The notes under the pieces: generated by a model
Database searches by the model: none
Told to the model about the DNA's origin: nothing
The model's input: the letters and a program-made list of their open reading frames with translations, nothing else
Source: a virus
Strand: one strand, 5' to 3'
DNA length: 38,040 bases
IMG/VR virus record: IMGVR_UViG_3300018954_000017
Location: 66,216 to 104,255 of that record
Translations under genes and position numbers: made by a program
Part shown: in pieces, positions 1 to 38,040 of the stretch
Numbering within the stretch: the first letter of the stretch is position 1
How the letters are laid out: each line of letters begins with the position of its first letter

Positions 1-93
1 CCCAACGTAAAATATTTCTTTTTGGAAATCCTCTTCGCCCAAATGATTGACAAAGGAATGCAAAGTGTACAAAATATAAAAATAGGTTTTCAT
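1..93 (-). CDS. 5' part of a probable GIY-YIG nuclease-domain protein (runs off the window edge)
   Basis: Hand translation from ATG at 93: MKTYFYILYTLHSFVNHLGEEDFQKEIFYVG. YILY...FYVG fits the GIY-YIG motif. GAGG RBS and a TTGACA-17-TATAAG promoter (~157-185) lie upstream. Confidence 0.5.
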   Translation of the reverse strand, partial: MKTYFYILYTLHSFVNHLGEEDFQKEIFYVG

Positions 94-205
94 TGAACAA
101 TCCTCAATGGAAATCGTTAGCAGCTCTGGAAGTCTCTAGCTTCTGGAGCTTTTCCCTTTATATCCTTTATCTTTCCCGTTGTCAAGATGTGATAAATCGC
201 TGGAA

Positions 206-466
206 CTACCTGTCCATAACATCCCAACTCAATCCTATTTGTTTTAGCTTTGAGTTCGCCCAATTTTGAGCTATCTCAATGTTTTCAAATGTGTCGTCTG
301 TTGGTAGTAATTTGCTTTCCTCTAAACAACTTGCCACCAGTCTCCAGGCGTGATAATTGTTTCCGTCCTCTGGAATAGACAGTAGAATTGTATTCGCCAC
401 TGCTTTCCCCAATGCAATGTTGTCTTCAGCCAAAGAGTCAGGGTTTGTCATTTTCTTTGATCCCAT
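206..466 (-). CDS. hypothetical phage protein
   Basis: 86-aa ORF overlapping the end of 438..740 on the same strand. Confidence 0.5.
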   Translation of the reverse strand: MGSKKMTNPDSLAEDNIALGKAVANTILLSIPEDGNNYHAWRLVASCLEESKLLPTDDTFENIEIAQNWANSKLKQIGLSWDVMDR

Positions 467-740
467 AACGTTTGATTAAATATGCAGTATCTTTTTGTGA
501 TACGACCAAACCCTTCTTGGCTTTTCTCGCGGCATAAACTAGCGCTGCTGTTTCCAATACGTTCGCATCTACAACACTATTTCCAGAGGGTTGATAGTCT
601 TCAACTAGACCAGCCCAACACATATTTTTATAATGCTGCGTCCATTCAGCTAATGTATGCGGAGCGTTGCTGTTGAAATTTGCTTTGATAAGATTTTGCT
701 GTTCTTGCAAAATACCGCTGCCATAAATTTGTGCTTTCAT
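438..740 (-). CDS. hypothetical phage protein
   Basis: 100-aa ORF with ATG start and normal composition. Confidence 0.55.
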   Translation of the reverse strand: MKAQIYGSGILQEQQNLIKANFNSNAPHTLAEWTQHYKNMCWAGLVEDYQPSGNSVVDANVLETAALVYAARKAKKGLVVSQKDTAYLIKRYGIKENDKP

Positions 741-948
741 CGATTTACCAAATTTTACTTATTTTAACTTAATAGAATCAGTTTTCGCAACCTACAACAA
801 GCCCACACATTCACCCAAGAGTCCTCTAGCCACCTCTGGAGGGCTTTCGTTTGACTATAGGTAGCTCGTGATAACATATAGAAAGCAAAAGCCGCCCTGG
901 TTTTGCTAATGAGGGCGGCAGTTAACGCAAGTCAAAGGAATATTCACA

Positions 949-2130
949 ATGAGTAAGTCAAGTTTAGCAAAAAATGCATCATTTCGCACGTACACCAAAG
1001 TTTCTGATGAAGATTGGGATTGGTTTGTCACACAGAAACCATCCGTACAGCAACTATGGGGTGAGTGCATGAGAGCCGAAAGATTTGGTGAGAAGTTTTA
1101 CAAGCTCGAAACAAAATTGAGCGAGAACGTTTTCTACGAAGCGAAAAAGGTACTAGAGGGGCAGCTTTTTGAATTTCAGCCGATTCAGAAGCTCACTAAA
1201 AACGGAAGATACAAGAATACGGGGTGGAAAGTTCGCAATTTACACGGCTCAAACATTCACGAGTACTGGAATACAACCGAATCTCTCGTACCACGAAATT
1301 CGGGGGAGGAGATGGACGCAACTCAATTAAATAGTAAAAGAACTCCTACCACGGAAGTCGGGGTTTCCTACCACGAGAATCAAGGTGTATTACCACGAAA
1401 TTCGGGGGAGGAGAAGCCTGTCGCCTTTGACACGACTGCGTTTGAAACTTCACTATTATCTACCTATAATCTTCTATCATCTAATGAATCGGAGCAAGAT
1501 TCTTCGTCTATATCACGCTCTGGTTGCTCGGAGCTAGCCCCCTGCACTAAGGTTACGGGGTCTGCTCCGGCTCCCGACGCTAAGTTGACTCGTGAAGAGA
1601 ATCCGGAGGCAAGCCTTACTGACTTCGATTCATCGAAAAAGAATCTAGAACACGGGCTAGTTAGTGAACCCGGAAGACGAGAAGATGAAATACCCGTGCA
1701 AAAGATGACGGATCAGTGTACTCAATTAAATACGATTTCCGCCGCGCCAGAATCGCCCCCAAACCTGCCAGACCCTTGGGACGCCCAATCCGACCAGCCA
1801 CCCGTTGAACCCACCTTGCAGCCCCGTATAGCCCCCGATCCTGCTGAATGTAGTCGCGTCTATTTATTAGCCAAGCAGAAGCTTTCAAAAGCTGGGCTAT
1901 TGAGTGGCAATGGCTACAAACGGTTAGCAAGATTTAAAGAAGAGTTGGAGCGAGGACGACTAGCTAAACTGATTGAAGGAGTGCGGGAGAATATGGGAGA
2001 GGATGTGACATTGCCACCTGAAGTGTTTTTGTCAGACTACCTTCTGTATGATTCTGATGCATTCGAGGAACCTCAAGTTTGCGTGAGAAATATAGAGGGA
2101 TTGACCTTAGTACCTTGGTCAAAACTCTAA
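949..2130 (+). CDS. putative phage replication initiator (Rep/O-like) with internal origin
   Basis: AAGGA RBS. Globular N-terminus, then an internal iteron array (1289-1414), an AT-rich tract and a low-complexity linker. This is the layout of lambda O-type initiators. Confidence 0.55.
   Translation: MSKSSLAKNASFRTYTKVSDEDWDWFVTQKPSVQQLWGECMRAERFGEKFYKLETKLSENVFYEAKKVLEGQLFEFQPIQKLTKNGRYKNTGWKVRNLHGSNIHEYWNTTESLVPRNSGEEMDATQLNSKRTPTTEVGVSYHENQGVLPRNSGEEKPVAFDTTAFETSLLSTYNLLSSNESEQDSSSISRSGCSELAPCTKVTGSAPAPDAKLTREENPEASLTDFDSSKKNLEHGLVSEPGRREDEIPVQKMTDQCTQLNTISAAPESPPNLPDPWDAQSDQPPVEPTLQPRIAPDPAECSRVYLLAKQKLSKAGLLSGNGYKRLARFKEELERGRLAKLIEGVRENMGEDVTLPPEVFLSDYLLYDSDAFEEPQVCVRNIEGLTLVPWSKL
1289..1414 (+). 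repeat. iteron array TACCACG(A/G)... x4
   Basis: Exact 24-mer TACCACGAAATTCGGGGGAGGAGA at 1289 and 1391. Variant copies at 1347 and 1369 give 22-bp spacing (1347/1369/1391). Confidence 0.8.
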
Positions 2131-2299
2131 TTTCTACAGATCGGGAATTCCAATTCACAGTGGGCTTGCCCCGTCGCGCAGCGTCAGTAAATCAAGATTC
2201 CCGATCTACAGTGAATCCGTACTTACCCACGAAGCGTAGCGTAGTTACCCACACGCTTTTGCCCACAGATCGCGTCAGTATTGCAATAGAACGCAATAG

Positions 2300-5050
2300 T
2301 TGGCAAATGTGATTGAGGGACATCAATACGACCCATATTCGATAGAAGGCTCCGGCATCGTCGGCGGACTGCTGGGCGGCGGCGGCTGCTTTGTCGCTGG
2401 TACACTAGTCTGGACTCCGAGTGGACTCAAACCGATTGAAACCCTTCAGGTTGGCGACCTCATCGTTGCCTTTAAGCCTGATGGGTCACTTGTCACGTCT
2501 GTAGTTGAAGCAACTCATGTCCACGAGCAATACTGCGTCAATCACTACACTCTCTGGAATGCTGAGTTTACAGCCACCCCAAATCATCACGTACTGACCG
2601 CCAACAACGCCTACAAAGCACTCCAAGACTTCGAGATAACCGAATGCCTTGTTGATGCTTTAGGCGAGCTACAGCCGCTTCTGGCGGTTAAAGCTGAACC
2701 TGAGTTGACAACGGTTTACAACCTTACTGTTCAACCCTGGCACAACTACCTTGTGACACCAAAAGGCATCCGCTGTTCAAACGGTGGCGGCGGTAAGTCA
2801 GGTGGAGGGAAGGCAGAGAATGATGCCTACAAAAGTAATGCAACGGCATACATTGTAGAGCTATTGAGTGCTGGAGTTGTCGAAGGAATTGTTGGTGGGC
2901 TTCAGGGAATCTATTTTGACCGCACTCCTGTTCAGAATACGGATGGATCGCTTAACTTTAAAAACTTTCAATATGATTTTCGTCCTGGCACTCAGAATCA
3001 AACGTTTATGCCGGGATATTCTGATGAAATTTCATCAGAGAAAACGGTAGATCAAGAAGTCAAACAACAATTACCAATTTCCAGAACCGTTGTTAGCTCA
3101 GAGATTGATGGCATTCGTGTTCGATTGGCGCTATCGCAACAAAAGCAGGAGGACAATGGTGACGTTGTAGGAATGACTTTACAGTATAAGATTTTTGTCA
3201 AACAAGGAGGTGGTGCTTTTGAGTTACGGGTGAATGAAACTAAATCTGGTAGGTTTTCTTCACTTACTGAATTTGAATATTATCTTCCTGTCAACAATTT
3301 CAACAATACAGTTGATCAGTTCACTGTCAGAGTTGAAAAGGTAACCGCAGATATCGCTGAGGGAGACACTAAGCAGCAACAGACGCTCAAGTGGCAGTCG
3401 TATACAGAGGTAATCGAAACAAAACTTAACTATGCGAATTCGGCTGTTATCGGTGAGCAATTTAATCCAAAAGACTTTTCTTCAATACCTAACCGTCAAT
3501 ATAAGTTAGCTGGCGTCCTTATTCAGATTCCAACTAATGCAACGGTTAACCCAACAGATCGTGGATTAGACTTTATATCGGATATCTGGGACGGTACGTT
3601 CTACACGCCAGCATTAGCTTGTGCCGATCCAGCTTGGATTGCCTACTACCTAATGACTGATCCCATCAACGGATTGGGGCGTTACATTGATGCTCCCTCG
3701 ATTGACAAGTGGAGTCTCTATCGGTGCAGTCTTTATAACAACCAGATGGTTGGTAATGGACTGGGTGGCACAGAGCGCAGATTCCTTTGTCATACGGTGT
3801 TGCAACAGCGAGAGGATGCTTGGAAGGTGTTAGAAGCGGTCTTCAGCGCTTTCAATTGCAGCCATTATTGGGCAGATGGAACAGTCTATTTTGTTCAAGA
3901 CCGTCCGTTACTGCCGGGAGAAGAATATAGTTGGCAATTCACTCAAGCCGATGTTCAGGGTGGTCAATTCGTCTATAGCTATTCAGCACTACGAACGAGA
4001 TCTTCAGTTGCAATGGTTACCTGGAACGACCCTAGCGACTATTACAATCAAACGATTGAACCTGTAGAAGATGCTAATGCTTTAGCGAAATATGGCTATA
4101 AAGAGATAGAGTTTGCCGCATTCGGTTGCATTTCTCGTGGACAAGCCATCCGAAAGGGTCGCTATGTACTTTTTAGCAATAATCAAGAAACCCAAACGGT
4201 TAGCTTTAGTCCAAGATCTTTTGCAGCTTATGTCAGACCTGGTGAAATCATCCAAATAGCAGATGCCAAACGAGCCGCTATCAGGTACGGGGGGTTGGTT
4301 AAACAGGCAGACTTTAGCAGTATCCTCATAGACTCACCTGTTGCAATCCTCAGTGATGGATACCGTTTGACCTGTATGATGCCGGATGGAACGTTAAATA
4401 CTCGTAACATTGTCAATATTTTGGGCACACACACTACCCTCTTTGTTGATGTAGAGTTTAACGACATTCCTTTACCAGAATCTAACTGGGTTGTTTCTGC
4501 TCCAAATGTCCAACCGCAGCTCTTTCGTATCATCAGTAATGCAATTGATACTACTGATCCTACAAAACATGTGATAACAGCATCATTGTATATTGCAGAC
4601 AAATATGACTACATAGAAAATGGATGGGATATTCAGGAACAGCCCATACGTCAAACCATTCCAACAGTAGTATCGGCTCCATTGGGTATGAAGTTGACAT
4701 CTACTACAGTTAACGGCGCACCCACCCTATTTGTTATATGGCGAAGACCCTTGACCGAAATTGGAGAGATTGATCCGTTTGTAGACTCCTATCAAGTTGA
4801 ATTATCCCGCGACTTTATTACTTGGGAACAATCCAGAATTGTGACTAATAATAATACCACTTATCAGAACGTGACACCTGGAGTCTATTACGGACGAGTG
4901 CAATCAATAGATATCAGTGGTAGAACATCTGAATTTATTTACTCAACAGCATTCACGGTTCAAGTGAATCAAATACCACCAATGCCCATTACAACCGAAA
5001 CTCAAGACTTTACCAATCCAGGCAATAGTTCAAACGTGTTCTTTTTCTAA
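2300..5050 (+). CDS. phage tail tip / host-specificity protein J-like with N-terminal Hint domain and C-terminal FN3-like domain
   Basis: Lambda J-like motifs: LLSAGVVEG, FRPGTQNQT, WDGTF..DPAW, FGCISRGQAIRKGRY, RPGEIIQIAD..YGG. Confidence 0.9.
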   Translation: MANVIEGHQYDPYSIEGSGIVGGLLGGGGCFVAGTLVWTPSGLKPIETLQVGDLIVAFKPDGSLVTSVVEATHVHEQYCVNHYTLWNAEFTATPNHHVLTANNAYKALQDFEITECLVDALGELQPLLAVKAEPELTTVYNLTVQPWHNYLVTPKGIRCSNGGGGKSGGGKAENDAYKSNATAYIVELLSAGVVEGIVGGLQGIYFDRTPVQNTDGSLNFKNFQYDFRPGTQNQTFMPGYSDEISSEKTVDQEVKQQLPISRTVVSSEIDGIRVRLALSQQKQEDNGDVVGMTLQYKIFVKQGGGAFELRVNETKSGRFSSLTEFEYYLPVNNFNNTVDQFTVRVEKVTADIAEGDTKQQQTLKWQSYTEVIETKLNYANSAVIGEQFNPKDFSSIPNRQYKLAGVLIQIPTNATVNPTDRGLDFISDIWDGTFYTPALACADPAWIAYYLMTDPINGLGRYIDAPSIDKWSLYRCSLYNNQMVGNGLGGTERRFLCHTVLQQREDAWKVLEAVFSAFNCSHYWADGTVYFVQDRPLLPGEEYSWQFTQADVQGGQFVYSYSALRTRSSVAMVTWNDPSDYYNQTIEPVEDANALAKYGYKEIEFAAFGCISRGQAIRKGRYVLFSNNQETQTVSFSPRSFAAYVRPGEIIQIADAKRAAIRYGGLVKQADFSSILIDSPVAILSDGYRLTCMMPDGTLNTRNIVNILGTHTTLFVDVEFNDIPLPESNWVVSAPNVQPQLFRIISNAIDTTDPTKHVITASLYIADKYDYIENGWDIQEQPIRQTIPTVVSAPLGMKLTSTTVNGAPTLFVIWRRPLTEIGEIDPFVDSYQVELSRDFITWEQSRIVTNNNTTYQNVTPGVYYGRVQSIDISGRTSEFIYSTAFTVQVNQIPPMPITTETQDFTNPGNSSNVFFF
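2387..2782 (+). other. Hint (intein-like/BIL) domain within the J protein
   Basis: CFVAGTLV...ATPNHHV...VYNLTVQPWHNYLV...IRCSN, 132 aa. Followed by Gly, so there is no +1 C/S/T. Confidence 0.85.
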
Positions 5051-5061
5051 AAGGTAAAAAT

Positions 5062-5907
5062 ATGACTTACACAAATTATGTTGACGGCGACGGCATCAAA
5101 AGAAATCGCAAGGTTCGTAACACAGGAACAACCACAGATCCTTATGAGAGTTATGTAGTTGATGCAGATCTTGCTAATGCAATGGGTACATCAGCTTCAG
5201 CACCTGCAACGACTACTACTGGAACTTGGTCACTCATTAGTTTGATCAAAGGACTTTGGACAGCATTCGGATTAACCTCACAGGCTTCAGATACCACTGG
5301 CACACTAATGCAACGCATCAGAGGTATTGGCGATCGTATGGGGAGCTTTGGTGATCCGGCGAGCGCTACAGGTTCAATTATGGCTCAGTTGCGGACGATT
5401 GCGGAAAGCTATATTCTTCCTCGTGCTTCCAACGCTCAATACTATGCCAGTTTTGTTGGGGGTAATAAGTCTTACAATGGTACTCCGGGTGCTGTTGATG
5501 TCGCAGGAACAGGTGGTAACGTTTGTGTTTTTGTCAACCCTGTTGGCTCAGGAGTTGACTTATATATTCAACGTCTTGTTCTTTCCTCCGACAATGCAGG
5601 TCGTTACGAACGCTATCGACAGGCGACTTTAGGAACTCCAGGTACTCCAGTAGTTAATGTAAACAGAGGCGGCAATGGTTCCATAGGAGTTGGAAAAGTT
5701 TATCCTCCAGCACAAATTACTGCTACTGGAGGAAACATAAGCATGGTTACTTATGTGCCTGCTTCGGCTACAAGTGCTGACGCTGTAGATGGCACCCTGA
5801 TTCTACGTCCAGGACAAAACTTGTATTGGCGATATCTTCCCAACGGCAACGTGACTTCTAAATGTGCTGTTGAAGTTGTCTGGTGGGAATTGCCAGCGCA
5901 GGCTTAG
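5062..5907 (+). CDS. putative virion structural / tail-associated protein
   Basis: Directly follows J with an AAGG RBS. G/T/S/A-rich with a beta-rich C-terminal domain ending VVWWELP. Confidence 0.55.
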   Translation: MTYTNYVDGDGIKRNRKVRNTGTTTDPYESYVVDADLANAMGTSASAPATTTTGTWSLISLIKGLWTAFGLTSQASDTTGTLMQRIRGIGDRMGSFGDPASATGSIMAQLRTIAESYILPRASNAQYYASFVGGNKSYNGTPGAVDVAGTGGNVCVFVNPVGSGVDLYIQRLVLSSDNAGRYERYRQATLGTPGTPVVNVNRGGNGSIGVGKVYPPAQITATGGNISMVTYVPASATSADAVDGTLILRPGQNLYWRYLPNGNVTSKCAVEVVWWELPAQA

Positions 5908-8900
5908 GTGATCACATCATAAAGCATGAATTGTAGCTCGTCGTCCTCTTTCGGCTCAACCCTAAATCTCCCAACAAACGCCAACTTATTCTCAATTGCC
6001 TCTATAACTTGTGGCTTTGCTAATGCTTTGTAGTAAGCAACAGCTTCCACAGTCGTGCCACTGTGGTCTTCAAGCACCAATTCGTACCGAGGGTTCCCAG
6101 AAGATTTGGCAATCTTGTAAACTTTGTCGATGATGGCACAAGCTACATCGACAAAGTCTGGCGGTTCAACTCCATCTTCGTTGACAATTGGAAAGCTATC
6201 ACGCTGAGATAATTCTTCGACGGGGTTGGATGTTATAAAGAATCCTGTGAATTCCAATTCTTTCCGTAATCTCTCGTCCATTGTAAAATCATCTTCAATT
6301 TCAACCAGATAGAAGTTTTTGCGGTTGTATATCTCAGACAGCTCCTTTTCTTTCCGAACAATGAATTCAACATCTGCCGTCTTCGTTTTATTTAATGGCT
6401 CATTTTCGTAGACAAATGTTTCTAAAGCTTGGCGACTGCGCTCTAGTCCTAACTTGGTGTATCTCTTTTCAATGGATTCGGTTGTTCTCGCCGCTGCATC
6501 ATCCATTGCTTCATACTTCTTCTTCCAATCCTGCAACAATTTAATTGACTCAATCAACTGCTTGCGATTGTCACAGATGCAATCTAAAGCGCCAGAGTAG
6601 GCAAGAGCCGACAGAGCTTTTACGTTGATGCGGGTGCGAAGAAATATGTCAACTAATGATGTAAATTCACCTTCTTGACGAGCATTGAGGATAGCCTGGA
6701 TTGCTGTATCCCCTAAATCTTTGATCAGTCGCAAGCCAAAGAAGACTTTGTTTTCAGAGGATGGTGTAAAGTTCTCACCTGATATATTGATGTCTGGTGG
6801 CAATACCTCAACACCTGATTTTTTGGCAAGTTTGATAAACTGACGTGCCTTCTTGACATCAGTACAACTCAGGAATGCGGCAATATATTCGGCAGGATAA
6901 TTGGCTTTCAGGTAAGCACACTGGTAAGCAAGATACGAATATCCAACGGAGTGGCTATTTGAGCAACACAGACCAGATGCCAATAGAAAATTGTGTTCCG
7001 GATGGTCTACTTCAAGATCGTAACCTTGACGGAATCCCAAGAAAGAGATTCGTACAGGCTTCCGTAACACCTTACTCCTGTCCAGCCCAAATCCTGAATT
7101 ACCTTCAGTAATTGTACCAGAGTAAACCCAGCTTTTCCTATCTCCCCAGTATGGGAATTGAAGTTCTCCATCGATAAACGAATTAGTCGCCAAGAGCGTT
7201 TTATAATTTCCGCATCCAACATTCTGTCTCTCTGTTGTGTTCTTTCTAACAACTCTGTCCCGTGGATAGGCAAAAAGTGCCAAACTCCATCCACTTCGAT
7301 GATTGTCTTGCTGTCCCTGTGGATTAGGTCTATCTGTTTCTTCCTGCCAGAACAGTCTATCCGCGTATTCCGAATAAACCCCATATGTTCCAATCTTGCA
7401 ATCAACCACACTTCCATTCGAGAAGCATTCTTGGGTGACGACTGAGCTTTGATTGTAATTTCCTGAAATTTCTCTGGATTTTCTTCTCTCCATTTTTTCA
7501 AAGGGACAGCACGAGCCTGCTGAATTTCCGGACGCGCAGATGTTTTCTTCGCTGTTTCCGAATACTTTTGTCTCATTGCTGGTGTGTGGACTAAAGTTTT
7601 GCAATTGTTCACTCTCGTCTTTCTGTGTAACTCCTGACACTGGGGGCAAGACCGATAATGCAAAGATTTCTCTTTCTGTGTTGGAACTGTGACCCCACAC
7701 AATGTGGTTCTGGGTTTCGCTCCTGTTTTGCTGGTAGAGATGCAATGAATGCATTCTTTGTGGTGAGCAGTCAGTTTCTTTTTGGAGCTTACTGCTACCC
7801 CACACCGAGTAACCCATCTTGAGTATTTTCCAGAGCGGAAGTTGTCCATCTTTAGTTAGCCATTTGTGATCTAAAGTGCAACATTCGACACTGTTGTCGT
7901 CAAATGTAACTTGCCACAAGGGAACCATCCCATGATCATGTAGAGCTACAACAGTTGACTCGGACAAAGAGCCGTCCGGATTCATTGACAGGACACGATC
8001 TCCAGGTAGGCAGTCCTTGATAGGCTTGTTACCACCCATTATATAGATTTCTGTGTCTTCGTGTACTGTTTTGTTGAAACCGTACTCCCCGAAAGTTTGA
8101 ACTTTATCAAAAAATTGGTTTAACTTGACCTCATCAAACCCCCTCGACGTGCCCCCTTCAAGAAAATCTTTTCTCTCTTTAGGCATCTTATCGACTTTCT
8201 TTTTGCCCACAACAGAACGCAATTGATCCGCTCTAGTGTCGTCAAAGCCAGCTAGAACCTGCGAAGACTTCATTACCGACTCTTGATACACCAGCACACC
8301 ATACGTGTCCTCTAGAGCCTCCTGAAGCTCTGGGAAGTCATATTCAACGGGTTCCTTGCCGTGTTTACGTGCAATATATCTTGGAATCATTCCTGAGTCT
8401 AACGCGCCAGGTCGATAGAGTGCATTGACGACAGACAGATCTTCAACTGTGCTGGGCTGAAGTTGCTTCAGAATCCCTTGCATTCCTTTGCTGCCAAACT
8501 GGAAAATGTCCTCAGTTAGACCACGAGAAAAAATTGTATAAGTTGCTGAATCATCCATCGGCAAATCATCAACATCTACTGTTTCCCCTCTGTTTTGTTT
8601 GATATTAGCGACAGCTTCGTCAATAATTGCAAGATTGATTAATCCCAAAAAATCCATTTTGAGAAAGCCGAACTTAGGCACCATGTTCATATCATACTGA
8701 GTCACAACAGTGCCGTCATCCATCACCATCAATGGAATTAATTTCTCAATATCACTCCCAGCAATAACAACACCAGCTGCATGTACGCCAACGCTAGCTA
8801 AAGCTCCTGAAACTTGAATTGCTATGTCTATCCAGCGCTTGAATTCAGTATCCTTTAGATATCTTTCGCGAAACTCTGGTACTGGAGTGTCTTCAGCAAT

Positions 8901-11285
8901 CATCTTAGTCAGCTTAGTTGGGTTGCCTCGACTAACCGGGATCATTTTGGCTACCTGGTTAGCATCCGGAATCGAAATGCCTAGCACTTTAGCAACCTTC
9001 TTAATTGCAGCCCTAGATTGCAATGTGCCATAGGTACAAATTTGAGCAACCCTTTTACTCCCATACTTCTCTGTGACATACCGAATCATCTCAGCTCGAC
9101 CACCCGGATGAAAATCTGTATCAATATCGGGCATCTCGCGACGACCTTTATTCAAGAATCTTGCAAACGAAAGTCCATAATGAATCGGATCAACTCCAGT
9201 AATTCTAGTAGCATATGCCGCTAATGACCCAGCAGCAGAACCTCTGCCGACTCCAACACGAATGCCTTGCTCATTGGCGTGACGAATATAGTCTGCAACT
9301 ACGAGGAAGTAGCTAGCGAAACCCATTGAATTGATAACTTCAAGTTCCTCAGCCAGACGGTCTTTGTAATTCTGTGGTGGCTCTTCACCTTTGAAGCGAT
9401 CGCGTAAACCTTCTTCGCAAATGTGAGTGAACCAAGACTCGTAGGTATGTCCTGATGGAACCTCAAACTCTGGTGTTGTTGGGTCACGGAATAGTTCGTA
9501 CTCGCTGACCGATTCTGCCAATTTCACCGTATTGCCAAGAGCTGCATCTACAAGCTCATGTGGTAAGTAGTAAAATCTTTCTGCCAACTCACCTGATTTA
9601 CCGAACGTCAGATCTCGGTCATATCTAAATGAATCTGTCTCAAGTTGGCTGAGTGTTTTACCGTACTTGATACAATACAGGATTGAATGCACTTCGTAAT
9701 GGCAATCTTTCAGGTAATGAGAGTCTGCCGTAATGATAAACTGACAACCCAACTCCTGTCCCAGACGGACTAGAGCAAAATTTAACTTTTGGTAAATTTC
9801 AAGTCCGTCATGATCTTGTAACTCAATGTAGAAATTTTCCCCAAACGTCTCCTGATACCACTTTAGAATCTCTCTAGCTCTCTCTGGCTCATCATTGACT
9901 ATCAGTTGTGGCACTAGCGAGCCAATGCAGCCTGAAGTCACAATCAAGCCATCTTTGAACTCCTCTAGTTTTTCAAGGGTGATTAGTGGGTATGGTTTAC
10001 GTCCCCCACCCTGTTTCTTGTTGTGAATTTCACTCCAAGTGGTCAGCTTGGAAAGGTTGCTGTAACCTTGCAGACTCTTTGCCATTACTATCTGGTGGAA
10101 GCGCCCATTGTGCTTGTAATCACCTTGTAATTGATTATTAGCTTGCTTGGTCTGCAATAGACTGCTCAAGGGGTGTTCTAAGTATGTTTCGTTTCCAGCA
10201 ATGAACTTAACTCCAAACTTTTTGCAAGCCTCATAGAGGTCTGCTACCCCCATCATTGTCCCATGATCGGTGACTGCCACTGCTGGCTGACCAGCTTCTA
10301 AAGCAGCTTTAACAATCTCTTCTGGGGATGGCAGACCGTCGCTATAGTTTGAGTGTAGATGCAGATTGACGAATGAATCACTGAGTTTAACGTCCAGAAC
10401 CTCGGTTGTCTTGTTCGCTTCGCATAATACGGACTCCTTGTTATGTTGTTCTTTATCAATCTTAACAACTGTAGAATTAGTTGCGTCAGGCTTCATCAAC
10501 ACTTCATAAAACTCTTTGGGTAATCGAAGGTTTGCAGGAATTTTTCTATAGCGCAATAGTCCGGCTATTTGGTCAACCGAATAACCCGCTAGTCCACAGC
10601 CAATCTTGGTCATCAAAAACTCTTTATCTGGATGAGCCTTGATATATCCAAACAGTTCCGACAGTTGCTCATCAATGTAAGCCAATGAGACTGGCTGATT
10701 AATTGTTAGATCTTTGGTCACGATTGCGTAAGTTTGACCTTGCAGACCCCTAGCTTGACCGTAGATCGCTCTAAATGCCATAGCTGCTTTAGCCGCACCT
10801 TTACCATGACGACCTTCTGTGTTGGAACCGAAGATAAAGATTTGGTTTGGTTGGAGGGTGGTAATCTCGTCAGGAGTATACCGAGTCAATTGGTACTCTA
10901 CCTCTCTCTCTACTCGATATTCTTTTCCCTCAAACTTGAAGCCCTTAACCAGAAACTGCTCAATCATCCACTCATACGATCTTTCGTAATCCTCGTCACT
11001 AACAAGGAATACTACTGGACGATCGTAACGACACTCAGTAATGTCTCGCACAAGCTTCACGATGGCAGGTCTGCGCTCCAAGAAATGAGGCTTACAATCT
11101 TTCTTGAACTGCTCCCAGTCGCCAGTGCTGACATAAACTGCTGAAGCTTCCTGTGGCGGGTATAGCTGCGAATACTGTTGAACTCGAAGTCCACCGAATT
11201 CCGGGCGGACTGAGAAGAATTGACCTACGGTGCCCCAATTGTCTGTGTCGGAATATCGAACGATCTTTAACATTGGTGACTCCAT
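5904..11285 (-). CDS. dnaE: DNA polymerase III alpha subunit with ~300-aa N-terminal extension and an intein
   Basis: PHP motifs LHLHSNYSDG and AVTDHG; GRGSAAGSL; MPDIDTDF; HAAGVV; KMDFLGL; YGFNK/SHS interrupted by the intein. Confidence 0.97.
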   Translation of the reverse strand: MESPMLKIVRYSDTDNWGTVGQFFSVRPEFGGLRVQQYSQLYPPQEASAVYVSTGDWEQFKKDCKPHFLERRPAIVKLVRDITECRYDRPVVFLVSDEDYERSYEWMIEQFLVKGFKFEGKEYRVEREVEYQLTRYTPDEITTLQPNQIFIFGSNTEGRHGKGAAKAAMAFRAIYGQARGLQGQTYAIVTKDLTINQPVSLAYIDEQLSELFGYIKAHPDKEFLMTKIGCGLAGYSVDQIAGLLRYRKIPANLRLPKEFYEVLMKPDATNSTVVKIDKEQHNKESVLCEANKTTEVLDVKLSDSFVNLHLHSNYSDGLPSPEEIVKAALEAGQPAVAVTDHGTMMGVADLYEACKKFGVKFIAGNETYLEHPLSSLLQTKQANNQLQGDYKHNGRFHQIVMAKSLQGYSNLSKLTTWSEIHNKKQGGGRKPYPLITLEKLEEFKDGLIVTSGCIGSLVPQLIVNDEPERAREILKWYQETFGENFYIELQDHDGLEIYQKLNFALVRLGQELGCQFIITADSHYLKDCHYEVHSILYCIKYGKTLSQLETDSFRYDRDLTFGKSGELAERFYYLPHELVDAALGNTVKLAESVSEYELFRDPTTPEFEVPSGHTYESWFTHICEEGLRDRFKGEEPPQNYKDRLAEELEVINSMGFASYFLVVADYIRHANEQGIRVGVGRGSAAGSLAAYATRITGVDPIHYGLSFARFLNKGRREMPDIDTDFHPGGRAEMIRYVTEKYGSKRVAQICTYGTLQSRAAIKKVAKVLGISIPDANQVAKMIPVSRGNPTKLTKMIAEDTPVPEFRERYLKDTEFKRWIDIAIQVSGALASVGVHAAGVVIAGSDIEKLIPLMVMDDGTVVTQYDMNMVPKFGFLKMDFLGLINLAIIDEAVANIKQNRGETVDVDDLPMDDSATYTIFSRGLTEDIFQFGSKGMQGILKQLQPSTVEDLSVVNALYRPGALDSGMIPRYIARKHGKEPVEYDFPELQEALEDTYGVLVYQESVMKSSQVLAGFDDTRADQLRSVVGKKKVDKMPKERKDFLEGGTSRGFDEVKLNQFFDKVQTFGEYGFNKTVHEDTEIYIMGGNKPIKDCLPGDRVLSMNPDGSLSESTVVALHDHGMVPLWQVTFDDNSVECCTLDHKWLTKDGQLPLWKILKMGYSVWGSSKLQKETDCSPQRMHSLHLYQQNRSETQNHIVWGHSSNTEREIFALSVLPPVSGVTQKDESEQLQNFSPHTSNETKVFGNSEENICASGNSAGSCCPFEKMERRKSREISGNYNQSSVVTQECFSNGSVVDCKIGTYGVYSEYADRLFWQEETDRPNPQGQQDNHRSGWSLALFAYPRDRVVRKNTTERQNVGCGNYKTLLATNSFIDGELQFPYWGDRKSWVYSGTITEGNSGFGLDRSKVLRKPVRISFLGFRQGYDLEVDHPEHNFLLASGLCCSNSHSVGYSYLAYQCAYLKANYPAEYIAAFLSCTDVKKARQFIKLAKKSGVEVLPPDINISGENFTPSSENKVFFGLRLIKDLGDTAIQAILNARQEGEFTSLVDIFLRTRINVKALSALAYSGALDCICDNRKQLIESIKLLQDWKKKYEAMDDAAARTTESIEKRYTKLGLERSRQALETFVYENEPLNKTKTADVEFIVRKEKELSEIYNRKNFYLVEIEDDFTMDERLRKELEFTGFFITSNPVEELSQRDSFPIVNEDGVEPPDFVDVACAIIDKVYKIAKSSGNPRYELVLEDHSGTTVEAVAYYKALAKPQVIEAIENKLAFVGRFRVEPKEDDELQFMLYDVIT
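6957..8069 (-). mobile_element. intein in DnaE (371 aa, Thr1 ... Ser-Asn, +1 Ser)
   Basis: Inserted in FNK|SHS. TVHEDTEI (block A), CTLDHKW (block B), YDLEVDHPEHNFLL (block F), LCCSN (block G). Confidence 0.9.
7007..7849 (-). CDS. Vsr/DUF559-like (PD-(D/E)xK) homing endonuclease with Cys-rich N-terminus, in the +1 frame inside the dnaE intein
   Basis: QIDLIHRDSKTIIEVDGVWHF...QQRDRMLD...SWRLIRL is the DUF559/Vsr pattern. CxxC motifs (CIHC, CPQC) and a basic helical spacer. Start codon uncertain. Confidence 0.8.
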   Translation of the reverse strand: MDNFRSGKYSRWVTRCGVAVSSKKKLTAHHKECIHCISTSKTGAKPRTTLCGVTVPTQKEKSLHYRSCPQCQELHRKTRVNNCKTLVHTPAMRQKYSETAKKTSARPEIQQARAVPLKKWREENPEKFQEITIKAQSSPKNASRMEVWLIARLEHMGFIRNTRIDCSGRKKQIDLIHRDSKTIIEVDGVWHFLPIHGTELLERTQQRDRMLDAEIIKRSWRLIRLSMENFNSHTGEIGKAGFTLVQLLKVIQDLGWTGVRCYGSLYESLSWDSVKVTILK

Positions 11286-11300
11286 CTACTCTCTCCATCC

Positions 11301-11329
11301 ATTATACGATAGGTGACTTCGGCAGGCAA
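11301..11329 (-). promoter_or_regulatory. sigma70-type promoter of dnaE
   Basis: TTGCCT-17 nt-TATAAT on the minus strand, followed by a GGAGAG RBS. Confidence 0.65.
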
Positions 11330-11400
11330 TAGTCAGCAAAATAGCGCAACAGACTAGCTATCGCGCTATAATTAAAGTGTAGTGTGACATATATACTAAC

Positions 11401-12054
11401 ATGAAATACCAACCAGATGCCACGTTTTGCTTTTACACCGATGAAACTGGAAATGCGTATGCAACTACTCGTGGCGTTAATCGCCTAGTAGACGAAAACG
11501 GACACGATACCAAATTCTACAATTTGAATGGGATCGAACTAAATGGCTCCATGAGTGCTGAAGTGCCTACAGCAGGCGGGATTCAGCGGGTCGAATTGTG
11601 GGGCGTCCGGGACATAAAAAACGTAGTTAAATACTATGCCAAAAAGGGCAAGCTTAAAGCTGAAGAAACTCTTGACGCATTTTTAGAAGTTAGTGCTACG
11701 GTATTCATTCAAGATCGCACAGGATTTAATACTGCCCACGAAACAGTCAAACCCCTCTTCAATTGGCTAGATCTCCGGGAACGGGCAATCCAAGTCAACC
11801 TCCTCATCATGAACACTTGCCCCGAAGCATTTGATGCACTCAATGTGGCATACTTTGGTATCCCCTGTCGCAAGCACAAAGAAGCTCGCGTCATTCAGCC
11901 TGAAGCCGTCTATGAAAACCTTCCAGACTATGTTGATACGGACGAACTGCAAGAACTGTTGTATTTGCGAGAACAATTTAACCGCACCCGTGGCAAAATG
12001 CCCGACCGTGTGACCAAAGCAGTCCAACGTACCGCTAAAGTTTACTCTCGCTAA
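11401..12054 (+). CDS. phage antirepressor-like DNA-binding protein
   Basis: FYTDETGNAYATTRGVNRLV...VPTAGGIQRVELW..VVKYYA resembles cyanobacterial antirepressor-type N-termini. Stand-alone gene with its own terminator. Confidence 0.55.
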   Translation: MKYQPDATFCFYTDETGNAYATTRGVNRLVDENGHDTKFYNLNGIELNGSMSAEVPTAGGIQRVELWGVRDIKNVVKYYAKKGKLKAEETLDAFLEVSATVFIQDRTGFNTAHETVKPLFNWLDLRERAIQVNLLIMNTCPEAFDALNVAYFGIPCRKHKEARVIQPEAVYENLPDYVDTDELQELLYLREQFNRTRGKMPDRVTKAVQRTAKVYSR

Positions 12055-12070
12055 CCAATACCTACTAACG

Positions 12071-12106
12071 CAAAAGCATCTCTAGTTAATTCTAGAGATG
12101 CTTTTG
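12071..12106. terminator. bidirectional intrinsic terminator
   Basis: CAAAAGCATCTCTAG-ttaatt-CTAGAGATGCTTTTG between convergent genes. Confidence 0.85.
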
Positions 12107-12119
12107 TTATCACAAGTGA

Positions 12120-12785
12120 TCAACTGATTGCTTTGGCTTGCCAATAGGCTTCAGGTAGACCACGCATCATGTTTTCGTGACGAGCAGCGGCATCAACAAA
12201 CTTTGACATCCTGTTGAGTAGCGCGGACATATAAAGGATGTTTTGACCAAGTTCAACAATATCCTCTGGACGATCTACGAACCAGTCATAGATATTGCGA
12301 ATTACTCGATCATGATACATCCAGCCAACATATTCAGTCTCAAGTTTACGAATTAATTCATTGAGGTGATAGAGGCACCAGACCTCATAATTCTTTACAC
12401 TATGAACAAAATCTGGCGCATTCGGCAGTTCGCTTTTGTATGCGATTGTTTTTTCTGCCAATTCATCAATGTAGTCTTGTGAAGGAACATTTTTGGGTGA
12501 ATCGCCTAGATAATGAGCAAACCCGCTATAGCAAGCCATTGTCATCTCAATGATCTTTAGCTGCTCGTGTAATCCTTCGGTGACAAAGGTCAATTGTTCA
12601 ATGTCTAAGATTTTGTTGAGAAACATCCGGGCTTCTTCGGCACTGTGGTAGACCCGACAGATTGAACCATCTTTACGATCTTCAATCTTAGTCTTGATAC
12701 GATCTCCCTCGCGCACACTCATGTAGTTGGTGTAGCCGCGATCACCAGTACCAGGATGGTATTTTGTATGAAGTCTACTTGTCAT
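12120..12785 (-). CDS. divergent PduO-type ATP:cob(I)alamin adenosyltransferase-like protein
   Basis: N-terminal GTGDRGYT (PduO TGDxGxT) and C-terminal LNRMSKFVDAAAR (PduO LNRLSD..AR). Coupled to the B12-dependent nrdJ. Confidence 0.65.
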   Translation of the reverse strand: MTSRLHTKYHPGTGDRGYTNYMSVREGDRIKTKIEDRKDGSICRVYHSAEEARMFLNKILDIEQLTFVTEGLHEQLKIIEMTMACYSGFAHYLGDSPKNVPSQDYIDELAEKTIAYKSELPNAPDFVHSVKNYEVWCLYHLNELIRKLETEYVGWMYHDRVIRNIYDWFVDRPEDIVELGQNILYMSALLNRMSKFVDAAARHENMMRGLPEAYWQAKAIS

Positions 12786-15700
12786 TACTTAGCCTCCGGC
12801 ATCATGCATTTATCTGAATCGCATCCGACAACACCCTGATCTTTGTTCCACCCCCGATCGTACTTCTCAAGTAGTCCCTGAAAATCTTCCGATTGACGAC
12901 GGCTCAACACTTGCCGCTGTAGTTTATCGTAGCGTTCTTTAGAGATTGGCTCGAATGGTAAGCGAGGGTAGGTTTCGTTAGCATCAAATCGAGCGAGTAG
13001 GGCACAGCTGATGTAGCCTTCGTCATCCGCAATTGCATTGTAAATAAGATTGCCAACAGTTTCAATTTCGTGCTCTCGTAACTCAATTGTGGCACTCACG
13101 TTATGACCTGCATAATACTTCTGAACTTGCATGTAAAAGGAAAATTGAGCCTCTGCACTGAACTTACTAATGTCAATCTGATCCGCCCCCGGTAAATTAG
13201 CCCAAGATACCTCAACCGGAATCTCCACCAGCCACTCGGTTACCCGTGGGTCAAACGGGTCATCTAACAATCGCCCTTCGTCATCCTTGCAAGATTGCGA
13301 AGGTAGCACAGAATAGCCGTAGTCCATACAAGCGAGCGCTACAGGGTCATGAGAAGTGAATGTTATGCGACGGATGTACCGTTGCGCCTTGGGCGGGTGC
13401 CAGCCTGCCGAAGCGCCTGTAAGAAGACTTTTGGTATTGTGAGATTTAATCGCTCCTTGCCAATACCAGGAATCATCATCGTCAACTCCTTCAACAGCAA
13501 CATCATAGCTATAATCTGGGACACTTTCAAATTCAATTTTTTCAACTTGATATGGGTTGAATTTGAATTGACGTTTGGGATACGGAATAGGATATTTAGC
13601 CGCTTTTACACTCATCTGATTTAATTTTTCAATGGATTCCCATTCAGAGGTCATACGGCTTAAATTCAAAACCCACATAGAGCAAGTTAATTGAAAGTTT
13701 TCGCCTTTAGTCTCGTGATTAATTGAAAAACTTAACCCTACTGACTCGCCAATTTGCTGAAGATTACGCAGGAAGTTTTCACTAGCGCTTGTTATTCTAA
13801 CGCAGCCTCTTTCTTCTATTGCACCATCAGAATCAATCATACCACTAAAAAAAGCCAATATACTATTTCGAGAAGATTGCCTCAAAGCTTTTGGGATACG
13901 ATCAAGATAAGCACTTTTAACGGACTTACCTAATGAATGATATTCCATCCAAGCAAATAGCGGCTGACTAGCAAAGCAGAGTTCAGATCGACCACCACGA
14001 CTGTCTGGGTGCAATGTGCCTTTCAATCCGAATAAAGACTCTCCAATCTGACTTAATTTTTGGAGAATATTTTCGTTTCCGCTACAAAAACGAACTCGAT
14101 GTTTTCCGAGACTCATTGAACCGTCACCATAAAGCATTCCTAAAAAATAAGCAAGTTCAGGGCTTACGTTTTTAGGAGTGTTTATTTTATTTGCTGAACG
14201 ACCAAATTTGGATTGTTTTTCCGTGTTAAATGGTTTATCGGAAAAAGAGAATTCGGTTTCATTTCGGTATGTACCTAATTTAAAATCTAACTGCATTCCT
14301 GGAATCATTTCCGAGGCAAACACCCAGTCTCCCTGCACAGATAGCCTGTGATTAGGGGTCATTCTTAGGACTCGTCCGTTTGCTAAGGTTATCTTGACAA
14401 GTTTTAAAGGTTGGTTGGCTATACCTTGATTAACTTGAATTCCGCCACGAACACTAAGTTCTAAACATTTAAATTCTCCGCTTCCAGGATTCATTAATTC
14501 ATCAGCGTACAAAAGACCCTGATCAAAAATGCGAAGTGCGTTTTTATCCAGACATCCCGCAGGCTGAACAGTTGTGTAACGATTGGGGCGTTTGAGATTG
14601 TGCTTGTTGCAATAGTCGAAGAGTTTGACCCGGACGTATTCTTTCCAGTAGCTAAGATAACGACGTTCAAGATCGCAATATAAAAGACCTTCGTTAAAAT
14701 CGTTTTCCTCCGAATAAACCTCATCATCTTCATTTATACCCAGTAGCTTGGCAATCTTATCAATGCGACCGTAATCATCAGCGGGTATATACCACTTTTC
14801 AGGTCTTCCTTCAGCCCACCAACGCAACCAATCGCTACCAAATGCTTGCACAAAAAAGTCAAACAATCCAGTGAAAGACACACCCACAATTGGGTCAAGT
14901 TCGCGACTGATACGATAGCGCTCATCAGGAAACACATGATGCAGTAGAGCGGCTACAGACAGTGCTCCAGCTTCAAAGGCTAGCTTTTGTTGGGCGAGGT
15001 CGAGGGGATTGATTTGGTTGAGGTGGATTTCTGAAAGGTCACAGAGAAAATCTTTTCCGAGAATTTCTCCACAATTGTGAGCCACAAAACCTTCAACCAC
15101 TCCCCAGTGTTCTAGTGGCTCCGTGAAGTCGTAGACTTTTGCTGTACCTGCTGGATTCACCGATCGAACTTTTGGTGCATTGTTTGTTAAGTGACATGCT
15201 AATTTTTCTGTTTTGTACTGAATAGAAAATCCAATTTCATTGAAGAAAGTGCAACGATGCTCGTATTTTTGGATGTTGACATCATAGCTTTCTCGACACT
15301 GATATACACCATTTGCAAACTCAATCATTTTGGGTTTGTTTGTTGTATAGTAAGCGTCAATTCCAAAATCTTCACACAAACTGCCCAGTAACTGTTCGAC
15401 AAGAACAAAGGAAGTTGTTTTGAAGCTGATTCTGCCACCAGCAATGACAGATCCATTTGCTGAGTACAAACCGTTTAGGAATGCAGCTTTTTCACTCTTA
15501 TTCCAGTCAGAATAAGTTCCGGGTAATTTTCTTTCTGGTAATTGTACAAAATGAAAATCTAGGCTGTGCAACTGTTCATTAAAACCGTACAGATAAATAT
15601 GTCGATCTCCTTGCCAATTAAACTCGTAATTGTTGGCTTCAATTAAACTCAAAATATCTGTGTCATCTTTGCCAATGTTTACGACTACACCTAAACACCC

Positions 15701-17257
15701 TTTTGTGAATGCCGACTGCGAAAGTTGTCCGTCTCCTTGAATAAATCCCAACACTTTGAATTCAACATTATGTTCCGGATTCTTCAAGTAGGGCACCAAT
15801 TGCTTTTGCTTGCATTGGCTAGCCATGAACTGTCCTTCCGTTGTCAAAAATACATGGTCGGCAGTGCAGTAGATTCTCTCCTGAGTTGTTAAATTCAGGT
15901 AAACGATTCCCTTTTCACCAGAACACCAAACTTTTGATTGCGATACATTTCCGAACGCATTTATAATTAGTGGTTCTGTATCTTCGAGTTCCTCAAAAGT
16001 TTTGTACCCATCTACAGTCAACAAACGCATATCTCCCCGAAAACAAGGGTTTAATCCTACTCTAGACATCCGATGCTCTAGCTCTGCATCAGATAACTCT
16101 AGACCCTTTTGTTTGGCAAAAGCTTGTAAGTTGGTTTTTGCAATTTGCGGACTCAACTCATAGGCACGTAGGAAGATAGATTTGTTTCCATTATCCAACA
16201 GATCAGCATTAGCCCTCGCCACAGCTTCTCCAGCCCACTGAATCGCTCCCTCGCCGCTATAGAACTGCTTCCGTACAGCCTCAACGCACTCTTGTAACGA
16301 TGGCTTGTAATGGTATACACGGGTATGATTGCTCATGCGTAATGCGTCTCTTTCAGGGTCAATGCGCCAAGTTCCGTCAGCATCTTGCACCCAAAGATTC
16401 TCCTTCAGTAGCGGTGCATCTGAGTCAAACTGCCTCATACCAGCGTAACGGCGGACATTACCTGCCACAATAGTCAGCGCTGGTTCATCCAATAGCAGGC
16501 AGACACCCTCAGCATCCAACTGCCGACCAACGTAGCGATTGAGTACTGCGGCTACACGTTCGTAGAGGCGGGAGAGTTTGATGGGGTTAGCGACTCCTCC
16601 AAACCCTTTGATAGGTGTTCCGTCAGGGCGGACGGATGATATATCAACCGAGATGTTTACATGGTTAGAAGTCTCTCCATAAGTTAGTAAATCTTCAAAT
16701 GCTAGCTTTAGTACAGTCATCATTGAGTCAACCCACCCTTGTCGGGAATCTCCAACAACAACTTCAACTTCCAGTCCTATTTCTGTTCCATAGGCTTCAA
16801 CGTAAGTTTTATCCAACCGCACCGCATGCTGCCCTGGCTCACCAATGACCCGCACTTGCAAGCTATTGCGAACTGGAGGAAGCTGAGAGATATAACGGTC
16901 TTCTAGGACGGCACCTGTCCCACATCCCATCATGCCAAGAGACATCATTAGACCGAAGGATTCGAGATCGTTGATGTTTGTAGAGTTGCAGTTGTAAGCA
17001 GAGTAGAAGTTTTCAGGATTCTCAATCCACTCAGTTCCACCAACCCACATCCAGCGACCAGATGGCAGGGTAATTTTCTGTTCCATCATGTCGGCAACTA
17101 AGGCGAATTCATCAGCGTTAAACTTGCCAACTTTTGCAAGTCCTTGGCTAGTTCTTTCGGTTACGTCGGCATAGTTTTCGCGATTGCCTTCCACACGCCG
17201 ACTATAGGTACGATAGAAAGTTGGAGCACTTGTTGCTGCTGGAAATTCTTGGTTCAT
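12785..17257 (-). CDS. nrdJ: class II (AdoCbl-dependent) ribonucleotide reductase with two inteins
   Basis: FYRTYSR, LPSGRWMWVGG, YNC, GNVRR, NP|CGEI, TTVQPAG|TKSLL, and C-terminal GCDSDKC. Confidence 0.95.
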   Translation of the reverse strand: MNQEFPAATSAPTFYRTYSRRVEGNRENYADVTERTSQGLAKVGKFNADEFALVADMMEQKITLPSGRWMWVGGTEWIENPENFYSAYNCNSTNINDLESFGLMMSLGMMGCGTGAVLEDRYISQLPPVRNSLQVRVIGEPGQHAVRLDKTYVEAYGTEIGLEVEVVVGDSRQGWVDSMMTVLKLAFEDLLTYGETSNHVNISVDISSVRPDGTPIKGFGGVANPIKLSRLYERVAAVLNRYVGRQLDAEGVCLLLDEPALTIVAGNVRRYAGMRQFDSDAPLLKENLWVQDADGTWRIDPERDALRMSNHTRVYHYKPSLQECVEAVRKQFYSGEGAIQWAGEAVARANADLLDNGNKSIFLRAYELSPQIAKTNLQAFAKQKGLELSDAELEHRMSRVGLNPCFRGDMRLLTVDGYKTFEELEDTEPLIINAFGNVSQSKVWCSGEKGIVYLNLTTQERIYCTADHVFLTTEGQFMASQCKQKQLVPYLKNPEHNVEFKVLGFIQGDGQLSQSAFTKGCLGVVVNIGKDDTDILSLIEANNYEFNWQGDRHIYLYGFNEQLHSLDFHFVQLPERKLPGTYSDWNKSEKAAFLNGLYSANGSVIAGGRISFKTTSFVLVEQLLGSLCEDFGIDAYYTTNKPKMIEFANGVYQCRESYDVNIQKYEHRCTFFNEIGFSIQYKTEKLACHLTNNAPKVRSVNPAGTAKVYDFTEPLEHWGVVEGFVAHNCGEILGKDFLCDLSEIHLNQINPLDLAQQKLAFEAGALSVAALLHHVFPDERYRISRELDPIVGVSFTGLFDFFVQAFGSDWLRWWAEGRPEKWYIPADDYGRIDKIAKLLGINEDDEVYSEENDFNEGLLYCDLERRYLSYWKEYVRVKLFDYCNKHNLKRPNRYTTVQPAGCLDKNALRIFDQGLLYADELMNPGSGEFKCLELSVRGGIQVNQGIANQPLKLVKITLANGRVLRMTPNHRLSVQGDWVFASEMIPGMQLDFKLGTYRNETEFSFSDKPFNTEKQSKFGRSANKINTPKNVSPELAYFLGMLYGDGSMSLGKHRVRFCSGNENILQKLSQIGESLFGLKGTLHPDSRGGRSELCFASQPLFAWMEYHSLGKSVKSAYLDRIPKALRQSSRNSILAFFSGMIDSDGAIEERGCVRITSASENFLRNLQQIGESVGLSFSINHETKGENFQLTCSMWVLNLSRMTSEWESIEKLNQMSVKAAKYPIPYPKRQFKFNPYQVEKIEFESVPDYSYDVAVEGVDDDDSWYWQGAIKSHNTKSLLTGASAGWHPPKAQRYIRRITFTSHDPVALACMDYGYSVLPSQSCKDDEGRLLDDPFDPRVTEWLVEIPVEVSWANLPGADQIDISKFSAEAQFSFYMQVQKYYAGHNVSATIELREHEIETVGNLIYNAIADDEGYISCALLARFDANETYPRLPFEPISKERYDKLQRQVLSRRQSEDFQGLLEKYDRGWNKDQGVVGCDSDKCMMPEAK
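13436..14554 (-). mobile_element. nrdJ intein 2 with in-frame LAGLIDADG endonuclease (373 aa)
   Basis: CLDKNAL...MTPNH...FLGMLYGDG...FSGMIDSDG...SYDVAV...KSHN|T. Confidence 0.92.
15074..16045 (-). mobile_element. nrdJ intein 1 with in-frame LAGLIDADG endonuclease (324 aa)
   Basis: CFRGDM...CTADH...LGFIQGDG...FLNGLYSANG...VYDFT...AHN|C, immediately before the catalytic Cys of NPCGE. Confidence 0.92.
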
Positions 17258-17310
17258 TGTTGTAATTGATAAGTGAATTTGTATTAGATTGCTGATGATC
17301 GGAAGAGTAA

Positions 17311-17793
17311 TTAGACTTTGTTGTATGTTTCAATACAACATTTTGGACTCAATCGTTCTGAAAGAATCAACTTGAACTGAGAATAATCGATATCTGGCAG
17401 TAATGCATCTCCCTGAAACTCTCCATCAACTCTAGTCAACTCCCATCGTTCGATTCTGTCTATAGCTTGCTGGTAAACTGTGGCTCCCCCAATTATATAT
17501 AAATCTGGGTCACTAGCGGTCGAATACAAATCTATTGCAGAGGATAGACTCCTTACAATAACCAGATCGCGAAAGCCGCTAATAGTTAAGGTTTGACTGA
17601 CAACAATGTTCAATCGATTTGGCAAAGGCTTGCTTCCAAGAGACTCAAATGTTCTGCGTCCCATTAGAACAATGTTACCAGTCGTCAGTTTTTTGAATCG
17701 TTTTAAATCTTCGGGGATATTCCAAGGAAGCCTGCCACGATTGCCAATGACCCCGTTGTCTGCAACCGCAGCTATGGCTATTACCTGTCCCAT
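17311..17793 (-). CDS. folA: dihydrofolate reductase
   Basis: IGNRGRLPW, EDLKRFK, MGRRTFES, PLPNR, IIGGA, GDA. Confidence 0.97.
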   Translation of the reverse strand: MGQVIAIAAVADNGVIGNRGRLPWNIPEDLKRFKKLTTGNIVLMGRRTFESLGSKPLPNRLNIVVSQTLTISGFRDLVIVRSLSSAIDLYSTASDPDLYIIGGATVYQQAIDRIERWELTRVDGEFQGDALLPDIDYSQFKLILSERLSPKCCIETYNKV

Positions 17794-18596
17794 TAGACTG
17801 CTACTGGCGCTGAGATGGCTGGGTGACTTTTGTAACCGACTAGTTTTATGTCATCAAAAACAAAATCATCAATATCGCTGACTGTTGGATTCAATTGTAG
17901 CTGAGGTAAAGCAAATGATGACCGCAAAAGCTGCTCTTGTACTTGTTCCATATGATTACGGTAGAGGTGCACGTCAACACCATAGCCTACTAACTGGTTA
18001 ACTCCCATACCGCAAACTTGAGCAATCATGTGAGTTAGTAATGCGTAACTAGCAATGTTGAATGGAGCACCCAAAAAGATATCCCACGAACGCATTAAAA
18101 AGAAACAAGAAAGTTCATTGTTACGGTTAACTCGAAATTGGAAATAGTTGTGACAAGGAGGCAGGGCGGCTTTTTGAATTTCGGCTGGATTCCAGGCTGA
18201 TACAATTATGCGACGAGAATTTGGATTGGTTTTTAATTGATAGATCGTTTCTGCAATTTGATCGATTCCTTGTCCGTTAAAATTTCGCCATTGTCTGCCA
18301 TAGACTGCGCCTAGATCGCCATTTTCGTCAGCCCACTCGTCCCAAATGTAAATTTTGTTTGATTGTAGCCAGTTCACATTTGTATTACCGTCAAGAAACC
18401 AGAGTAATTCTCCTACAACACCTTTCCAGTAAACTTTTTTTGTTGTTAGCAAAGGGAAGCCTTCTTTCAGGTTGAATCTTACTTCTTTGCCAAAACAAGC
18501 AATTGTTCCTACACCTGTACGATCGTCTGTTGCTTCTCCTTCATTTAGAATTTCTTCTATCAATTTGTGGTATTGAGCATCAACTGAGTTCAGCAT
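17793..18596 (-). CDS. thyA: thymidylate synthase
   Basis: DRTGVGT, FPLLTTK, SRRIIVSAWN, LPPCH, RSWDIFLGAPFN, HLYRNH. Confidence 0.98.
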   Translation of the reverse strand: MLNSVDAQYHKLIEEILNEGEATDDRTGVGTIACFGKEVRFNLKEGFPLLTTKKVYWKGVVGELLWFLDGNTNVNWLQSNKIYIWDEWADENGDLGAVYGRQWRNFNGQGIDQIAETIYQLKTNPNSRRIIVSAWNPAEIQKAALPPCHNYFQFRVNRNNELSCFFLMRSWDIFLGAPFNIASYALLTHMIAQVCGMGVNQLVGYGVDVHLYRNHMEQVQEQLLRSSFALPQLQLNPTVSDIDDFVFDDIKLVGYKSHPAISAPVAV

Positions 18597-18611
18597 TTTA
18601 ATCCCTCTAAA

Positions 18612-18806
18612 TTACAAACATTGCATTTCTGCTAAATGCTCCCGATAAGTCTCAAGATGCAATGGTATTCCGCCGCACTTCCCAATGATAGCTTCAGCTT
18701 CCTGTAGTGTCAATCGTGTTGCATCTAACTCAGACACTACCCATCCCTGTTGGGTGTCGGATTGACGATCTTCTTCAGCAAAAAACAATAGTCTATTTGA
18801 GTACAA
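18612..18806 (-). CDS. small hypothetical protein
   Basis: Co-oriented ORF between dut and thyA. Confidence 0.4.
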   Translation of the reverse strand: MYSNRLLFFAEEDRQSDTQQGWVVSELDATRLTLQEAEAIIGKCGGIPLHLETYREHLAEMQCL

Positions 18807-18959
18807 CTCATCTATTGATGAAGCTTTACCACGGATGTTTTAGACAACAACATAGATTCTGTTATTCGAGTTTGTACCCACTTCAACATCACCTTCTCTA
18901 TATTATCCATCGCAACTTTAGACTGAACTAAAGCCAACTCTAGTAGCTTTAGCTCTTTG

Positions 18960-19388
18960 TTAGACTCCTGTTGATCCGAATCCACCTGAACCTCGTTGAG
19001 TAGTTGATAAATCTTTAACAACTTCAATTTGGGGACGTAATACGGGGGCAATTACTAATTGAGCTATCTTCATTCCCTTTTCAACACCAAAGGGCATTTC
19101 TCCACGATTCTCCAAGATTACTCCAATCTCCCCTCGGTAACCCTCATCAACAGTCCCTGGCGCATTAGTAACGCTAATACCATGCTTCAGTGCCAATCCG
19201 CTTCTAGGGCGCACCTGAGCTTCTGTAGCAGGGAGTAATTGAATACTGATGCCAGTTTTAATCAACTTTCGCCCACCAACAGGAATTACTGCTGACTCGA
19301 CAGCAAATAAGTCCATTCCAGAATCATCGAGATGTGCATATTGCGGAACAATAGCATCATCAGTCAACTTCTGAATCTTTAGTATCAA
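18960..19388 (-). CDS. dut: trimeric dUTPase
   Basis: [48 protein letters not shown]. Confidence 0.97.
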
Positions 19389-19416
19389 CGGAACTCTCCT
19401 CTCATGTAACTAATCC

Positions 19417-19447
19417 AATCTTACTCACACCACACGCCGCCCGTCAA
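19417..19447 (-). promoter_or_regulatory. putative promoter of the dut-thyA-folA-nrdJ operon
   Basis: TTGACG-18 nt-TAAGAT on the minus strand upstream of dut. Confidence 0.45.
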
Positions 19448-19519
19448 GACTCACTTCGTTCGTGTAGCTAAACCCGATTAAAATTGTCTCAATTTCTAGA
19501 GTAAGTATAAGAGTCGGGT

Positions 19520-21685
19520 TTAGCTATCTGAGCGTAATGAAATGGAGCGAAGCTTCTTGAAAATTCTGGTTGGGTGAACAGCGTTATTTATCTTTCCTGC
19601 GTACCATTTGAACTCCTTTCCAGAGTATTCCCGTGTTTGCTCATCCCAACGAACAGTGTCCAAATGTTTAACTTTAATGGAACCGTAGTCACCTACGCCA
19701 ACGATTGTCACGGGACACAGCACACCTTTGCCAGTGTTGAATTGTGCTTCCTCCCCAATCTCATACATCTCACCATTAATTTCAATCGACTCTCCACCGC
19801 CGCTAATGTTCTCTGTAGTAGCCTCCGTTACCTCAACATCTACTATCACATCAGCAACAGCTGTAGCGCTCTCAGGGGCGGCTAGAGGCTCCTCAGCAAT
19901 CATTTCAATTACCTCGTCTTCCTCCTCCTCCTGATAGTCTAAATCAATAGTTTCCATCTGTTCTGCTAGAGCCGCATCAGCACCTTTGGGCATCGCGAGA
20001 GAAACTAGAGATTCTTCAACAGCAGGAAGATCAATGATAATTTCCGGGTGAGCATCTTCAGCCAGTTGTTTGGATTTCTTGCTTGACGTTCCATACTTTT
20101 CTGTCAAAGATTTCCAAGGATCATTCTGGGTGATGGGTGCTTGCTCAAACTTACTTTTGCCGCCAGAAGCAATACTAAATAGCCAACCCTTTTGCCAATC
20201 AACTCCCATACGGACTCTTCCGTTGGAGCCATCACGATTCTTCATCCACAGGAAATCAATGTATGCAGCATCGTGAAGTTTTTTGCGATCACCAAAATTG
20301 GGATGGTGCATCATCACTACTTGAGTAGCATGATGGTCAATTGTCTTGCAGTAGCTTAGGCAGTTGAGGCTATCGGGTTCTTTCCCGGCAGCTTTGGCGG
20401 TTTCTGTATCGTATTGCGCCAACGCAATAACTGTACAGTTATTCTCTAGAGCATAGTTACGAAGAAGCTGTGCAGCTTTGTCAATTTCCTGAACTTTAAA
20501 TTGGCTGGAGACGTTTGCCGCTAACAGTTGAAGGTAGTCAACAATTACTACCCGGAAACCTGTAAAATCATCTCCCATGTCTTCCCGGAACTCTGCTTCA
20601 GCCTCAGCAATTGATTTCTGAAACGAATCGTATGAGTTCTGATGGGGTTTTTTGATAGCAATAGGCAGGTTAGCGTACTCTTTCTGAAATTTACGAATTG
20701 ACTCTAGCTTCTCGTCAGAGATTGTCCCACTGCGGCTCATTGCTCCGGCACTAAAACCTAAAACTGGAGACATTACCCGCTCAACGACGGTCTGCTGAGT
20801 CATTTCTAGAGAAGCATACATTACCGTGTGCCCCTCTAATGCAAACTCACGAGCTAGACTAATTCCCGTCATTGACTTGCCGCATGAAGTAGGAGCAGCA
20901 ATGACAATAAAGTCTCCCGGAGCAAACCCCTGAGCCGCTTCGTTAAAGTCATACCAAGACCCAGTTTTGATAGTGCCGCTAGGCTTCTTGCCTTCAGCCT
21001 GGTCATTGAGGTCTGCTACATAATTGTTGAGTAGGCTACGAAAAGAAGATCCGCTCTTTTTCTTTTTGTTGTAAATTTCCTGTCTGACCTCAGAAATTCG
21101 TCGCTCAAGCTCGGCTAAAGCATCACTAGGTTCCATGTGCTGTACGGCAGCGTTTATCCCTTCAGAGCAAGCTCCAATGAGAGTCCGCTTGTGATATTTG
21201 GATAGGATTCTTTTAGCATAAATAGTTACGTGCTCTTCATCATGGGCGCTTTCGTACATCCTTGGCAAAAATTCTTGAAAGAACTCTTGGTTCTTCTCGT
21301 AAGTGTCTTGGAGGTGGCACTGGAGAACCGAGTACGCGACAGGCAAATGCTGCTGATGCATTCGCACCATAATCCGCCAGATGTCTTGCAACATCGGAAG
21401 ACCGAAGTGTTTTGGCTCAAGAATATTGGCAACCTTTAAATAGACATCCTGGGGTTTCTGGGATGTCAGGATACAGCTCATCACACCCCATTCGTCTTCA
21501 ATAGCTTCCGGGGCAACCAGTTGAGCTAAGTCCCGTAACTTGGGGATTTCTACCAAACTCTTCTCTTTGGTTTTATTGCCATTACCGAAGCCATATCCAC
21601 TTGCGTAAGCCATGTTTTGCCTCTCACTGTACATGTGGGTTTTCCCTGCGATTTCCATTCTAACATATTGATTGGTTTGCCTCAA
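19520..21685 (-). CDS. dnaB: DnaB-like replicative helicase with acidic C-terminal extension
   Basis: Walker A AAPTSCGKS, SLEM, VIVDYLQL, IALAQ, KNRDG, plus a DnaB-type N-terminal domain. Confidence 0.9.
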   Translation of the reverse strand: MRQTNQYVRMEIAGKTHMYSERQNMAYASGYGFGNGNKTKEKSLVEIPKLRDLAQLVAPEAIEDEWGVMSCILTSQKPQDVYLKVANILEPKHFGLPMLQDIWRIMVRMHQQHLPVAYSVLQCHLQDTYEKNQEFFQEFLPRMYESAHDEEHVTIYAKRILSKYHKRTLIGACSEGINAAVQHMEPSDALAELERRISEVRQEIYNKKKKSGSSFRSLLNNYVADLNDQAEGKKPSGTIKTGSWYDFNEAAQGFAPGDFIVIAAPTSCGKSMTGISLAREFALEGHTVMYASLEMTQQTVVERVMSPVLGFSAGAMSRSGTISDEKLESIRKFQKEYANLPIAIKKPHQNSYDSFQKSIAEAEAEFREDMGDDFTGFRVVIVDYLQLLAANVSSQFKVQEIDKAAQLLRNYALENNCTVIALAQYDTETAKAAGKEPDSLNCLSYCKTIDHHATQVVMMHHPNFGDRKKLHDAAYIDFLWMKNRDGSNGRVRMGVDWQKGWLFSIASGGKSKFEQAPITQNDPWKSLTEKYGTSSKKSKQLAEDAHPEIIIDLPAVEESLVSLAMPKGADAALAEQMETIDLDYQEEEEDEVIEMIAEEPLAAPESATAVADVIVDVEVTEATTENISGGGESIEINGEMYEIGEEAQFNTGKGVLCPVTIVGVGDYGSIKVKHLDTVRWDEQTREYSGKEFKWYAGKINNAVHPTRIFKKLRSISLRSDS

Positions 21686-21737
21686 CCATCATCCTCGAAA
21701 TAAAGTTTGATGATGGTGTAAGATGACCTTGACAGAT

Positions 21738-22901
21738 TTACGATCCCGCTTCAAGCCTTGCCTTCTGCTGATTTCGGACTTTCTGTCGTTCCGCTTCTCG
21801 CTCAATGCAGGTCATCCGAAACTCATGCGACGGTTGTCCTACCAGTCGCCGCAATAGCATACTATAGACTTCAGGATCTAGTTGAGCCGCATCCAAAGCT
21901 TCAGCCTCATCAATACTCAACATTGCTTCAAGATTTTCATCTTGGTCTTCTGTGGCTACCGTTACCATTCGCTCCTGCTCTTGTTGTGCTTTAGCTTCGT
22001 GTGCAGTCTTTAGCTCGGCTTGATCAAACATTGCCACAATGTAGCGATATTTTTCTCCACCATCACGAAGATTGTTAAGCATGATTGAATAGAACATACC
22101 GGGGTTATCTAGTCCACCGTTGGACTTCAGATAGACTCCCCAGAACCAGGCATTAAACCTCGTATACCGTTCTTTCCCGCCAAATAACTCATATCTCCAC
22201 TGATTGTCTCGCTCTAGCTTCTCTTGCCGCTCTTGTTCGGCTTTAGATTTGGCTTCGGCACGTAATCGCTTCTCCTCCTGTTTTTGAGCTTTCTCAGCTT
22301 CAATCTCTTCAGCAGTCTTCTTACGTGCTTTAGCTGGTTTAGGTGACTCTACAGTTACTATAGATGCCACTGGATCGGGAATTGATTGGATTTGTTGGGG
22401 AATCAGTTGATCGTCCTCGTCATGTGGTACGGGTCTTTCGGGGCGGACGCGATCCTTAAGAGAGGAAGCTTGAATGAGTTCGGTAAGCTCACGGTCTAAA
22501 AGCTCGTCGTTACGAATATAGTAGGTCAGGTTGTGCTTTCTATCTATGAAACTGGCGTAGTAATATTCCGTCTCATTACCTTGAGAGTCTTTCTGAACAA
22601 ACTTGTTCTCAGTCGCCATGAACTGACTCTTGGACTTGTAAACAATGCCGATCGCGCTGAATGCTGTACGAAACTCATCTTTGCTCATTCCCAACTCTTC
22701 AGTCCAAGAATCGCCCTCGTTGTACTTGTAATGATTCGGGGCTGGTTCTATGAATTTCCAGAAACTTGAATACTTATCAAACCAAAAGTCTAGCTGCTGT
22801 AGCAAGAGCGCACTATTGATGCTTTTGACCAGTGGTAGTCGGCGGAATTCTGGATTGTAGGGAATAATTCTTCGACTGAATGCAGCAAGACGGGTTTTCA
22901 T
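21738..22901 (-). CDS. putative replication initiator (second Rep-like protein)
   Basis: SINSALLLQQLDFW...GDSWTEELGMS resembles phage wHTH initiators. Immediately upstream of dnaB. Confidence 0.6.
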   Translation of the reverse strand: MKTRLAAFSRRIIPYNPEFRRLPLVKSINSALLLQQLDFWFDKYSSFWKFIEPAPNHYKYNEGDSWTEELGMSKDEFRTAFSAIGIVYKSKSQFMATENKFVQKDSQGNETEYYYASFIDRKHNLTYYIRNDELLDRELTELIQASSLKDRVRPERPVPHDEDDQLIPQQIQSIPDPVASIVTVESPKPAKARKKTAEEIEAEKAQKQEEKRLRAEAKSKAEQERQEKLERDNQWRYELFGGKERYTRFNAWFWGVYLKSNGGLDNPGMFYSIMLNNLRDGGEKYRYIVAMFDQAELKTAHEAKAQQEQERMVTVATEDQDENLEAMLSIDEAEALDAAQLDPEVYSMLLRRLVGQPSHEFRMTCIEREAERQKVRNQQKARLEAGS

Positions 22902-22981
22902 GTTATAGTTGTCCTGTATTCACTATACGTATTCTAACGCATCCGGAAGTTCGCTGCAACTCGGATGCGTTTTGCTATTTA

Positions 22982-23737
22982 TCAGTCTTCGCCAGACTCT
23001 AGCAAGCCAAGGAACCGATTGACAGCGGGAAGAGCTGAGGGGTCGTTCTTTTTGAGATAATGGAGTAATTGGTTGTGGCAGTAGGTGACATCAAACCATT
23101 CTCGGAAATCCGGCAACAATTGCAACGGATAGATGTAGGCTTTGACTGGATACGGCTGACCTGGATACCAGTGGTCGTATTTGCGGCAGACTTGCTTTGG
23201 TTCAACCTTCAACACTTTTCTCATGTAGTTGCACCAGCAAGATCCGATTGAGATATCGATAGTCAGATGATCTGGAATAGTATACCCGTGCGTCTCAAGC
23301 TGACCAACGAGTTCTGCTGTTTCGCTAAAAACACAAAAGTAACCTGTAGGAATCTTTCCAGTTCGTTTGTGAAAGAGGACTAGACGCTGATAGAAGCGGG
23401 GTGCTTGAGAAGATTGCTGACAGGCTTTGCGCCACCGTCGTTCAATCTCAAGATAGTATTTGCGAACTTCGCGACCAAAATCTGTCTCTGCCATCATGCA
23501 CATTTGCTTAAAACAATCTGATGTCAGAAGGTAGTCTATCGATTGTGAAGACCTCCGCTTTAAAGTGGAGTAGTCCATTCCCTCTTCAAAGTTTTTTCTC
23601 AAAGAGCGGACAGCAACATCTTTGCGAGAATAAACCCCAATATCAATCAACAAATTCAAATCAACGATGCACTCGTCATTAGCTTCAAGAAAACCGACAA
23701 TCATTGATTCAGTCAGTATCACAGATGGATCAAACAT
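22982..23737 (-). CDS. AntA/AntB-like antirepressor / DNA-binding protein
   Basis: FEEGMDY...DYLLTSDCFKQMCMMAETDFGREVRKYYLEIE. The likely start is MFDPSV (23737, AGGA RBS) rather than 23848. Confidence 0.7.
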   Translation of the reverse strand: MFDPSVILTESMIVGFLEANDECIVDLNLLIDIGVYSRKDVAVRSLRKNFEEGMDYSTLKRRSSQSIDYLLTSDCFKQMCMMAETDFGREVRKYYLEIERRWRKACQQSSQAPRFYQRLVLFHKRTGKIPTGYFCVFSETAELVGQLETHGYTIPDHLTIDISIGSCWCNYMRKVLKVEPKQVCRKYDHWYPGQPYPVKAYIYPLQLLPDFREWFDVTYCHNQLLHYLKKNDPSALPAVNRFLGLLESGED

Positions 23738-23846
23738 GATAGAATATCCTAAGAAACGACAGATAGCCACTGGAGGCGCTAGTTGACAATTGCATTCTCC
23801 AGCGGCTATTGCTATACTAACACATATATAGTTCAAAATGAACGCC

Positions 23847-23993
23847 ATGAGAAATCAAAAATCTTTTACGATTCGGATGTCTGAGTGGCACCTTGAAACC
23901 CTGAAAGCTTATGCTGAAAGTCAAGATAAAACCATGACCCAAGCAATCAAAGATTTAATTGCCCAGACATCTCGTACCCAACAAGCATTATAG
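23847..23993 (+). CDS. ribbon-helix-helix (CopG/Arc-like) small regulator
   Basis: Hand translation: MRNQKSFTIRMSEWHLETLKAYAESQDKTMTQAIKDLIAQ... TTGCAT-17-TATACT lies upstream and a terminator hairpin at ~24015-24044. Confidence 0.65.
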   Translation: MRNQKSFTIRMSEWHLETLKAYAESQDKTMTQAIKDLIAQTSRTQQAL

Positions 23994-24055
23994 CCAAACC
24001 ACAACCTCTCCTGCGCCCTCTAGATTCGCTCTAGGGGGCTTTTTAGGGGCGCTGC

Positions 24056-24556
24056 GTGGGATTGGGTGGTCGGCAGGTTGATGTGGCTTCACGGGGCTTG
24101 TGGGCGAGTATGGTCGGCTGGCGAAATTGGCGGCGGCGAAATCGTATTTAAAAGGTTGACCCTATACCTATATCAAAGACGGGTAGTTTAAGTTCTTATC
24201 TTCGTTCAATATCACTAGCCCGTTATCTATATCTCCAAATTCGATGATGGTAAGTAAGGTAAGGCTTTGCCTTGTGAGCAATAGCGAACAAAACCTACAT
24301 CTTTCTGCGTAGGCGTGAGCAAGAACGAGTCTATTGAGCGACGGAGACGGGCTAACCTCGTAACCTTAGTGAAGAGGTTAGCCCAAGCGACCGAGCGCGT
24401 GATCTACGAGAAATCTTTCTTCAATCTGCCCAACTCGCCCTGTTCGAGCGTTTACGCGAGATAGTTAGATCTTATTTTATGTAATGTACTCTATGTATAT
24501 AAGTAAATTGGCTTTCCCGATTTACAGTAAATCGACTTTTCCTATTTACAGTAAAT
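24056..24556 (-). repeat. origin-like repeat module, copy A (inverted relative to 35053-35522; homologous to ~1505-1795)
   Basis: Reverse complement is near-identical to ~35071-35340 and similar beyond. Carries 24-bp iterons, an AT-rich tract and hairpins. Confidence 0.9.
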
Positions 24557-24801
24557 GCCGCTCTGATACTAGGTTTCGGCATTTTCAACCCTCAAAGTTC
24601 GGTTGAGTACACTTCCAATAGGTAGCTATAGCGTTACGATAGGTGCATTGGTTTTGTGGGATTTGCCATGAGACGGAACTACTGCGGTTCAGTAATAACG
24701 AGAAGCGAGTGTGACATTAAAAAAATCCCGCTCCCGTAGATTTCAATGAATCAGCGATGAAACAAAGAGAACCTACATACTAAACTCACCACTACACTAA
24801 A

Positions 24802-24833
24802 TACCCCGGTATCCAAGTGAGGACGCCGGGGTT
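24802..24833 (-). terminator. hairpin terminator downstream of the TROVE gene
   Basis: ACCCCGGTATCC-aagtga-GGACGCCGGGGT; the mismatches become G-U pairs in the minus-strand RNA. Confidence 0.6.
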
Positions 24834-24856
24834 AAACTTTGGATGAGTTTAGTATG

Positions 24857-26446
24857 CTACAGTGTTCCTTCAGCAATCATTTGAATGACTTTAGGAGCAC
24901 TAGGATCAAAGCCAGCGATATCGTAGCTCAGAGGATCACTGGGGTCTACCTGAGTGATATTGTAAGGTGCTAGGGAGATATAAACTGCTTTGGCATTAGG
25001 GTTGATTTGCCGACGATATCTGTCAAGTGCTTGTGATGGGTGCTGATAGCCAGCGAAAGACTCATTGTCTGTCCAGGTACAGAAAACATCCACATGAATC
25101 TTGTTATTAGTTGCCCATTGGTACGCCAATGAAGCATCAGTTGAACCAAAGTTGTTCTTGCGGGTTTTGGCGACGGCATTAGTAAAGCTATCGCTTGCTG
25201 TAATGCCAAGGTCAACGAATTGGTGAGAAAAACCCCGAATGATATAGTTGCGTTCTGCCTTAGCCGTTGCAAGCGCCATTGTTGCTGCTACCTCACAGCA
25301 GGCAATATCGGCACCACCACTGACGGTTGAACTCATGCTGGCTGAGACATCAATTGCATGCATAAAAACCTTGCCCGTTGGCGCTTGAGTCTCAAACGAA
25401 AGGTTCAGAGCCTTGTCTAGAATGTCCACAATTCTTGGTACTGGAGTCCACGTCTTCTGCGAACGACCGAGACTGCCGCCGCTGGAGTAAGTCTTAAGTG
25501 CCTTTAGCACATCAATTGGATGAATTCGAGCGGATCGGAGGGTATCAGGATTGTTAAGTTTTTGTTCAACCAAATCCAGATTACCAATCTTGTCGAATCT
25601 CAACACTCCAATCTCTGTTAATGAACCTAGATTTCGCAGTAACGCTGTCATTGGCATGCTATTGAATAGCTCCTGCCAGACTTCGGGGGTCATTCTGGTA
25701 ATTCCAGAGCACATTTCGTGCGTAAGCCGACCTTGGCGAATTGCCTGTACTCCATCATCAGGGTTGCGCTTGAGATATTCAAACCACCAAAGTTGATGGA
25801 GTTCGGGGTCTACGTCATAAATACTTGGTAACTCATTCCAACCGTCAATAATCCAACTGAATAGATTCTGGTGATTGCCCGTTGCTTTGGGCTTGAACAA
25901 CCTCAATACATCTTTGTTACTGTACCCATTCCTTTGCTGGTACTTGAGCAATTGATAGGCTAATGCTTTAGGTTCTTTACTCAACCAACTTAACCCAGCT
26001 TCCTTAACTAGCCGCCCCATACCCCGTACCTGCTTGGTATATGACAGCCACTCATACAAATGAGAACCAGTCCGCACAACTTGTGGGAAAATTTCTTTAA
26101 ATGCCGTTTTAGCTTCTTTAGAGGCATCGGCACTCAATAGCACTAATGCGAATATTGGTGCACTATTGTTAATCGAATGTCCGTCAGAGGCATACAGGAT
26201 TTCTTCTGCAACCTTTCTAGGATCACGAGAAATGGCTTTTTTCACAACCTCTATGAACTCTCCCGTCAATTCTCGCTTTCCAGCATAGTATGTTGACTGA
26301 CTTGTTCCGATGAGCAGGCACCGACGCAACTGTTGCCAGACATCAGCTTCAAACGCCATTGCACCACTCCGACCGCGAATCATGGCTTTGTTGGGAATTG
26401 GTTCAGTTTGAGGGGTTGATTGATTGAAATAGAATGCGTAGTTCAT
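24857..26446 (-). CDS. Ro60 / TROVE-domain RNA-binding protein (Rsr-like) with C-terminal vWA domain
   Basis: TPQTEPIP, RRCLLIGT..TYY, YQLLKYQQRNGYSNKDVLRL, MPMTALLRNLG, RIHP, vWA DVSASM, TDNES, GFD. AGGAGA RBS. Confidence 0.95.
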   Translation of the reverse strand: MNYAFYFNQSTPQTEPIPNKAMIRGRSGAMAFEADVWQQLRRCLLIGTSQSTYYAGKRELTGEFIEVVKKAISRDPRKVAEEILYASDGHSINNSAPIFALVLLSADASKEAKTAFKEIFPQVVRTGSHLYEWLSYTKQVRGMGRLVKEAGLSWLSKEPKALAYQLLKYQQRNGYSNKDVLRLFKPKATGNHQNLFSWIIDGWNELPSIYDVDPELHQLWWFEYLKRNPDDGVQAIRQGRLTHEMCSGITRMTPEVWQELFNSMPMTALLRNLGSLTEIGVLRFDKIGNLDLVEQKLNNPDTLRSARIHPIDVLKALKTYSSGGSLGRSQKTWTPVPRIVDILDKALNLSFETQAPTGKVFMHAIDVSASMSSTVSGGADIACCEVAATMALATAKAERNYIIRGFSHQFVDLGITASDSFTNAVAKTRKNNFGSTDASLAYQWATNNKIHVDVFCTWTDNESFAGYQHPSQALDRYRRQINPNAKAVYISLAPYNITQVDPSDPLSYDIAGFDPSAPKVIQMIAEGTL

Positions 26447-26504
26447 AAATCTCTCCTATATATGACAAGTGGCGCACTCCATCCGAAGATAAAGTACGCC
26501 ACAA

Positions 26505-26632
26505 AGCCGAGAGCAGGACTCGAACCTGCATATCCCGCGTGGAAGGCGATAACCTCAAATCATTCGGCTCCGAGAGGAGCAAGTTGTAGACTCAAGATGT
26601 TTTAGGTGTCCTAACCATTAGACGATCTCGGC
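26505..26632 (-). tRNA. tRNA-Gly(TCC)-like gene with a 56-nt Y-RNA-like insert (26549-26604) in the anticodon stem
   Basis: GCCGAGA TC GTCT-AATGGTTA-GGAC A CC[insert]CGC CTTCCAC GCGGG ATAT GCAGG-TTCGAGT-CCTGC TCTCGGC T. A full cloverleaf once the insert is removed. Confidence 0.85.
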
Positions 26633-26635
26633 ATT

Positions 26636-26764
26636 TGGGACTGAGGACGGGACTCGAACCCGCAACCAGGGCATTATAAGTGCGATAATCTCATCAATTC
26701 AGCTCTTACAAGCAAGATATTAGACAAGAATTTTTACCTGCTCTGCCAATTGAGCTACCTCAGT
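26636..26764 (-). tRNA. tRNA-Ile(TAT)-like gene with encoded CCA and a 53-nt Y-RNA-like insert (26684-26736) in the anticodon stem
   Basis: ACTGAGG TA GCTC-AATTGGCA-GAGC A GG[insert]GCA CTTATAA TGCCC TGGTT GCGGG-TTCGAGT-CCCGT CCTCAGT C CCA. Confidence 0.85.
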
Positions 26765-26772
26765 CAAGTTTG

Positions 26773-26895
26773 GGCTGATGATAGGATTTGAACCTATAAC
26801 CCAAAACTACCTGATAACCTCCATCTGTCGGCTCTATTGAGCAAGGGGTTTGACGAAGATAATGTTTTTGTTCTACCAGATTGAACTACACCAGC
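26773..26895 (-). ncRNA. tRNA-like RNA whose anticodon loop is replaced by the Y-RNA-like insert
   Basis: GCTGGTG TA GTTC-AATCTGGTA-GAAC A AAAAC[insert]GTTTT GGGTT ATAGG-TTCAAAT-CCTAT CATCAGC C. No canonical anticodon loop. Confidence 0.8.
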
Positions 26896-26903
26896 CATGT
26901 GAG

Positions 26904-26970
26904 TAGGGCAAGAGAATGAAAGAAGATGTGGTTCCATAATTAAGTAGATAACCTCCTTTCCGCAGCCCTA
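26904..26970 (-). ncRNA. small free-standing Y-RNA-like hairpin
   Basis: TAGGGC TGCG GAAAGGAGGT TATCT...CAC ATCTTCTTTC ATTCTCTT GCCCTA. The ends pair, and it shares the GAGGTTATC, ATCTT and CTTGC motifs with the three tRNA inserts. Begins at the predicted transcription start. Confidence 0.7.
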
Positions 26971-26975
26971 TCCTG

Positions 26976-27004
26976 ATACTACTGCAATCTTACACATCTG
27001 TCAA
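26976..27004 (-). promoter_or_regulatory. strong sigma70-type promoter for the Y-RNA/tRNA/Ro60 operon
   Basis: TTGACA-gatgtgtaagattgcag (17 nt)-TAGTAT, with +1 predicted at about 26969-26970. Confidence 0.85.
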
Positions 27005-27011
27005 GCATTAG

Positions 27012-27203
27012 TTAGCATTTGGCTAACTTTTGCAGCAACGGATAGCCAAGAGCAAACACTTGCTCCATGAACTCCTGTTTGTTTAAGCCGAGCGTCAGTC
27101 GCATTTCTTCTATCTCATCCTTTTGATCTTCCGGAAGCCTGAAAGGGTATTGTGGGCGTTTCGCACGATAGTTCTTGTAGATTTCTGGGTTTCGTTTAGT
27201 CAT
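27012..27203 (-). CDS. small RHH-like DNA-binding protein
   Basis: QYPFRLPEDQKDEIEEM...LNKQEFM gives a beta-helix-helix pattern. Confidence 0.5.
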   Translation of the reverse strand: MTKRNPEIYKNYRAKRPQYPFRLPEDQKDEIEEMRLTLGLNKQEFMEQVFALGYPLLQKLAKC

Positions 27204-27206
27204 TAC

Positions 27207-28202
27207 CTAATCCTCTTTGAGTAAAAATTTGTTTGAAATTGCCTTGAATGAGATACGCTCACCGCCATCATCAGTTACAAAAACTACACCTTCGCGTTCT
27301 GTAGTGGGCTGTAGCTGGCTTTTGCCTTCTGCATAGGCGAGGATTTCTTCAATAGTATCCGGCAAGCTGAAGATGCTATTGAGTACCGGAACAAACTTTA
27401 GTCCATTCGCCTGAGTCCAGAGTTGAGCTTTAGTTATGTCTACATATTCTCCTTTGCTAATGTCGTAGATATTGAAGACACACAGTTCTGGTTGCTCCAC
27501 CTTGTATTTGTTGCCCTGGATGCCCGGAGCGACAATCTCACCTTGAATGGCTAAGTTCATTCCTTCCAAAAGTTCTTGTAAGTTATACCGTTTGGCAATC
27601 TTCCAATAAATTGAAGACTCGTCTTCATTCAGTTCCCAATTGCGGCTACAAACTCCAAATTGGTCGTTGTAATTAAAGGCTGTGAAAGAAGTTCCATCTA
27701 ATTTCTCAGTTACAGTCCAACTCCTTTGCTGCCATTGCGACAACATTGATGAAAGGTTTTGGATGCGTTCTTCATCAGTTTTAGGGATGAACGAAGGAAA
27801 CGTCCCACTAGCTGATGATGTACCAACAACGGGTAGTGTTACTTCATATTTCGTAATTCCTAGATCTTCCGTAACATCTTGCCCAATCTCTAGATTGCTA
27901 TTGAACGGCAAAGGAAGCACTAGTCCCTGCGATAGTTGCCCTCGCAACTTAATGGTCTTGATACGGAATCCTTCAGTCCCATCAGCCATCTTGCGATAGC
28001 AAGATTTGCGGAGAAACTCATATTCCGGCTTGATGGGCAGCAATGAGTCAATTTCGCAGTAAACCACAAGATTCCCTACCTGGTATTCATCCTTCTTCAC
28101 TACAGCTTGCCATCCGTCCACAATAGCTAGCTCTAGTGCGTCTGCGTTGGGTATCAGGCGGATTTCTGAGATTTGTCGGATTGTTGCTAATTTACGGGTC
28201 AT
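27207..28202 (-). CDS. RNA ligase, DRB0094 (Rnl5)/Rnl2-like family
   Basis: MTRKLATI..IPNADALE..WQAVV, YCEIDS, LRGQLSQGL, KTDEERIQN, motif I EKLDGTS, IQGE, REGVVF, FKAISNKFL. Confidence 0.93.
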   Translation of the reverse strand: MTRKLATIRQISEIRLIPNADALELAIVDGWQAVVKKDEYQVGNLVVYCEIDSLLPIKPEYEFLRKSCYRKMADGTEGFRIKTIKLRGQLSQGLVLPLPFNSNLEIGQDVTEDLGITKYEVTLPVVGTSSASGTFPSFIPKTDEERIQNLSSMLSQWQQRSWTVTEKLDGTSFTAFNYNDQFGVCSRNWELNEDESSIYWKIAKRYNLQELLEGMNLAIQGEIVAPGIQGNKYKVEQPELCVFNIYDISKGEYVDITKAQLWTQANGLKFVPVLNSIFSLPDTIEEILAYAEGKSQLQPTTEREGVVFVTDDGGERISFKAISNKFLLKED

Positions 28203-28348
28203 AATCCTCTCTCCTTTTTAAGTGCTTCTTGGATGATCCCAGCATACGTTAGCGACCAAGTGATTGCAATGGTATTCTCTTGCTCGTCTACAAGCTTGTA
28301 GTGTTCGCTTCGACGATCAAAATTTACCACAAAAATATCAACTTTCAT
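28199..28348 (-). CDS. 49-aa hypothetical protein coupling the helicase to the RNA ligase
   Basis: MKVDIFVVNFDRRSEHYKLV...ERGL*, with ATGA overlaps at both ends. Confidence 0.55.
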   Translation of the reverse strand: MKVDIFVVNFDRRSEHYKLVDEQENTIAITWSLTYAGIIQEALKKERGL

Positions 28349-31300
28349 GTCTCCCCCTCGTATCCCTCAAAGTACTCCAATTTCAGTCCAGCACACGGTA
28401 GCTGCATTAGCTTCTCTAGCTCAACAGGATCACGTTCTAACGGTACGAAATACATGGCAGCTTTTGACCGCGTTAGGGCTACGAATGTTGCATATATTTC
28501 CTGTTGGAACTGCCAATTTAACATTCCCATTCTGTAGTATGGTAACAGATTGATACCCACCACGTAAACTCTCTGAGATTCATCACCTTTTGCCGAGTGA
28601 ATGCTGCTGTAGATTACGTGTCTCGTCCGGTCTTCCTCTTCCACCGGGAATACCTCCTCAATCTTCTCTACAAACTCCTTCACTGACTCGGCAGATTGCC
28701 CTAGGAACTCGTAACAGTACTCTAGACACCGATAGCGGTCTTCAGTTGCATCAGCTTGCGTGAGCTGTCCAGCAAGCTTGTAGCGTTCAACGAGGTACTC
28801 CTTCTGTTCGAGCAGTTTAGAGTGAAAGTCACCCCACTTACAATTCTTACCAATCTGCTTTGCAAACCCGCCCATCTCTTTCGCAATGTCTCGTGCCCGG
28901 ACAACTCCCTCAACTCCATTGAAAAATTTGGCTTCGAGAAAAAGTTTGATGAGTGGTGCGACGAACCTGCACAACACTAAATCTCCCGGTTGTACAGATG
29001 ACTTGACTGTATCAGGATGCATTAGCTCACAGGTGCCGTCTATGGCATCCTGTCGGGCTTTCATTTGAGGACTGATAAGTGAGGCAAGAGCGACATGACT
29101 TTTGGGACAGCGCTGGGATTCTGAGAGTGGGAGAACTTTGGCGTTGAAGAGTTTAATGATGGTCTCCATTGCTGTAGGTAACGCTGCCATGTACCCTGAG
29201 ATAGATTGTTTTTCGTCGCCCACAAAAATACAACGGTATCCGACAAGTTCATACTTTTTGTAGAGCGATATAAAGGCACGGTTAGCATCCTGACAATTAT
29301 GGGACAAGATGCCGTTGCCGAAAAAGTTGTGGTTATCTTCTACGTCGATGCAGTAGACCCACTCTTCTTCAGTTTGATTTTTTGTTGAGTCAATATTCCT
29401 CCACATTTGCTGCTGCAAGTTTGTGGATAAACTCCAGCTTCTTTCTTGCAATTGTTGTGATATCGGTAGAGAGTACCGCAGATTGGGCAAGGACGCTTTT
29501 GTAAATGTTCTCGTTGCTGTTGGATTCTTAGTATACGACCACATTCCCTGCTGCACGTCTTGTACCAAACTTCCCCAGTTTTGATATCGAGACGACTCTG
29601 ATAGTCTTTGTTGCAGACCGGACATGAATATGTTTTTAGGGGATTTGTCGCTGAAGCTTTTCTCGCCGCCTTCTGGCAACTGCTGCTGCAATAGTAACGG
29701 GAGTAAGCTTGGGTTTTCGTACAGAGATACGTTTCGTGTTCCGTTCCACAGTGGTTGCAGGGTTTGGTGGTTTGAATTACAGACTGTTTGATCTTTAGTG
29801 TTTCCGGAGTGCACCCCGAATTTAGTTTGTAAGAAAGAGATGGATGGATATATGGTCTGATTAGTTGAAAAAACGCATCTCGTCCATGCGCTGAAAATGT
29901 CAGTATTCCTCCTTTGCTCGTTGGTGTTGCTTGAGAATTGCAACCCAAAGAAGTTAGGTATTCTGCTGCCAATGCAATTTCTTTCATCGAAAAAGCATAA
30001 GTTGAAATCTTTGCTTGACCGCTGAAACTCCCGTCGTCCATAAACCATACTGCCAAAGCCAACGGATTTAGTTGACTCAGAACCGCTTCTGTGATTTGTT
30101 TTTTCTGACCCGTTGGTTTGAACAGGTGATATATCTCTGTGAATAGTGGGTGAGAAATTGTCGCAAAACTCCGAACCACTCCACCAAACTCGGTTGGCAT
30201 TAATGGTGACAGACCTTTGTTCCCAACCCAACGATTCAGACTGTCGTGCTTCCACTGAAGATAATCTTGTTGTGCTACTCCATGTCTGAAGGATATCCGG
30301 GCATTCCCCATTTTGCCTTTCCACCTGCTGATTCCGAACGAAGCATCGCCAAGAAGCGACCCAATGATAATCGAACGCTCGGTCGTCGTTAGTTTGTCTG
30401 AAGGATTGTAGTTTTTGACCATCGATTTGAAGCAGTGAATGTTGTGGTTTTAATTGTCCTGCGTAGATGTATCCCTGCTCTTTCGTGTACACCGGATGAT
30501 TATCGGTAGCCTGTAGTCCACAAACGTTAACAATAGCTCGATTGTGTCGTTGAACTTTATACCATCCAGTAATTTTCTTAACTTCAATTTGTTGGCTAGA
30601 TGTATTGAAGCTCAAAATGTCTAATGATAGTTTATCTCGAACTATTTCGTCAATACGTTTGGTGCGACCGTCTGCAAGACTAACCAATGTGTCGCCCGTG
30701 ACGCACTCGTCAATCAGCAGATAACTCTTTTCCGCTTTTGGTGCCTGTGGATACAATTTTAATTTATGTGGCAACCAGACCATATCCGCATAATCGATTA
30801 CGTGGTCATATGCGCCCATTCGATAGCAGTCTTCCAGCAAGTCCATTGCAATTTTGACTCCCCACGCAGTTCCAGGTTTACCAAAAGGGAACCTGATCGC
30901 AAAGTAATTGACTACCCAATCCATTGAGTCAACATTGTCATCGGCTAAGTTCAATCGCGCAAAGTCAAGCAAACTCTTTAGCGACTCTTGCCATCTTTCG
31001 AGCAATAGCTCTGCCCTTTCGCTGTCTTCAGGCAACCTTGGTGGTGCAATTGGGTATCGGCGGCTTTTGTCAGCTATGACTTCTTTGAGACGATTTAGCC
31101 CCCATTGAGCTAACTTGTCAGCCTTGTGTTTGTCTACCTCCGGCATTTCTCCTTTGAACTTTCGGATAAGCAGAGCTTCGCCGCAACCGTGAGCTGTTGA
31201 AACATTTACACGTTTTGGTATTCTGGGATCTTGTTCAAATGCCAACTTGACAGATTTGTTGAACATCATTACGTTGATTTTTACGTTTGGAGGCAAAAGT

Positions 31301-31521
31301 CCAACTATTCCTTTTAGAAGAGTACTTTTGCCAGAACCTGCGGTAGAAGATACCACTAAATTTTCATCACTTTCCTGCAATTCTTCAAATACTTTTATTT
31401 GGTATTCATTCCAAGGAATTGCTGAGATTACCTCTTTACTCCAACGTCTCGGTGTCCACTCATCCTGCTTAACTATACTCGCAACAGTTTTTTCACGTTT
31501 AGCTTTAGCTGCCATGAACAA
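28345..31521 (-). CDS. UvrD/Rep-like SF1 helicase with intein
   Basis: TAGSGKST, LIDE|CQD (Walker B), VGDEKQSI, SQRCPK, SIHSAKGDE, VALTRSK. Confidence 0.92.
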   Translation of the reverse strand: MFMAAKAKREKTVASIVKQDEWTPRRWSKEVISAIPWNEYQIKVFEELQESDENLVVSSTAGSGKSTLLKGIVGLLPPNVKINVMMFNKSVKLAFEQDPRIPKRVNVSTAHGCGEALLIRKFKGEMPEVDKHKADKLAQWGLNRLKEVIADKSRRYPIAPPRLPEDSERAELLLERWQESLKSLLDFARLNLADDNVDSMDWVVNYFAIRFPFGKPGTAWGVKIAMDLLEDCYRMGAYDHVIDYADMVWLPHKLKLYPQAPKAEKSYLLIDECVTGDTLVSLADGRTKRIDEIVRDKLSLDILSFNTSSQQIEVKKITGWYKVQRHNRAIVNVCGLQATDNHPVYTKEQGYIYAGQLKPQHSLLQIDGQKLQSFRQTNDDRAFDYHWVASWRCFVRNQQVERQNGECPDILQTWSSTTRLSSVEARQSESLGWEQRSVTINANRVWWSGSEFCDNFSPTIHRDISPVQTNGSEKTNHRSGSESTKSVGFGSMVYGRREFQRSSKDFNLCFFDERNCIGSRIPNFFGLQFSSNTNEQRRNTDIFSAWTRCVFSTNQTIYPSISFLQTKFGVHSGNTKDQTVCNSNHQTLQPLWNGTRNVSLYENPSLLPLLLQQQLPEGGEKSFSDKSPKNIFMSGLQQRLSESSRYQNWGSLVQDVQQGMWSYTKNPTATRTFTKASLPNLRYSLPISQQLQERSWSLSTNLQQQMWRNIDSTKNQTEEEWVYCIDVEDNHNFFGNGILSHNCQDANRAFISLYKKYELVGYRCIFVGDEKQSISGYMAALPTAMETIIKLFNAKVLPLSESQRCPKSHVALASLISPQMKARQDAIDGTCELMHPDTVKSSVQPGDLVLCRFVAPLIKLFLEAKFFNGVEGVVRARDIAKEMGGFAKQIGKNCKWGDFHSKLLEQKEYLVERYKLAGQLTQADATEDRYRCLEYCYEFLGQSAESVKEFVEKIEEVFPVEEEDRTRHVIYSSIHSAKGDESQRVYVVGINLLPYYRMGMLNWQFQQEIYATFVALTRSKAAMYFVPLERDPVELEKLMQLPCAGLKLEYFEGYEGET
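29296..30705 (-). mobile_element. intein in the helicase Walker B motif (470 aa)
   Basis: CVTGDTLV...ATDNHPV...VYCIDVEDNHNFF..ILSHN|C. Confidence 0.92.
29340..30422 (-). CDS. LAGLIDADG_2 (I-SceI-like) homing endonuclease with C-terminal Zn-finger repeats, in the +1 frame inside the helicase intein
   Basis: IIIGSLLGDASF ... LNPLALAVWFMDDGS ... RPYIHPSLSYKL. Repeats CNHC/YCSSSC, CPVC/TCSREC and CPIC/TCSSKC. Confidence 0.88.
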   Translation of the reverse strand: MVKNYNPSDKLTTTERSIIIGSLLGDASFGISRWKGKMGNARISFRHGVAQQDYLQWKHDSLNRWVGNKGLSPLMPTEFGGVVRSFATISHPLFTEIYHLFKPTGQKKQITEAVLSQLNPLALAVWFMDDGSFSGQAKISTYAFSMKEIALAAEYLTSLGCNSQATPTSKGGILTFSAHGRDAFFQLIRPYIHPSLSYKLNSGCTPETLKIKQSVIQTTKPCNHCGTEHETYLCTKTQAYSRYYCSSSCQKAARKASATNPLKTYSCPVCNKDYQSRLDIKTGEVWYKTCSRECGRILRIQQQREHLQKRPCPICGTLYRYHNNCKKEAGVYPQTCSSKCGGILTQQKIKLKKSGSTAST

Positions 31522-31548
31522 CCTCTTTGGTGGGTATCAACTGTATTT

Positions 31549-31577
31549 ATCGTAACTTAATTCAAACTCAGTGTCAA
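31549..31577 (-). promoter_or_regulatory. promoter for the helicase-ligase operon
   Basis: TTGACA-17 nt-TACGAT on the minus strand, with a GAGG RBS downstream. Confidence 0.65.
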
Positions 31578-31634
31578 AGTCAACAGAGGTCGCACTAGTT
31601 ATCTAATACGACTCTTGTTAACTGCGGTATTGAA

Positions 31635-31928
31635 TCAAATTTTTCCATAGAACATGAAAAGCAATCCAATGCCAACTCTAGTTAAACGATACAAGCGATC
31701 GCCTTCTTTAGTCAGCAAATGTAAGTCAACTAAATGTTCAAATGGTTTTGTATCTCTGGTAATTGGGATGGCTAAATCAAACGTTCCTCGTTCCTGATAT
31801 TTCTTTAACAATTGGGCTAACACAATTTCGCATTGCATTTGCTCACAACCGCTTAAATGTTTAGTATTTAAAAAATCAAGAATTCCAAAAGGTGTAAAAT
31901 CTGCGGATATTAAATCATTAGGTGTCAT
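31635..31928 (-). CDS. hypothetical protein (possible winged helix)
   Basis: GGAG RBS. HLVDLHLLTKEGDRLYRLTRVG is a wHTH-like ending. Confidence 0.55.
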   Translation of the reverse strand: MTPNDLISADFTPFGILDFLNTKHLSGCEQMQCEIVLAQLLKKYQERGTFDLAIPITRDTKPFEHLVDLHLLTKEGDRLYRLTRVGIGLLFMFYGKI

Positions 31929-32410
31929 TATGCTTTCTCCAAATTTTGCTTGACTTTAGCTGCCACGGGCACTTTACTCTAATAGCTAACGGCTAACAGT
32001 TTTCTAGTAGATGCAGCCGTCAGATCATTTGACAATCTTTAACCCCAACTCCTTTAACTTTGTAACAACCTGCTCATTGATATGTCAGTCTTGTCAGTTA
32101 TAGCAAACTCGTAGTTCACTCAATCACCATACCACAACGGCTCACAATACACATTCATTCCAGCCATCTTCTGCTTACTGTAACTGCACCTAGCCACCCA
32201 ACTCCCGCGTCGTCCCTACAATTATTCGTTGATAATTCAACTGTTAAGTGGAACGCGACTGGAGTTGCTCACCAACCACTTTTACTTTCTCAATCCTAAC
32301 GAGAGTTCCGTCGAGATTGATGGAGTCCCATTGCGAACGGTTGCTATCTGTAGTCCGGCGAATAGCGCGGACTTTACCTGACATGATGTAGGAACCGGGA
32401 CAGGGTGCGG

Positions 32411-33007
32411 TCATCGGTTATCACCAGAACCCAATAGTGTGCCATTGCGGCGTAAGCGGTCTTCTAGTTTTTGGAGGTTGATCTGCATGAGTTCTTCGAG
32501 ATTACTATTGGCACTGAGAGCACAACAGTTAATACTGAATAAAATTGTTGAAAGCAGCCAGGTTATGTGTGTTTTGCTACTGGTGCTTTCCGTTTGCAAC
32601 AAGTGATTTATCGCATGATATAGTTCTTTCGCATCAGTGATCACCATAGCAAAAGTTTTTTCTAGTGACCTGCAAGGAGAAAGAGTTATTAGTTTTTCAA
32701 CGGTTTTCATCTCAATCTCTTTAGCCCCAGCCGCCAACACGAGATATCCCAATACATCTCCCAGTTCCAACAGATAACCATTGCGATCGAATCCTTCGCC
32801 CCTCAACGCTCGCTTCAGCTTGCCCATGACTTCTCCTGCCTCTTCAGCCATGCCAATGCAGTTGAACTCGAAGACATCGCCCTCTACTTGAATAGACTGA
32901 GTTAGTGAGCGAAGTTTGATCTGGTATTTGTCCAAATCCATCATGATTTTTAATTGGTGGGTATCTACTGTATCTATAGTAGCTGATGTAGACGGTGGTG
33001 ACAACAC
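32411..33007 (-). CDS. MazG-like nucleotide pyrophosphohydrolase (start probably near 32945)
   Basis: GMAEEAGEV..KLKR, ELGDVLGY, NLQKLEDR..G..GSGDNR. Confidence 0.85.
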   Translation of the reverse strand: MLSPPSTSATIDTVDTHQLKIMMDLDKYQIKLRSLTQSIQVEGDVFEFNCIGMAEEAGEVMGKLKRALRGEGFDRNGYLLELGDVLGYLVLAAGAKEIEMKTVEKLITLSPCRSLEKTFAMVITDAKELYHAINHLLQTESTSSKTHITWLLSTILFSINCCALSANSNLEELMQINLQKLEDRLRRNGTLLGSGDNR

Positions 33008-33101
33008 GAAGCGTTAGTGAAGTTACTCACCCGCTTCGCTCAGTGGCAATAGGAACGCAAAAGCCCCACTGAAGGGGCTAGTTTGCAGGTAGAGACTCAG
33101 A

Positions 33102-33815
33102 TTACATCACGGCTTCACAGGCTCTTTGGGCTTGCTCTTGCCAAGTGCCTTTCCTGAGCATGGAGTACTTCATCTTTGCTTTGGCGACTTTACCCAAGTT
33201 AATAATGTCCTCCTGATGATTCAGTCCAACAGTAGGGTCGAGGTCACCTTCGATCAATGGCTTTAGTCTTGCTTCAGCAGCCGTATCCCCTAGGATGGTC
33301 TTAGTAATAAAGTCATGCACCAGATTTCCCGGATGATTTTTGTGTTTGACAGCGTTGCAGAAAGCAGGGTGAGCCATGATAGTTAGGTAGCGAGCTTCGT
33401 CCCAACACGCAGCAAGAATCTCATTCCGTTCATCTTCAGTCTTAATTGCGCCAAAAGCTGCATCTGCACGACGTTCTAATGCTTCTTGGGCACAAGCTGC
33501 TAACAACGCCACAGCTTGCATATTGCCAGCTAATGCTTCTTTAGTCCAATACGCTATAGCTAAATGAAATGGAACTAAATTTATACGTGCTCGTTCACCT
33601 TCAACCTTAGTGGTGTAACCGCTCAAACCCTTGAATGGCAAAGCTAAATCTGTTGATCCATTAAGGAAGCGTAACACGTTATTTCTGGGTTTATTAACCG
33701 CAGAAGCGGTTCCCTCTCGACTCAAACGATAACTGGCGTCTGGCAACTGAAACACATCGAGTGGGATGTCACCTAACTGGATAACTGCGCGTTGAACTGT
33801 TACAATGCTATTCAT
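33102..33815 (-). CDS. phage antirepressor-like protein (P63C-type N-terminus)
   Basis: RAVIQLGDIPLDVFQLPDASYRLS...EALERRADAAFG. The likely start is MNSIVT (33815, AGGA RBS). Confidence 0.6.
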   Translation of the reverse strand: MNSIVTVQRAVIQLGDIPLDVFQLPDASYRLSREGTASAVNKPRNNVLRFLNGSTDLALPFKGLSGYTTKVEGERARINLVPFHLAIAYWTKEALAGNMQAVALLAACAQEALERRADAAFGAIKTEDERNEILAACWDEARYLTIMAHPAFCNAVKHKNHPGNLVHDFITKTILGDTAAEARLKPLIEGDLDPTVGLNHQEDIINLGKVAKAKMKYSMLRKGTWQEQAQRACEAVM

Positions 33816-33911
33816 GTGAATCCTAATGATTCTAGGGTTTACTGCTGGTGGTAGTGAACTTTGGAATGCTCCCACATTCTTAGAGTTCGCCAGCGTTCTC
33901 TCCATTATATC

Positions 33912-33946
33912 GCAAAAGCCGCATTAGATAACTAATGCGGCTTTTG
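33912..33946. terminator. intrinsic terminator
   Basis: CAAAAGCCGCATTAG-ataa-CTAATGCGGCTTTTG. Confidence 0.85.
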
Positions 33947-33962
33947 TTTCATGACAATAAGT

Positions 33963-34979
33963 TTAGCTAACAGACAACAGACTTCTATCAAAATCCAACA
34001 CTTCACCATCATCAAACCTAGTCTGCAACAGGCGCTCTTGCAGGCATTCGCCCAACACTCCGGCTTGGTGAGCTTCTCGACAGAATGCTTTCCAATCGAA
34101 GGAGCCATCGGTGTAGTATGCATAGAGCATCTTCTTAAATTGCAGCCAGAACCAACAGATTGCCCGTTGGTCGAAGTGAAACAAGTCTAACTCATATCTC
34201 TTCGGTTCGCCATCGGGTGCAACGTTGTACGCGCAAACGAGTAAACCTTGATTGAGTCGGTACTTGTTCTCAGTCAATTTATTAAATGCCGCTGAGTAAG
34301 CCGACAATTGCAGCGCATATTTGATGAGAGGAAAATAGGGACTTGGGGGCTTGTACTTATTCCCCCGTGTATACTCAATCGGATTCTTTTTCTTATTGAA
34401 ATTCTTCCAATCGAGAACGACCAACGCATAGCTCCGGTTGCCATCGGTAAATAGTGGTTTGACATTAGTTGGCAACAGCCGACAATCGACCAACTTGTAA
34501 GCATCAGCCGTGCCACCGAAACCGATTGAGGGGTCATTCTCGTCGTGCCACATGATTTTCTTTTCAAGGGCAATAGGTTTGATGTAGGGAAAAAGACACT
34601 CGAAGGGTTGGATAAGTTGCTCCTCTTCTTCATCCAACTTGATCTTCGCCCGTAGCTCAACCAAAGCCTGCTGTTGTTCAGCTCCAGAAAGCCCCTGAAG
34701 GCGCGAGTGCTCTTGAATAAGCAAATGGTCATGATAGCACTTGAAGTGGTTCTCAAGGGCGTTGTGGGTCTTAGTGCCGTGGGTTGCAGCGGTGTCGCGA
34801 ATTCTCTCAGACTCTTCTTTTCCGACCCGTCTCTGCCAGCCAGCCAGGAAGGATTTGTCTTCAAATTTGCTGAGGATAGTTGTGACCGAACTAAACTTTT
34901 TGTCACCCCACGCATATTTCCTGCCACCGGGGGCGTTGATCTGAATTATCTCTTGGTCATTCCAAACGTCGATTTGCAT
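33963..34979 (-). CDS. PD-(D/E)xK phage exonuclease-like protein
   Basis: SVTTIL..WQRRVG..GTKTH..GTAD..LDWK..LQLSAY. Confidence 0.8.
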   Translation of the reverse strand: MQIDVWNDQEIIQINAPGGRKYAWGDKKFSSVTTILSKFEDKSFLAGWQRRVGKEESERIRDTAATHGTKTHNALENHFKCYHDHLLIQEHSRLQGLSGAEQQQALVELRAKIKLDEEEEQLIQPFECLFPYIKPIALEKKIMWHDENDPSIGFGGTADAYKLVDCRLLPTNVKPLFTDGNRSYALVVLDWKNFNKKKNPIEYTRGNKYKPPSPYFPLIKYALQLSAYSAAFNKLTENKYRLNQGLLVCAYNVAPDGEPKRYELDLFHFDQRAICWFWLQFKKMLYAYYTDGSFDWKAFCREAHQAGVLGECLQERLLQTRFDDGEVLDFDRSLLSVS

Positions 34980-35052
34980 TCAACTGAACCATTTTAATTT
35001 GATATATCTATTCTCCCACAGAATTGCGTACTTGTGGGCGTTGTCAATACTG

Positions 35053-35522
35053 ATTTCTAGTAAATGGGGAAAGTCGATTTACTGTAAATCGGGAAAGCCA
35101 ATTTACTTATATACATAGAGTACATTACATAAAATAAGATCTAACTATCTCGGCTAAAGCCTCGAACACAGCTAGTCGAACAGGTTGAAGAAAGATTTCT
35201 CGTAGATTACGCGCTCGGTCGCTTGGGCTTAACCTCTTCACTAAGGTTACGAGGTCAGCCCGTCTCCGTCGCTCAATAGACTCGTTCTTGCTCACGCCTA
35301 CGCAGAAAGATGTAGGTTTTGTTCGCTATCGCTCACAGCAAAGCTGACCTGACTTACTATCATCGAAAAAAGATCTTGAACACGGGCTAGTCGCTACGAA
35401 CGAAGATAAGAAATTAAACTTCCCGTGCAGAAGACGATGGATCTGTGTAGATCTTTAAATACGATTTCGCCCCGCAATTTTCGCCTTAGAACCGTGCCAA
35501 CCTCCAAATCACCCAATCCCAC
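35053..35522 (+). repeat. origin-like repeat module, copy B
   Basis: Inverted copy of 24056-24556. Shares CACTAAGGTTACG, CATCGAAAAA, GAACACGGGCTAG, CCCGTGCA and TAAATACGATTT with ~1545-1738. Confidence 0.9.
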
Positions 35523-35687
35523 CACCTGTCCACTCCACTTTGCTTCCTGCCCCAGCCAGCCCTCTCTCAGCCAATATACGTCCTAGCCTGCCTATACACT
35601 GCCTAAGTAGACTGATGTGAAGTAGTTGGGACTTGTGTTGACAATAGATTTGAGGTAAAATAGAACTACAAATTAAATGGTTTTTCG

Positions 35688-36257
35688 ATGATTAACGAAG
35701 AATTCATGGCAGCACTTGCAACTCTTGCGAAACTTGCGCCGACTATTGGGGGTGGGAGCGACGAGAGTGATGCTTCAGCATTGGGGTTTTGCGATCCGCC
35801 GAGAATGGGGCGTCCAGTTTATGTGGATGATGAAACTGGCAGCTTTTACTTCTTCAACTCCGATAAGCCAAAAAATGAGCAAAAAGAGTTCATTGCGGCT
35901 AAAGCTCTCCGTTGCCGCATTCAAGGTTTGCGATTGACCACGAAAGAATACAAAGGCAAAGAATCAATTAAATTGCGGATTGATTTAGTGGGTGATATGC
36001 CCTACCTGTTTGAGAAAGGTACAAAAACGAATTTTACACGAGATTTGCTGCTATCGCTGGCTGAAGCTGGGTCTGGTGTAAAAGGCTTACTCATCATTGA
36101 AGTCTCTGAGCCGCGAGAAAAGCAGGAGAAAACCTGTTTCTGCAATGTTTACACGAGTGACGGACAGGTAAAGGTTGCAGACAAGTCTGGATATAACGGT
36201 GAGAATTTACCGTATTTAGAAGCTCTTGTCAACAAGATTAACGAGGCATTGAAATAG
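35688..36257 (+). CDS. hypothetical phage protein (possible OB-fold ssDNA-binding protein)
   Basis: 189-aa ORF with a promoter-like sequence upstream and a beta-rich core. Function is a guess. Confidence 0.6.
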   Translation: MINEEFMAALATLAKLAPTIGGGSDESDASALGFCDPPRMGRPVYVDDETGSFYFFNSDKPKNEQKEFIAAKALRCRIQGLRLTTKEYKGKESIKLRIDLVGDMPYLFEKGTKTNFTRDLLLSLAEAGSGVKGLLIIEVSEPREKQEKTCFCNVYTSDGQVKVADKSGYNGENLPYLEALVNKINEALK

Positions 36258-36453
36258 AATGGGACTACGAAGTGCTTGGCGCGCTGTAGCGGCTGGTGTT
36301 CAACAACAGGCTGCTGATTGAGTATGATGAAGACGATGTGCTAGATGAAGGTGAGTGGGGAGAGGTACAGGATTTAACGCAGGGTCAACGAAAAGAGTTG
36401 GCAGCAGAAGTTAGCCAGACCGATGACGATTGAATCAATTTATTAGACATGAG

Positions 36454-36488
36454 AAAGCCCAGGAAAGTTTAAGGCTCTCCTGGGCTTT
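36454..36488. terminator. hairpin terminator between convergent genes
   Basis: AAAGCCCAGGA...TCCTGGGCTTT. Confidence 0.7.
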
Positions 36489-38032
36489 TAGCTGATCGAG
36501 AATCTTTTGAGTAAATCCGGGCGATTGTATCTTTTCAGAACTGCAATGATCCTTGGTTTTACCTCATTGACTCGGTGTCCTGCTTTCAGGTCGTATTGAA
36601 TGAATTCCTCAATAGTTTGACTTTTAGATTTCTCAAGCAATTCAATCATCACATCTGCCTGAGATTTATCTTGAACGGCTACAGCGGTCTTTAGTGACTG
36701 TCGATCATTTGACGAGAGTGCATCTTCAGCAGCAATAGTTTCAATTGTTGACGTTTGATCTATTGGGGTCACAATGGCTTCCAATGTGTAGGAAGATTTT
36801 GCGTACCATTTACCGTTCATCCAGACAATGCGGTCACCAAGGTCATGCTCAACACCTCTAGGTGGTTTGCTAAGGGCTTTCCAATTTAGTGCTGTGGCAT
36901 TACAAAGATTTTCGTCCCATTGCACGGTAACACCGTTACTATCAACACGAGTTCCGGGCGGAATTGCACAAAAAATAAGACTTAGTTCTTTCATTGCTTT
37001 GCCACCGCGTCCCATGTTACCAATAGCACCTTTAGGACTGCCTAGCCAAAGATACCAACCCCTTTTAGCTCCCCCTGATGCCACAACCGATGCTAGCTCT
37101 GCAATCTCTTGCATTAACTCAAGAGCAATCAAACCCAATTCGGTATCCTTCCTCTTTAGATCGTCCTCAAGTCTTTCACACAGGTATGCAAATTCATCGA
37201 TGATCAGTAATTGAGGATTTTGTGCGTTTGCAGCTTTCTTAAACGCCCGAATCGTGTCTAGGTATTGTTGATAGTAATTAGTTTTATCAACGATGACTGC
37301 TAAATCATAGAATGTCTTGGTTGCACAATGTTGCCAATAGTGGTCGTCTTCACCCGCTTTAGCTAACGAACTGATAACGAATGCCCCTTTAAATTTGCCC
37401 CGTTGTACTCCAATGCGACTAGCGATCGCCATTAGTAAACTTTTGCCGCACCGTTGTCCGCCAATGAATGCGAGAGAATTGACTGATGAGAGAATTAGTT
37501 CAACAATGTCAGAGCTGTGAGCCGTGAGCTGTGCGCCATGAGTTGTATCTTTAGTGTGACTTGCTGGAATTTTGCTCATAGCTGATGGCTGATGGCTGAT
37601 GGCTTTCCTCTCCTCCTTCGCTCTCTCAACCCCTTCAGCTAAATCTGCACCGATAACCGCTGCAACGTCTATTTCTTCAAAAGTGGGCTTTGGTTGCGTT
37701 GGCAGTTCGGGTTGAATAGTTGGGCTAGGAATTTTGCCAGTGAGTACTGCTCTAGCAGAAGCTGTCACTGCTTCATATGTCAAACCTTTAAAGGCAGCAA
37801 CACAGTCAATAGCCCTATCAATTGGGCGATCGCTACCTACTTGTACCAATTGATTACGAACTATATCACCTTTTGTTGCTTCTTTGAGCGCATAGATAAA
37901 GATGTCGTCGCCTGCAACTGCCCAAACTGCTGCCCACTTGTCGGTTGGTGCAGATTTGAGGGCTAATGACAAACGTTTTAATGCGTCTCTAATTGGTTCA
38001 AGTTTTAAGTTTTCAGTAAAGACCTCATACAT
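36488..38032 (-). CDS. P-loop ATPase (FtsK/HerA-like superfamily)
   Basis: Walker A GGQRCGKS, Walker B LLIIDE, downstream SGGAKRG. Confidence 0.65.
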   Translation of the reverse strand: MYEVFTENLKLEPIRDALKRLSLALKSAPTDKWAAVWAVAGDDIFIYALKEATKGDIVRNQLVQVGSDRPIDRAIDCVAAFKGLTYEAVTASARAVLTGKIPSPTIQPELPTQPKPTFEEIDVAAVIGADLAEGVERAKEERKAISHQPSAMSKIPASHTKDTTHGAQLTAHSSDIVELILSSVNSLAFIGGQRCGKSLLMAIASRIGVQRGKFKGAFVISSLAKAGEDDHYWQHCATKTFYDLAVIVDKTNYYQQYLDTIRAFKKAANAQNPQLLIIDEFAYLCERLEDDLKRKDTELGLIALELMQEIAELASVVASGGAKRGWYLWLGSPKGAIGNMGRGGKAMKELSLIFCAIPPGTRVDSNGVTVQWDENLCNATALNWKALSKPPRGVEHDLGDRIVWMNGKWYAKSSYTLEAIVTPIDQTSTIETIAAEDALSSNDRQSLKTAVAVQDKSQADVMIELLEKSKSQTIEEFIQYDLKAGHRVNEVKPRIIAVLKRYNRPDLLKRFSIS

Positions 38033-38040
38033 ACAGGCTC

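What the first reader, a model, noticed from the sequence alone, without database searches (positions are those of the whole stretch)
6957..8069. dnaE intein with its homing endonuclease overprinted in the +1 frame
The intein frame is open throughout, but its ~240-aa middle has no recognisable domain. The +1 frame (7007-7849) encodes a coherent Cys-rich Vsr/DUF559-like endonuclease. Standard inteins carry the nuclease in-frame, and 'fractured genes' have free-standing Vsr-like nucleases between split intein halves. This case is neither: a contiguous intein dual-coded with a separately translated nuclease, possibly an intermediate toward gene fracture. The intein frame is -1 relative to the nuclease, where NNT+AA/AG/GA stops are normally common, so their absence implies selection on both frames.
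Basis: partly seen in the sequence, partly recalled or inferred. Interest (0 to 1): 0.85.

Follow-up and report, generated by a model that had tools for sequence, protein, structure and literature searches.

The report
DnaE intein with out-of-frame homing nuclease
A phage DNA polymerase gene carries a self-splicing protein insert (intein) whose middle DNA also encodes, one base out of register, a separate DNA-cutting enzyme that probably spreads the insert; the layout is real and shared by about 40 relatives in phages and bacteria, but inteins with an out-of-frame nuclease have been described before.

Summary
Confirmed. A 371-aa intein (8069..6957, minus strand) interrupts phage dnaE at FNK|SHS. 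Its frame has no stop, its ends fold as a HINT domain (Z 19), and its middle is predicted disordered. The +1 frame (7849..7007) encodes a Vsr/EDxHD-type nuclease (Z 11.7 to Vsr, 9.4 to I-Bth0305I). Chance of no stops: about 1e-11. About 40 homologous alleles, in phages and in gammaproteobacterial chromosomes, keep the same layout, so it is no assembly error. The nuclease frame is under purifying selection (dN/dS 0.05-0.17); the intein-frame loop is only kept free of stops. Empty close relatives and a divergence jump at the intein edge indicate homing. About 42 fractured alleles (split intein plus free-standing homologous nuclease) occupy the same site, but none lies inside the contiguous clade, and decayed contiguous alleles shrink towards mini-inteins. 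'Intermediate toward fracture' is therefore unsupported. The intein starts with Thr (33 of 38 alleles), reported in 2009 as not seen in nature. Out-of-frame intein nucleases are already published (Gosselin 2025; dnaX 2026), and this scan noted both the layout and Thr1 inteins on other DNA. New variant of a known kind; splicing, expression and cleavage untested.

The parts
5904..11285 (-). Phage dnaE (DNA polymerase III alpha) precursor, 1793 aa, one open frame
   Evidence: Pfam PHP, DNA_pol3_alpha, finger, HHH_6
6957..8069 (-). Contiguous 371-aa intein inserted at FNK|SHS; Thr1 ... Ser-Asn371, Ser+1
   Evidence: HINT fold Z 19.3 to Npu DnaB intein, rmsd 2.0 over 137 aa; empty alleles read FNKSHS
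8067..8069 (-). Thr1 codon (ACA), aligned with Ser1/Cys1 of allelic inteins
   Evidence: Thr in 33 of 38 complete contiguous alleles, all four Thr codons used
7785..8069 (-). N-terminal splicing region (blocks A and B; T-L-D-H-K-W carries block B Thr and His)
   Evidence: pLDDT about 80-95; alignment
7080..7780 (-). Intein-frame loop of about 235 aa, polar (Ser/Glu/Gly/Asn-rich), predicted disordered; a by-product of the nuclease codons
   Evidence: pLDDT under 50 for model residues 102-316; 22-35% identity between alleles; omega above 1; composition
6957..7071 (-). C-terminal splicing region (block F Asp, PEHN His, block G S-N|S); its first 65 nt overlap the last codons of the nuclease
7007..7849 (-). 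280-aa Vsr/EDxHD-type endonuclease ORF in the +1 frame: Cys/His-rich N-terminal part (probably zinc-binding), long helices, C-terminal nuclease domain (aa 142-278)
7226..7330 (-). Putative active-site residues D174, E185, D187, H191, D208
   Evidence: invariant or nearly so in 41 contiguous and 43 split alleles; D174-H191 spacing equals D196-H213 of I-Bth0305I (PMC3239194)
7895..7920 (-). Position of the family's usual nuclease start (Trp-Glu codons TGG GAG as Shine-Dalgarno, F-D-D codons giving ATG at +169/+172); degenerate here (Trp-Gln, GAC GAC, followed by +1-frame stops at 7873 and 7858), so this phage must use ATG 7849, which has no clear SD
29296..30705 (-). Second dual-coded intein of the same genome: 470-aa Cys1 intein in a UvrD-like helicase (28345..31521)
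29340..30422 (-). LAGLIDADG_2 endonuclease with Cys-rich tail, +1 frame inside the helicase intein
   Evidence: Pfam E 6e-30; P0 about 1e-15; same layout in Nostoc sp. JL33 and another contig

Best explanation
A stable, mobile two-product selfish element. The dnaE mRNA is read through in frame 0 to give a precursor; the intein's two ends fold into a HINT domain around a disordered loop of about 235 aa and splice by the class 1 route (Thr1 oxyester, transfer to Ser+1, Asn cyclisation), releasing intact DnaE. A second, internal initiation in the +1 frame makes a free Vsr/EDxHD endonuclease that cuts intein-less dnaE near FNK|SHS, and repair copies the whole element in (homing). Selection keeps the nuclease's amino acids and forbids T at nuclease codon position 3 before AA/AG/GA, so the host frame stays open. 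It most likely arose once, when a free-standing nuclease gene invaded an intein at this site; fractured alleles at the same site are its sister lineage, not its destination. SHOWN: both frames, folds, selection pattern, distribution, conserved start signals in relatives. INFERRED: splicing, translation, cleavage, origin.
For: Both folds predicted with clear matches. Stop depletion P about 1e-11. Nuclease-frame dN/dS 0.05-0.17 in the 10 of 12 contiguous pairs where dS was not saturated; window vs L001 differences 14/10/49 by nuclease codon position. All 41 contiguous alleles use the same +1 offset and form one clade in the nuclease tree (95/99) and intein tree (SH-aLRT 96). Mobility: window vs gammaproteobacteria, splicing domain 62-72% and nuclease 50-54% identical but extein flanks 34-47%; window vs L001, 75/830 nt differ inside the intein against 109/420 in the C-extein; 3 of 107 genomes of L013's family carry it, 26 of 30 inspected dnaE sites are empty, including the 91-92% identical nearest exteins. 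Separate translation: GAG (giving GGGAG) at the Trp-Glu codon in 21 of 23 alleles with ATG 7-10 nt downstream, background 38% (alleles are related, so the P of 1e-7 overstates it); another subclade hides GGAG in a 7-bp hairpin before its ATG, like the start hairpins of fractured-gene nucleases (PMC2677866). One dnaE and an unbroken frame in all alleles argue for working splicing.
Against: No expression, splicing or cleavage data. The window's own nuclease start lacks a clear SD. The protein has no significant HMM hit of its own. Thr1 together with Ser in place of the penultimate His is unusual and may splice slowly. I did not show that this dnaE is essential to the phage.
Confidence: 0.8

Rival explanations
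1. The contiguous dual-coded state is a way-station to gene fracture: a stop after the N-half and a new start before the C-half turn it into a Dassa-type fractured gene.
For: Fractured alleles with a homologous nuclease sit at the same FN[K/A/R]|SH site. One stop plus one start is an easier path than losing 10-30 stops. The root between the two groups is unresolved (AU p 0.42), so a contiguous common ancestor is possible.
Against: No fractured allele inside the contiguous clade. The clade is old (nuclease identity down to 33-37%) with no stop in any member. Decay seen: in-frame deletion of the nuclease (L104 217 aa, L209 201 aa, L210 188 aa) or stops in the nuclease frame (L023, L032). Only 1 of 30 fully scored split alleles keeps the contiguous frame relation on both sides; 32 of 35 have the N-half in the other frame.
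Confidence: 0.15
2. The contiguous form arose by re-fusion of a fractured gene, the overlaps of both intein halves with the nuclease gene growing until they met.
For: With distant outgroups the nuclease tree draws split alleles as paraphyletic around the contiguous clade. Split alleles often overlap the nuclease gene by about 100 nt and some halves are extended. Start hairpins resemble those of free-standing nucleases.
Against: The paraphyly rests on a long-branch pair and is not significant (AU p 0.42); the intein tree shows sister clades (96 and 94). Split alleles carry 4-20 stops per 100 codons in that frame, and no selection for losing them one by one is evident.
Confidence: 0.15
3. The nuclease is made not by internal initiation but by a +1 ribosomal frameshift out of the intein frame, as a fusion to DnaE-N and intein-N.
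For: The window's ATG 7849 has no clear SD.
Against: Relatives keep SD plus ATG by synonymous codon choice; a frameshift would yield a dead truncated polymerase; I saw no conserved slippery site (not tested systematically).
Confidence: 0.07
4. Assembly artefact: the nuclease is really in frame and two compensating indels were introduced.
Against: An independent metagenome contig (L001) and about 40 other assemblies have the same frames; errors would not remove 20 expected stops.
Confidence: 0.01

Closest known systems
Non-canonical actinobacteriophage inteins (Gosselin, Arsenault, Gogarten; bioRxiv 10.1101/2025.01.02.630785)
   Same: Contiguous intein, unstructured in-frame middle, homing endonuclease in another frame; includes Vsr-like/EDxHD nucleases; origin proposed as invasion by a free-standing nuclease; evidence of continued spread.
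   Different: Their Vsr-like nucleases are antisense, and their same-strand type is EndoVII-like in frame 3; hosts named are DNA polymerase, minor capsid, terminase and thymidylate synthase. Here: same-strand +1 Vsr-like nuclease, dnaE at FNK|SHS, phages and bacterial chromosomes, Thr1, with allelic fractured sisters.
Cyanobacterial dnaX intein with '+2 ORF' LAGLIDADG (bioRxiv 10.64898/2026.09.14.751524; Gorbalenya 1998 as cited there)
   Same: Same-strand overlapping nuclease ORF, disordered intein loop, omega below 1 in the nuclease frame and above 1 in the host frame, SD motifs upstream, sporadic distribution, replisome host.
   Different: Nuclease family (LAGLIDADG vs Vsr/EDxHD), host subunit and site; no fractured sister family reported there in the passages I read.
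Fractured genes with Vsr-like nucleases (Dassa et al. 2009, PMC2677866)
   Same: Vsr-like nuclease between intein N and C parts on the same strand, dnaE among the hosts, nuclease 3' end overlapping the C-part, start hairpins. About 42 such alleles found here at the same site with a homologous nuclease.
   Different: There the host gene is broken in two and splices in trans; here it is one frame. Whether one of Dassa's three DnaE sites is this site was not checked.
I-Bth0305I / EDxHD homing endonucleases (PMC3239194; PDB 3R3P) and E. coli Vsr (1CW0)
   Same: C-terminal Vsr fold, Asp...Glu-x-Asp-x3-His...Asp arrangement, separate N-terminal DNA-binding part.
   Different: Encoded inside an intein in a second frame instead of a group I intron; N-terminal part is Cys/His-rich with long helices instead of NUMOD repeats; about 15% identity.
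ShiLan element (PMC11855218)
   Same: Nuclease hidden out of frame in a stop-free insertion of a phage gene.
   Different: HNH nuclease, no splicing domain.

Membership tests
Class 1 intein | In-frame insertion at a conserved host site whose removal restores the host sequence | tested here: met
   FNK + SHS restored; empty alleles read FNKSHS
Class 1 intein | HINT fold | tested here: met
   Z 19.3, rmsd 2.0, 137 aa to Npu DnaB intein
Class 1 intein | Cys, Ser or Thr at position 1; block B Thr/His; block F Asp; terminal Asn; +1 nucleophile | tested here: met
   Thr1, TLDH, YDLE, Asn371, Ser+1. Thr1 is allowed by the class definition (PMC5222942) but was reported as not seen in nature in PMC2807308; penultimate residue is Ser, not His
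Class 1 intein | Measured protein splicing | not testable with these tools
   No assay possible
Class 3 intein | Trp-Cys-Thr triplet (B12, F4, G5) | tested here: not met
   Trp at B12 but Asp at F4 and Cys at G5 (definition in PMC2807308)
Canonical bifunctional intein | Endonuclease domain in the intein's own frame | tested here: not met
   In-frame middle is disordered, has no family hit, 22-35% conserved
Fractured gene (Dassa 2009) | Host gene broken into two ORFs, split intein | tested here: not met
   One open frame of 1793 aa; met by the sister alleles such as L007
Non-canonical intein with out-of-frame homing endonuclease | Contiguous intein frame with a nuclease ORF in another frame or strand | tested here: met
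Non-canonical intein with out-of-frame homing endonuclease | Purifying selection in the nuclease frame and signs of horizontal spread | tested here: met
EDxHD (Vsr-like) homing endonuclease | Vsr fold with conserved acidic residues and general-base His | tested here: met
   Z 11.7 to 1CW0, 9.4 to 3R3P; D174, E185, D187, H191, D208 conserved
EDxHD (Vsr-like) homing endonuclease | Significant family HMM match | tested here: inconclusive
   None for this protein; DUF559 weakly in 24 of 38 homologues
EDxHD (Vsr-like) homing endonuclease | Cleaves the element-less allele next to the insertion site | not testable with these tools
   Only indirect: distribution and divergence step

The most novel reading that the evidence does not exclude
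This dnaE site holds one nuclease-intein family in three states (contiguous dual-coded, fractured, mini), and the dual-coded state arose by re-fusion of a fractured gene, the reverse of the published path, then spread between phages and bacterial chromosomes as a naturally Thr1-splicing intein whose splicing-domain codons double as the nuclease's ribosome-binding site and start.
Probability: 0.15. Interest if true: 0.78.

Novelty: new variant of a known kind. Interest (0 to 1): 0.52.

Why it matters
It gives, at one insertion site, about 40 contiguous and about 42 fractured alleles sharing intein and nuclease, plus shrunken and empty alleles: a natural data set for testing how nucleases enter inteins and how split inteins arise, which earlier papers could only sketch. 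It shows that an essential bacterial replicase can carry about 240 codons of overprinted 'filler' kept only by stop avoidance. Gene callers mis-annotate these loci: they call the nuclease and truncate or miss the host gene, so such elements are under-counted. The family also offers natural Thr1/Ser+1 inteins for testing oxyester splicing.

Tried and rejected
Pfam, NCBIfam and PDB sequence searches of the nuclease gave no significant hit; Foldseek gave only E above 1e-3, with Vsr second. A single-sequence scan of viral contigs found nothing; the alignment did. No cultured phage in GenBank/INPHARED carries the nuclease. The first intein tree with the window's other inteins as outgroups could not be rooted. 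The AU test could not decide whether split alleles form one clade. The family count of 0 of 3151 at-risk sites in contiguous against 797 of 2636 in split alleles is partly circular, because 'contiguous' was defined by an open frame; the independent point is that the nuclease-sequence clade coincides with it. Class 3 was rejected (no block F Cys). A shifted junction was rejected (Thr aligns with Ser1/Cys1 of allelic inteins; spliced product is canonical). No convincing start hairpin at the window's ATG (z -2.1, structure lies upstream). Paper searches for 'overlapping gene' or 'alternative reading frame' with these terms returned nothing; most subscription papers are not searched, so later reports of natural Thr1 inteins may have been missed.

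Full report
Observation. The window is the last 38 kb of a 104-kb IMG/VR virus record. Its ribonucleotide reductase is closest to Synechococcus and Cylindrospermopsis phages (49-52%), so a cyanophage is likely (inference). dnaE is one minus-strand frame of 1793 aa (5904..11285). Residues 1073-1443 (8069..6957) are an insertion between YGFNK and SHSVGY. Its frame has no stop; the +1 frame holds a 280-aa ORF (7849..7007); the +2 frame has 26 stops.

The two products. An AlphaFold model of the insertion has confident ends and a middle below pLDDT 50; the ends match intein structures at Z 17-19. Residues are Thr1, block B T-L-D-H, block F Asp, terminal Ser-Asn and Ser+1; the class 3 triplet is absent. 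The +1 protein has no significant HMM hit of its own, but its model (pLDDT 86) matches Vsr (Z 11.7) and the EDxHD homing endonuclease I-Bth0305I (Z 9.4) over residues 142-278. D174, E185, D187, H191 and D208 are nearly invariant in 84 homologues, and the D174-H191 spacing equals that of the catalytic D196-H213 of I-Bth0305I (PMC3239194).

Chance. Keeping the nuclease protein and redrawing synonymous codons gives about 20 stops in the intein frame; the exact probability of none is about 1e-11. T at the third codon position is absent before AA/AG/GA (0 of 79) and common elsewhere (63 of 200). Ordinary genes of the window show 16-26 such stops.

Relatives. Searches of proteins, genomes, metagenomes and viral contigs gave two sets at the same FN[K/A/R]|SH site. 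Forty-one distinct alleles (three cut by contig ends) are contiguous with the nuclease in the same +1 frame; they come from phages and from chromosomes of Thiotrichaceae, Methylococcaceae, Chromatiaceae, Competibacteraceae and a Desulfococcaceae genome. About 42 phage-like alleles are fractured: split intein halves around a free-standing homologous nuclease (28-40% identity). Independent assemblies, among them L001 with a 91% identical nuclease, exclude an assembly error, although reads could not be checked.

Selection. Nuclease-frame dN/dS is 0.05-0.17 where measurable; the same DNA read in the intein frame gives 1.2-3.6, like the untranslated frame of split alleles (1.6-2.3). Against gammaproteobacterial alleles the nuclease is 50-54% identical and the intein-frame loop 24-33%. 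So the host frame is kept open, but its loop sequence appears free.

Mobility. The window's splicing domain is 62-72% identical to bacterial alleles whose exteins are only 34-47% identical, and it nests among them in the intein tree (100/100). Against L001, 9% of intein bases differ but 26% of C-extein bases, 52% at third positions; nuclease dS is 0.36 while extein dS is saturated. In L013's family 3 of 107 genomes carry the element, 26 of 30 inspected sites are empty and two hold an unrelated Cys1 intein. This is the pattern expected of homing; cleavage itself is inferred.

How the nuclease is made. In most alleles the intein's Trp-Glu codons read TGG GAG and its F-D-D codons supply an ATG 7-10 nt later; GAG is used in 21 of 23 such alleles against a 38% background (the alleles are related, so this is suggestive, not a formal P). 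Another subclade has GGAG inside a 7-bp hairpin before its ATG, as Dassa et al. described for fractured-gene nucleases. The window's allele has lost the upstream start and must use ATG 7849, without a clear SD. Internal initiation is the best reading; a frameshift is not excluded.

Is it an intermediate toward fracture? In the nuclease tree the contiguous alleles form one clade (95/99) with no split allele inside. In the intein tree with same-site outgroups the contiguous (96) and split (94) groups are sisters. Decayed members of the contiguous clade have lost most of the nuclease by in-frame deletion (188-217 aa inteins) or carry stops in the nuclease frame, and remain contiguous. Split alleles mostly have a different frame relation. 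The root is unresolved (AU p 0.42). A common origin is well supported; a direction is not.

Thr1. Thirty-three of 38 complete contiguous alleles begin with Thr, using all four codons; five begin with Ser; split alleles have Cys, Ser or occasionally Thr. PMC2807308 states that Thr1 had not been observed in natural inteins but works in an S1T mutant. I found no later paper reporting one, but this scan's own notes list several Thr1 families (unchecked).

Prior art and verdict. Contiguous inteins with antisense LAGLIDADG, antisense Vsr-like and frame-3 EndoVII-like nucleases are described in bioRxiv 10.1101/2025.01.02.630785; the dnaX intein's overlapping LAGLIDADG, with the same selection pattern, in bioRxiv 10.64898/2026.09.14.751524; fractured genes in PMC2677866. 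Earlier notes of this scan report the layout in polymerase, helicase and terminase inteins. What I did not find published is the same-strand +1 Vsr/EDxHD form in dnaE, its spread into bacterial chromosomes, its fractured sister family at the same site, and Thr1. The same genome holds a second, unrelated dual-coded intein (helicase, LAGLIDADG_2, +1 frame), so the design is recurrent. Verdict: real; new variant of a known kind; interest 0.52.

Noticed in passing
window 29296-30705 (-), ORF 29340-30422: A second dual-coded intein: UvrD-like helicase with a 470-aa Cys1 intein and a LAGLIDADG_2 nuclease (E 6e-30) in the +1 frame, P0 about 1e-15; same layout in Nostoc sp. JL33 (L168) and L169, while a homologue in L171 has stops in both other frames.
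   Followed up: partly
window 12785-17257 (-): Class II ribonucleotide reductase with two ordinary inteins carrying in-frame LAGLIDADG domains; the phage thus holds both designs.
   Followed up: no
window 2300-5050 (+), aa about 31-161: Tail-tip protein J with an N-terminal Hint/mini-intein-like domain (CF...CSN|G) between Gly-rich stretches.
   Followed up: no
window about 10500-11285 (-): DnaE has a 300-aa N-terminal extension containing an A1S_2505-family domain (NF049995, E 1e-33) ahead of the PHP domain.
   Followed up: no
window 24857-28202 (-): Rsr/Ro60-like TROVE protein next to a DRB0094-type RNA ligase, suggesting an RNA-repair module; no Y RNA search made.
   Followed up: no
window 34274-34945 (-) inside 33963-34979 (-): A 217-223-codon same-strand nested open frame in an exonuclease-like gene; no Pfam hit; may be chance.
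   Followed up: no
L191, L201 (dnaE of genomes in L013's family): An unrelated Cys1 intein of about 450 aa occupies the same FNK|SHS site; L218 has a 136-aa Cys1 mini-intein there, and L221-L225, L231, L241, L253 are split inteins there without this nuclease.
   Followed up: partly
L229, L230, L232-L234, L235 and copies: Distantly related inteins in other phage genes with long ORFs (324-373 codons) in another frame just downstream of block B, some with a contiguous intein frame; possible further dual-coded or fractured elements.
   Followed up: no
L002, L004, L005, L168, L169 gene calls: Automatic gene calling reports the nuclease and misses or truncates the host gene at these loci.
   Followed up: yes

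What the first reader, a model, noticed from the sequence alone, without database searches (positions are those of the whole stretch)
24857..28202. Phage Ro60 operon with tRNA genes that carry a Y-RNA-like arm grafted into the anticodon arm
Seen in sequence: one promoter (26976-27004) reads a small Y-like hairpin, then three tandem tRNA bodies, then Ro60/TROVE, and an RNA ligase gene lies just upstream. Each tRNA has an intact acceptor stem, D arm and T arm in normal order, plus a ~55-nt insert of the form (A/U)UCUUnnUC...CUUGCU(C)-loop-GAGC(C/U)GA...GA(U)nnGAG(G/A)UUAU. The halves covary within each unit: AUCUUGAGUC/GAUUUGAGGU, UCUUGUC/GAUGAGA and AUCUUCGUC/GAUGGAGGU. Established: bacterial Y RNAs are encoded next to Ro60, and YrlA RNAs are circularly permuted tRNA mimics with open ends in the Ro-binding stem (5' motif about GNCGAANG; the Gly unit has GCCGAAUG) and a closed acceptor stem. 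Inference: these RNAs have the opposite permutation, with a closed Ro stem and free tRNA ends, so they would be processable and possibly chargeable tRNA-Y RNA chimeras. They could tether Ro60 to translation machinery, act as decoys for host anticodon nucleases, or be substrates for ligase-mediated splicing or repair. I do not know of this architecture being described.
Basis: partly seen in the sequence, partly recalled or inferred. Interest (0 to 1): 0.95.

Follow-up and report, generated by a model that had tools for sequence, protein, structure and literature searches.

The report
tRNAs carrying a Ro60-binding arm
Just in front of the gene for the RNA-surveillance protein Ro60, this probable cyanophage (like 23 of 151 sampled cyanobacterial species) encodes tRNA-shaped RNAs with Ro60's docking hairpin built into the anticodon stem; I found no description of this layout of the known Y RNA partners, which leaves normal tRNA ends and usually a real anticodon loop exposed.

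Summary
On the minus strand, a sigma-70-type promoter is followed by a small open Y-like hairpin, three tRNA-shaped units and then Ro60 (TROVE+vWA).

Each unit carries a 53-56-nt insert that folds into a Y-RNA-type Ro60-binding helix closed by a tetraloop. In units 2 and 3 the insert lies between tRNA positions 28 and 29, so complete Ile(UAU)- and Gly(UCC)-type anticodon arms remain. Unit 1 has no anticodon loop.

A covariance model built without any window sequence finds exactly these three units (82-92 bits). Across 58 relatives from cyanobacteria and uncultured phages, 94% of pair cells form pairs, and all seven acceptor pairs covary within units. This rules out the permuted YrlA register.

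In 151 cyanobacterial species, 23 carry such units. All 23 are among the 27 with Ro60; none of the 124 without Ro60 has one.

Anticodon positions 34-36 are the most variable part of the molecule.

Best reading: these are Ro60 partner RNAs of the YrlA kind in native tRNA topology. The decoy or tether role is inferred. Excision of the insert as an intron is not excluded.

I found no description in the papers I could search. This scan has reported related Ro60-like systems with a different RNA handle and protein family on other phage DNA.

The parts
26976..27004 (-). Sigma-70-type promoter, TTGACA-17-TAGTAT. The predicted start lies about at the first base of the leader hairpin.
   Evidence: 10 of 12 consensus matches, and the only such site on this strand in 24700-28400.
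26904..26970 (-). Open-ended Y-like leader hairpin. It holds the same two half-motifs as the inserts but in the opposite order, and has no tRNA body. The CGA core of the Ro motif is replaced by UGC.
   Evidence: MFE -20 kcal/mol, z = -2.85. Sequence read. A similar open hairpin precedes the unit in viral locus L041.
26773..26895 (-). Unit 1: tRNA-shaped RNA with a 7-bp acceptor stem, D and T arms. The Ro module (26808-26863) is flanked by AAAAC/GUUUU. There is no anticodon loop.
   Evidence: Rfam tRNA 49.5 bits with a 52-nt insert. R2 81.8 bits, E = 1.9e-18. Not recognised as a tRNA after in-silico removal of the insert.
26639..26764 (-). Unit 2: tRNA body with a 53-nt Ro module (26684-26736) between positions 28 and 29. 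It has an intact anticodon arm with loop CUUAUAA (UAU). C73 is followed by an encoded CCA (26638-26636).
   Evidence: R2 91.9 bits. ARAGORN calls it tRNA-Ile(tat) once the insert is removed in silico.
26505..26632 (-). Unit 3: tRNA-Gly(UCC)-like body with a 56-nt Ro module (26549-26604) between positions 28 and 29. The loop is CUUCCAC, position 73 is U, and the motif is GCCGAAUG.
   Evidence: R2 92.4 bits. tRNA-Gly(tcc) after in-silico removal. Aligns with genuine cyanobacterial tRNA-Gly(UCC). MFE fold recovers the cloverleaf plus module, z = -2.13.
26469..26502 (-). Perfect 15-bp hairpin with a UUCG loop, between unit 3 and the Ro60 ribosome-binding site.
   Evidence: Read from the sequence. 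Its role is unknown. The cyanobacterial loci have a Ro-helix mimic at this place instead.
24857..26446 (-). Ro60/Rsr gene, 529 aa.
   Evidence: Pfam TROVE 6e-25 and vWA_Ro60 1e-42. NCBIfam Rsr full length, 1e-92. 59-64% identical to cyanobacterial Ro60. Groups with them at 100% support.
24804..24831 (-). Possible terminator hairpin after Ro60: a 6-bp GC stem followed by a weak U-run.
   Evidence: Read. The scan lists only a shorter 5-bp hairpin inside it (24817-24805). Weak evidence.
27012..27203 (-). 63-aa ribbon-helix-helix (CopG-type) protein, upstream of the promoter. A possible regulator.
   Evidence: Pfam RHH_1, E = 4e-4, just at the cut-off.
27207..28202 (-). ATP-dependent RNA ligase of the DraRnl/NgrRnl (Rnl5) type. 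It is a neighbour, not a conserved partner.
   Evidence: Pfam PHA02142 OB + RNA_ligase. PDB 5COT Naegleria RNA ligase, E = 1.6e-70 over the full length. TIGR02306 at 207 bits, above the cut-off of 151. No homologue in the 129 loci searched, L001-L129.

Best explanation
The three units are partner RNAs of Ro60, that is Y RNAs of the YrlA kind, built in the native tRNA order rather than the permuted one.

Proposed steps (all inferred):
1. One transcript runs from the promoter at 27004-26976 through the leader hairpin, the three units and the Ro60 mRNA.
2. Each unit has a 7-bp acceptor stem and D and T arms, so the ordinary tRNA end-processing enzymes (RNase P at the 5' end, the 3' trimming and CCA enzymes) should release it.
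3. The 53-56-nt insert stays in the RNA. It folds into a roughly 10-bp stem, an internal loop and a bulged-C helix (UUGCYN / NRG[C]CGA) closed by a tetraloop. This reproduces the Ro60-binding helix of Y RNAs.
4. Ro60 docks on that helix.
5. The tRNA body plays the role of YrlA's tRNA-like effector module. Here it has a free acceptor end and, in units 2 and 3, a complete anticodon stem-loop, because the insert branches from the 5' strand of the anticodon stem between positions 28 and 29.

Most likely use (inference): the particle presents tRNA look-alikes to enzymes that read tRNA shape and anticodon, such as anticodon nucleases, tRNA-modifying toxins or synthetases. It would act as a decoy or as a tether that brings Ro60 to them. 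The neighbouring nick-sealing RNA ligase points to a role in tRNA damage and repair during infection.
For: Family membership. Model R2, which contains no window sequence, finds the three units at 82-92 bits.

Structure. In 58 relatives, 94.3% of pair cells pair, against 72.3% after shuffling and 38-51% when partners are slid. Paired fractions by helix: acceptor 98.5% (7 of 7 pairs compensatory), module stem 89.9%, Ro helix 92.0%, and anticodon stem either side of the insert 98.1% and 84.6%.

Register. Within-unit acceptor pairing is 98.2%, against 67.3% cross-unit.

Ro60 link.
- Units lie 40-800 nt upstream of Ro60 on the same strand in 10 of 10 cyanobacterial loci.
- 23 of 27 Ro60-positive species carry them and 0 of 124 Ro60-negative species do, p = 2e-23.
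- In two large genomes, strong hits occur only at the Ro60 locus.
- Units are adjacent to Ro60 in at least 8 viral loci.

Binding motif. The GNCGA core and its paired UUG are near-universal, matching the published GNCGAAN0-1G / CGAA motif.

Against a decoding role.
- Positions 34-36 have the highest entropy in the molecule, 1.76-1.90 bits. Close relatives differ at 2-6 of 7 loop positions but at no more than 14 of 118 elsewhere.
- Class-II anticodons (GUA, GCU, CAG, AGA) sit on class-I bodies.
- Some units, including unit 1, have no anticodon loop.
- Calothrix and Acaryochloris each keep an ordinary tRNA-Gly(UCC) elsewhere; Calothrix also has a Gly(UCC) unit at its Ro60 locus.
- Two phages carry an ordinary tRNA with the same anticodon as one of their units: L068 CAU, L097 AGA.

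Precedent. M. smegmatis YrlA is cut by RNase P and receives CCA. A decoy role for YrlA against an anticodon nuclease has been proposed.
Against: There are no expression, end-mapping or binding data.

Precise removal of the insert restores textbook tRNAs in 41 of 48 units. It would leave a nick inside a duplex, which is the known substrate type of the neighbouring Rnl5-type ligase. Excision therefore cannot be excluded.

The alignments used for pair counts were fitted to the model.

Unit 2 (CUGA) and the leader hairpin (UGC) depart from the CGA core.

The Gly(UCC) lineage keeps its anticodon and Gly-type acceptor features (G1:C72, C2:G71, U73). This would also fit a working tRNA.

Anticodon variability could reflect relaxed constraint rather than an arms race.
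Confidence: 0.72

Rival explanations
1. The inserts are a new kind of small tRNA intron. An endonuclease cuts at 28/29, a ligase seals the nicked anticodon stem, and working tRNA-Ile(UAU) and tRNA-Gly(UCC) result. The phage's Rnl5-type enzyme would be the ligase here. Ro60 would bind the intron only as a folding or processing helper.
For: In-silico removal gives ARAGORN-recognisable tRNAs in 41 of 48 units, with perfect 5-bp anticodon stems in units 2 and 3. The Gly units keep Gly-type acceptor features and resemble genuine tRNA-Gly(UCC). A nick-sealing RNA ligase lies next to the operon. This phage record has no other tRNA.
Against: No ligase homologue lies beside the 129 other loci searched, and none was seen among the neighbours of four cyanobacterial loci. 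Unit 1 and several relatives have no anticodon loop. Tyr, Ser and Leu anticodons sit on class-I bodies, and the anticodon changes between close relatives on a constant body. Calothrix, which has a Gly(UCC) unit, keeps an ordinary tRNA-Gly(UCC). Open YrlA-type relatives carry the same anticodon arm but cannot be spliced into a tRNA. The inserts are 53-56 nt, far shorter than group I introns, and no intron family was found by Rfam. No bacterial endonuclease for such a site is known.
Confidence: 0.13
2. This is an ordinary array of permuted YrlA RNAs. Each real RNA would run from the 3' half of one insert to the 5' half of the next, with a closed 'acceptor' stem formed across the spacer.
For: The Rfam YrlA model gives weak cross-unit matches: 23.3 and 15.0 bits in the window and 29-37 bits in L003 and L006. 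In some cyanobacterial arrays, neighbouring paralogues allow 6-7 of 7 cross-unit acceptor pairs. Published work predicts 'much longer' acceptor stems for cyanobacterial YrlAs.
Against: All these matches are far below the gathering score of 69. Cross-unit acceptor pairing is 67% against 98% within units, and only 3 of 7 in several phage arrays. Many loci have a single unit, so no cross-unit RNA is possible (L004, L007; most hits). Several units end in an encoded CCA.
Confidence: 0.04
3. These are decayed tRNA genes hit by a small repeated element, with no function of their own.
For: tRNA finders miss them. Some units have degenerate anticodon regions.
Against: The insertion site, linkers (an invariant UAU) and helices are conserved with compensatory changes across cyanobacteria and phages. 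Co-occurrence with Ro60 is strict. In two large genomes, strong hits occur only at the Ro60 locus.
Confidence: 0.02

Closest known systems
YrlA, the bacterial and phage Y RNA with a tRNA-like domain (Rfam RF02553; Chen et al. 2014, PMC4201824; Wang et al. 2018, bioRxiv 10.1101/312249)
   Same: Both are encoded beside Ro60/Rsr. Both have a Ro-binding helix with a GNCGA(A) core and a tRNA-like D arm, T arm and acceptor stem. Many phage relatives found here also share the GGUUAUC junction.
   Different: The topology is opposite. Here the RNA ends are the tRNA ends and a tetraloop closes the Ro stem. In YrlA the ends lie in the Ro stem and the acceptor stem is a closed loop. Units 2 and 3 also keep a full anticodon stem-loop, which YrlA is described as lacking. 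The Rfam model scores 15-23 bits against a gathering score of 69.
[quoted passage not shown] 2014)
   Same: It has a 7-bp acceptor stem, tRNA-type 5' and 3' ends with CCA, and is bound to Rsr.
   Different: It becomes two RNA pieces held together by pairing, because the Ro stem is also open. The units here would be a single chain. It also has no anticodon loop.
Metazoan Y RNAs and the Thermus phage phiLo Yrl1/Yrl2 RNAs (PMC12135203)
   Same: They have a bulged helix with a CGA(A) motif as the Ro60 docking site and are encoded upstream of Ro60 in the phage. The window's leader hairpin has this open, tRNA-free layout.
   Different: They have no tRNA body. Their 5' and 3' ends form the Ro stem.
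Dimeric-tRNA origin model for YrlA, and circularly permuted tRNA genes of algae and archaea (as discussed in 10.1101/312249)
   Same: Tandem arrays of the units contain, between neighbouring inserts, exactly the T arm-spacer-D arm order of YrlA. This makes them a plausible source of permuted forms.
   Different: The model assumed that the Ro stem arose from leftover arms of a tRNA dimer. Here the Ro stem already exists as an insert in a single tRNA.
Known tRNA introns: group I introns in cyanobacterial tRNA genes, and archaeal/eukaryal bulge-helix-bulge introns
   Same: Both are inserts in the anticodon arm whose exact removal restores a tRNA.
   Different: The inserts here are 53-56 nt, lie in the stem at 28/29, give no group I match in Rfam, and have no bulge-helix-bulge geometry by inspection. 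They carry a conserved protein-binding helix and travel with Ro60.
[quoted passage not shown]
   Same: It is a predicted tRNA-like RNA tied to RNA-repair genes and sometimes lies next to Rsr.
   Different: I could not read the paper, and no Ro-binding insert is mentioned for it. A Band_7-FHA gene lies beside Ro60 in only one locus here (L004).
Ro60-like (DUF2828) proteins with 'handle' RNAs noted earlier in this scan (e1-5677044 and others)
   Same: They are phage operons of small RNAs that mount tRNA-like parts and variable anticodon arms beside a Ro60-shaped protein.
   Different: The handle differs (stem plus ACAGCAA), the ends are open and the protein family is different. I did not test these here.

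Membership tests
YrlA (Rfam RF02553) | Encoded next to a Ro60/Rsr gene | tested here: met
   The units end 58 nt before the Ro60 start codon. The same arrangement is seen in 10 cyanobacterial loci and at least 8 viral loci.
YrlA (Rfam RF02553) | Ro60-binding helix with the GNCGAAN0-1G motif | tested here: met
   Unit 3 has GCCGAAUG. Units 1 (GCCGACAG) and 2 (GCUGAAUUG) are near matches. The strict motif occurs in 28 of 74 relatives and the GNCGA core in nearly all. The helix is 92% paired with covarying distal pairs.
YrlA (Rfam RF02553) | tRNA-like D arm, T arm and acceptor-type stem | tested here: met
YrlA (Rfam RF02553) | Permuted topology: RNA ends in the Ro stem, T arm 5' of the D arm, acceptor stem closed by a loop | tested here: not met
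   Within-unit acceptor pairing is 98% against 67% cross-unit. Single-unit loci exist. Some units end in an encoded CCA.
YrlA (Rfam RF02553) | Reaches the family's gathering score | tested here: not met
   23.3 and 15.0 bits against 69.
YrlA (Rfam RF02553) | Bound by Ro60 in cells | not testable with these tools
   Needs RIP or EMSA.
tRNA (Rfam RF00005) | Cloverleaf with a 7-bp acceptor stem and D and T arms with conserved loop bases | tested here: met
   Unit 1 scores 49.5 bits. All three units fit R2.
tRNA (Rfam RF00005) | Uninterrupted 5-bp anticodon stem with a 7-nt loop | tested here: not met
   The stem is interrupted at 28/29 by 53-56 nt in units 2 and 3, and unit 1 has no loop. ARAGORN finds 0 of 48 as they stand and 41 of 48 after in-silico removal.
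tRNA (Rfam RF00005) | Aminoacylation and decoding | not testable with these tools
   The Gly units keep G1:C72, C2:G71, U73 and C35 C36. Anticodons that do not match their bodies elsewhere argue against decoding in general.
Group I or bulge-helix-bulge tRNA introns | A group I core of over 200 nt, or a bulge-helix-bulge motif at the junctions | tested here: not met
   The inserts are 53-56 nt and Rfam reports no intron family. The consensus structure has 5-6-nt and 3-nt single-stranded linkers rather than a bulge-helix-bulge (by inspection).
Ro60/Rsr | TROVE (HEAT-repeat ring) plus a C-terminal vWA domain | tested here: met
   The score is below NCBIfam's strict equivalog cut-off (311 against 900 bits).
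Rnl5 RNA ligases (DraRnl / NgrRnl) | N-terminal OB domain followed by a nucleotidyltransferase domain, with full-length similarity to the solved member | tested here: met
   PHA02142 OB + RNA_ligase. 5COT, E = 1.6e-70. TIGR02306 above the cut-off.

The most novel reading that the evidence does not exclude
These RNAs are processed, CCA-ended and possibly aminoacylated tRNA-Y RNA hybrids. Their exposed, fast-changing anticodon loops would serve as anticodon-specific baits in conflicts over tRNA. Anticodon nucleases or tRNA-modifying toxins would bind them and so be captured, blocked or reported by the attached Ro60 particle. Phages would carry their own sets as counter-defence. They would also be the ancestral form from which permuted YrlA RNAs arose, through tandem arrays.
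Probability: 0.25. Interest if true: 0.9.

Novelty: new variant of a known kind. Interest (0 to 1): 0.72.

Why it matters
The role of bacterial Y RNAs' tRNA-like domain is still unknown. The published searches also found few Y RNAs in cyanobacteria.

The units described here would fill that gap. They appear to be the standard Ro60 neighbour in cyanobacteria and occur in at least 16 uncultured phage contigs.

They also show that the tRNA mimic can be a whole tRNA with free ends and a real, hypervariable anticodon loop. That makes several ideas directly testable in culturable strains such as Acaryochloris marina MBIC11017 or Calothrix parasitica NIES-267:
- whether the RNAs are charged;
- whether they act as decoys for anticodon nucleases;
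- whether they recruit tRNA-binding enzymes to Ro60.

Finally, they offer a concrete intermediate for how permuted Y RNAs could have evolved from tRNAs.

Tried and rejected
- Nucleotide search of 24500-28500 against cultured phage records: no match.
- Ro60-based search of viral contigs with exact peptide words: nothing confirmed. A DNA pattern worked instead.
- Plain YrlA reading: rejected on covariation and on single-unit loci.
- Rfam: no family other than tRNA reaches threshold.
- Conserved ligase partner: no homologue in any of the 129 loci searched. No RNA-repair gene among the neighbours of four cyanobacterial loci.
- End-healing kinase (AAA_33) or CCA-adding enzyme in the phage record: none found.
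- Three cultured actinophage Ro60 loci: only weak hits, at most 35 bits in the unannotated gap upstream of Ro60 in two of them, so no closed form there.
- First pattern for ordinary tRNA-Gly used a wrong gap length and missed it. Corrected.
- Papers not held, so not read: Burroughs and Aravind 2016; Sim and Wolin 2018; Sim et al. 2020; and the supplements of Chen et al. 2014. A description there cannot be excluded.

Full report
WHAT IS THERE

The window is the last 38 kb of a 104-kb IMG/VR virus record. It has a tail protein J homologue, thymidylate synthase, an intein-bearing protein with a B12-dependent ribonucleotide reductase domain, and DnaB-type and intein-bearing UvrD-like helicases. 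I read it as a phage, probably of a cyanobacterium.

On the minus strand the elements run in this order:
- a sigma-70-type promoter, TTGACA-17-TAGTAT, at 27004-26976;
- a 67-nt open hairpin, 26970-26904 (fold z = -2.85);
- three tRNA-shaped units at 26895-26773, 26764-26639 and 26632-26505;
- a perfect 15-bp hairpin with a UUCG loop, 26502-26469;
- a 529-aa Ro60, 26446-24857 (TROVE + vWA_Ro60; Rsr-like over its full length).

Upstream of the promoter lie a 63-aa RHH protein and a 331-aa RNA ligase. The ligase is a full-length relative of the Naegleria/Deinococcus Rnl5-type ligase (5COT, E = 1.6e-70; TIGR02306 above its cut-off).

ARAGORN sees no tRNA in the window. Rfam sees only unit 1, as a tRNA with a 52-nt insertion.

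ANATOMY OF THE UNITS

Each unit has a 7-bp acceptor stem, a D arm and a T arm in the normal tRNA order.

The 53-56-nt insert forms:
- a stem of about 10 bp;
- a small internal loop;
- a helix of the form UUGCYN / NRG[C]CGA with a bulged C, closed by a tetraloop (AAUA, GUAA, UCUC).

This matches the published Ro60 docking motif of bacterial Y RNAs, GNCGAAN0-1G, also described as CGAA. Unit 3 has it exactly (GCCGAAUG). Units 1 and 2 are near matches.

Another first-reader note (e1-5618141) pointed to position 28, and I checked it. In units 2 and 3 the insert lies between tRNA positions 28 and 29, in the 5' strand of the anticodon stem. It is flanked by a UAAAA(C) linker and a UUAU(C) linker. A complete anticodon arm follows:
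- unit 2: loop CUUAUAA, anticodon UAU;
- unit 3: loop CUUCCAC, anticodon UCC.

Unit 1 has no anticodon loop. Its module sits between AAAAC and GUUUU. Unit 2 is followed by an encoded CCA.

The leader hairpin has the same two half-motifs in the opposite order, with open ends. It reads UGC where the units have CGA.

IS IT MORE THAN CHANCE, AND IS IT CONSERVED?

Ro60 relatives of 59-63% identity lie in ten cyanobacterial genomes. All ten have one to four such units directly upstream of Ro60.

A DNA pattern covering the 3' half of the module plus the T arm hit more than 119 viral stretches. A Ro60 gene lies inside the fetched flank of 53 of these.

I built a covariance model (R1) and collected 48 and then 58 full units. 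They come from cyanobacteria and from at least 16 viral contigs.

A second model (R2) was built only from the 58 non-window sequences. In the 38-kb window it finds exactly the three units and nothing else: 92.4, 91.9 and 81.8 bits, E = 5e-21 to 2e-18.

On the 58 sequences, 94.3% of pair cells form pairs. The figure is 72.3% after shuffling and 38-51% when partners are slid. Paired fractions by helix:
- acceptor stem 98.5%, with compensatory changes at all seven pairs;
- module stem 89.9%;
- Ro helix 92.0%;
- the two anticodon-stem pairs outside the insert 98.1%;
- the three inside it 84.6%.

These alignments are fitted to the model, which favours the structure. The acceptor result does not depend on that.

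WHICH REGISTER?

Canonical YrlA is a permuted tRNA mimic: the ends lie in the Ro stem and the acceptor stem is closed. A tandem array could be read that way across neighbouring units, and Rfam's YrlA model does give weak cross-unit matches (15-37 bits against a gathering score of 69).

Direct counting settles the question:
- within-unit acceptor pairing: 98.2%;
- cross-unit pairing: 67.3%;
- random unit pairs: 51.4%.

Several phage arrays reach only 3 of 7 cross-unit pairs. Many loci hold a single unit, where no cross-unit RNA is possible.

In a few cyanobacterial arrays of close paralogues (L003, L006), both registers can pair. That may be why earlier work predicted cyanobacterial YrlAs with 'much longer' acceptor stems and found few of them.

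Both topologies exist among the viral hits. About 50 are open YrlA-type units, and 26 of 51 of those also carry an anticodon-like hairpin at the same junction.

LINK TO Ro60

In a sample of 151 cyanobacterial species:
- 23 have a strong unit and 27 have Ro60;
- all 23 are among the 27;
- none of the 124 species without Ro60 has a unit (Fisher p = 2e-23).

Nearly all units lie on the same contig and strand just upstream of Ro60.

In the two large genomes of Acaryochloris marina and Calothrix parasitica, strong hits occur only at the Ro60 locus.

The window's Ro60 groups with the cyanobacterial proteins at 100% support, as sister to the ten sampled. It lies far from 42 other viral Ro60s. The cassette is therefore of the cyanobacterial type. 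The direction of transfer is not resolved.

DECODING tRNA, INTRON OR Y RNA?

Removing the insert in silico makes 41 of 48 units recognisable to ARAGORN. None is recognised with the insert in place. The intron idea therefore deserves a hearing. A cut at 28/29 would also leave a nick in a duplex, which is the known substrate type of the neighbouring ligase family (my knowledge of Rnl5 enzymes).

The following points argue against it:
- The insert carries the conserved Ro60 site and travels strictly with Ro60.
- No ligase homologue lies beside any of the 129 loci searched, and none was seen among the neighbours of four cyanobacterial loci.
- Unit 1 and several relatives have no anticodon loop.
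- Positions 34-36 are the most variable in the whole molecule (1.76-1.90 bits), while the UAU linker is invariant.
- Close relatives differ at 2-6 of 7 loop positions but at no more than 14 of 118 positions elsewhere.
- Tyr, Ser and Leu anticodons sit on class-I bodies.
- Calothrix and Acaryochloris each keep an ordinary tRNA-Gly(UCC) elsewhere; Calothrix also has a Gly(UCC) unit at its Ro60 locus.
- Two jumbo-phage tRNA clusters hold both a unit and an ordinary tRNA with the same anticodon.

I therefore read the units as Ro60 partner RNAs that keep their insert. I put splicing at about 0.13.

HOW IT PROBABLY WORKS

Shown:
- the fold;
- the family;
- the link to Ro60.

Inferred:
1. One transcript is made from the promoter.
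2. The tRNA end-processing enzymes release each unit. This rests on the precedent of M. smegmatis YrlA, which RNase P cuts and which then receives CCA.
3. Ro60 binds the bulged helix.
4. The tRNA body is used as the effector module.

The units expose a tRNA elbow, an acceptor end and a variable anticodon loop while carrying a 60-kDa ring on the anticodon stem. The most economical role is as bait or decoy for enzymes that read tRNAs, or as a tether that brings Ro60 (and perhaps host PNPase) to them.

A decoy role against an anticodon nuclease has already been suggested for YrlA.

With the insert and Ro60 attached to the anticodon stem, use on the ribosome seems unlikely. This is inference.

NOVELTY

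The kind is known: Y RNAs with tRNA-like domains beside Ro60. The following were not described in any paper I could search:
- the native tRNA topology with a closed Ro stem;
- the defined 28/29 insertion site;
- the retained and hypervariable anticodon arm;
- the status as the usual Ro60 neighbour in cyanobacteria.

Two reviews, the Burroughs and Aravind paper and the 2014 supplements were not available to me.

This scan has reported related Ro60-like systems with 'handle' RNAs in other phages. Those use a different handle and a different protein family.

Noticed in passing
L001-L007, L009, L010: about 10-35 nt upstream of the Ro60 start (locus positions ~2960-2990): Nine of ten cyanobacterial Ro60 leaders carry a hairpin of the form UUGCCC-GCAA-GGG[C]CGG. 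It copies the bulged Ro-binding helix, and its 3' strand runs into the Shine-Dalgarno GGAG. This suggests that Ro60 could repress its own translation. The window has a plain 15-bp UUCG hairpin here instead.
   Followed up: partly
window 24179-24556 and 35053-35426: Inverted repeats of about 380 nt in three collinear segments (79-98% complementary) bracket about 10.5 kb. The bracketed segment holds the Ro60 operon, the RNA ligase, the intein-bearing helicase and a MazG-like gene. It may be a mobile or invertible cassette.
   Followed up: partly
L003 ~2455-2500, L004 ~2640-2690, L007 ~2755-2800: The Nostocales-type loci share a promoter, TTGACA-17-TACATT. It overlaps a palindrome, TACATTTGTA, ahead of the units. 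This is a candidate operator for a regulator.
   Followed up: no
viral loci such as L015, L024, L025: About half of the open, YrlA-type phage units (26 of 51) also carry a canonical anticodon-like hairpin (U33, purine 37) between GGUUAUC and the T arm. An anticodon arm on Y RNAs is therefore not limited to the closed form.
   Followed up: partly
L010 2440-2603 and 2635-2788; L002 2049-2213 and 2363-2532: Calothrix-type arrays include longer units. One has a class-II-like body with an extra arm after the module. Another has a second insertion of about 30 nt inside the T loop.
   Followed up: no
L003 1400-2137, L004 1399-2151, L007 1892-2638 (minus strand): A conserved 245-250-aa protein with no Pfam match in any of the three (and no NCBIfam match for the L004 copy, the only one searched) is transcribed divergently from the unit-Ro60 cassette.
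   Followed up: partly
L004 4701-5804 (minus strand): A Band_7 (SPFH) + FHA protein lies just downstream of Ro60 in Stigonema. This recalls the published Band-7/tRNA-like RNA link. It was seen in only one locus.
   Followed up: no
L097 (jumbo-phage tRNA cluster): This phage encodes ordinary tRNAs with A34 anticodons (Ser-aga, Ile-aat, Leu-aag) beside units with AUU and AGA loops. A34 in the units is therefore not itself a sign of decay.
   Followed up: no
window 12785-17257 (minus strand): A 1490-aa ORF has a B12-dependent ribonucleotide reductase insertion domain, an intein splicing domain and LAGLIDADG homing-endonuclease domains. It adds to the intein-rich replication genes of this phage.
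   Followed up: no

What the first reader, a model, noticed from the sequence alone, without database searches (positions are those of the whole stretch)
26505..26764. Precise removal of the inserts regenerates complete tRNA-Gly(TCC) and tRNA-Ile(TAT): a possible new tRNA intron type
In both genes the insert begins UAAAA right after position 28 and ends (G/A)UUAU(C). Deleting it restores perfect 5-bp anticodon stems (CCCGC/GCGGG and GGGCA/UGCCC) with canonical 7-nt loops (CU-UCC-AC and CU-UAU-AA). Known bacterial tRNA introns are self-splicing group I/II elements of hundreds of nucleotides, whereas these are 53-56 nt with no obvious bulge-helix-bulge. The RNA either folds with an extra arm at a three-way junction, or is cut and rejoined, which would release a small Y-like RNA. 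The neighbouring ligase is the obvious candidate for joining (inference).
Basis: partly seen in the sequence, partly recalled or inferred. Interest (0 to 1): 0.85.

Follow-up and report, generated by a model that had tools for sequence, protein, structure and literature searches.

The report
tRNA-shaped Y RNAs beside phage Ro60
The "introns" in these two phage tRNA genes are most likely not spliced out: each is the docking arm for the neighbouring RNA-binding ring protein Ro60, built into the side of a tRNA, so the genes are a rearranged form of bacterial Y RNA that keeps true tRNA ends and displays a real but freely changing anticodon loop.

Summary
Observation confirmed: deleting 53 nt (26736-26684) and 56 nt (26604-26549) gives perfect tRNA-Ile(UAU) and tRNA-Gly(UCC) cloverleaves. 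The intron reading is not supported. The insert is the Ro60-binding module of YrlA-type Y RNAs (bulged-C helix, GNCGAA, YUAY), capped as a hairpin, and the array lies directly upstream of Ro60 in a probable cyanophage. The same unit occurs 212 times at 92 of 94 related Ro60 loci, mostly cyanobacterial chromosomes, and all helices covary. About 40% of units give no tRNA on excision, including the third unit of this array. No single rule fixes both junctions, and the Rnl5 ligase flanks only 3 of 94 loci. Anticodon loops keep U33 (125/125) and purine 37 while the anticodon drifts freely, and 157/212 units have an extra G-C acceptor pair. Best reading: unspliced, circularly permuted YrlA (tRNA ends, closed Y stem) acting as Ro60-tethered anticodon-loop bait in translation stress; host copies carry TrcR operators. 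Cyanobacterial members were earlier published as "group I introns" (PMC5733544), and this scan already noted the permuted family in Nostoc (e1-2694083). No RNA data were available, so splicing of a subset is not excluded.

The parts
26976..27004 (-). sigma70-type promoter for the RNA array (TTGACA, 17 nt, TAGTAT)
   Evidence: 10/12 match; TTGACA kept at the same place in L003 and L005
26906..26968 (-). hairpin Y RNA in the ordinary order (5' strand first, 3' strand last; YrlB-like), no tRNA body
   Evidence: fold z -2.06; counterpart at the same position in L003-L007
26773..26896 (-). unit A: tRNA-shaped RNA, 8-bp acceptor, Y module in place of the anticodon loop, no anticodon hairpin
   Evidence: Rfam tRNA 49.5 bits with a 52-nt insertion; model R1 77 bits
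26636..26765 (-). unit B: tRNA-shaped RNA, extra G-1:C73 pair, encoded CCA, anticodon loop UAU at 26680-26674
   Evidence: R1 93 bits
26684..26736 (-). 53-nt insert of unit B = capped Ro60-binding Y module (motif GCUGAAUUG at 26703-26695, then YUAY)
   Evidence: motif definition in PMC4201824
26505..26632 (-). unit C: tRNA-Gly(UCC)-like RNA, 7-bp acceptor with G1:C72, C2:G71, U73; loop at 26545-26539
   Evidence: R1 104 bits
26549..26604 (-). 56-nt insert of unit C = capped Ro60-binding Y module (exact GNCGAAUG at 26568-26561, then YUAY)
26469..26502 (-). 15-bp hairpin with CUUCGG cap between the array and the Ro60 ribosome-binding site (processing or 3' protection signal; no U tract)
   Evidence: z -7.3; similar hairpins in L003-L007; no terminator call
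24857..26446 (-). Ro60/Rsr (TROVE + vWA), 529 aa; nearest cellular relatives are cyanobacterial, about 63% identity
27012..27203 (-). 63-aa ribbon-helix-helix protein, kept next to the array in L003-L005
   Evidence: Pfam RHH_1 20.6 bits, at cut-off
27207..28202 (-). Rnl5/DRB0094-family ATP-dependent nick-sealing RNA ligase; optional neighbour
   Evidence: TIGR02306 207 bits; present in only 3 of 94 loci

Best explanation
Each unit is an unspliced Y RNA-tRNA chimera, a circular permutation of YrlA: the molecule has true tRNA 5' and 3' ends and the Ro60-binding stem is closed by a short loop, the reverse of YrlA. Shown: gene order, the Y motifs in the insert, covariation of all helices, tight linkage to Ro60, and conserved anticodon-loop architecture with a free anticodon. 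Inferred: the array is transcribed from the sigma70 promoter and cut by host RNase P and 3'-trimming/CCA-adding enzymes into 125-130 nt L-shaped RNAs. The Y arm leaves the anticodon stem at a three-way junction after nt 28/29 and docks on Ro60, while the 2-3 bp anticodon hairpin stacks under pairs 27:43 and 28:42 and shows a normal 7-nt loop. The likely job is bait: Ro60-held tRNA look-alikes that soak up or report anticodon-directed nucleases and other tRNA-handling enzymes, and bring Ro60 partners (PNPase, RNA ligases) to damaged tRNA. Cyanobacteria would run this under the translation-stress repressor TrcR; the phage carries a captured copy under its own promoter as counter-defence, with Rnl5 as an optional repair partner. 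Confidence is about 0.8 for the unspliced chimera and about 0.45 for the bait role in particular.
For: Insert holds GNCGAAN0-1G and YUAY, the YrlA signatures of PMC4201824; Rfam YrlA aligns across units A-B in the permuted register (23 bits). 212 distinct units at 92/94 Ro60 loci. 95.4% of cells paired and 28/37 pairs compensatory, including both Y helices, which were not used for selection. An RNA-only search of 151 cyanobacterial genomes finds 14 carriers, 13 with Ro60 within about 2.5 kb. Twelve loci have one unit and no D arm after the T arm, so they cannot be read as YrlA. U33 125/125, purine 37 123/125, positions 34-36 at 1.9 bits, and G37 goes with G36 in 9/10 distinct loops against 1/28 otherwise. 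Same body, different anticodon; A34 anticodons such as AGG and stop-reading UUA/UCA occur. Extra G-1:C73 pair in 157/212, 55 of them followed by N+CCA, i.e. an 8-bp acceptor. TrcR operator (PMC10272220) within 4 mismatches upstream of 52/90 arrays against 1/414 control windows; rtcB is in that regulon. A capped copy of the same helix sits on the Ro60 ribosome-binding site in 75/88 host loci, where splicing makes no sense. Hughes et al. (PMC7790460) already proposed YrlA as a competitive inhibitor of anticodon nucleases.
Against: No transcript, processing, Ro60-binding or nuclease data. In 124/212 units excision does yield a canonical arm, and 88 of them share one junction. Unit C and a Sericytochromatia unit (L118, Asn GUU with G73, inside an ordinary tRNA array) have acceptor identity matching the anticodon, so some units may be charged. 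Sampled loci are phylogenetically clumped (many Nostoc), so counts and the Fisher p-value overstate independence. The parser required within-unit acceptor pairing, so the 198/210 versus 18/105 register count is partly built in.
Confidence: 0.75

Rival explanations
1. New short tRNA intron: the Y module is excised, perhaps guided by bound Ro60, and the halves are joined by the phage Rnl5 ligase or host RtcB, giving working tRNAs and a free Y-like RNA.
For: Perfect cloverleaves on excision; 124/212 units regenerate a canonical arm; unit C has full Gly identity; excision between paired nucleotides would leave a nick in a duplex, the substrate type of Rnl5 (PMC1807946, PMC5397189); Wang et al. raised processing of YrlA to tRNA as a possibility.
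Against: No rule fixes both ends: unit B fits only a cut after nt 28 and after UUAUC (4/124 units), while unit C needs either a different 3' or a different 5' cut; the best joint rule covers 88/124. 88/212 units give no canonical arm, and 13 have the Y strands interleaved with the anticodon hairpin so that no contiguous excision works. Ligase at 3/94 loci. No EndA, RtcB or Pnkp-type kinase in the phage record. The products would include A34 and stop-reading anticodons and mostly 8-bp acceptors that do not match the anticodon.
Confidence: 0.08
2. Unspliced but working tRNAs: at least the 7-bp-acceptor units are aminoacylated and decode on the ribosome with the Y arm attached, or serve as Ro60-protected reserve tRNAs.
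For: Gly identity complete in unit C and in Rivularia/Calothrix units with U73+CCA; L118 Asn/G73 and L119 Lys/A73 units sit inside ordinary tRNA arrays; strict U33/R37 and G36-G37 coupling.
Against: The anticodon changes without a change of acceptor identity (L036 Asp and L074 Tyr on a Gly body). Unit B has C73, G4:C69 and G29:C41, against the Ile determinants. A 55-nt arm plus a 60-kDa ring on the anticodon stem is hard to fit into ribosomal sites (inference). The hosts checked have 71-72 Rfam tRNA matches each, nearly all of ordinary length.
Confidence: 0.1
3. Ordinary tandem YrlA read in the wrong register: the real RNAs start in one insert, run through the T arm of one unit and the D arm of the next, and end in the next insert.
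For: Rfam YrlA hit in that register; Wang et al. describe cyanobacterial YrlA with a 'much longer' acceptor stem, which looks like this register; cross-unit acceptor pairing is often 6/7.
Against: Only 23 bits against a cut-off of 69; single-unit loci; arrays start with a 5' acceptor strand and end with a 3' one; spacers of 5-147 nt; compensatory changes in all eight within-unit acceptor pairs; the Y stem is capped by a short loop, often GNRA.
Confidence: 0.07

Closest known systems
YrlA (Rfam RF02553; Chen et al. 2014 PMC4201824; Wang et al. 2018, 10.1101/312249)
   Same: Next to Ro60 on the same strand; GNCGAAN0-1G and YUAY motifs; tRNA-like D and T arms; Ro60 module extends from the anticodon-stem region. 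Actinophage YrlAs (L111 Gordonia phage Mareelih, L114 Sparky, L110) have the same split stem and a 7-nt loop after YUAY, so their 'V arm' looks like this anticodon hairpin.
   Different: Permuted: free acceptor ends and a capped Y stem, D arm 5' of T arm; both strands of the bulged-C helix are kept; the anticodon loop is explicit and diversified; below the Rfam cut-off.
[quoted passage not shown]
   Same: Ends up with tRNA-like acceptor ends plus a Ro60 arm.
   Different: There it is a two-piece molecule made by processing; here it is encoded as one chain.
'Group I introns' of cyanobacterial tRNA-Gly(TCC) (Nostoc PCC 7107) and tRNA-Lys(CTT) (Gloeocapsa PCC 73106), Mohanta et al. 2017 PMC5733544
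   Same: The motifs they list (CTTGxCT, GAAGAAT) and the 38-49 nt lengths match this insert, so these are very probably the same family.
   Different: A tRNAscan-based annotation, with no link to Ro60 or Y RNA in the passages read and no splicing evidence; far too short for a group I ribozyme.
b7a-tRNA (Band-7-associated tRNA-like RNA; Burroughs and Aravind 2016, as cited in 10.1101/312249)
   Same: tRNA-like RNA in RNA-repair neighbourhoods, sometimes beside Rsr.
   Different: Paper not available here; whether it includes these insert-bearing units is untested.
Thermus phage phiLo Ro60 with Yrl1/Yrl2 (PMC12135203)
   Same: Phage Ro60 with upstream Y-like RNAs, proposed counter-defence through host PNPase.
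   Different: Those RNAs are ordinary 5'-3' stem Y RNAs, not described as having a tRNA body.

Membership tests
YrlA | Encoded within 4 kb of Ro60, same strand | tested here: met
   58 nt from array end to Ro60 start; 92/94 and 13/14 loci
YrlA | GNCGAAN0-1G motif and YUAY | tested here: met
   Exact in unit C, deviating in units A and B; strict GNCGAA in 158/212, YUAY-type motif in 212/213
YrlA | T arm 5' of D arm, acceptor stem closed by a loop, RNA ends in the Ro60 stem | tested here: not met
   Opposite permutation
YrlA | Rfam RF02553 gathering score 69 | tested here: not met
   23.3 bits in the window; none over cut-off in 5 host genomes
YrlA | Bound by Ro60 in vivo | not testable with these tools
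   Needs pull-down or gel shift
Group I/II self-splicing intron | Catalytic core of hundreds of nt; terminal G (group I) | tested here: not met
   53-56 nt, no Rfam intron match at E<=1, inserts end in C or U
Archaeal/eukaryal protein-spliced tRNA intron | Splicing endonuclease available | tested here: not met
   PF01974 absent from the phage record and present only in the archaeal controls
Archaeal/eukaryal protein-spliced tRNA intron | Bulge-helix-bulge or fixed junction geometry | tested here: inconclusive
   No formal BHB search; junction rules are inconsistent between units B and C and cover at most 88/124 units
Any intron | Spliced product exists in RNA | tested here: inconclusive
   The one RNA run does not cover the array; no joint over either insert
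Bacterial tRNA-Gly | U73, G1:C72, C2:G71, C35, C36 | tested here: met
   Unit C
Bacterial tRNA-Ile | Discriminator A73 (own knowledge), C4:G69, C29:G41 | tested here: not met
   Unit B has C73, G4:C69, G29:C41, plus His-like G-1:C73

The most novel reading that the evidence does not exclude
A subset of these RNAs (7-bp acceptor, matching identity, such as unit C) are conditional tRNAs: under translation stress or infection, Ro60 binding marks the Y arm for excision and religation, or the chimera is charged and used as it is. Either would be a protein-dependent bacterial tRNA intron, or a Ro60-tethered working tRNA, with no known counterpart.
Probability: 0.12. Interest if true: 0.92.

Novelty: new variant of a known kind. 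Interest (0 to 1): 0.6.

Why it matters
It supplies a plausible ancestor of YrlA: a real tRNA with a Ro60 arm inserted after nt 28/29, in tandem arrays from which the permuted YrlA can be cut out, as the dimeric-tRNA model requires. It suggests that YrlA's 'V arm' is an anticodon hairpin, although YrlA is described as lacking one. It corrects a published annotation of cyanobacterial 'group I introns'. It makes the open question of what bacterial and phage Y RNAs do testable: a fixed Ro60 handle with an exchangeable, authentic anticodon loop under the TrcR translation-stress regulon predicts a decoy or sensor for tRNA-cutting nucleases, in genetically tractable Nostoc strains.

Tried and rejected
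Reads: one RNA run (contigs only) touches the ligase region of a relative and 19-nt tRNA motifs, not the inserts, so it says nothing on splicing. Ro60 and insert-pattern scans of IMG/VR and JGI metagenomes gave nothing or chance hits in coding DNA. The insert-free Gly junction is absent from IMG/VR. The insert-free unit B junction hits once, an ordinary tRNA-Thr(UGU) of another phage; this points to a Thr-like ancestor, not to splicing. The phage RHH protein did not match four cyanobacterial genomes, so I do not call it TrcR, and phage promoters lack the TrcR operator. MFE folding alone does not recover the anticodon arm (z -1.5 to -2.2); the structure rests on covariation. Sim and Wolin 2018, Sim et al. 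2020, Boccitto and Wolin 2019 and Burroughs and Aravind 2016 could not be retrieved; they may already mention this arrangement.

Full report
Setting. The window is the end of a 104-kb linear virus record, 87% complete, with tail, DNA polymerase, ribonucleotide reductase and helicase genes, found in biocrust metagenomes. On the minus strand the order is Rnl5-family RNA ligase (27207-28202, TIGR02306), a 63-aa ribbon-helix-helix protein, a sigma70 promoter, a 480-nt non-coding array, and Ro60/Rsr (24857-26446). The nearest cellular Ro60 proteins are cyanobacterial at about 63% identity, so a cyanophage is likely (inference).

Observation. It holds. Excising 26736-26684 (53 nt) and 26604-26549 (56 nt) gives ARAGORN tRNA-Ile(tat) and tRNA-Gly(tcc) with fully Watson-Crick anticodon stems, and a second DNA sample confirms the sequence. 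The array has four RNAs, not two: an ordinary hairpin Y RNA (26968-26906), unit A (same insert, no anticodon hairpin), and units B and C.

What the insert is. Chen et al. (PMC4201824) define YrlA by a GNCGAAN0-1G motif at the likely Ro60 site and a YUAY that starts the V loop. Both lie in the 3' half of each insert; the partner strand lies in the 5' half, and the two are joined by a short loop. The insert is therefore the Ro60-binding stem of a Y RNA with its ends tied together, and the tRNA takes the place of the Y RNA's loop domain. That is YrlA circularly permuted. Rfam sees YrlA only across units A and B at 23 bits against a cut-off of 69.

A family. Five phage-like relatives (L003-L007) and 88 cyanobacterial Ro60 loci were fetched. 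Parsing gave 213 distinct tRNA-shaped units at 92 of 94 loci, 212 with the YUAY-type motif. On 62 diverse units my structure (acceptor, D, split anticodon stem, two Y helices with a bulged C, T arm) has 95.4% of cells paired and 28 of 37 pairs with compensatory changes, above all 500 shuffles and all slid controls. The anticodon-stem pairing was part of the selection; the Y helices were not. A model built from them finds 14 carriers in 151 cyanobacterial genomes, 13 with Ro60 within about 2.5 kb. The tRNA register is the right one: twelve loci hold a single unit with no D arm after the T arm, and arrays open and close with acceptor strands.

Why not an intron. (1) Only 124 of 212 units give a canonical arm on excision. 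Others lack the hairpin, carry a different hairpin 5' of the module, or (13 units) have the Y strands on both sides of the anticodon hairpin so that nothing contiguous can be removed. (2) Unit B fits only a cut after nt 28 and after UUAUC. Unit C fits a cut after nt 28 and after UUAU, or after nt 29 and UUAUC. No rule fixes both ends in both genes, and the best joint rule covers 88 of 124. (3) The ligase flanks 3 of 94 loci and is absent next to the array in L005-L007. Rnl5 enzymes seal 3'-OH/5'-phosphate nicks (PMC1807946), and no end-healing kinase, RtcB or splicing endonuclease was found in the phage record. (4) The products would be poor tRNAs: 157 of 212 have an extra G-1:C73 pair, 55 of them followed by N+CCA as an 8-bp acceptor; one body carries many anticodons, including AGG, ACC and stop-reading UUA and UCA. 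Unit B's orthologues read UUU, UCU, UGU and UGA, its arm matches an ordinary phage tRNA-Thr(UGU), and it lacks the Ile determinants. 'Ile' is thus a one-letter drift. Unit C does have full Gly identity. (5) A capped copy of the same helix covers the Ro60 ribosome-binding site in 75 of 88 host loci, so the module exists as a protein-binding hairpin where splicing has no role. Direct RNA evidence is lacking.

Why excision looks so precise. The unspliced RNA keeps a complete anticodon arm interrupted by a three-way junction. Pairs 27:43 and 28:42 form in 192 of 212 units against 106 shuffled. In 125 units chosen on geometry alone, U33 is invariant, position 37 is a purine in 123, positions 34-36 are close to random, and G37 accompanies G36 (9 of 10 distinct loops against 1 of 28), as in real tRNAs. 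Selection keeps an authentic loop but not a particular codon reading. Actinophage YrlAs in the ordinary order show the same split stem and 7-nt loop after YUAY, which suggests that their V arm is the same element.

How it probably works. Shown: anatomy, covariation, linkage. Inferred: one transcript is cut by RNase P and 3' enzymes into L-shaped RNAs whose side arm docks on Ro60 while the anticodon loop faces out. Host arrays carry the TrcR operator of PMC10272220 (52 of 90 within 4 mismatches, 1 of 414 control windows), and TrcR also represses rtcB and the cryptic tRNA operon under translation stress. The simplest role is Ro60-tethered bait for anticodon nucleases, or a scaffold bringing PNPase or a ligase to broken tRNA, in line with proposals in PMC7790460 and 10.1101/312249. 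The phage copy lacks the operator and would act against host tRNA-cutting defences.

Prior knowledge. Mohanta et al. (PMC5733544) reported 38-49 nt 'group I introns' in Nostoc tRNA-Gly(TCC) and Gloeocapsa tRNA-Lys(CTT) whose listed motifs match this insert. Wang et al. mention cyanobacterial YrlAs with a much longer acceptor stem, probably the cross-unit reading (inference). I found no paper describing the permuted form, but four relevant reviews and surveys were unavailable. This scan noted the permuted family earlier in a Nostoc genome (e1-2694083); I reached the reading before seeing that note and do not count it as support.

Verdict. Real feature; new variant of a known kind (works like YrlA, fails its topology test); intron reading about 8%; interest 0.6.

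Noticed in passing
cyanobacterial loci L009-L096, last 45 nt before the Ro60 start: A capped copy of the Ro60-binding helix overlaps the ribosome-binding site in 75 of 88 loci, suggesting Ro60 represses its own translation when its RNAs are saturated. The phage has a different, perfect hairpin there (window 26469-26502).
   Followed up: partly
L111:4718-4839, L114:1590-1712, L110:1680-1800, L112:1145-1260, L113:1340-1500: Actinophage YrlA-type RNAs carry 7-nt anticodon-like loops right after YUAY (UGG with G37, UGC, GUG, GCA), although YrlA is described as lacking an anticodon loop.
   Followed up: partly
L118:3941-4070 and L119:3795-3920 (minus strand): In a Sericytochromatia genome and one more genome, a Y-arm tRNA (Asn GUU with G73; Lys CUU with A73) sits inside an array of ordinary tRNAs beside a divergent Ro60; in the 7 kb of L118 it is the only Asn. 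Best candidates for a charged member.
   Followed up: partly
L116:4196-4486 (G043): Two units with no Ro60 gene in the 7 kb fetched; neighbours are a ParA-like ATPase, MgtC and an EAD4-NACHT protein.
   Followed up: no
window 27012-27203 (-): 63-aa ribbon-helix-helix protein conserved immediately upstream of the array promoter in L003-L005; possible phage regulator of the array; no match in four host genomes.
   Followed up: partly
window 28345-31521 (-): UvrD-like helicase with an intein (PF14890); L005 has the intein with a LAGLIDADG domain, while no intein is listed for the L004 helicase. The long polymerase (5904-11285) and ribonucleotide reductase (12785-17257) genes may also carry inteins.
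   Followed up: no
L021:560-2047 and six other loci: A CCA-adding/poly(A) polymerase-family gene lies directly upstream of the array in 7 cyanobacterial loci.
   Followed up: no
L006:863-1090: Group I intron (Rfam RF00028, 57.5 bits) in a phage relative, unrelated to the array.
   Followed up: no
L037:1339-2385 (-) and 63 other loci: A conserved 349-aa ORF with no Pfam match is divergently oriented upstream of the array in 64 cyanobacterial loci.
   Followed up: no

What the first reader, a model, noticed from the sequence alone, without database searches (positions are those of the whole stretch)
26904..26970. Free-standing 67-nt Y-like RNA is the circular permutant of the tRNA inserts
The first transcribed unit has the same two half-motifs in the opposite order (GGGCUGCGGAAAGGAGGUUAUC first, AUCUUCUUUC...CUUGCCC last) with paired ends and no tRNA domain. 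One locus therefore holds both permutations, suggesting how Y RNAs and tRNA-linked Y modules interconvert.
Basis: partly seen in the sequence, partly recalled or inferred. Interest (0 to 1): 0.7.

Follow-up and report, generated by a model that had tools for sequence, protein, structure and literature searches.

The report
Small phage Y RNA beside Ro60
The flagged 67-base stretch is most likely an ordinary small "Y RNA", the partner of the Ro60 RNA-binding ring protein encoded just downstream in this probable cyanophage, and it carries the same Ro60-docking helix that the three neighbouring tRNA-shaped RNAs carry in rearranged order.

Summary
On the minus strand, 26970-26904 folds into a 6-bp terminal stem, a 4/8-nt internal loop, a 10-bp helix and a 23-nt loop. 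It lies between a sigma-70-like promoter and three tRNA-shaped units, upstream of Ro60.

- Sequence blocks learned only from cyanobacterial tRNA-embedded modules, rearranged into Y-RNA order, score 27.8 bits here. The next site scores 8.0 and shuffled windows reach at most 10.9.
- A covariance model built from short Y RNAs beside Ro60 in four other phage contigs finds this site alone in the 104-kb virus record (25.4 bits, E about 1e-3).
- That family shows strong covariation and includes unannotated RNAs in actinophages.

So the RNA has the canonical Y-RNA topology (YrlB or phiLo Yrl2 type), and it is the tRNA inserts that are permuted. The canonical short form was not found in 160 cyanobacterial Ro60 loci. 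Those loci hold the insert form and a third permutation.

The main weakness is that the bulge reads UGCG instead of the conserved CGAA. Expression, RNA ends and Ro60 binding are untested.

The "interconversion" idea remains speculation, though it fits the published dimeric-tRNA model. This scan has already noted tRNA-shaped Y RNAs on this window and on other DNA.

The parts
26976..27004 (-). Sigma-70-like promoter: TTGACA (27004-26999), 17-nt spacer, TAGTAT (26981-26976). The predicted start is about 26971-26968.
   Evidence: 10 of 12 consensus positions. The region gave 2 such sites against 1.6 expected from shuffles, so this is weak evidence on its own. It begins 8 nt after the stop of the upstream ribbon-helix-helix ORF (27012).
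26904..26970 (-). Y0, a short Y RNA with canonical topology (67 nt; the covariance-model match spans 26971-26903).
26965..26970 (-). 5' strand of the terminal (upper) stem, UAGGGC. It pairs with 26909-26904.
   Evidence: This is the stem that is capped by a tetraloop in the tRNA inserts.
26961..26964 (-). 5' side of the internal loop, UGCG, at the place of the conserved CGAA Ro60-contact motif.
   Evidence: In 130 cyanobacterial modules these columns read C 125, G 129, A 123 and A 97. All other phage short Y RNAs have YGA here.
26951..26960 (-). 5' strand of the lower helix, GAAAGGAGGU. It is followed by the conserved UAUC.
   Evidence: The helix is 10 bp with 26927-26918.
26928..26950 (-). 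Apical loop of 23 nt. It starts with the conserved UAUC and takes the place of the tRNA body.
   Evidence: No T-loop or D-loop match.
26918..26927 (-). 3' strand of the lower helix, AUCUUCUUUC.
26910..26917 (-). 3' side of the internal loop, AUUCUCUU, ending in the conserved CUU.
   Evidence: CUU is near-invariant in the cyanobacterial modules..
26904..26909 (-). 3' strand of the terminal stem, GCCCUA.
26896..26903 (-). 8-nt spacer, CUCACAUG, up to the 5' end of tRNA-shaped unit 1. RNase P cleavage there would set the 3' end of Y0 (inferred).
   Evidence: The analogy is M. smegmatis YrlA and YrlB, which are processed from one precursor (PMC4201824).
26773..26895 (-). tRNA-shaped unit 1. Its permuted Y module lies at 26868-26813.
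   Evidence: Rfam tRNA at 49.5 bits with a 52-nt insert; model R1 at 36.5 bits.
26639..26764 (-). tRNA-shaped unit 2, with a UAU anticodon-like loop. Its permuted Y module lies at 26738-26684.
   Evidence: (29.4 bits).
26505..26632 (-). tRNA-shaped unit 3, with a UCC anticodon-like loop. Its permuted Y module lies at 26606-26548 and has an exact GCCGAAUG motif.
   Evidence: (30.7 bits).
24857..26446 (-). Ro60 / Rsr gene (529 aa), the presumed protein partner.
   Evidence: vWA_Ro60 at 1.3e-42 and TROVE at 6.3e-25; 60-64% identical to cyanobacterial Ro60.

Best explanation
Y0 is a small phage-encoded Y RNA of the hairpin class (Salmonella and M. smegmatis YrlB, Thermus phage phiLo Yrl2).

Proposed pathway:
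1. It is probably transcribed from the promoter at 27004-26976 as the first part of one precursor: Y0, three tRNA-shaped Y RNAs, then the Ro60 mRNA.
2. It is released when RNase P cuts at the 5' end of unit 1, 8 nt downstream. This step is inferred.
3. Its paired ends, the asymmetric internal loop and the 10-bp helix form the stem-bulge-stem docking site for the phage Ro60 ring (binding inferred).

In Y0 this module is open at the terminal stem, which is the canonical Y RNA layout. In the three neighbouring units the terminal stem is capped by a tetraloop and the far end opens into a tRNA body. The one contiguous stretch shared by every form seen here is the 5' strand (upper stem, bulge, lower helix, UUAUC). 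That is the strand Ro60 mainly contacts in the published structure.

Because it lacks a tRNA-like effector domain, Y0 most likely acts as a gate or competitor for Ro60, or brings a different partner through its loop. This last point is inferred by analogy with the two-Y-RNA sets of Salmonella, M. smegmatis and Deinococcus.
For: - Position: same strand as a TROVE plus vWA_Ro60 gene and 457 nt upstream of its start, in an intergenic gap with no ORF of 50 aa or more.
- Fold: the stem-bulge-stem has the same asymmetry as the three inserts, 4-5 nt on the 5' side and 8-9 nt on the 3' side.
- Own halves pair best: -19.9 kcal/mol against -12.2, -5.9 and -10.0 with the other units' 3' halves.
- Cyanobacterial blocks in permuted order: 27.8 bits, against 8.0 for the next site and 10.9 for the best shuffle.
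- Model R2, built without this window, gives 25.4 bits over its full length. It is the only hit in the whole 104-kb virus record.
- R2 also finds untrained short RNAs next to Ro60 in viral locus L120 and in Rhodococcus phage Trina, Gordonia phage Mareelih and Mycobacterium phage I3, at 22-38 bits.
- Family covariation: in the 13-member alignment 96.6% of cells pair, against about 41% when the partners are slid. 13 of 16 pairs show compensatory changes. The alignment was fitted to the model.
- Published precedent: phiLo Yrl2 is a one-hairpin RNA upstream of phage Ro60 that binds it in gel-shift assays (PMC12135203). YrlB-type hairpin Y RNAs accompany YrlA and can come from a single precursor (PMC4201824).
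Against: - The bulge reads UGCG where CGAA is expected. C, G and A are each kept in at least 123 of 130 cyanobacterial modules, and YGA is kept in all other phage short Y RNAs seen. GCGGAAAG matches GNCGAAN0-1G at 7 of 8 positions, but only in a register shifted into the helix.
- The R2 score is at the low end of the family, and the E-values are rough.
- No close relative of this phage could be fetched, so Y0 has no conservation or covariation evidence of its own.
- The promoter is a bare consensus match. No terminator follows.
- The Rfam Y_RNA and YrlA models do not match Y0.
- Expression, RNA ends and Ro60 binding are all untested.
Confidence: 0.68

Rival explanations
1. Y0 is a decayed or pseudo module. 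It would be a relic of rearrangement within the Y-RNA array that still folds but no longer binds Ro60. It may still be transcribed as a leader.
For: The otherwise near-invariant CGAA/YGA bulge motif is replaced by UGCG. No counterpart exists in 160 cyanobacterial loci. The R2 score is moderate.
Against: Both helices are perfect, at 6 and 10 bp, and stronger than those of the three inserts. The CUU and GGUUAUC motifs are kept. It matches the cyanobacterial blocks better (27.8 bits) than the phage's own inserts do in their own order (15.5, 14.5 and -0.1 bits). A decaying relic would be expected to lose pairing first.
Confidence: 0.15
2. Y0 is a structural 5' leader of the polycistronic precursor. 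It would be a stabilising 5' hairpin or a processing or attenuation element. Its likeness to the Y module would then serve to recruit Ro60 to the transcript for regulation, and no separate RNA would be made.
For: It sits directly after the predicted start site and 8 nt before unit 1. In cyanobacteria a half-module hairpin lies in the Ro60 leader next to the ribosome-binding site, so module mimics inside the mRNA do occur.
Against: No U-tract or terminator was found. In other phages the same kind of RNA occurs at various places: downstream of Ro60 in L119 and L121, and between a tmRNA and a tRNA gene in phage Mareelih. That argues for a stand-alone RNA. RNase P cleavage of unit 1 would free it in any case.
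Confidence: 0.12
3. The halves of Y0 do not pair with each other. Instead the array folds out of frame: the 5' strand of one module pairs with the 3' strand of the next, giving YrlA-type RNAs that span neighbouring units.
For: Rfam YrlA gives a weak out-of-frame match at 26718-26827, spanning the T arm of unit 1 and the D arm of unit 2 (23.3 bits, E = 0.024 in a 901-nt search, below the gathering score of 69). The strands of different units are similar enough to pair partly.
Against: Pairing within each unit beats pairing with the next unit in every case: -19.9, -13.0, -10.6 and -16.3 against -12.2, -5.9 and -9.1 kcal/mol. All three acceptor stems are perfect 7-bp helices only within their own unit. 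The out-of-frame reading leaves orphan halves at both ends of the array. In cyanobacterial modules the capped upper stem covaries, G-C to A-U.
Confidence: 0.03

Closest known systems
Thermus phage phiLo Yrl2 and Yrl1, Y RNA-like RNAs upstream of the phage Ro60 gene (Nucleic Acids Res 2025, PMC12135203)
   Same: Phage-encoded and just upstream of the phage Ro60 gene. The 5'-3' stem flanks an internal bulge and is followed by a second stem (stem-bulge-stem). Yrl2 is a single hairpin without a tRNA-like domain.
   Different: The phiLo RNAs were picked by their CGAA bulge motif and shown to bind Ro60. Y0 has UGCG at that place and is untested. I did not compare the sequences directly because the phiLo sequence was not at hand. 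The hosts differ (Thermus versus a probable cyanobacterium).
YrlB of Salmonella Typhimurium and M. smegmatis, and Yrn2 of D. radiodurans, the second hairpin-type Y RNAs (Chen et al. 2014, PMC4201824)
   Same: A small hairpin Y RNA encoded beside a tRNA-like Y RNA and Rsr/Ro60. In M. smegmatis both come from one precursor upstream of rsr. There is no full tRNA-like domain.
   Different: YrlB carries the GNCGAAN0-1G motif. No sequence similarity was demonstrated here. The paper says YrlB homologues could not be found outside Salmonella by BLASTN.
YrlA (Rfam RF02553)
   Same: A Ro60-binding stem formed by the RNA's two ends, with the gene next to Ro60. Other phage loci pair a short Y RNA with a YrlA-type RNA (L118, L119, L120).
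   Different: YrlA has a T arm, an acceptor-like hairpin and a D arm between the two strands. Y0 has only a 23-nt loop, and Rfam YrlA does not match it.
tRNA-embedded Y modules of cyanobacterial Ro60 loci and of units 1-3 in this window
   Same: The same four sequence blocks, the same two helices and the same loop asymmetry.
   Different: The strand order is circularly permuted. In the inserts the terminal stem is capped and the lower helix opens into a tRNA body. R1 therefore does not detect Y0.
Metazoan Y RNAs and nematode stem-bulge RNAs (Rfam RF00019, RF01656)
   Same: The stem-bulge-stem Ro60 site formed by the RNA ends. One member of the phage short-Y family (L121:5223-5288) matches RF01656 at 39.3 bits, just above its gathering score of 38.
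   Different: Y0 itself matches neither model.

Membership tests
Bacterial/phage short Y RNA (YrlB, phiLo Yrl2 type) | Encoded close to a Ro60/Rsr gene (within about 2-4 kb) on the same strand | tested here: met
   Y0 ends 457 nt upstream of the Ro60 start codon on the same strand.
Bacterial/phage short Y RNA (YrlB, phiLo Yrl2 type) | 5' and 3' ends pair to give stem, internal bulge, then a second stem | tested here: met
   A 6-bp stem, a 4/8-nt loop and a 10-bp stem. Family covariation gives 96.6% paired cells and 13 of 16 pairs compensatory.
Bacterial/phage short Y RNA (YrlB, phiLo Yrl2 type) | CGAA / GNCGAAN0-1G motif on the 5' strand of the bulge | tested here: not met
   The bulge reads UGCG. 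GCGGAAAG matches 7 of 8 positions only in a shifted register. Unit 3 has an exact GCCGAAUG.
Bacterial/phage short Y RNA (YrlB, phiLo Yrl2 type) | Detectable likeness to other members in sequence and structure together | tested here: met
   Model R2, built from four other phage loci, gives 25.4 bits, E about 5e-4 to 1e-3 (rough), over the full length. It is the sole hit in the 104-kb record.
Bacterial/phage short Y RNA (YrlB, phiLo Yrl2 type) | Binds Ro60, with accumulation that depends on Ro60 | not testable with these tools
   Needs gel-shift assays, immunoprecipitation or Northern blots.
YrlA (RF02553) | tRNA-like domain (T arm, acceptor-like hairpin, D arm) between the strands of the Ro60-binding stem | tested here: not met
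   The loop is 23 nt. There is no tRNA or YrlA match over 26904-26970 at E up to 10.
Cyanobacterial tRNA-embedded Y module (model R1) | Strand order: lower 3' strand, upper 3' strand, cap, upper 5' strand, lower 5' strand, set inside a tRNA body | tested here: not met
   R1 hits only the three inserts. Y0 matches the same blocks only in permuted order.
Metazoan Y RNA (RF00019) | Match to the Rfam covariance model | tested here: not met
   No match at E up to 10 in the region or in the whole record.

The most novel reading that the evidence does not exclude
One Ro60-docking 'dumbbell' (upper helix, bulge, lower helix) occurs in nature in three circular permutations:
- open at the terminal stem: Y0 and other phage short Y RNAs;
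- open at the far end into a tRNA body: the three inserts here and more than 400 cyanobacterial modules;
- open in the 3'-strand loop: the first unit of many cyanobacterial arrays.

In each form the 5' strand stays continuous in every example found. If Ro60 binds all three, then the 5' strand alone defines a Y RNA. YrlA, tRNA-shaped Y RNAs and hairpin Y RNAs would be reading-frame shifts of one tandem array. That would give the dimeric-tRNA origin model living intermediates, and this phage would hold two of the forms in a single transcript.
Probability: 0.4. Interest if true: 0.7.

Novelty: new member of a known kind. Interest (0 to 1): 0.5.

Why it matters
Taken alone, Y0 adds one more phage Y RNA. 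It appears to be the first seen in a cyanophage-like genome: no cultured phage in the GenBank collection has a Ro60 above 34% identity to this one.

- Natural experiment: the same docking helix is presented with free ends in Y0 and with capped ends on a tRNA body in units 1-3, next to the same Ro60. One binding experiment could therefore ask whether Ro60 needs the RNA termini, and whether the CGAA bulge is essential, since Y0 lacks it.
- Annotation: the covariance model for short Y RNAs made here finds unannotated members in well-studied actinophages. Some lie under small 'hypothetical protein' calls, so it has annotation value.
- Evolution: the permutation series bears on the open question of how Y RNAs arose from tRNAs.

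Tried and rejected
The contigs of the closest Ro60 proteins (P0002-P0006, 67-85% identical) could therefore not be fetched, and conservation of Y0 in near relatives is untested.
- The search for related loci with the single proteins P0001 and P0002 found nothing in viral contigs.
- blastn of the locus against GenBank phages gave no match.
- The loose DNA pattern for the insert module returned more than 80 listed unrelated viral contigs. A stricter Y0-order pattern gave four G+C-rich chance matches without Ro60.
- nhmmer with half-module profiles was too weak even for the true inserts, at 8.5 bits or less. I replaced it with block matrices in a fixed order.
- My first base-pair descriptor and the block scan without per-block thresholds were swamped in the cyanobacterial loci by neighbouring-unit and partial matches. 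One thresholded version was too strict and missed Y0 itself.
- The genome search with model R2 on the window's own genome returned nothing, although cmsearch on the same DNA finds Y0. I take this as a prefilter miss, not as evidence.
- Rfam Y_RNA gave no match.
- No supplementary tables of Chen et al. 2014 are held. I could not check which cyanobacterial 'YrlA with long acceptor stem' calls correspond to these arrays.
- Whether a fourth permutation exists, open in the 5' strand, was not tested. My detectors assume that strand is continuous.

Full report
**Setting.** The window is part of a 104-kb IMG/VR virus record. It carries phage-type replication genes: a DnaB-like helicase, a UvrD-like helicase with an intein, and an AntA-like protein.

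On the minus strand the order is:
- an RNA ligase gene (27207-28202);
- a small ribbon-helix-helix ORF (27012-27203);
- a 565-nt non-coding stretch;
- a 529-aa Ro60 gene (24857-26446; vWA_Ro60 at 1.3e-42, TROVE at 6.3e-25).

This Ro60 is 60-64% identical to Ro60 of Nostocales and other cyanobacteria. It is at most 34% identical to any Ro60 in cultured phages, all of which are actinophages or other non-cyanophages. ARAGORN finds no ordinary tRNA gene anywhere in the record.

**The observation.** Read on the minus strand, the non-coding stretch holds, in order:
- a TTGACA-17-TAGTAT promoter-like site at 27004-26976;
- the flagged 67-nt element, here called Y0 (26970-26904);
- an 8-nt spacer;
- three tRNA-shaped units (26895-26773, 26764-26639, 26632-26505);
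- a hairpin, and then the Ro60 start codon.

Unit 1 scores 49.5 bits with Rfam tRNA once a 52-nt insert is skipped.

Y0 folds into a 6-bp terminal stem, a 4-nt/8-nt internal loop, a perfect 10-bp helix and a 23-nt loop. The fold energy is -18.1 kcal/mol, z = -2.0, or z = -2.65 with three extra bases on each side. After permutation, Y0 and unit 1 share 17 of 22-24 positions in the 5' half and 15 of 22-24 in the 3' half. Only 3 and 18 of 2000 shuffles score as high.

**Is the permutation more than chance?** I took the parameters from outside the window. Upstream of 80 metagenomic cyanobacterial Ro60 genes I found arrays of tRNA-shaped units. Each carries the module AUCCUUGUUC-N-CUUGCC-cap-GGCCGAAGAAUUGAGGGUUAUC.

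- The two helices are supported by covariation: 89% of cells pair, against 60% or less when the partners are slid, and the upper helix switches G-C to A-U.
- A covariance model (R1) built from 45 of these modules, with none from the window, hits exactly the three phage inserts at 36.5, 30.7 and 29.4 bits. The next site scores 10.7.
- R1 finds 230 modules in the 80 metagenome loci, all on the Ro60 strand.
- A block-matrix scan finds 267 modules in 78 of 80 named cyanobacterial genomes, against 0 on the opposite strand.

From 130 distinct cyanobacterial modules I then made four ungapped block matrices: the lower 3' strand; CUUGCC; the upper 5' strand with its bulge; and GAGGGUUAUC. I scanned the window for these blocks in the permuted, canonical Y-RNA order. 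The best site is 26968(-) at 27.8 bits. The next two sites, at 8.0 and 6.7 bits, are partial overlaps with units 3 and 1. The maxima of thirty shuffled windows average 2.6, with a highest value of 10.9.

**What Y0 is.** Five other viral contigs with a Ro60 gene (30-44% identity) each have a short hairpin RNA of 53-69 nt nearby. Its form is stem, YGA-type bulge, stem, GGUUAUC loop, CUUG/AUUG, stem, and all five fold like Y0. Three of these contigs also have a YrlA-type RNA next to it.

A covariance model (R2) built from four of these RNAs gives the following:
- It finds Y0 over its full length at 25.4 bits, E about 5e-4. The next site in the window scores 12.9.
- Y0 is the only hit in the whole 104-kb record.
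- It recovers the fifth, untrained viral RNA (L120, 22.2 bits).
- It finds unannotated RNAs beside Ro60 in Rhodococcus phage Trina (38.2 and 27.0 bits), Gordonia phage Mareelih (33.4 bits) and Mycobacterium phage I3 (26.0 and 23.2 bits).

Over the 13 matches, 96.6% of cells pair, against about 41% when slid, and 13 of 16 pairs show compensatory changes. The alignment is model-fitted, so it leans towards the structure.

Y0 therefore belongs to a broad class of short phage Y RNAs with canonical topology, in which the RNA ends close the Ro60-binding stem. Such RNAs are already known:
- YrlB and Yrn2 accompany the tRNA-like Y RNA in three bacteria. In M. smegmatis they come from one precursor upstream of rsr (PMC4201824).
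- Thermus phage phiLo encodes Yrl1 and Yrl2 upstream of its Ro60. They have a stem-bulge-stem with a CGAA bulge, and gel-shift assays show binding (PMC12135203).

**Which form is the permutant?** Y0 has the canonical layout, so the inserts are the rearranged form. The canonical short form was not found in 160 cyanobacterial Ro60 loci. R2 gives at most 19.5 bits in the metagenome loci and 17.7 in the named genomes. A block classifier's four 'canonical' calls all proved on inspection to lack the closing 3' strand of the terminal stem.

Those loci hold instead:
- 413 insert-type modules;
- at least 49 modules of a third layout. Here the upper hairpin is capped, the lower hairpin is capped, and the tRNA body joins in the 3'-strand loop. 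This layout is usually the first unit of the array (38 of 49). L128:3005-3136 folds this way at -50 kcal/mol, z = -4.8.

In all three layouts the 5' strand stays in one piece: upper stem, bulge, lower helix, UUAUC. This agrees with the published view that Ro60 mainly reads the 5' strand. My detectors assume that continuity, so a fourth layout was not excluded.

**Do the strands pair within each unit or between neighbours?** Chen et al. and Wang et al. describe cyanobacterial 'YrlA with a much longer acceptor stem' and a dimeric-tRNA origin model. I therefore asked whether the array might fold out of frame. Rfam YrlA does give a weak out-of-frame match across units 1 and 2 (23.3 bits, far below the gathering score of 69). 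Three results go against that fold:
- Duplex energies favour each module's own halves (-19.9, -13.0, -10.6, -16.3 kcal/mol) over pairing with the next unit (-12.2, -5.9, -9.1).
- All three acceptor stems are perfect only within their own unit.
- The out-of-frame reading leaves orphan halves at both ends of the array.

**Weak points.**
- The bulge of Y0 reads UGCG where CGAA, or at least YGA, is kept almost everywhere else. A 7-of-8 match to GNCGAAN0-1G exists only in a register that runs into the helix.
- The promoter is a plain consensus match in a region where shuffles give as many. Read-through from the upstream genes is possible.
- No terminator follows. The 3' end is inferred from RNase P cutting at unit 1.
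Y0 therefore has no conservation evidence of its own.
- Rfam Y_RNA does not match.

**Mechanism proposed.** One transcript yields Y0, three tRNA-shaped Y RNAs and the Ro60 mRNA. RNase P and 3' trimming release the RNAs, and each presents the same docking helix to Ro60. Units 1-3 add a tRNA-like effector part. Y0 adds only a loop, so it would act as a gate or competitor, or carry another partner.

What is shown: the sequence, the fold, the family likeness and the genomic linkage. What is inferred: transcription, processing, binding and role.

**On 'interconversion'.** Both permutations do sit in one locus. A tandem array read half a unit out of frame does turn one layout into another: canonical or YrlA order into insert order. 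That fits the dimeric-tRNA model. Nothing here shows the direction or the mechanism of change. Y0 looks closer to other phages' short Y RNAs in layout, and closer to the cyanobacterial consensus in sequence.

**Verdict.** This is an ordinary member of a known kind, in an unusual setting. Earlier notes of this scan had already described the tRNA-shaped Y RNAs, on this window (e1-5618141) and in cyanobacteria (e1-2694082). I re-derived those points independently.

Noticed in passing
L122-L285, the 40 nt before the Ro60 start codon (e.g. L128:3460-3500): Nearly all cyanobacterial Ro60 genes are preceded by a hairpin UUUGCC-N4-GGCCGGGAG. It copies the capped upper stem of the Y module and runs straight into the ribosome-binding site. 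A strict pattern matched 82 of 152 loci, and the 12 non-matching loci printed all show close variants. This could be a site where Ro60 represses its own translation. The phage leader lacks it.
   Followed up: partly
L128:3005-3136, and at least 49 units in L122-L285: A third circular permutation of the Y module inside a tRNA body. The order is D arm, capped upper hairpin, capped lower hairpin, small hairpin, T arm. It is usually the first unit of the cyanobacterial array. The fold is -50 kcal/mol, z = -4.8.
   Followed up: partly
L288:2079-2149 and 2355-2422 (Mycobacterium phage I3); L286:4867-4930 (Gordonia phage Mareelih); L287:1735-1805 and 1996-2057 (Rhodococcus phage Trina): These are unannotated short Y RNA candidates beside Ro60 in cultured actinophages (23-38 bits with R2). 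In phage I3 they lie inside two small annotated 'hypothetical protein' genes (241 and 242), which may be miscalls. In Mareelih the RNA sits between the tmRNA and a tRNA-Arg gene.
   Followed up: partly
L287:2143-2351: Rhodococcus phage Trina has a 209-nt 'tRNA-OTHER' pseudogene annotated directly upstream of Ro60. R2 gives a 22.3-bit match at 2280-2410, so this may be a YrlA-type or tRNA-embedded Y RNA.
   Followed up: no
L121:5223-5288: One phage short Y RNA matches the Rfam nematode sRNA family RF01656 (ceN72-3_ceN74-2) at 39.3 bits, above its gathering score of 38. From memory, this family belongs to the stem-bulge RNAs regarded as nematode Y RNA homologues.
   Followed up: no
window 27207-28202 (-) and 27012-27203 (-): An ATP-type RNA ligase gene (PHA02142 OB-fold plus RNA_ligase domains) and a ribbon-helix-helix gene lie directly upstream of the Y RNA/Ro60 unit. 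This recalls the rsr-yrlBA-rtcBA linkage of Ro60 with an RNA ligase in Salmonella, but with an unrelated ligase.
   Followed up: no
window 26469-26502 (-): The hairpin between unit 3 and the Ro60 ribosome-binding site has at its tip CUUC-GGAU-GGAG, which resembles a capped piece of the module's lower helix. No U-tract follows. Its role is unknown.
   Followed up: no
window 26718-26827 (-): Rfam YrlA gives a weak out-of-frame match (23.3 bits) from the 5' strand and T arm of unit 1 to the D arm and 3' strand of unit 2. This shows that a tandem array of tRNA-shaped Y RNAs looks like YrlA when read half a unit out of step.
   Followed up: partly
whole virus record (L293-L296 plus the window): ARAGORN finds no ordinary tRNA or tmRNA gene in the 104-kb record. 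The three tRNA-shaped units are therefore not part of a phage tRNA cluster.
   Followed up: yes

Follow-up and report, generated by a model that had tools for sequence, protein, structure and literature searches.

A phage helicase intein overlapped by a predicted LAGLIDADG_2 homing endonuclease gene in the +1 frame

Introduction

Inteins whose endonuclease is read in another frame than the splicing domain have been described in bacteria and phages. The cyanobacterial dnaX intein carries an out-of-frame, I-WcaI-like LAGLIDADG endonuclease under purifying selection (Phillips, DeSimone, Gogarten; 10.64898/2026.09.14.751524), and that report credits the DnaX intein with an out-of-frame endonuclease to Gorbalenya 1998. 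In actinobacteriophage inteins LAGLIDADG and Vsr-like nucleases are encoded antisense, the same-strand case is endonuclease VII-like and lies in frame 3, and the second ORFs are typically located outside the splicing domain (Gosselin, Arsenault, Gogarten; 10.1101/2025.01.02.630785). In fractured genes with split inteins a separate endonuclease ORF lies between the intein halves and overlaps the downstream half (Dassa et al. 2009, PMC2677866), and in ShiLan an out-of-frame HNH insertion with its own start resides in an open phage gene (Arsenault et al. 2025, PMC11855218).

Here we analyze a stretch of 38,040 nucleotides (the window), the final 38 kb of a 104-kb virus record (IMGVR_UViG_3300018954_000017). 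The source virus is probably a cyanophage, because the nearest relatives of its ribonucleotide reductase are the enzymes of Cylindrospermopsis and Synechococcus phages. A preliminary description of this DNA had reported two inteins, in a helicase and in dnaE, each overlapped by a +1-frame nuclease ORF, and had suggested a general class of such inteins; this class is not new, being already contained in 10.64898/2026.09.14.751524 and 10.1101/2025.01.02.630785. The helicase intein resembles the dnaX intein in its insertion site and selection pattern, and differs from it in frame, domain order and nuclease clade.

Results

The helicase gene, its intein and the overlapping ORF

The features of the locus are as follows.

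28345..31515, minus strand: UvrD-like (SF1) helicase precursor gene, 1056 aa (weak Pfam UvrD matches)
30706..31515, minus strand: N-extein, 270 aa, ending in Walker B (LLIDE), from the sequence
29296..30705, minus strand: intein, 470 aa, C271 to N740 of the precursor, recognized by Cys1, the block-B TxxH (T67/H70), the terminal His-Asn and the Cys+1 that follows
30424..30705, minus strand: N-terminal splicing region, intein residues 1-94, single-coding (pLDDT 77-90)
29368..30333, minus strand: stop-free, disordered host-frame linker, intein residues 125-446 (pLDDT <50, identity matching that of an off-frame control, stop avoidance)
29296..29367, minus strand: C-terminal splicing region, blocks F and G, intein residues 447-470, its first codons overlapping the 3' end of the nuclease ORF
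28345..29295, minus strand: C-extein, 316 aa plus stop, starting with Cys+1 (CQD), from the sequence
29340..30422, minus strand: +1-frame ORF, 360 aa, predicted single-chain LAGLIDADG_2 endonuclease with a Cys-rich tail (ATG at 30422, TAG at 29342-29340)
29823..30395, minus strand: LAGLIDADG_2 domain, aa about 10-200 (profile and fold matches)
29400..29759, minus strand: Cys-rich tail, aa 222-341, with three CxxC...CSxxC units, putative zinc ribbons (from the sequence)

Our delineation of the intein (30705-29296, 470 aa) reproduced exactly the coordinates of the preliminary description. The helicase ORF matches the Intein_splicing profile (E=2.7e-12), and the insertion point falls in the Walker B motif, at DE/CQD (the slash marks the junction). 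Residues C1, T67, H70, H469 and N470 are invariant in seven homologues, Cys+1 is present, and the Hint fold is complete in the structure model, in which 132 of the 139 residues of the Mtu RecA mini-intein were aligned (Z=19.3, rmsd 1.9). The insertion is precise and in frame, as the intein-free allele P0285 carries an uninterrupted DE-CQD; the predicted spliced helicase has 586 aa and intein-free relatives have 563-595 aa. Residues, fold and insertion together indicate a class 1 cis-splicing intein that is predicted to splice. Class 3 inteins carry the triplet Trp B12, Cys F4 and Thr G5; a class 3 assignment was rejected, as the block F Cys is present (YCIDV) but position B12 holds Val and position G5 Ser. 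Block F (within 29296-29367) and its homologues carry this Cys in place of the usual Asp across the clade of this nuclease. A fractured gene with a split intein was ruled out, the precursor being one 1056-aa ORF. The linker had been called featureless and stop-free; it is stop-free and disordered over residues 125-446, but residues 95-124 are modelled as folded.

The overlapping 360-aa ORF stood as described, on the same strand with an offset of +1 and with a match to LAGLIDADG_2 (PF03161; E=6.3e-30). It also matches the I-SceI profile (E=1.6e-16), and a Foldseek search with its structure model (pLDDT 83) returned I-WcaI (6X1J, top match, E=1e-11) and I-SceI. D26 and D130, at the positions of the catalytic Asp of both LAGLIDADG motifs, are invariant among homologues. 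These matches indicate a single-chain LAGLIDADG_2 endonuclease of the I-SceI type, with cleavage predicted. As for the tail, named a Zn-finger in the preliminary description, the Cys-rich CxxC units are present and vary in number between homologues, while in Pfam no family scored above the cut-off and zinc-finger matches were weak. The ATG of the ORF sits in GAT GGT CAA (D-G-Q) of the host frame and its TAG in GTA GAA of YCIDVE.

Selection on both reading frames

A nuclease codon that precedes a codon starting with AA, AG or GA creates a host-frame stop if its third base is T. In eight loci T was found at 0 of 670 such stop-risk positions, against 667 of 1908 third positions (35%) elsewhere. 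Synonymous recoding of the nuclease introduced ~22 host-frame stops on average and none of 2000 resamples was stop-free; the probability of a chance open frame is about 1e-14; for the helicase overlap about 22-24 host-frame stops were expected and 0 observed, and the remaining four reading frames hold 15-22 stops each. Comparison of 12 homologue pairs revealed the greatest variation at the nuclease third codon position, with an identity of 44-70% in the nuclease frame and 17-39% in the host frame, the off-frame extein control giving 23-37%. Together, these sequence comparisons show that both frames are under selection, the amino-acid constraint following the nuclease frame and the host frame being mainly kept stop-free. 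The earlier proposal of a real dual-coding intein is thus upheld, and host-frame stops in homologous linkers, named as the observation that would speak against it, were absent from all 22 distinct loci.

A candidate splicing-fold strand over nuclease motif 1

A short segment of the overlap departs from the picture of a passive linker.

30343..30363, minus strand: candidate dual-function segment, intein residues 115-121 and nuclease motif 1 (GSLLGD) (model strand, third-base constraint)

In-frame LAGLIDADG_2 inteins carry a hydrophobic V/I/L-x-x-V/I/L pattern before block F in 31 of 33 cases, whereas only 1 of 20 +1 inteins does. The structure model places a confident strand at intein residues 117-121. 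Since residues 1-94 and 447-470 total 118, fewer than the 132 Hint-aligned positions, the alignment must include part of residues 95-124; the role of strand 117-121 is deduced here from these aligned lengths, the fold comparison being one without a residue-level alignment. Independently, nuclease codons 20, 22, 24 and 26, which set host residues 115, 117, 119 and 121, are four of the top five constrained synonymous columns of 202 and supply three of the four synonymous sites with the strongest constraint outside those already counted. For the second Leu of GSLLGD, 14 of 14 Leu-bearing members use CTT, which yields host Trp119 (codon 30351-30349 in this helicase; tail P 3e-9, uncorrected for relatedness); among free relatives 24% have T at this codon, and among in-frame relatives 8%. 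We lean towards the explanation that the +1 lineage lost the strand preceding block F and forms a replacement, at residues 115-121, by reading the first LAGLIDADG motif in the -1 frame.

The fixed third bases might instead reflect an RNA or DNA signal, such as a hairpin 60-80 nt after the ATG, and a hairpin of -8 to -11 kcal/mol is indeed possible in this helicase and in L004, L013, L021 and L173. We consider this unlikely, given that the stem is poor or otherwise paired in L003, L007, L174 and L177, that in the strong hairpins the invariant T is a loop base, and that constraint falls on every second residue (115, 117, 119, 121), the spacing of a beta-strand, where the model has its confident strand.

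Expression of the nuclease

The preliminary description left internal initiation and +1 frameshifting equally open; the comparative data favor the former. A start codon is found 19-20 codons before motif 1 in 14 of 14 clade members (12 ATG, 2 GTG) while the host residues vary, and in 10 of the 14 a +1-frame stop lies 1-2 codons upstream of it. The start region is less folded than the gene median in 12 of 14 members, and in this gene it is among the weakest 1% of windows. No Shine-Dalgarno sequence was found at the 30422 start (dG -0.3), nor a consistent one across the clade members. The only sigma70-like site upstream, at 30653-30624, was discounted, one site being found and 1.4 being expected in shuffles, i.e. 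chance level. Because the ATG/GTG is conserved with +1 stops just upstream, internal initiation is the likely route of expression.

A programmed +1 frameshift near 30422 would fuse the nuclease to the N-extein and the intein N-part, and would fit the lack of a Shine-Dalgarno sequence in most members and the AAAAA run that follows the start in many of them, this helicase included. This route is improbable: it offers no reason for keeping ATG or GTG in all 14 members while host residues vary, the upstream stops of the ten members leave almost no room for a shift, and the A-run, missing in L008 and L021, is accounted for by Lys-Asn codons.

Distribution, relatives and mobility

Six-frame classification of 253 loci (copies included), from a homologue set seeded with the nuclease and biased toward intact copies, yielded 27 loci of the +1 layout, 45 in-frame inteins and 176 loci without an intein. 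The +1 layout comprises 22 distinct loci, i.e. this helicase and 21 others, in hosts that include UvrD-like (SF1) and DEAD-type (SF2) helicases, terminases and a TraD-like ATPase, so that the suggestion of a general class of inteins with out-of-frame nucleases holds across several host proteins. These loci come mainly from viral or metagenomic contigs, and also from one Nostoc and two archaeal genome bins. All +1 loci carry the CxxC tail. Thirteen +1 members make up the clade of the helicase nuclease, the only one with good support (SH-aLRT 100, quick tree), to which the truncated contig L176 (L176:1-1662) is added; in L176 a transposase-like ORF follows the nuclease in place of the intein C-part. 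The trees did not establish a common origin for the whole set of +1 LAGLIDADG_2 inteins, as they require 4-6 changes and their deep branches are weak. A search of viral contigs with the helicase or the C-extein as query returned no related loci. One helicase with a +1 intein has another intein farther downstream (L005:5001-8741), and in two close helicase relatives (P0286, P0291) Walker A (GK/ST) holds a different intein, an in-frame LAGLIDADG_3 one, while Walker B is empty.

Three intein bearers among twelve close helicases do not form one clade (AU test p=7e-44), and two of them have empty sisters at 94% extein identity (P0122/P0285 and P0123/P0292). Because empty alleles with 94% identical exteins exist, the intein lineage is probably mobile by homing, although repeated precise loss could also give rise to a patchy distribution. 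Recent homing is supported for these relatives and not for the present copy, since the empty allele nearest to this helicase is only 77% identical. In P0123 the +1 residue is Cys, whereas the empty sisters of this allele carry Leu, a difference consistent with co-conversion during homing; at this position the remaining empty alleles read Ala, Ile, Thr or Cys. In the nearest intein-free allele (P0284; L273:89-1858) the motif II region is divergent, with DE/AMD rather than DE/CQD, and this allele is possibly homing-resistant.

The dnaE intein and other inteins of the record

The second overprinted intein served as a comparison case.

6957..8069, minus strand: dnaE intein, 371 aa, holding a +1 ORF at 7849-7007 of a weakly DUF559/Vsr-like family

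Its layout is as first described, with the ATG of the +1 ORF within GAT GGA CAA and the TAG within GTA GA of YDLEVD, and the helicase and dnaE nucleases do belong to unrelated families. T was absent from all 79 stop-risk sites of the dnaE overlap. The dnaE ORF family has 318 relatives, with weak similarity to DUF559; one of them (L271) is an overprint too, with an open host frame, and another (L272:3099-6715) is a free ORF in dnaE, between split intein halves, of the fractured-gene type. The features that the two inteins share around the start and stop of the nuclease, put forward earlier as a common design, did not survive comparison: the host-frame residues at the start differ among homologues (DG, ND, NG, HE, YD, SE), and 10 of 11 ordinary non-RecA in-frame inteins likewise have a +1 TAG in block F, so that the shared TAG, a by-product of block F codons, is no evidence of design. 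The dnaE intein has an atypical splicing signature, starting with Thr (FNK/TVH junction), with Trp after the block-B His, and ending in CCSN/S.

Only three same-strand nested ORF pairs (ATG ORFs of at least 100 aa) exist in the genome, two of them within inteins. A 217-codon same-strand ORF (34274-34927, minus strand) is nested in a nuclease-like gene (33963-34979). The class II ribonucleotide reductase gene (12785-17257, minus strand) contains two ordinary in-frame LAGLIDADG inteins, and thus canonical and out-of-frame inteins occur in one genome. A Hint domain flanked by Gly runs is found at the N-terminus of a tail-tip protein (2300-2810, plus strand).

Discussion

The locus is likely to be a self-splicing, mobile intein that has its homing endonuclease encoded by a distinct gene, overprinted in the +1 frame. 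According to this model, the helicase mRNA would be translated in full, intein included, and the Hint domain would excise itself, restoring DE-CQD in Walker B; splicing is predicted because the catalytic residues and the fold are intact, and it is assumed to proceed despite a disordered insert of about 320 aa. Ribosomes would also start at the ATG at 30422, an unstructured A/T-rich site lacking a Shine-Dalgarno sequence, and, as start conservation suggests, would produce a free LAGLIDADG_2/zinc-ribbon nuclease ending at the block-F TAG. In co-infection this nuclease would cut intein-free helicase alleles near the Walker B codons, and repair would copy the intein with flanking bases, the Cys+1 codon included, both steps being suggested by the distribution. 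The linker would be passive except for the short stretch over motif 1, where a Hint strand is probably encoded in the host frame.

Alternatively, the ORF could be a relic in decay, left when an in-frame nuclease lost its frame and its expression, with the open frames as leftovers. An in-frame LAGLIDADG_2 intein does exist at the same DE/CQD site, in L012, and in the SF2 +1 subgroup the spacing from block B to the nuclease is 39.3 codons, some 2 bases less than the 40-41 codons of in-frame inteins. A relic is nonetheless very improbable in view of the purifying selection on the nuclease frame over deep divergence, the open frames of the 22 loci, the invariant catalytic residues and the conserved start. 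An assembly artefact, i.e. two compensating indels in an ordinary intein of a metagenomic virus record, is scarcely conceivable, as indels cannot give 360 stop-free codons in a second frame (P about 1e-14), distant homologues have the same offset, and assembly error is excluded by the independently assembled contig P0121, which has the identical open 1056-aa frame with one substitution.

The SF2 spacing, together with a loose clustering of the SF2 +1 subgroup with in-frame SF2 inteins, hints that this subgroup descended by frameshift from an in-frame intein. For the clade of the helicase nuclease, both a frameshifted in-frame ancestor and a free nuclease that invaded the intein are conceivable. 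Split forms (L075, L272) may represent an alternative route of origin. In L075 (2210-4869) the intein is split-like: the stop of the ORF for N-extein and intein N-part overlaps the ATG of the next ORF, which comprises LAGLIDADG_2, a CxxC tail, the intein C-part and the C-extein and keeps the strand before block F; it is a possible intermediate form, but its nuclease belongs to another clade.

The out-of-frame design appears to be old and mobile in this lineage, and one phage has two unrelated versions of it. Gene callers show such inteins as nuclease-less or break the host gene (in L009 and L010 only the nuclease and the C-half were called), and the mobility of such inteins is therefore under-counted. 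If the host frame does draw a strand from motif 1, a single stretch of 21 bases would specify both a core strand of the splicing fold and the first active-site helix of the nuclease; splicing would be tied to the nuclease gene and decay to a mini-intein hindered, which would bear on nuclease gain and loss in the intein homing cycle. It would be a compact, testable case of two enzyme folds on one stretch of DNA.

Comparison with known systems

We compared the locus with three dnaX loci, from Nostoc sp. JL33 and its order. Like the helicase intein, the dnaX intein has a Walker B DE/C site, a disordered open host frame, a same-strand overlapping LAGLIDADG_2 ORF resembling I-WcaI, frame-dependent selection and a patchy distribution. 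The dnaX nuclease, however, lies in the +2 rather than the +1 frame, carries CxCGC motifs on its N-terminal side whereas the helicase ORF has its Cys-rich tail at the C-terminus, and forms a separate nuclease clade. The dnaX inteins keep the strand before block F that the +1 lineage mostly lacks, their nuclease ORF stops upstream of block F whereas the helicase ORF overlaps it, and their host is a chromosomal clamp loader and not a phage helicase. Judged by sequence, the helicase intein works like the dnaX intein, yet it is not of the dnaX lineage, because the +2 frame, the N-terminal CxCGC motifs and a clade of its own set the dnaX nuclease apart.

Like the actinobacteriophage inteins, it has a phage host, its nuclease is read in a frame of its own, its linker is unstructured and there are signs of ongoing transfer; unlike their ORFs, the helicase nuclease ORF extends into block F and probably covers a Hint strand. 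In-frame LAGLIDADG_2 inteins of the canonical RecA type have the same nuclease family in a similar place after block B, but in frame, with a CxxC tail in 1 of 45 loci and the pre-block-F strand kept in 31 of 33; the intein at the same DE/CQD site in L012 (1516-4122; MT835601.1), a gut phage helicase, is in frame. In fractured genes (PMC2677866) the host frame is broken and splicing occurs in trans, whereas here one frame is continuous, and the ShiLan insertion, unlike the helicase intein, has no splicing domain and belongs to the HNH family. The open frame, the disordered linker in the model, the selected ORF and the sporadic distribution identify the helicase intein as a non-canonical intein with an out-of-frame endonuclease, in which a Hint strand sharing DNA with nuclease motif 1 would be new relative to the published class.
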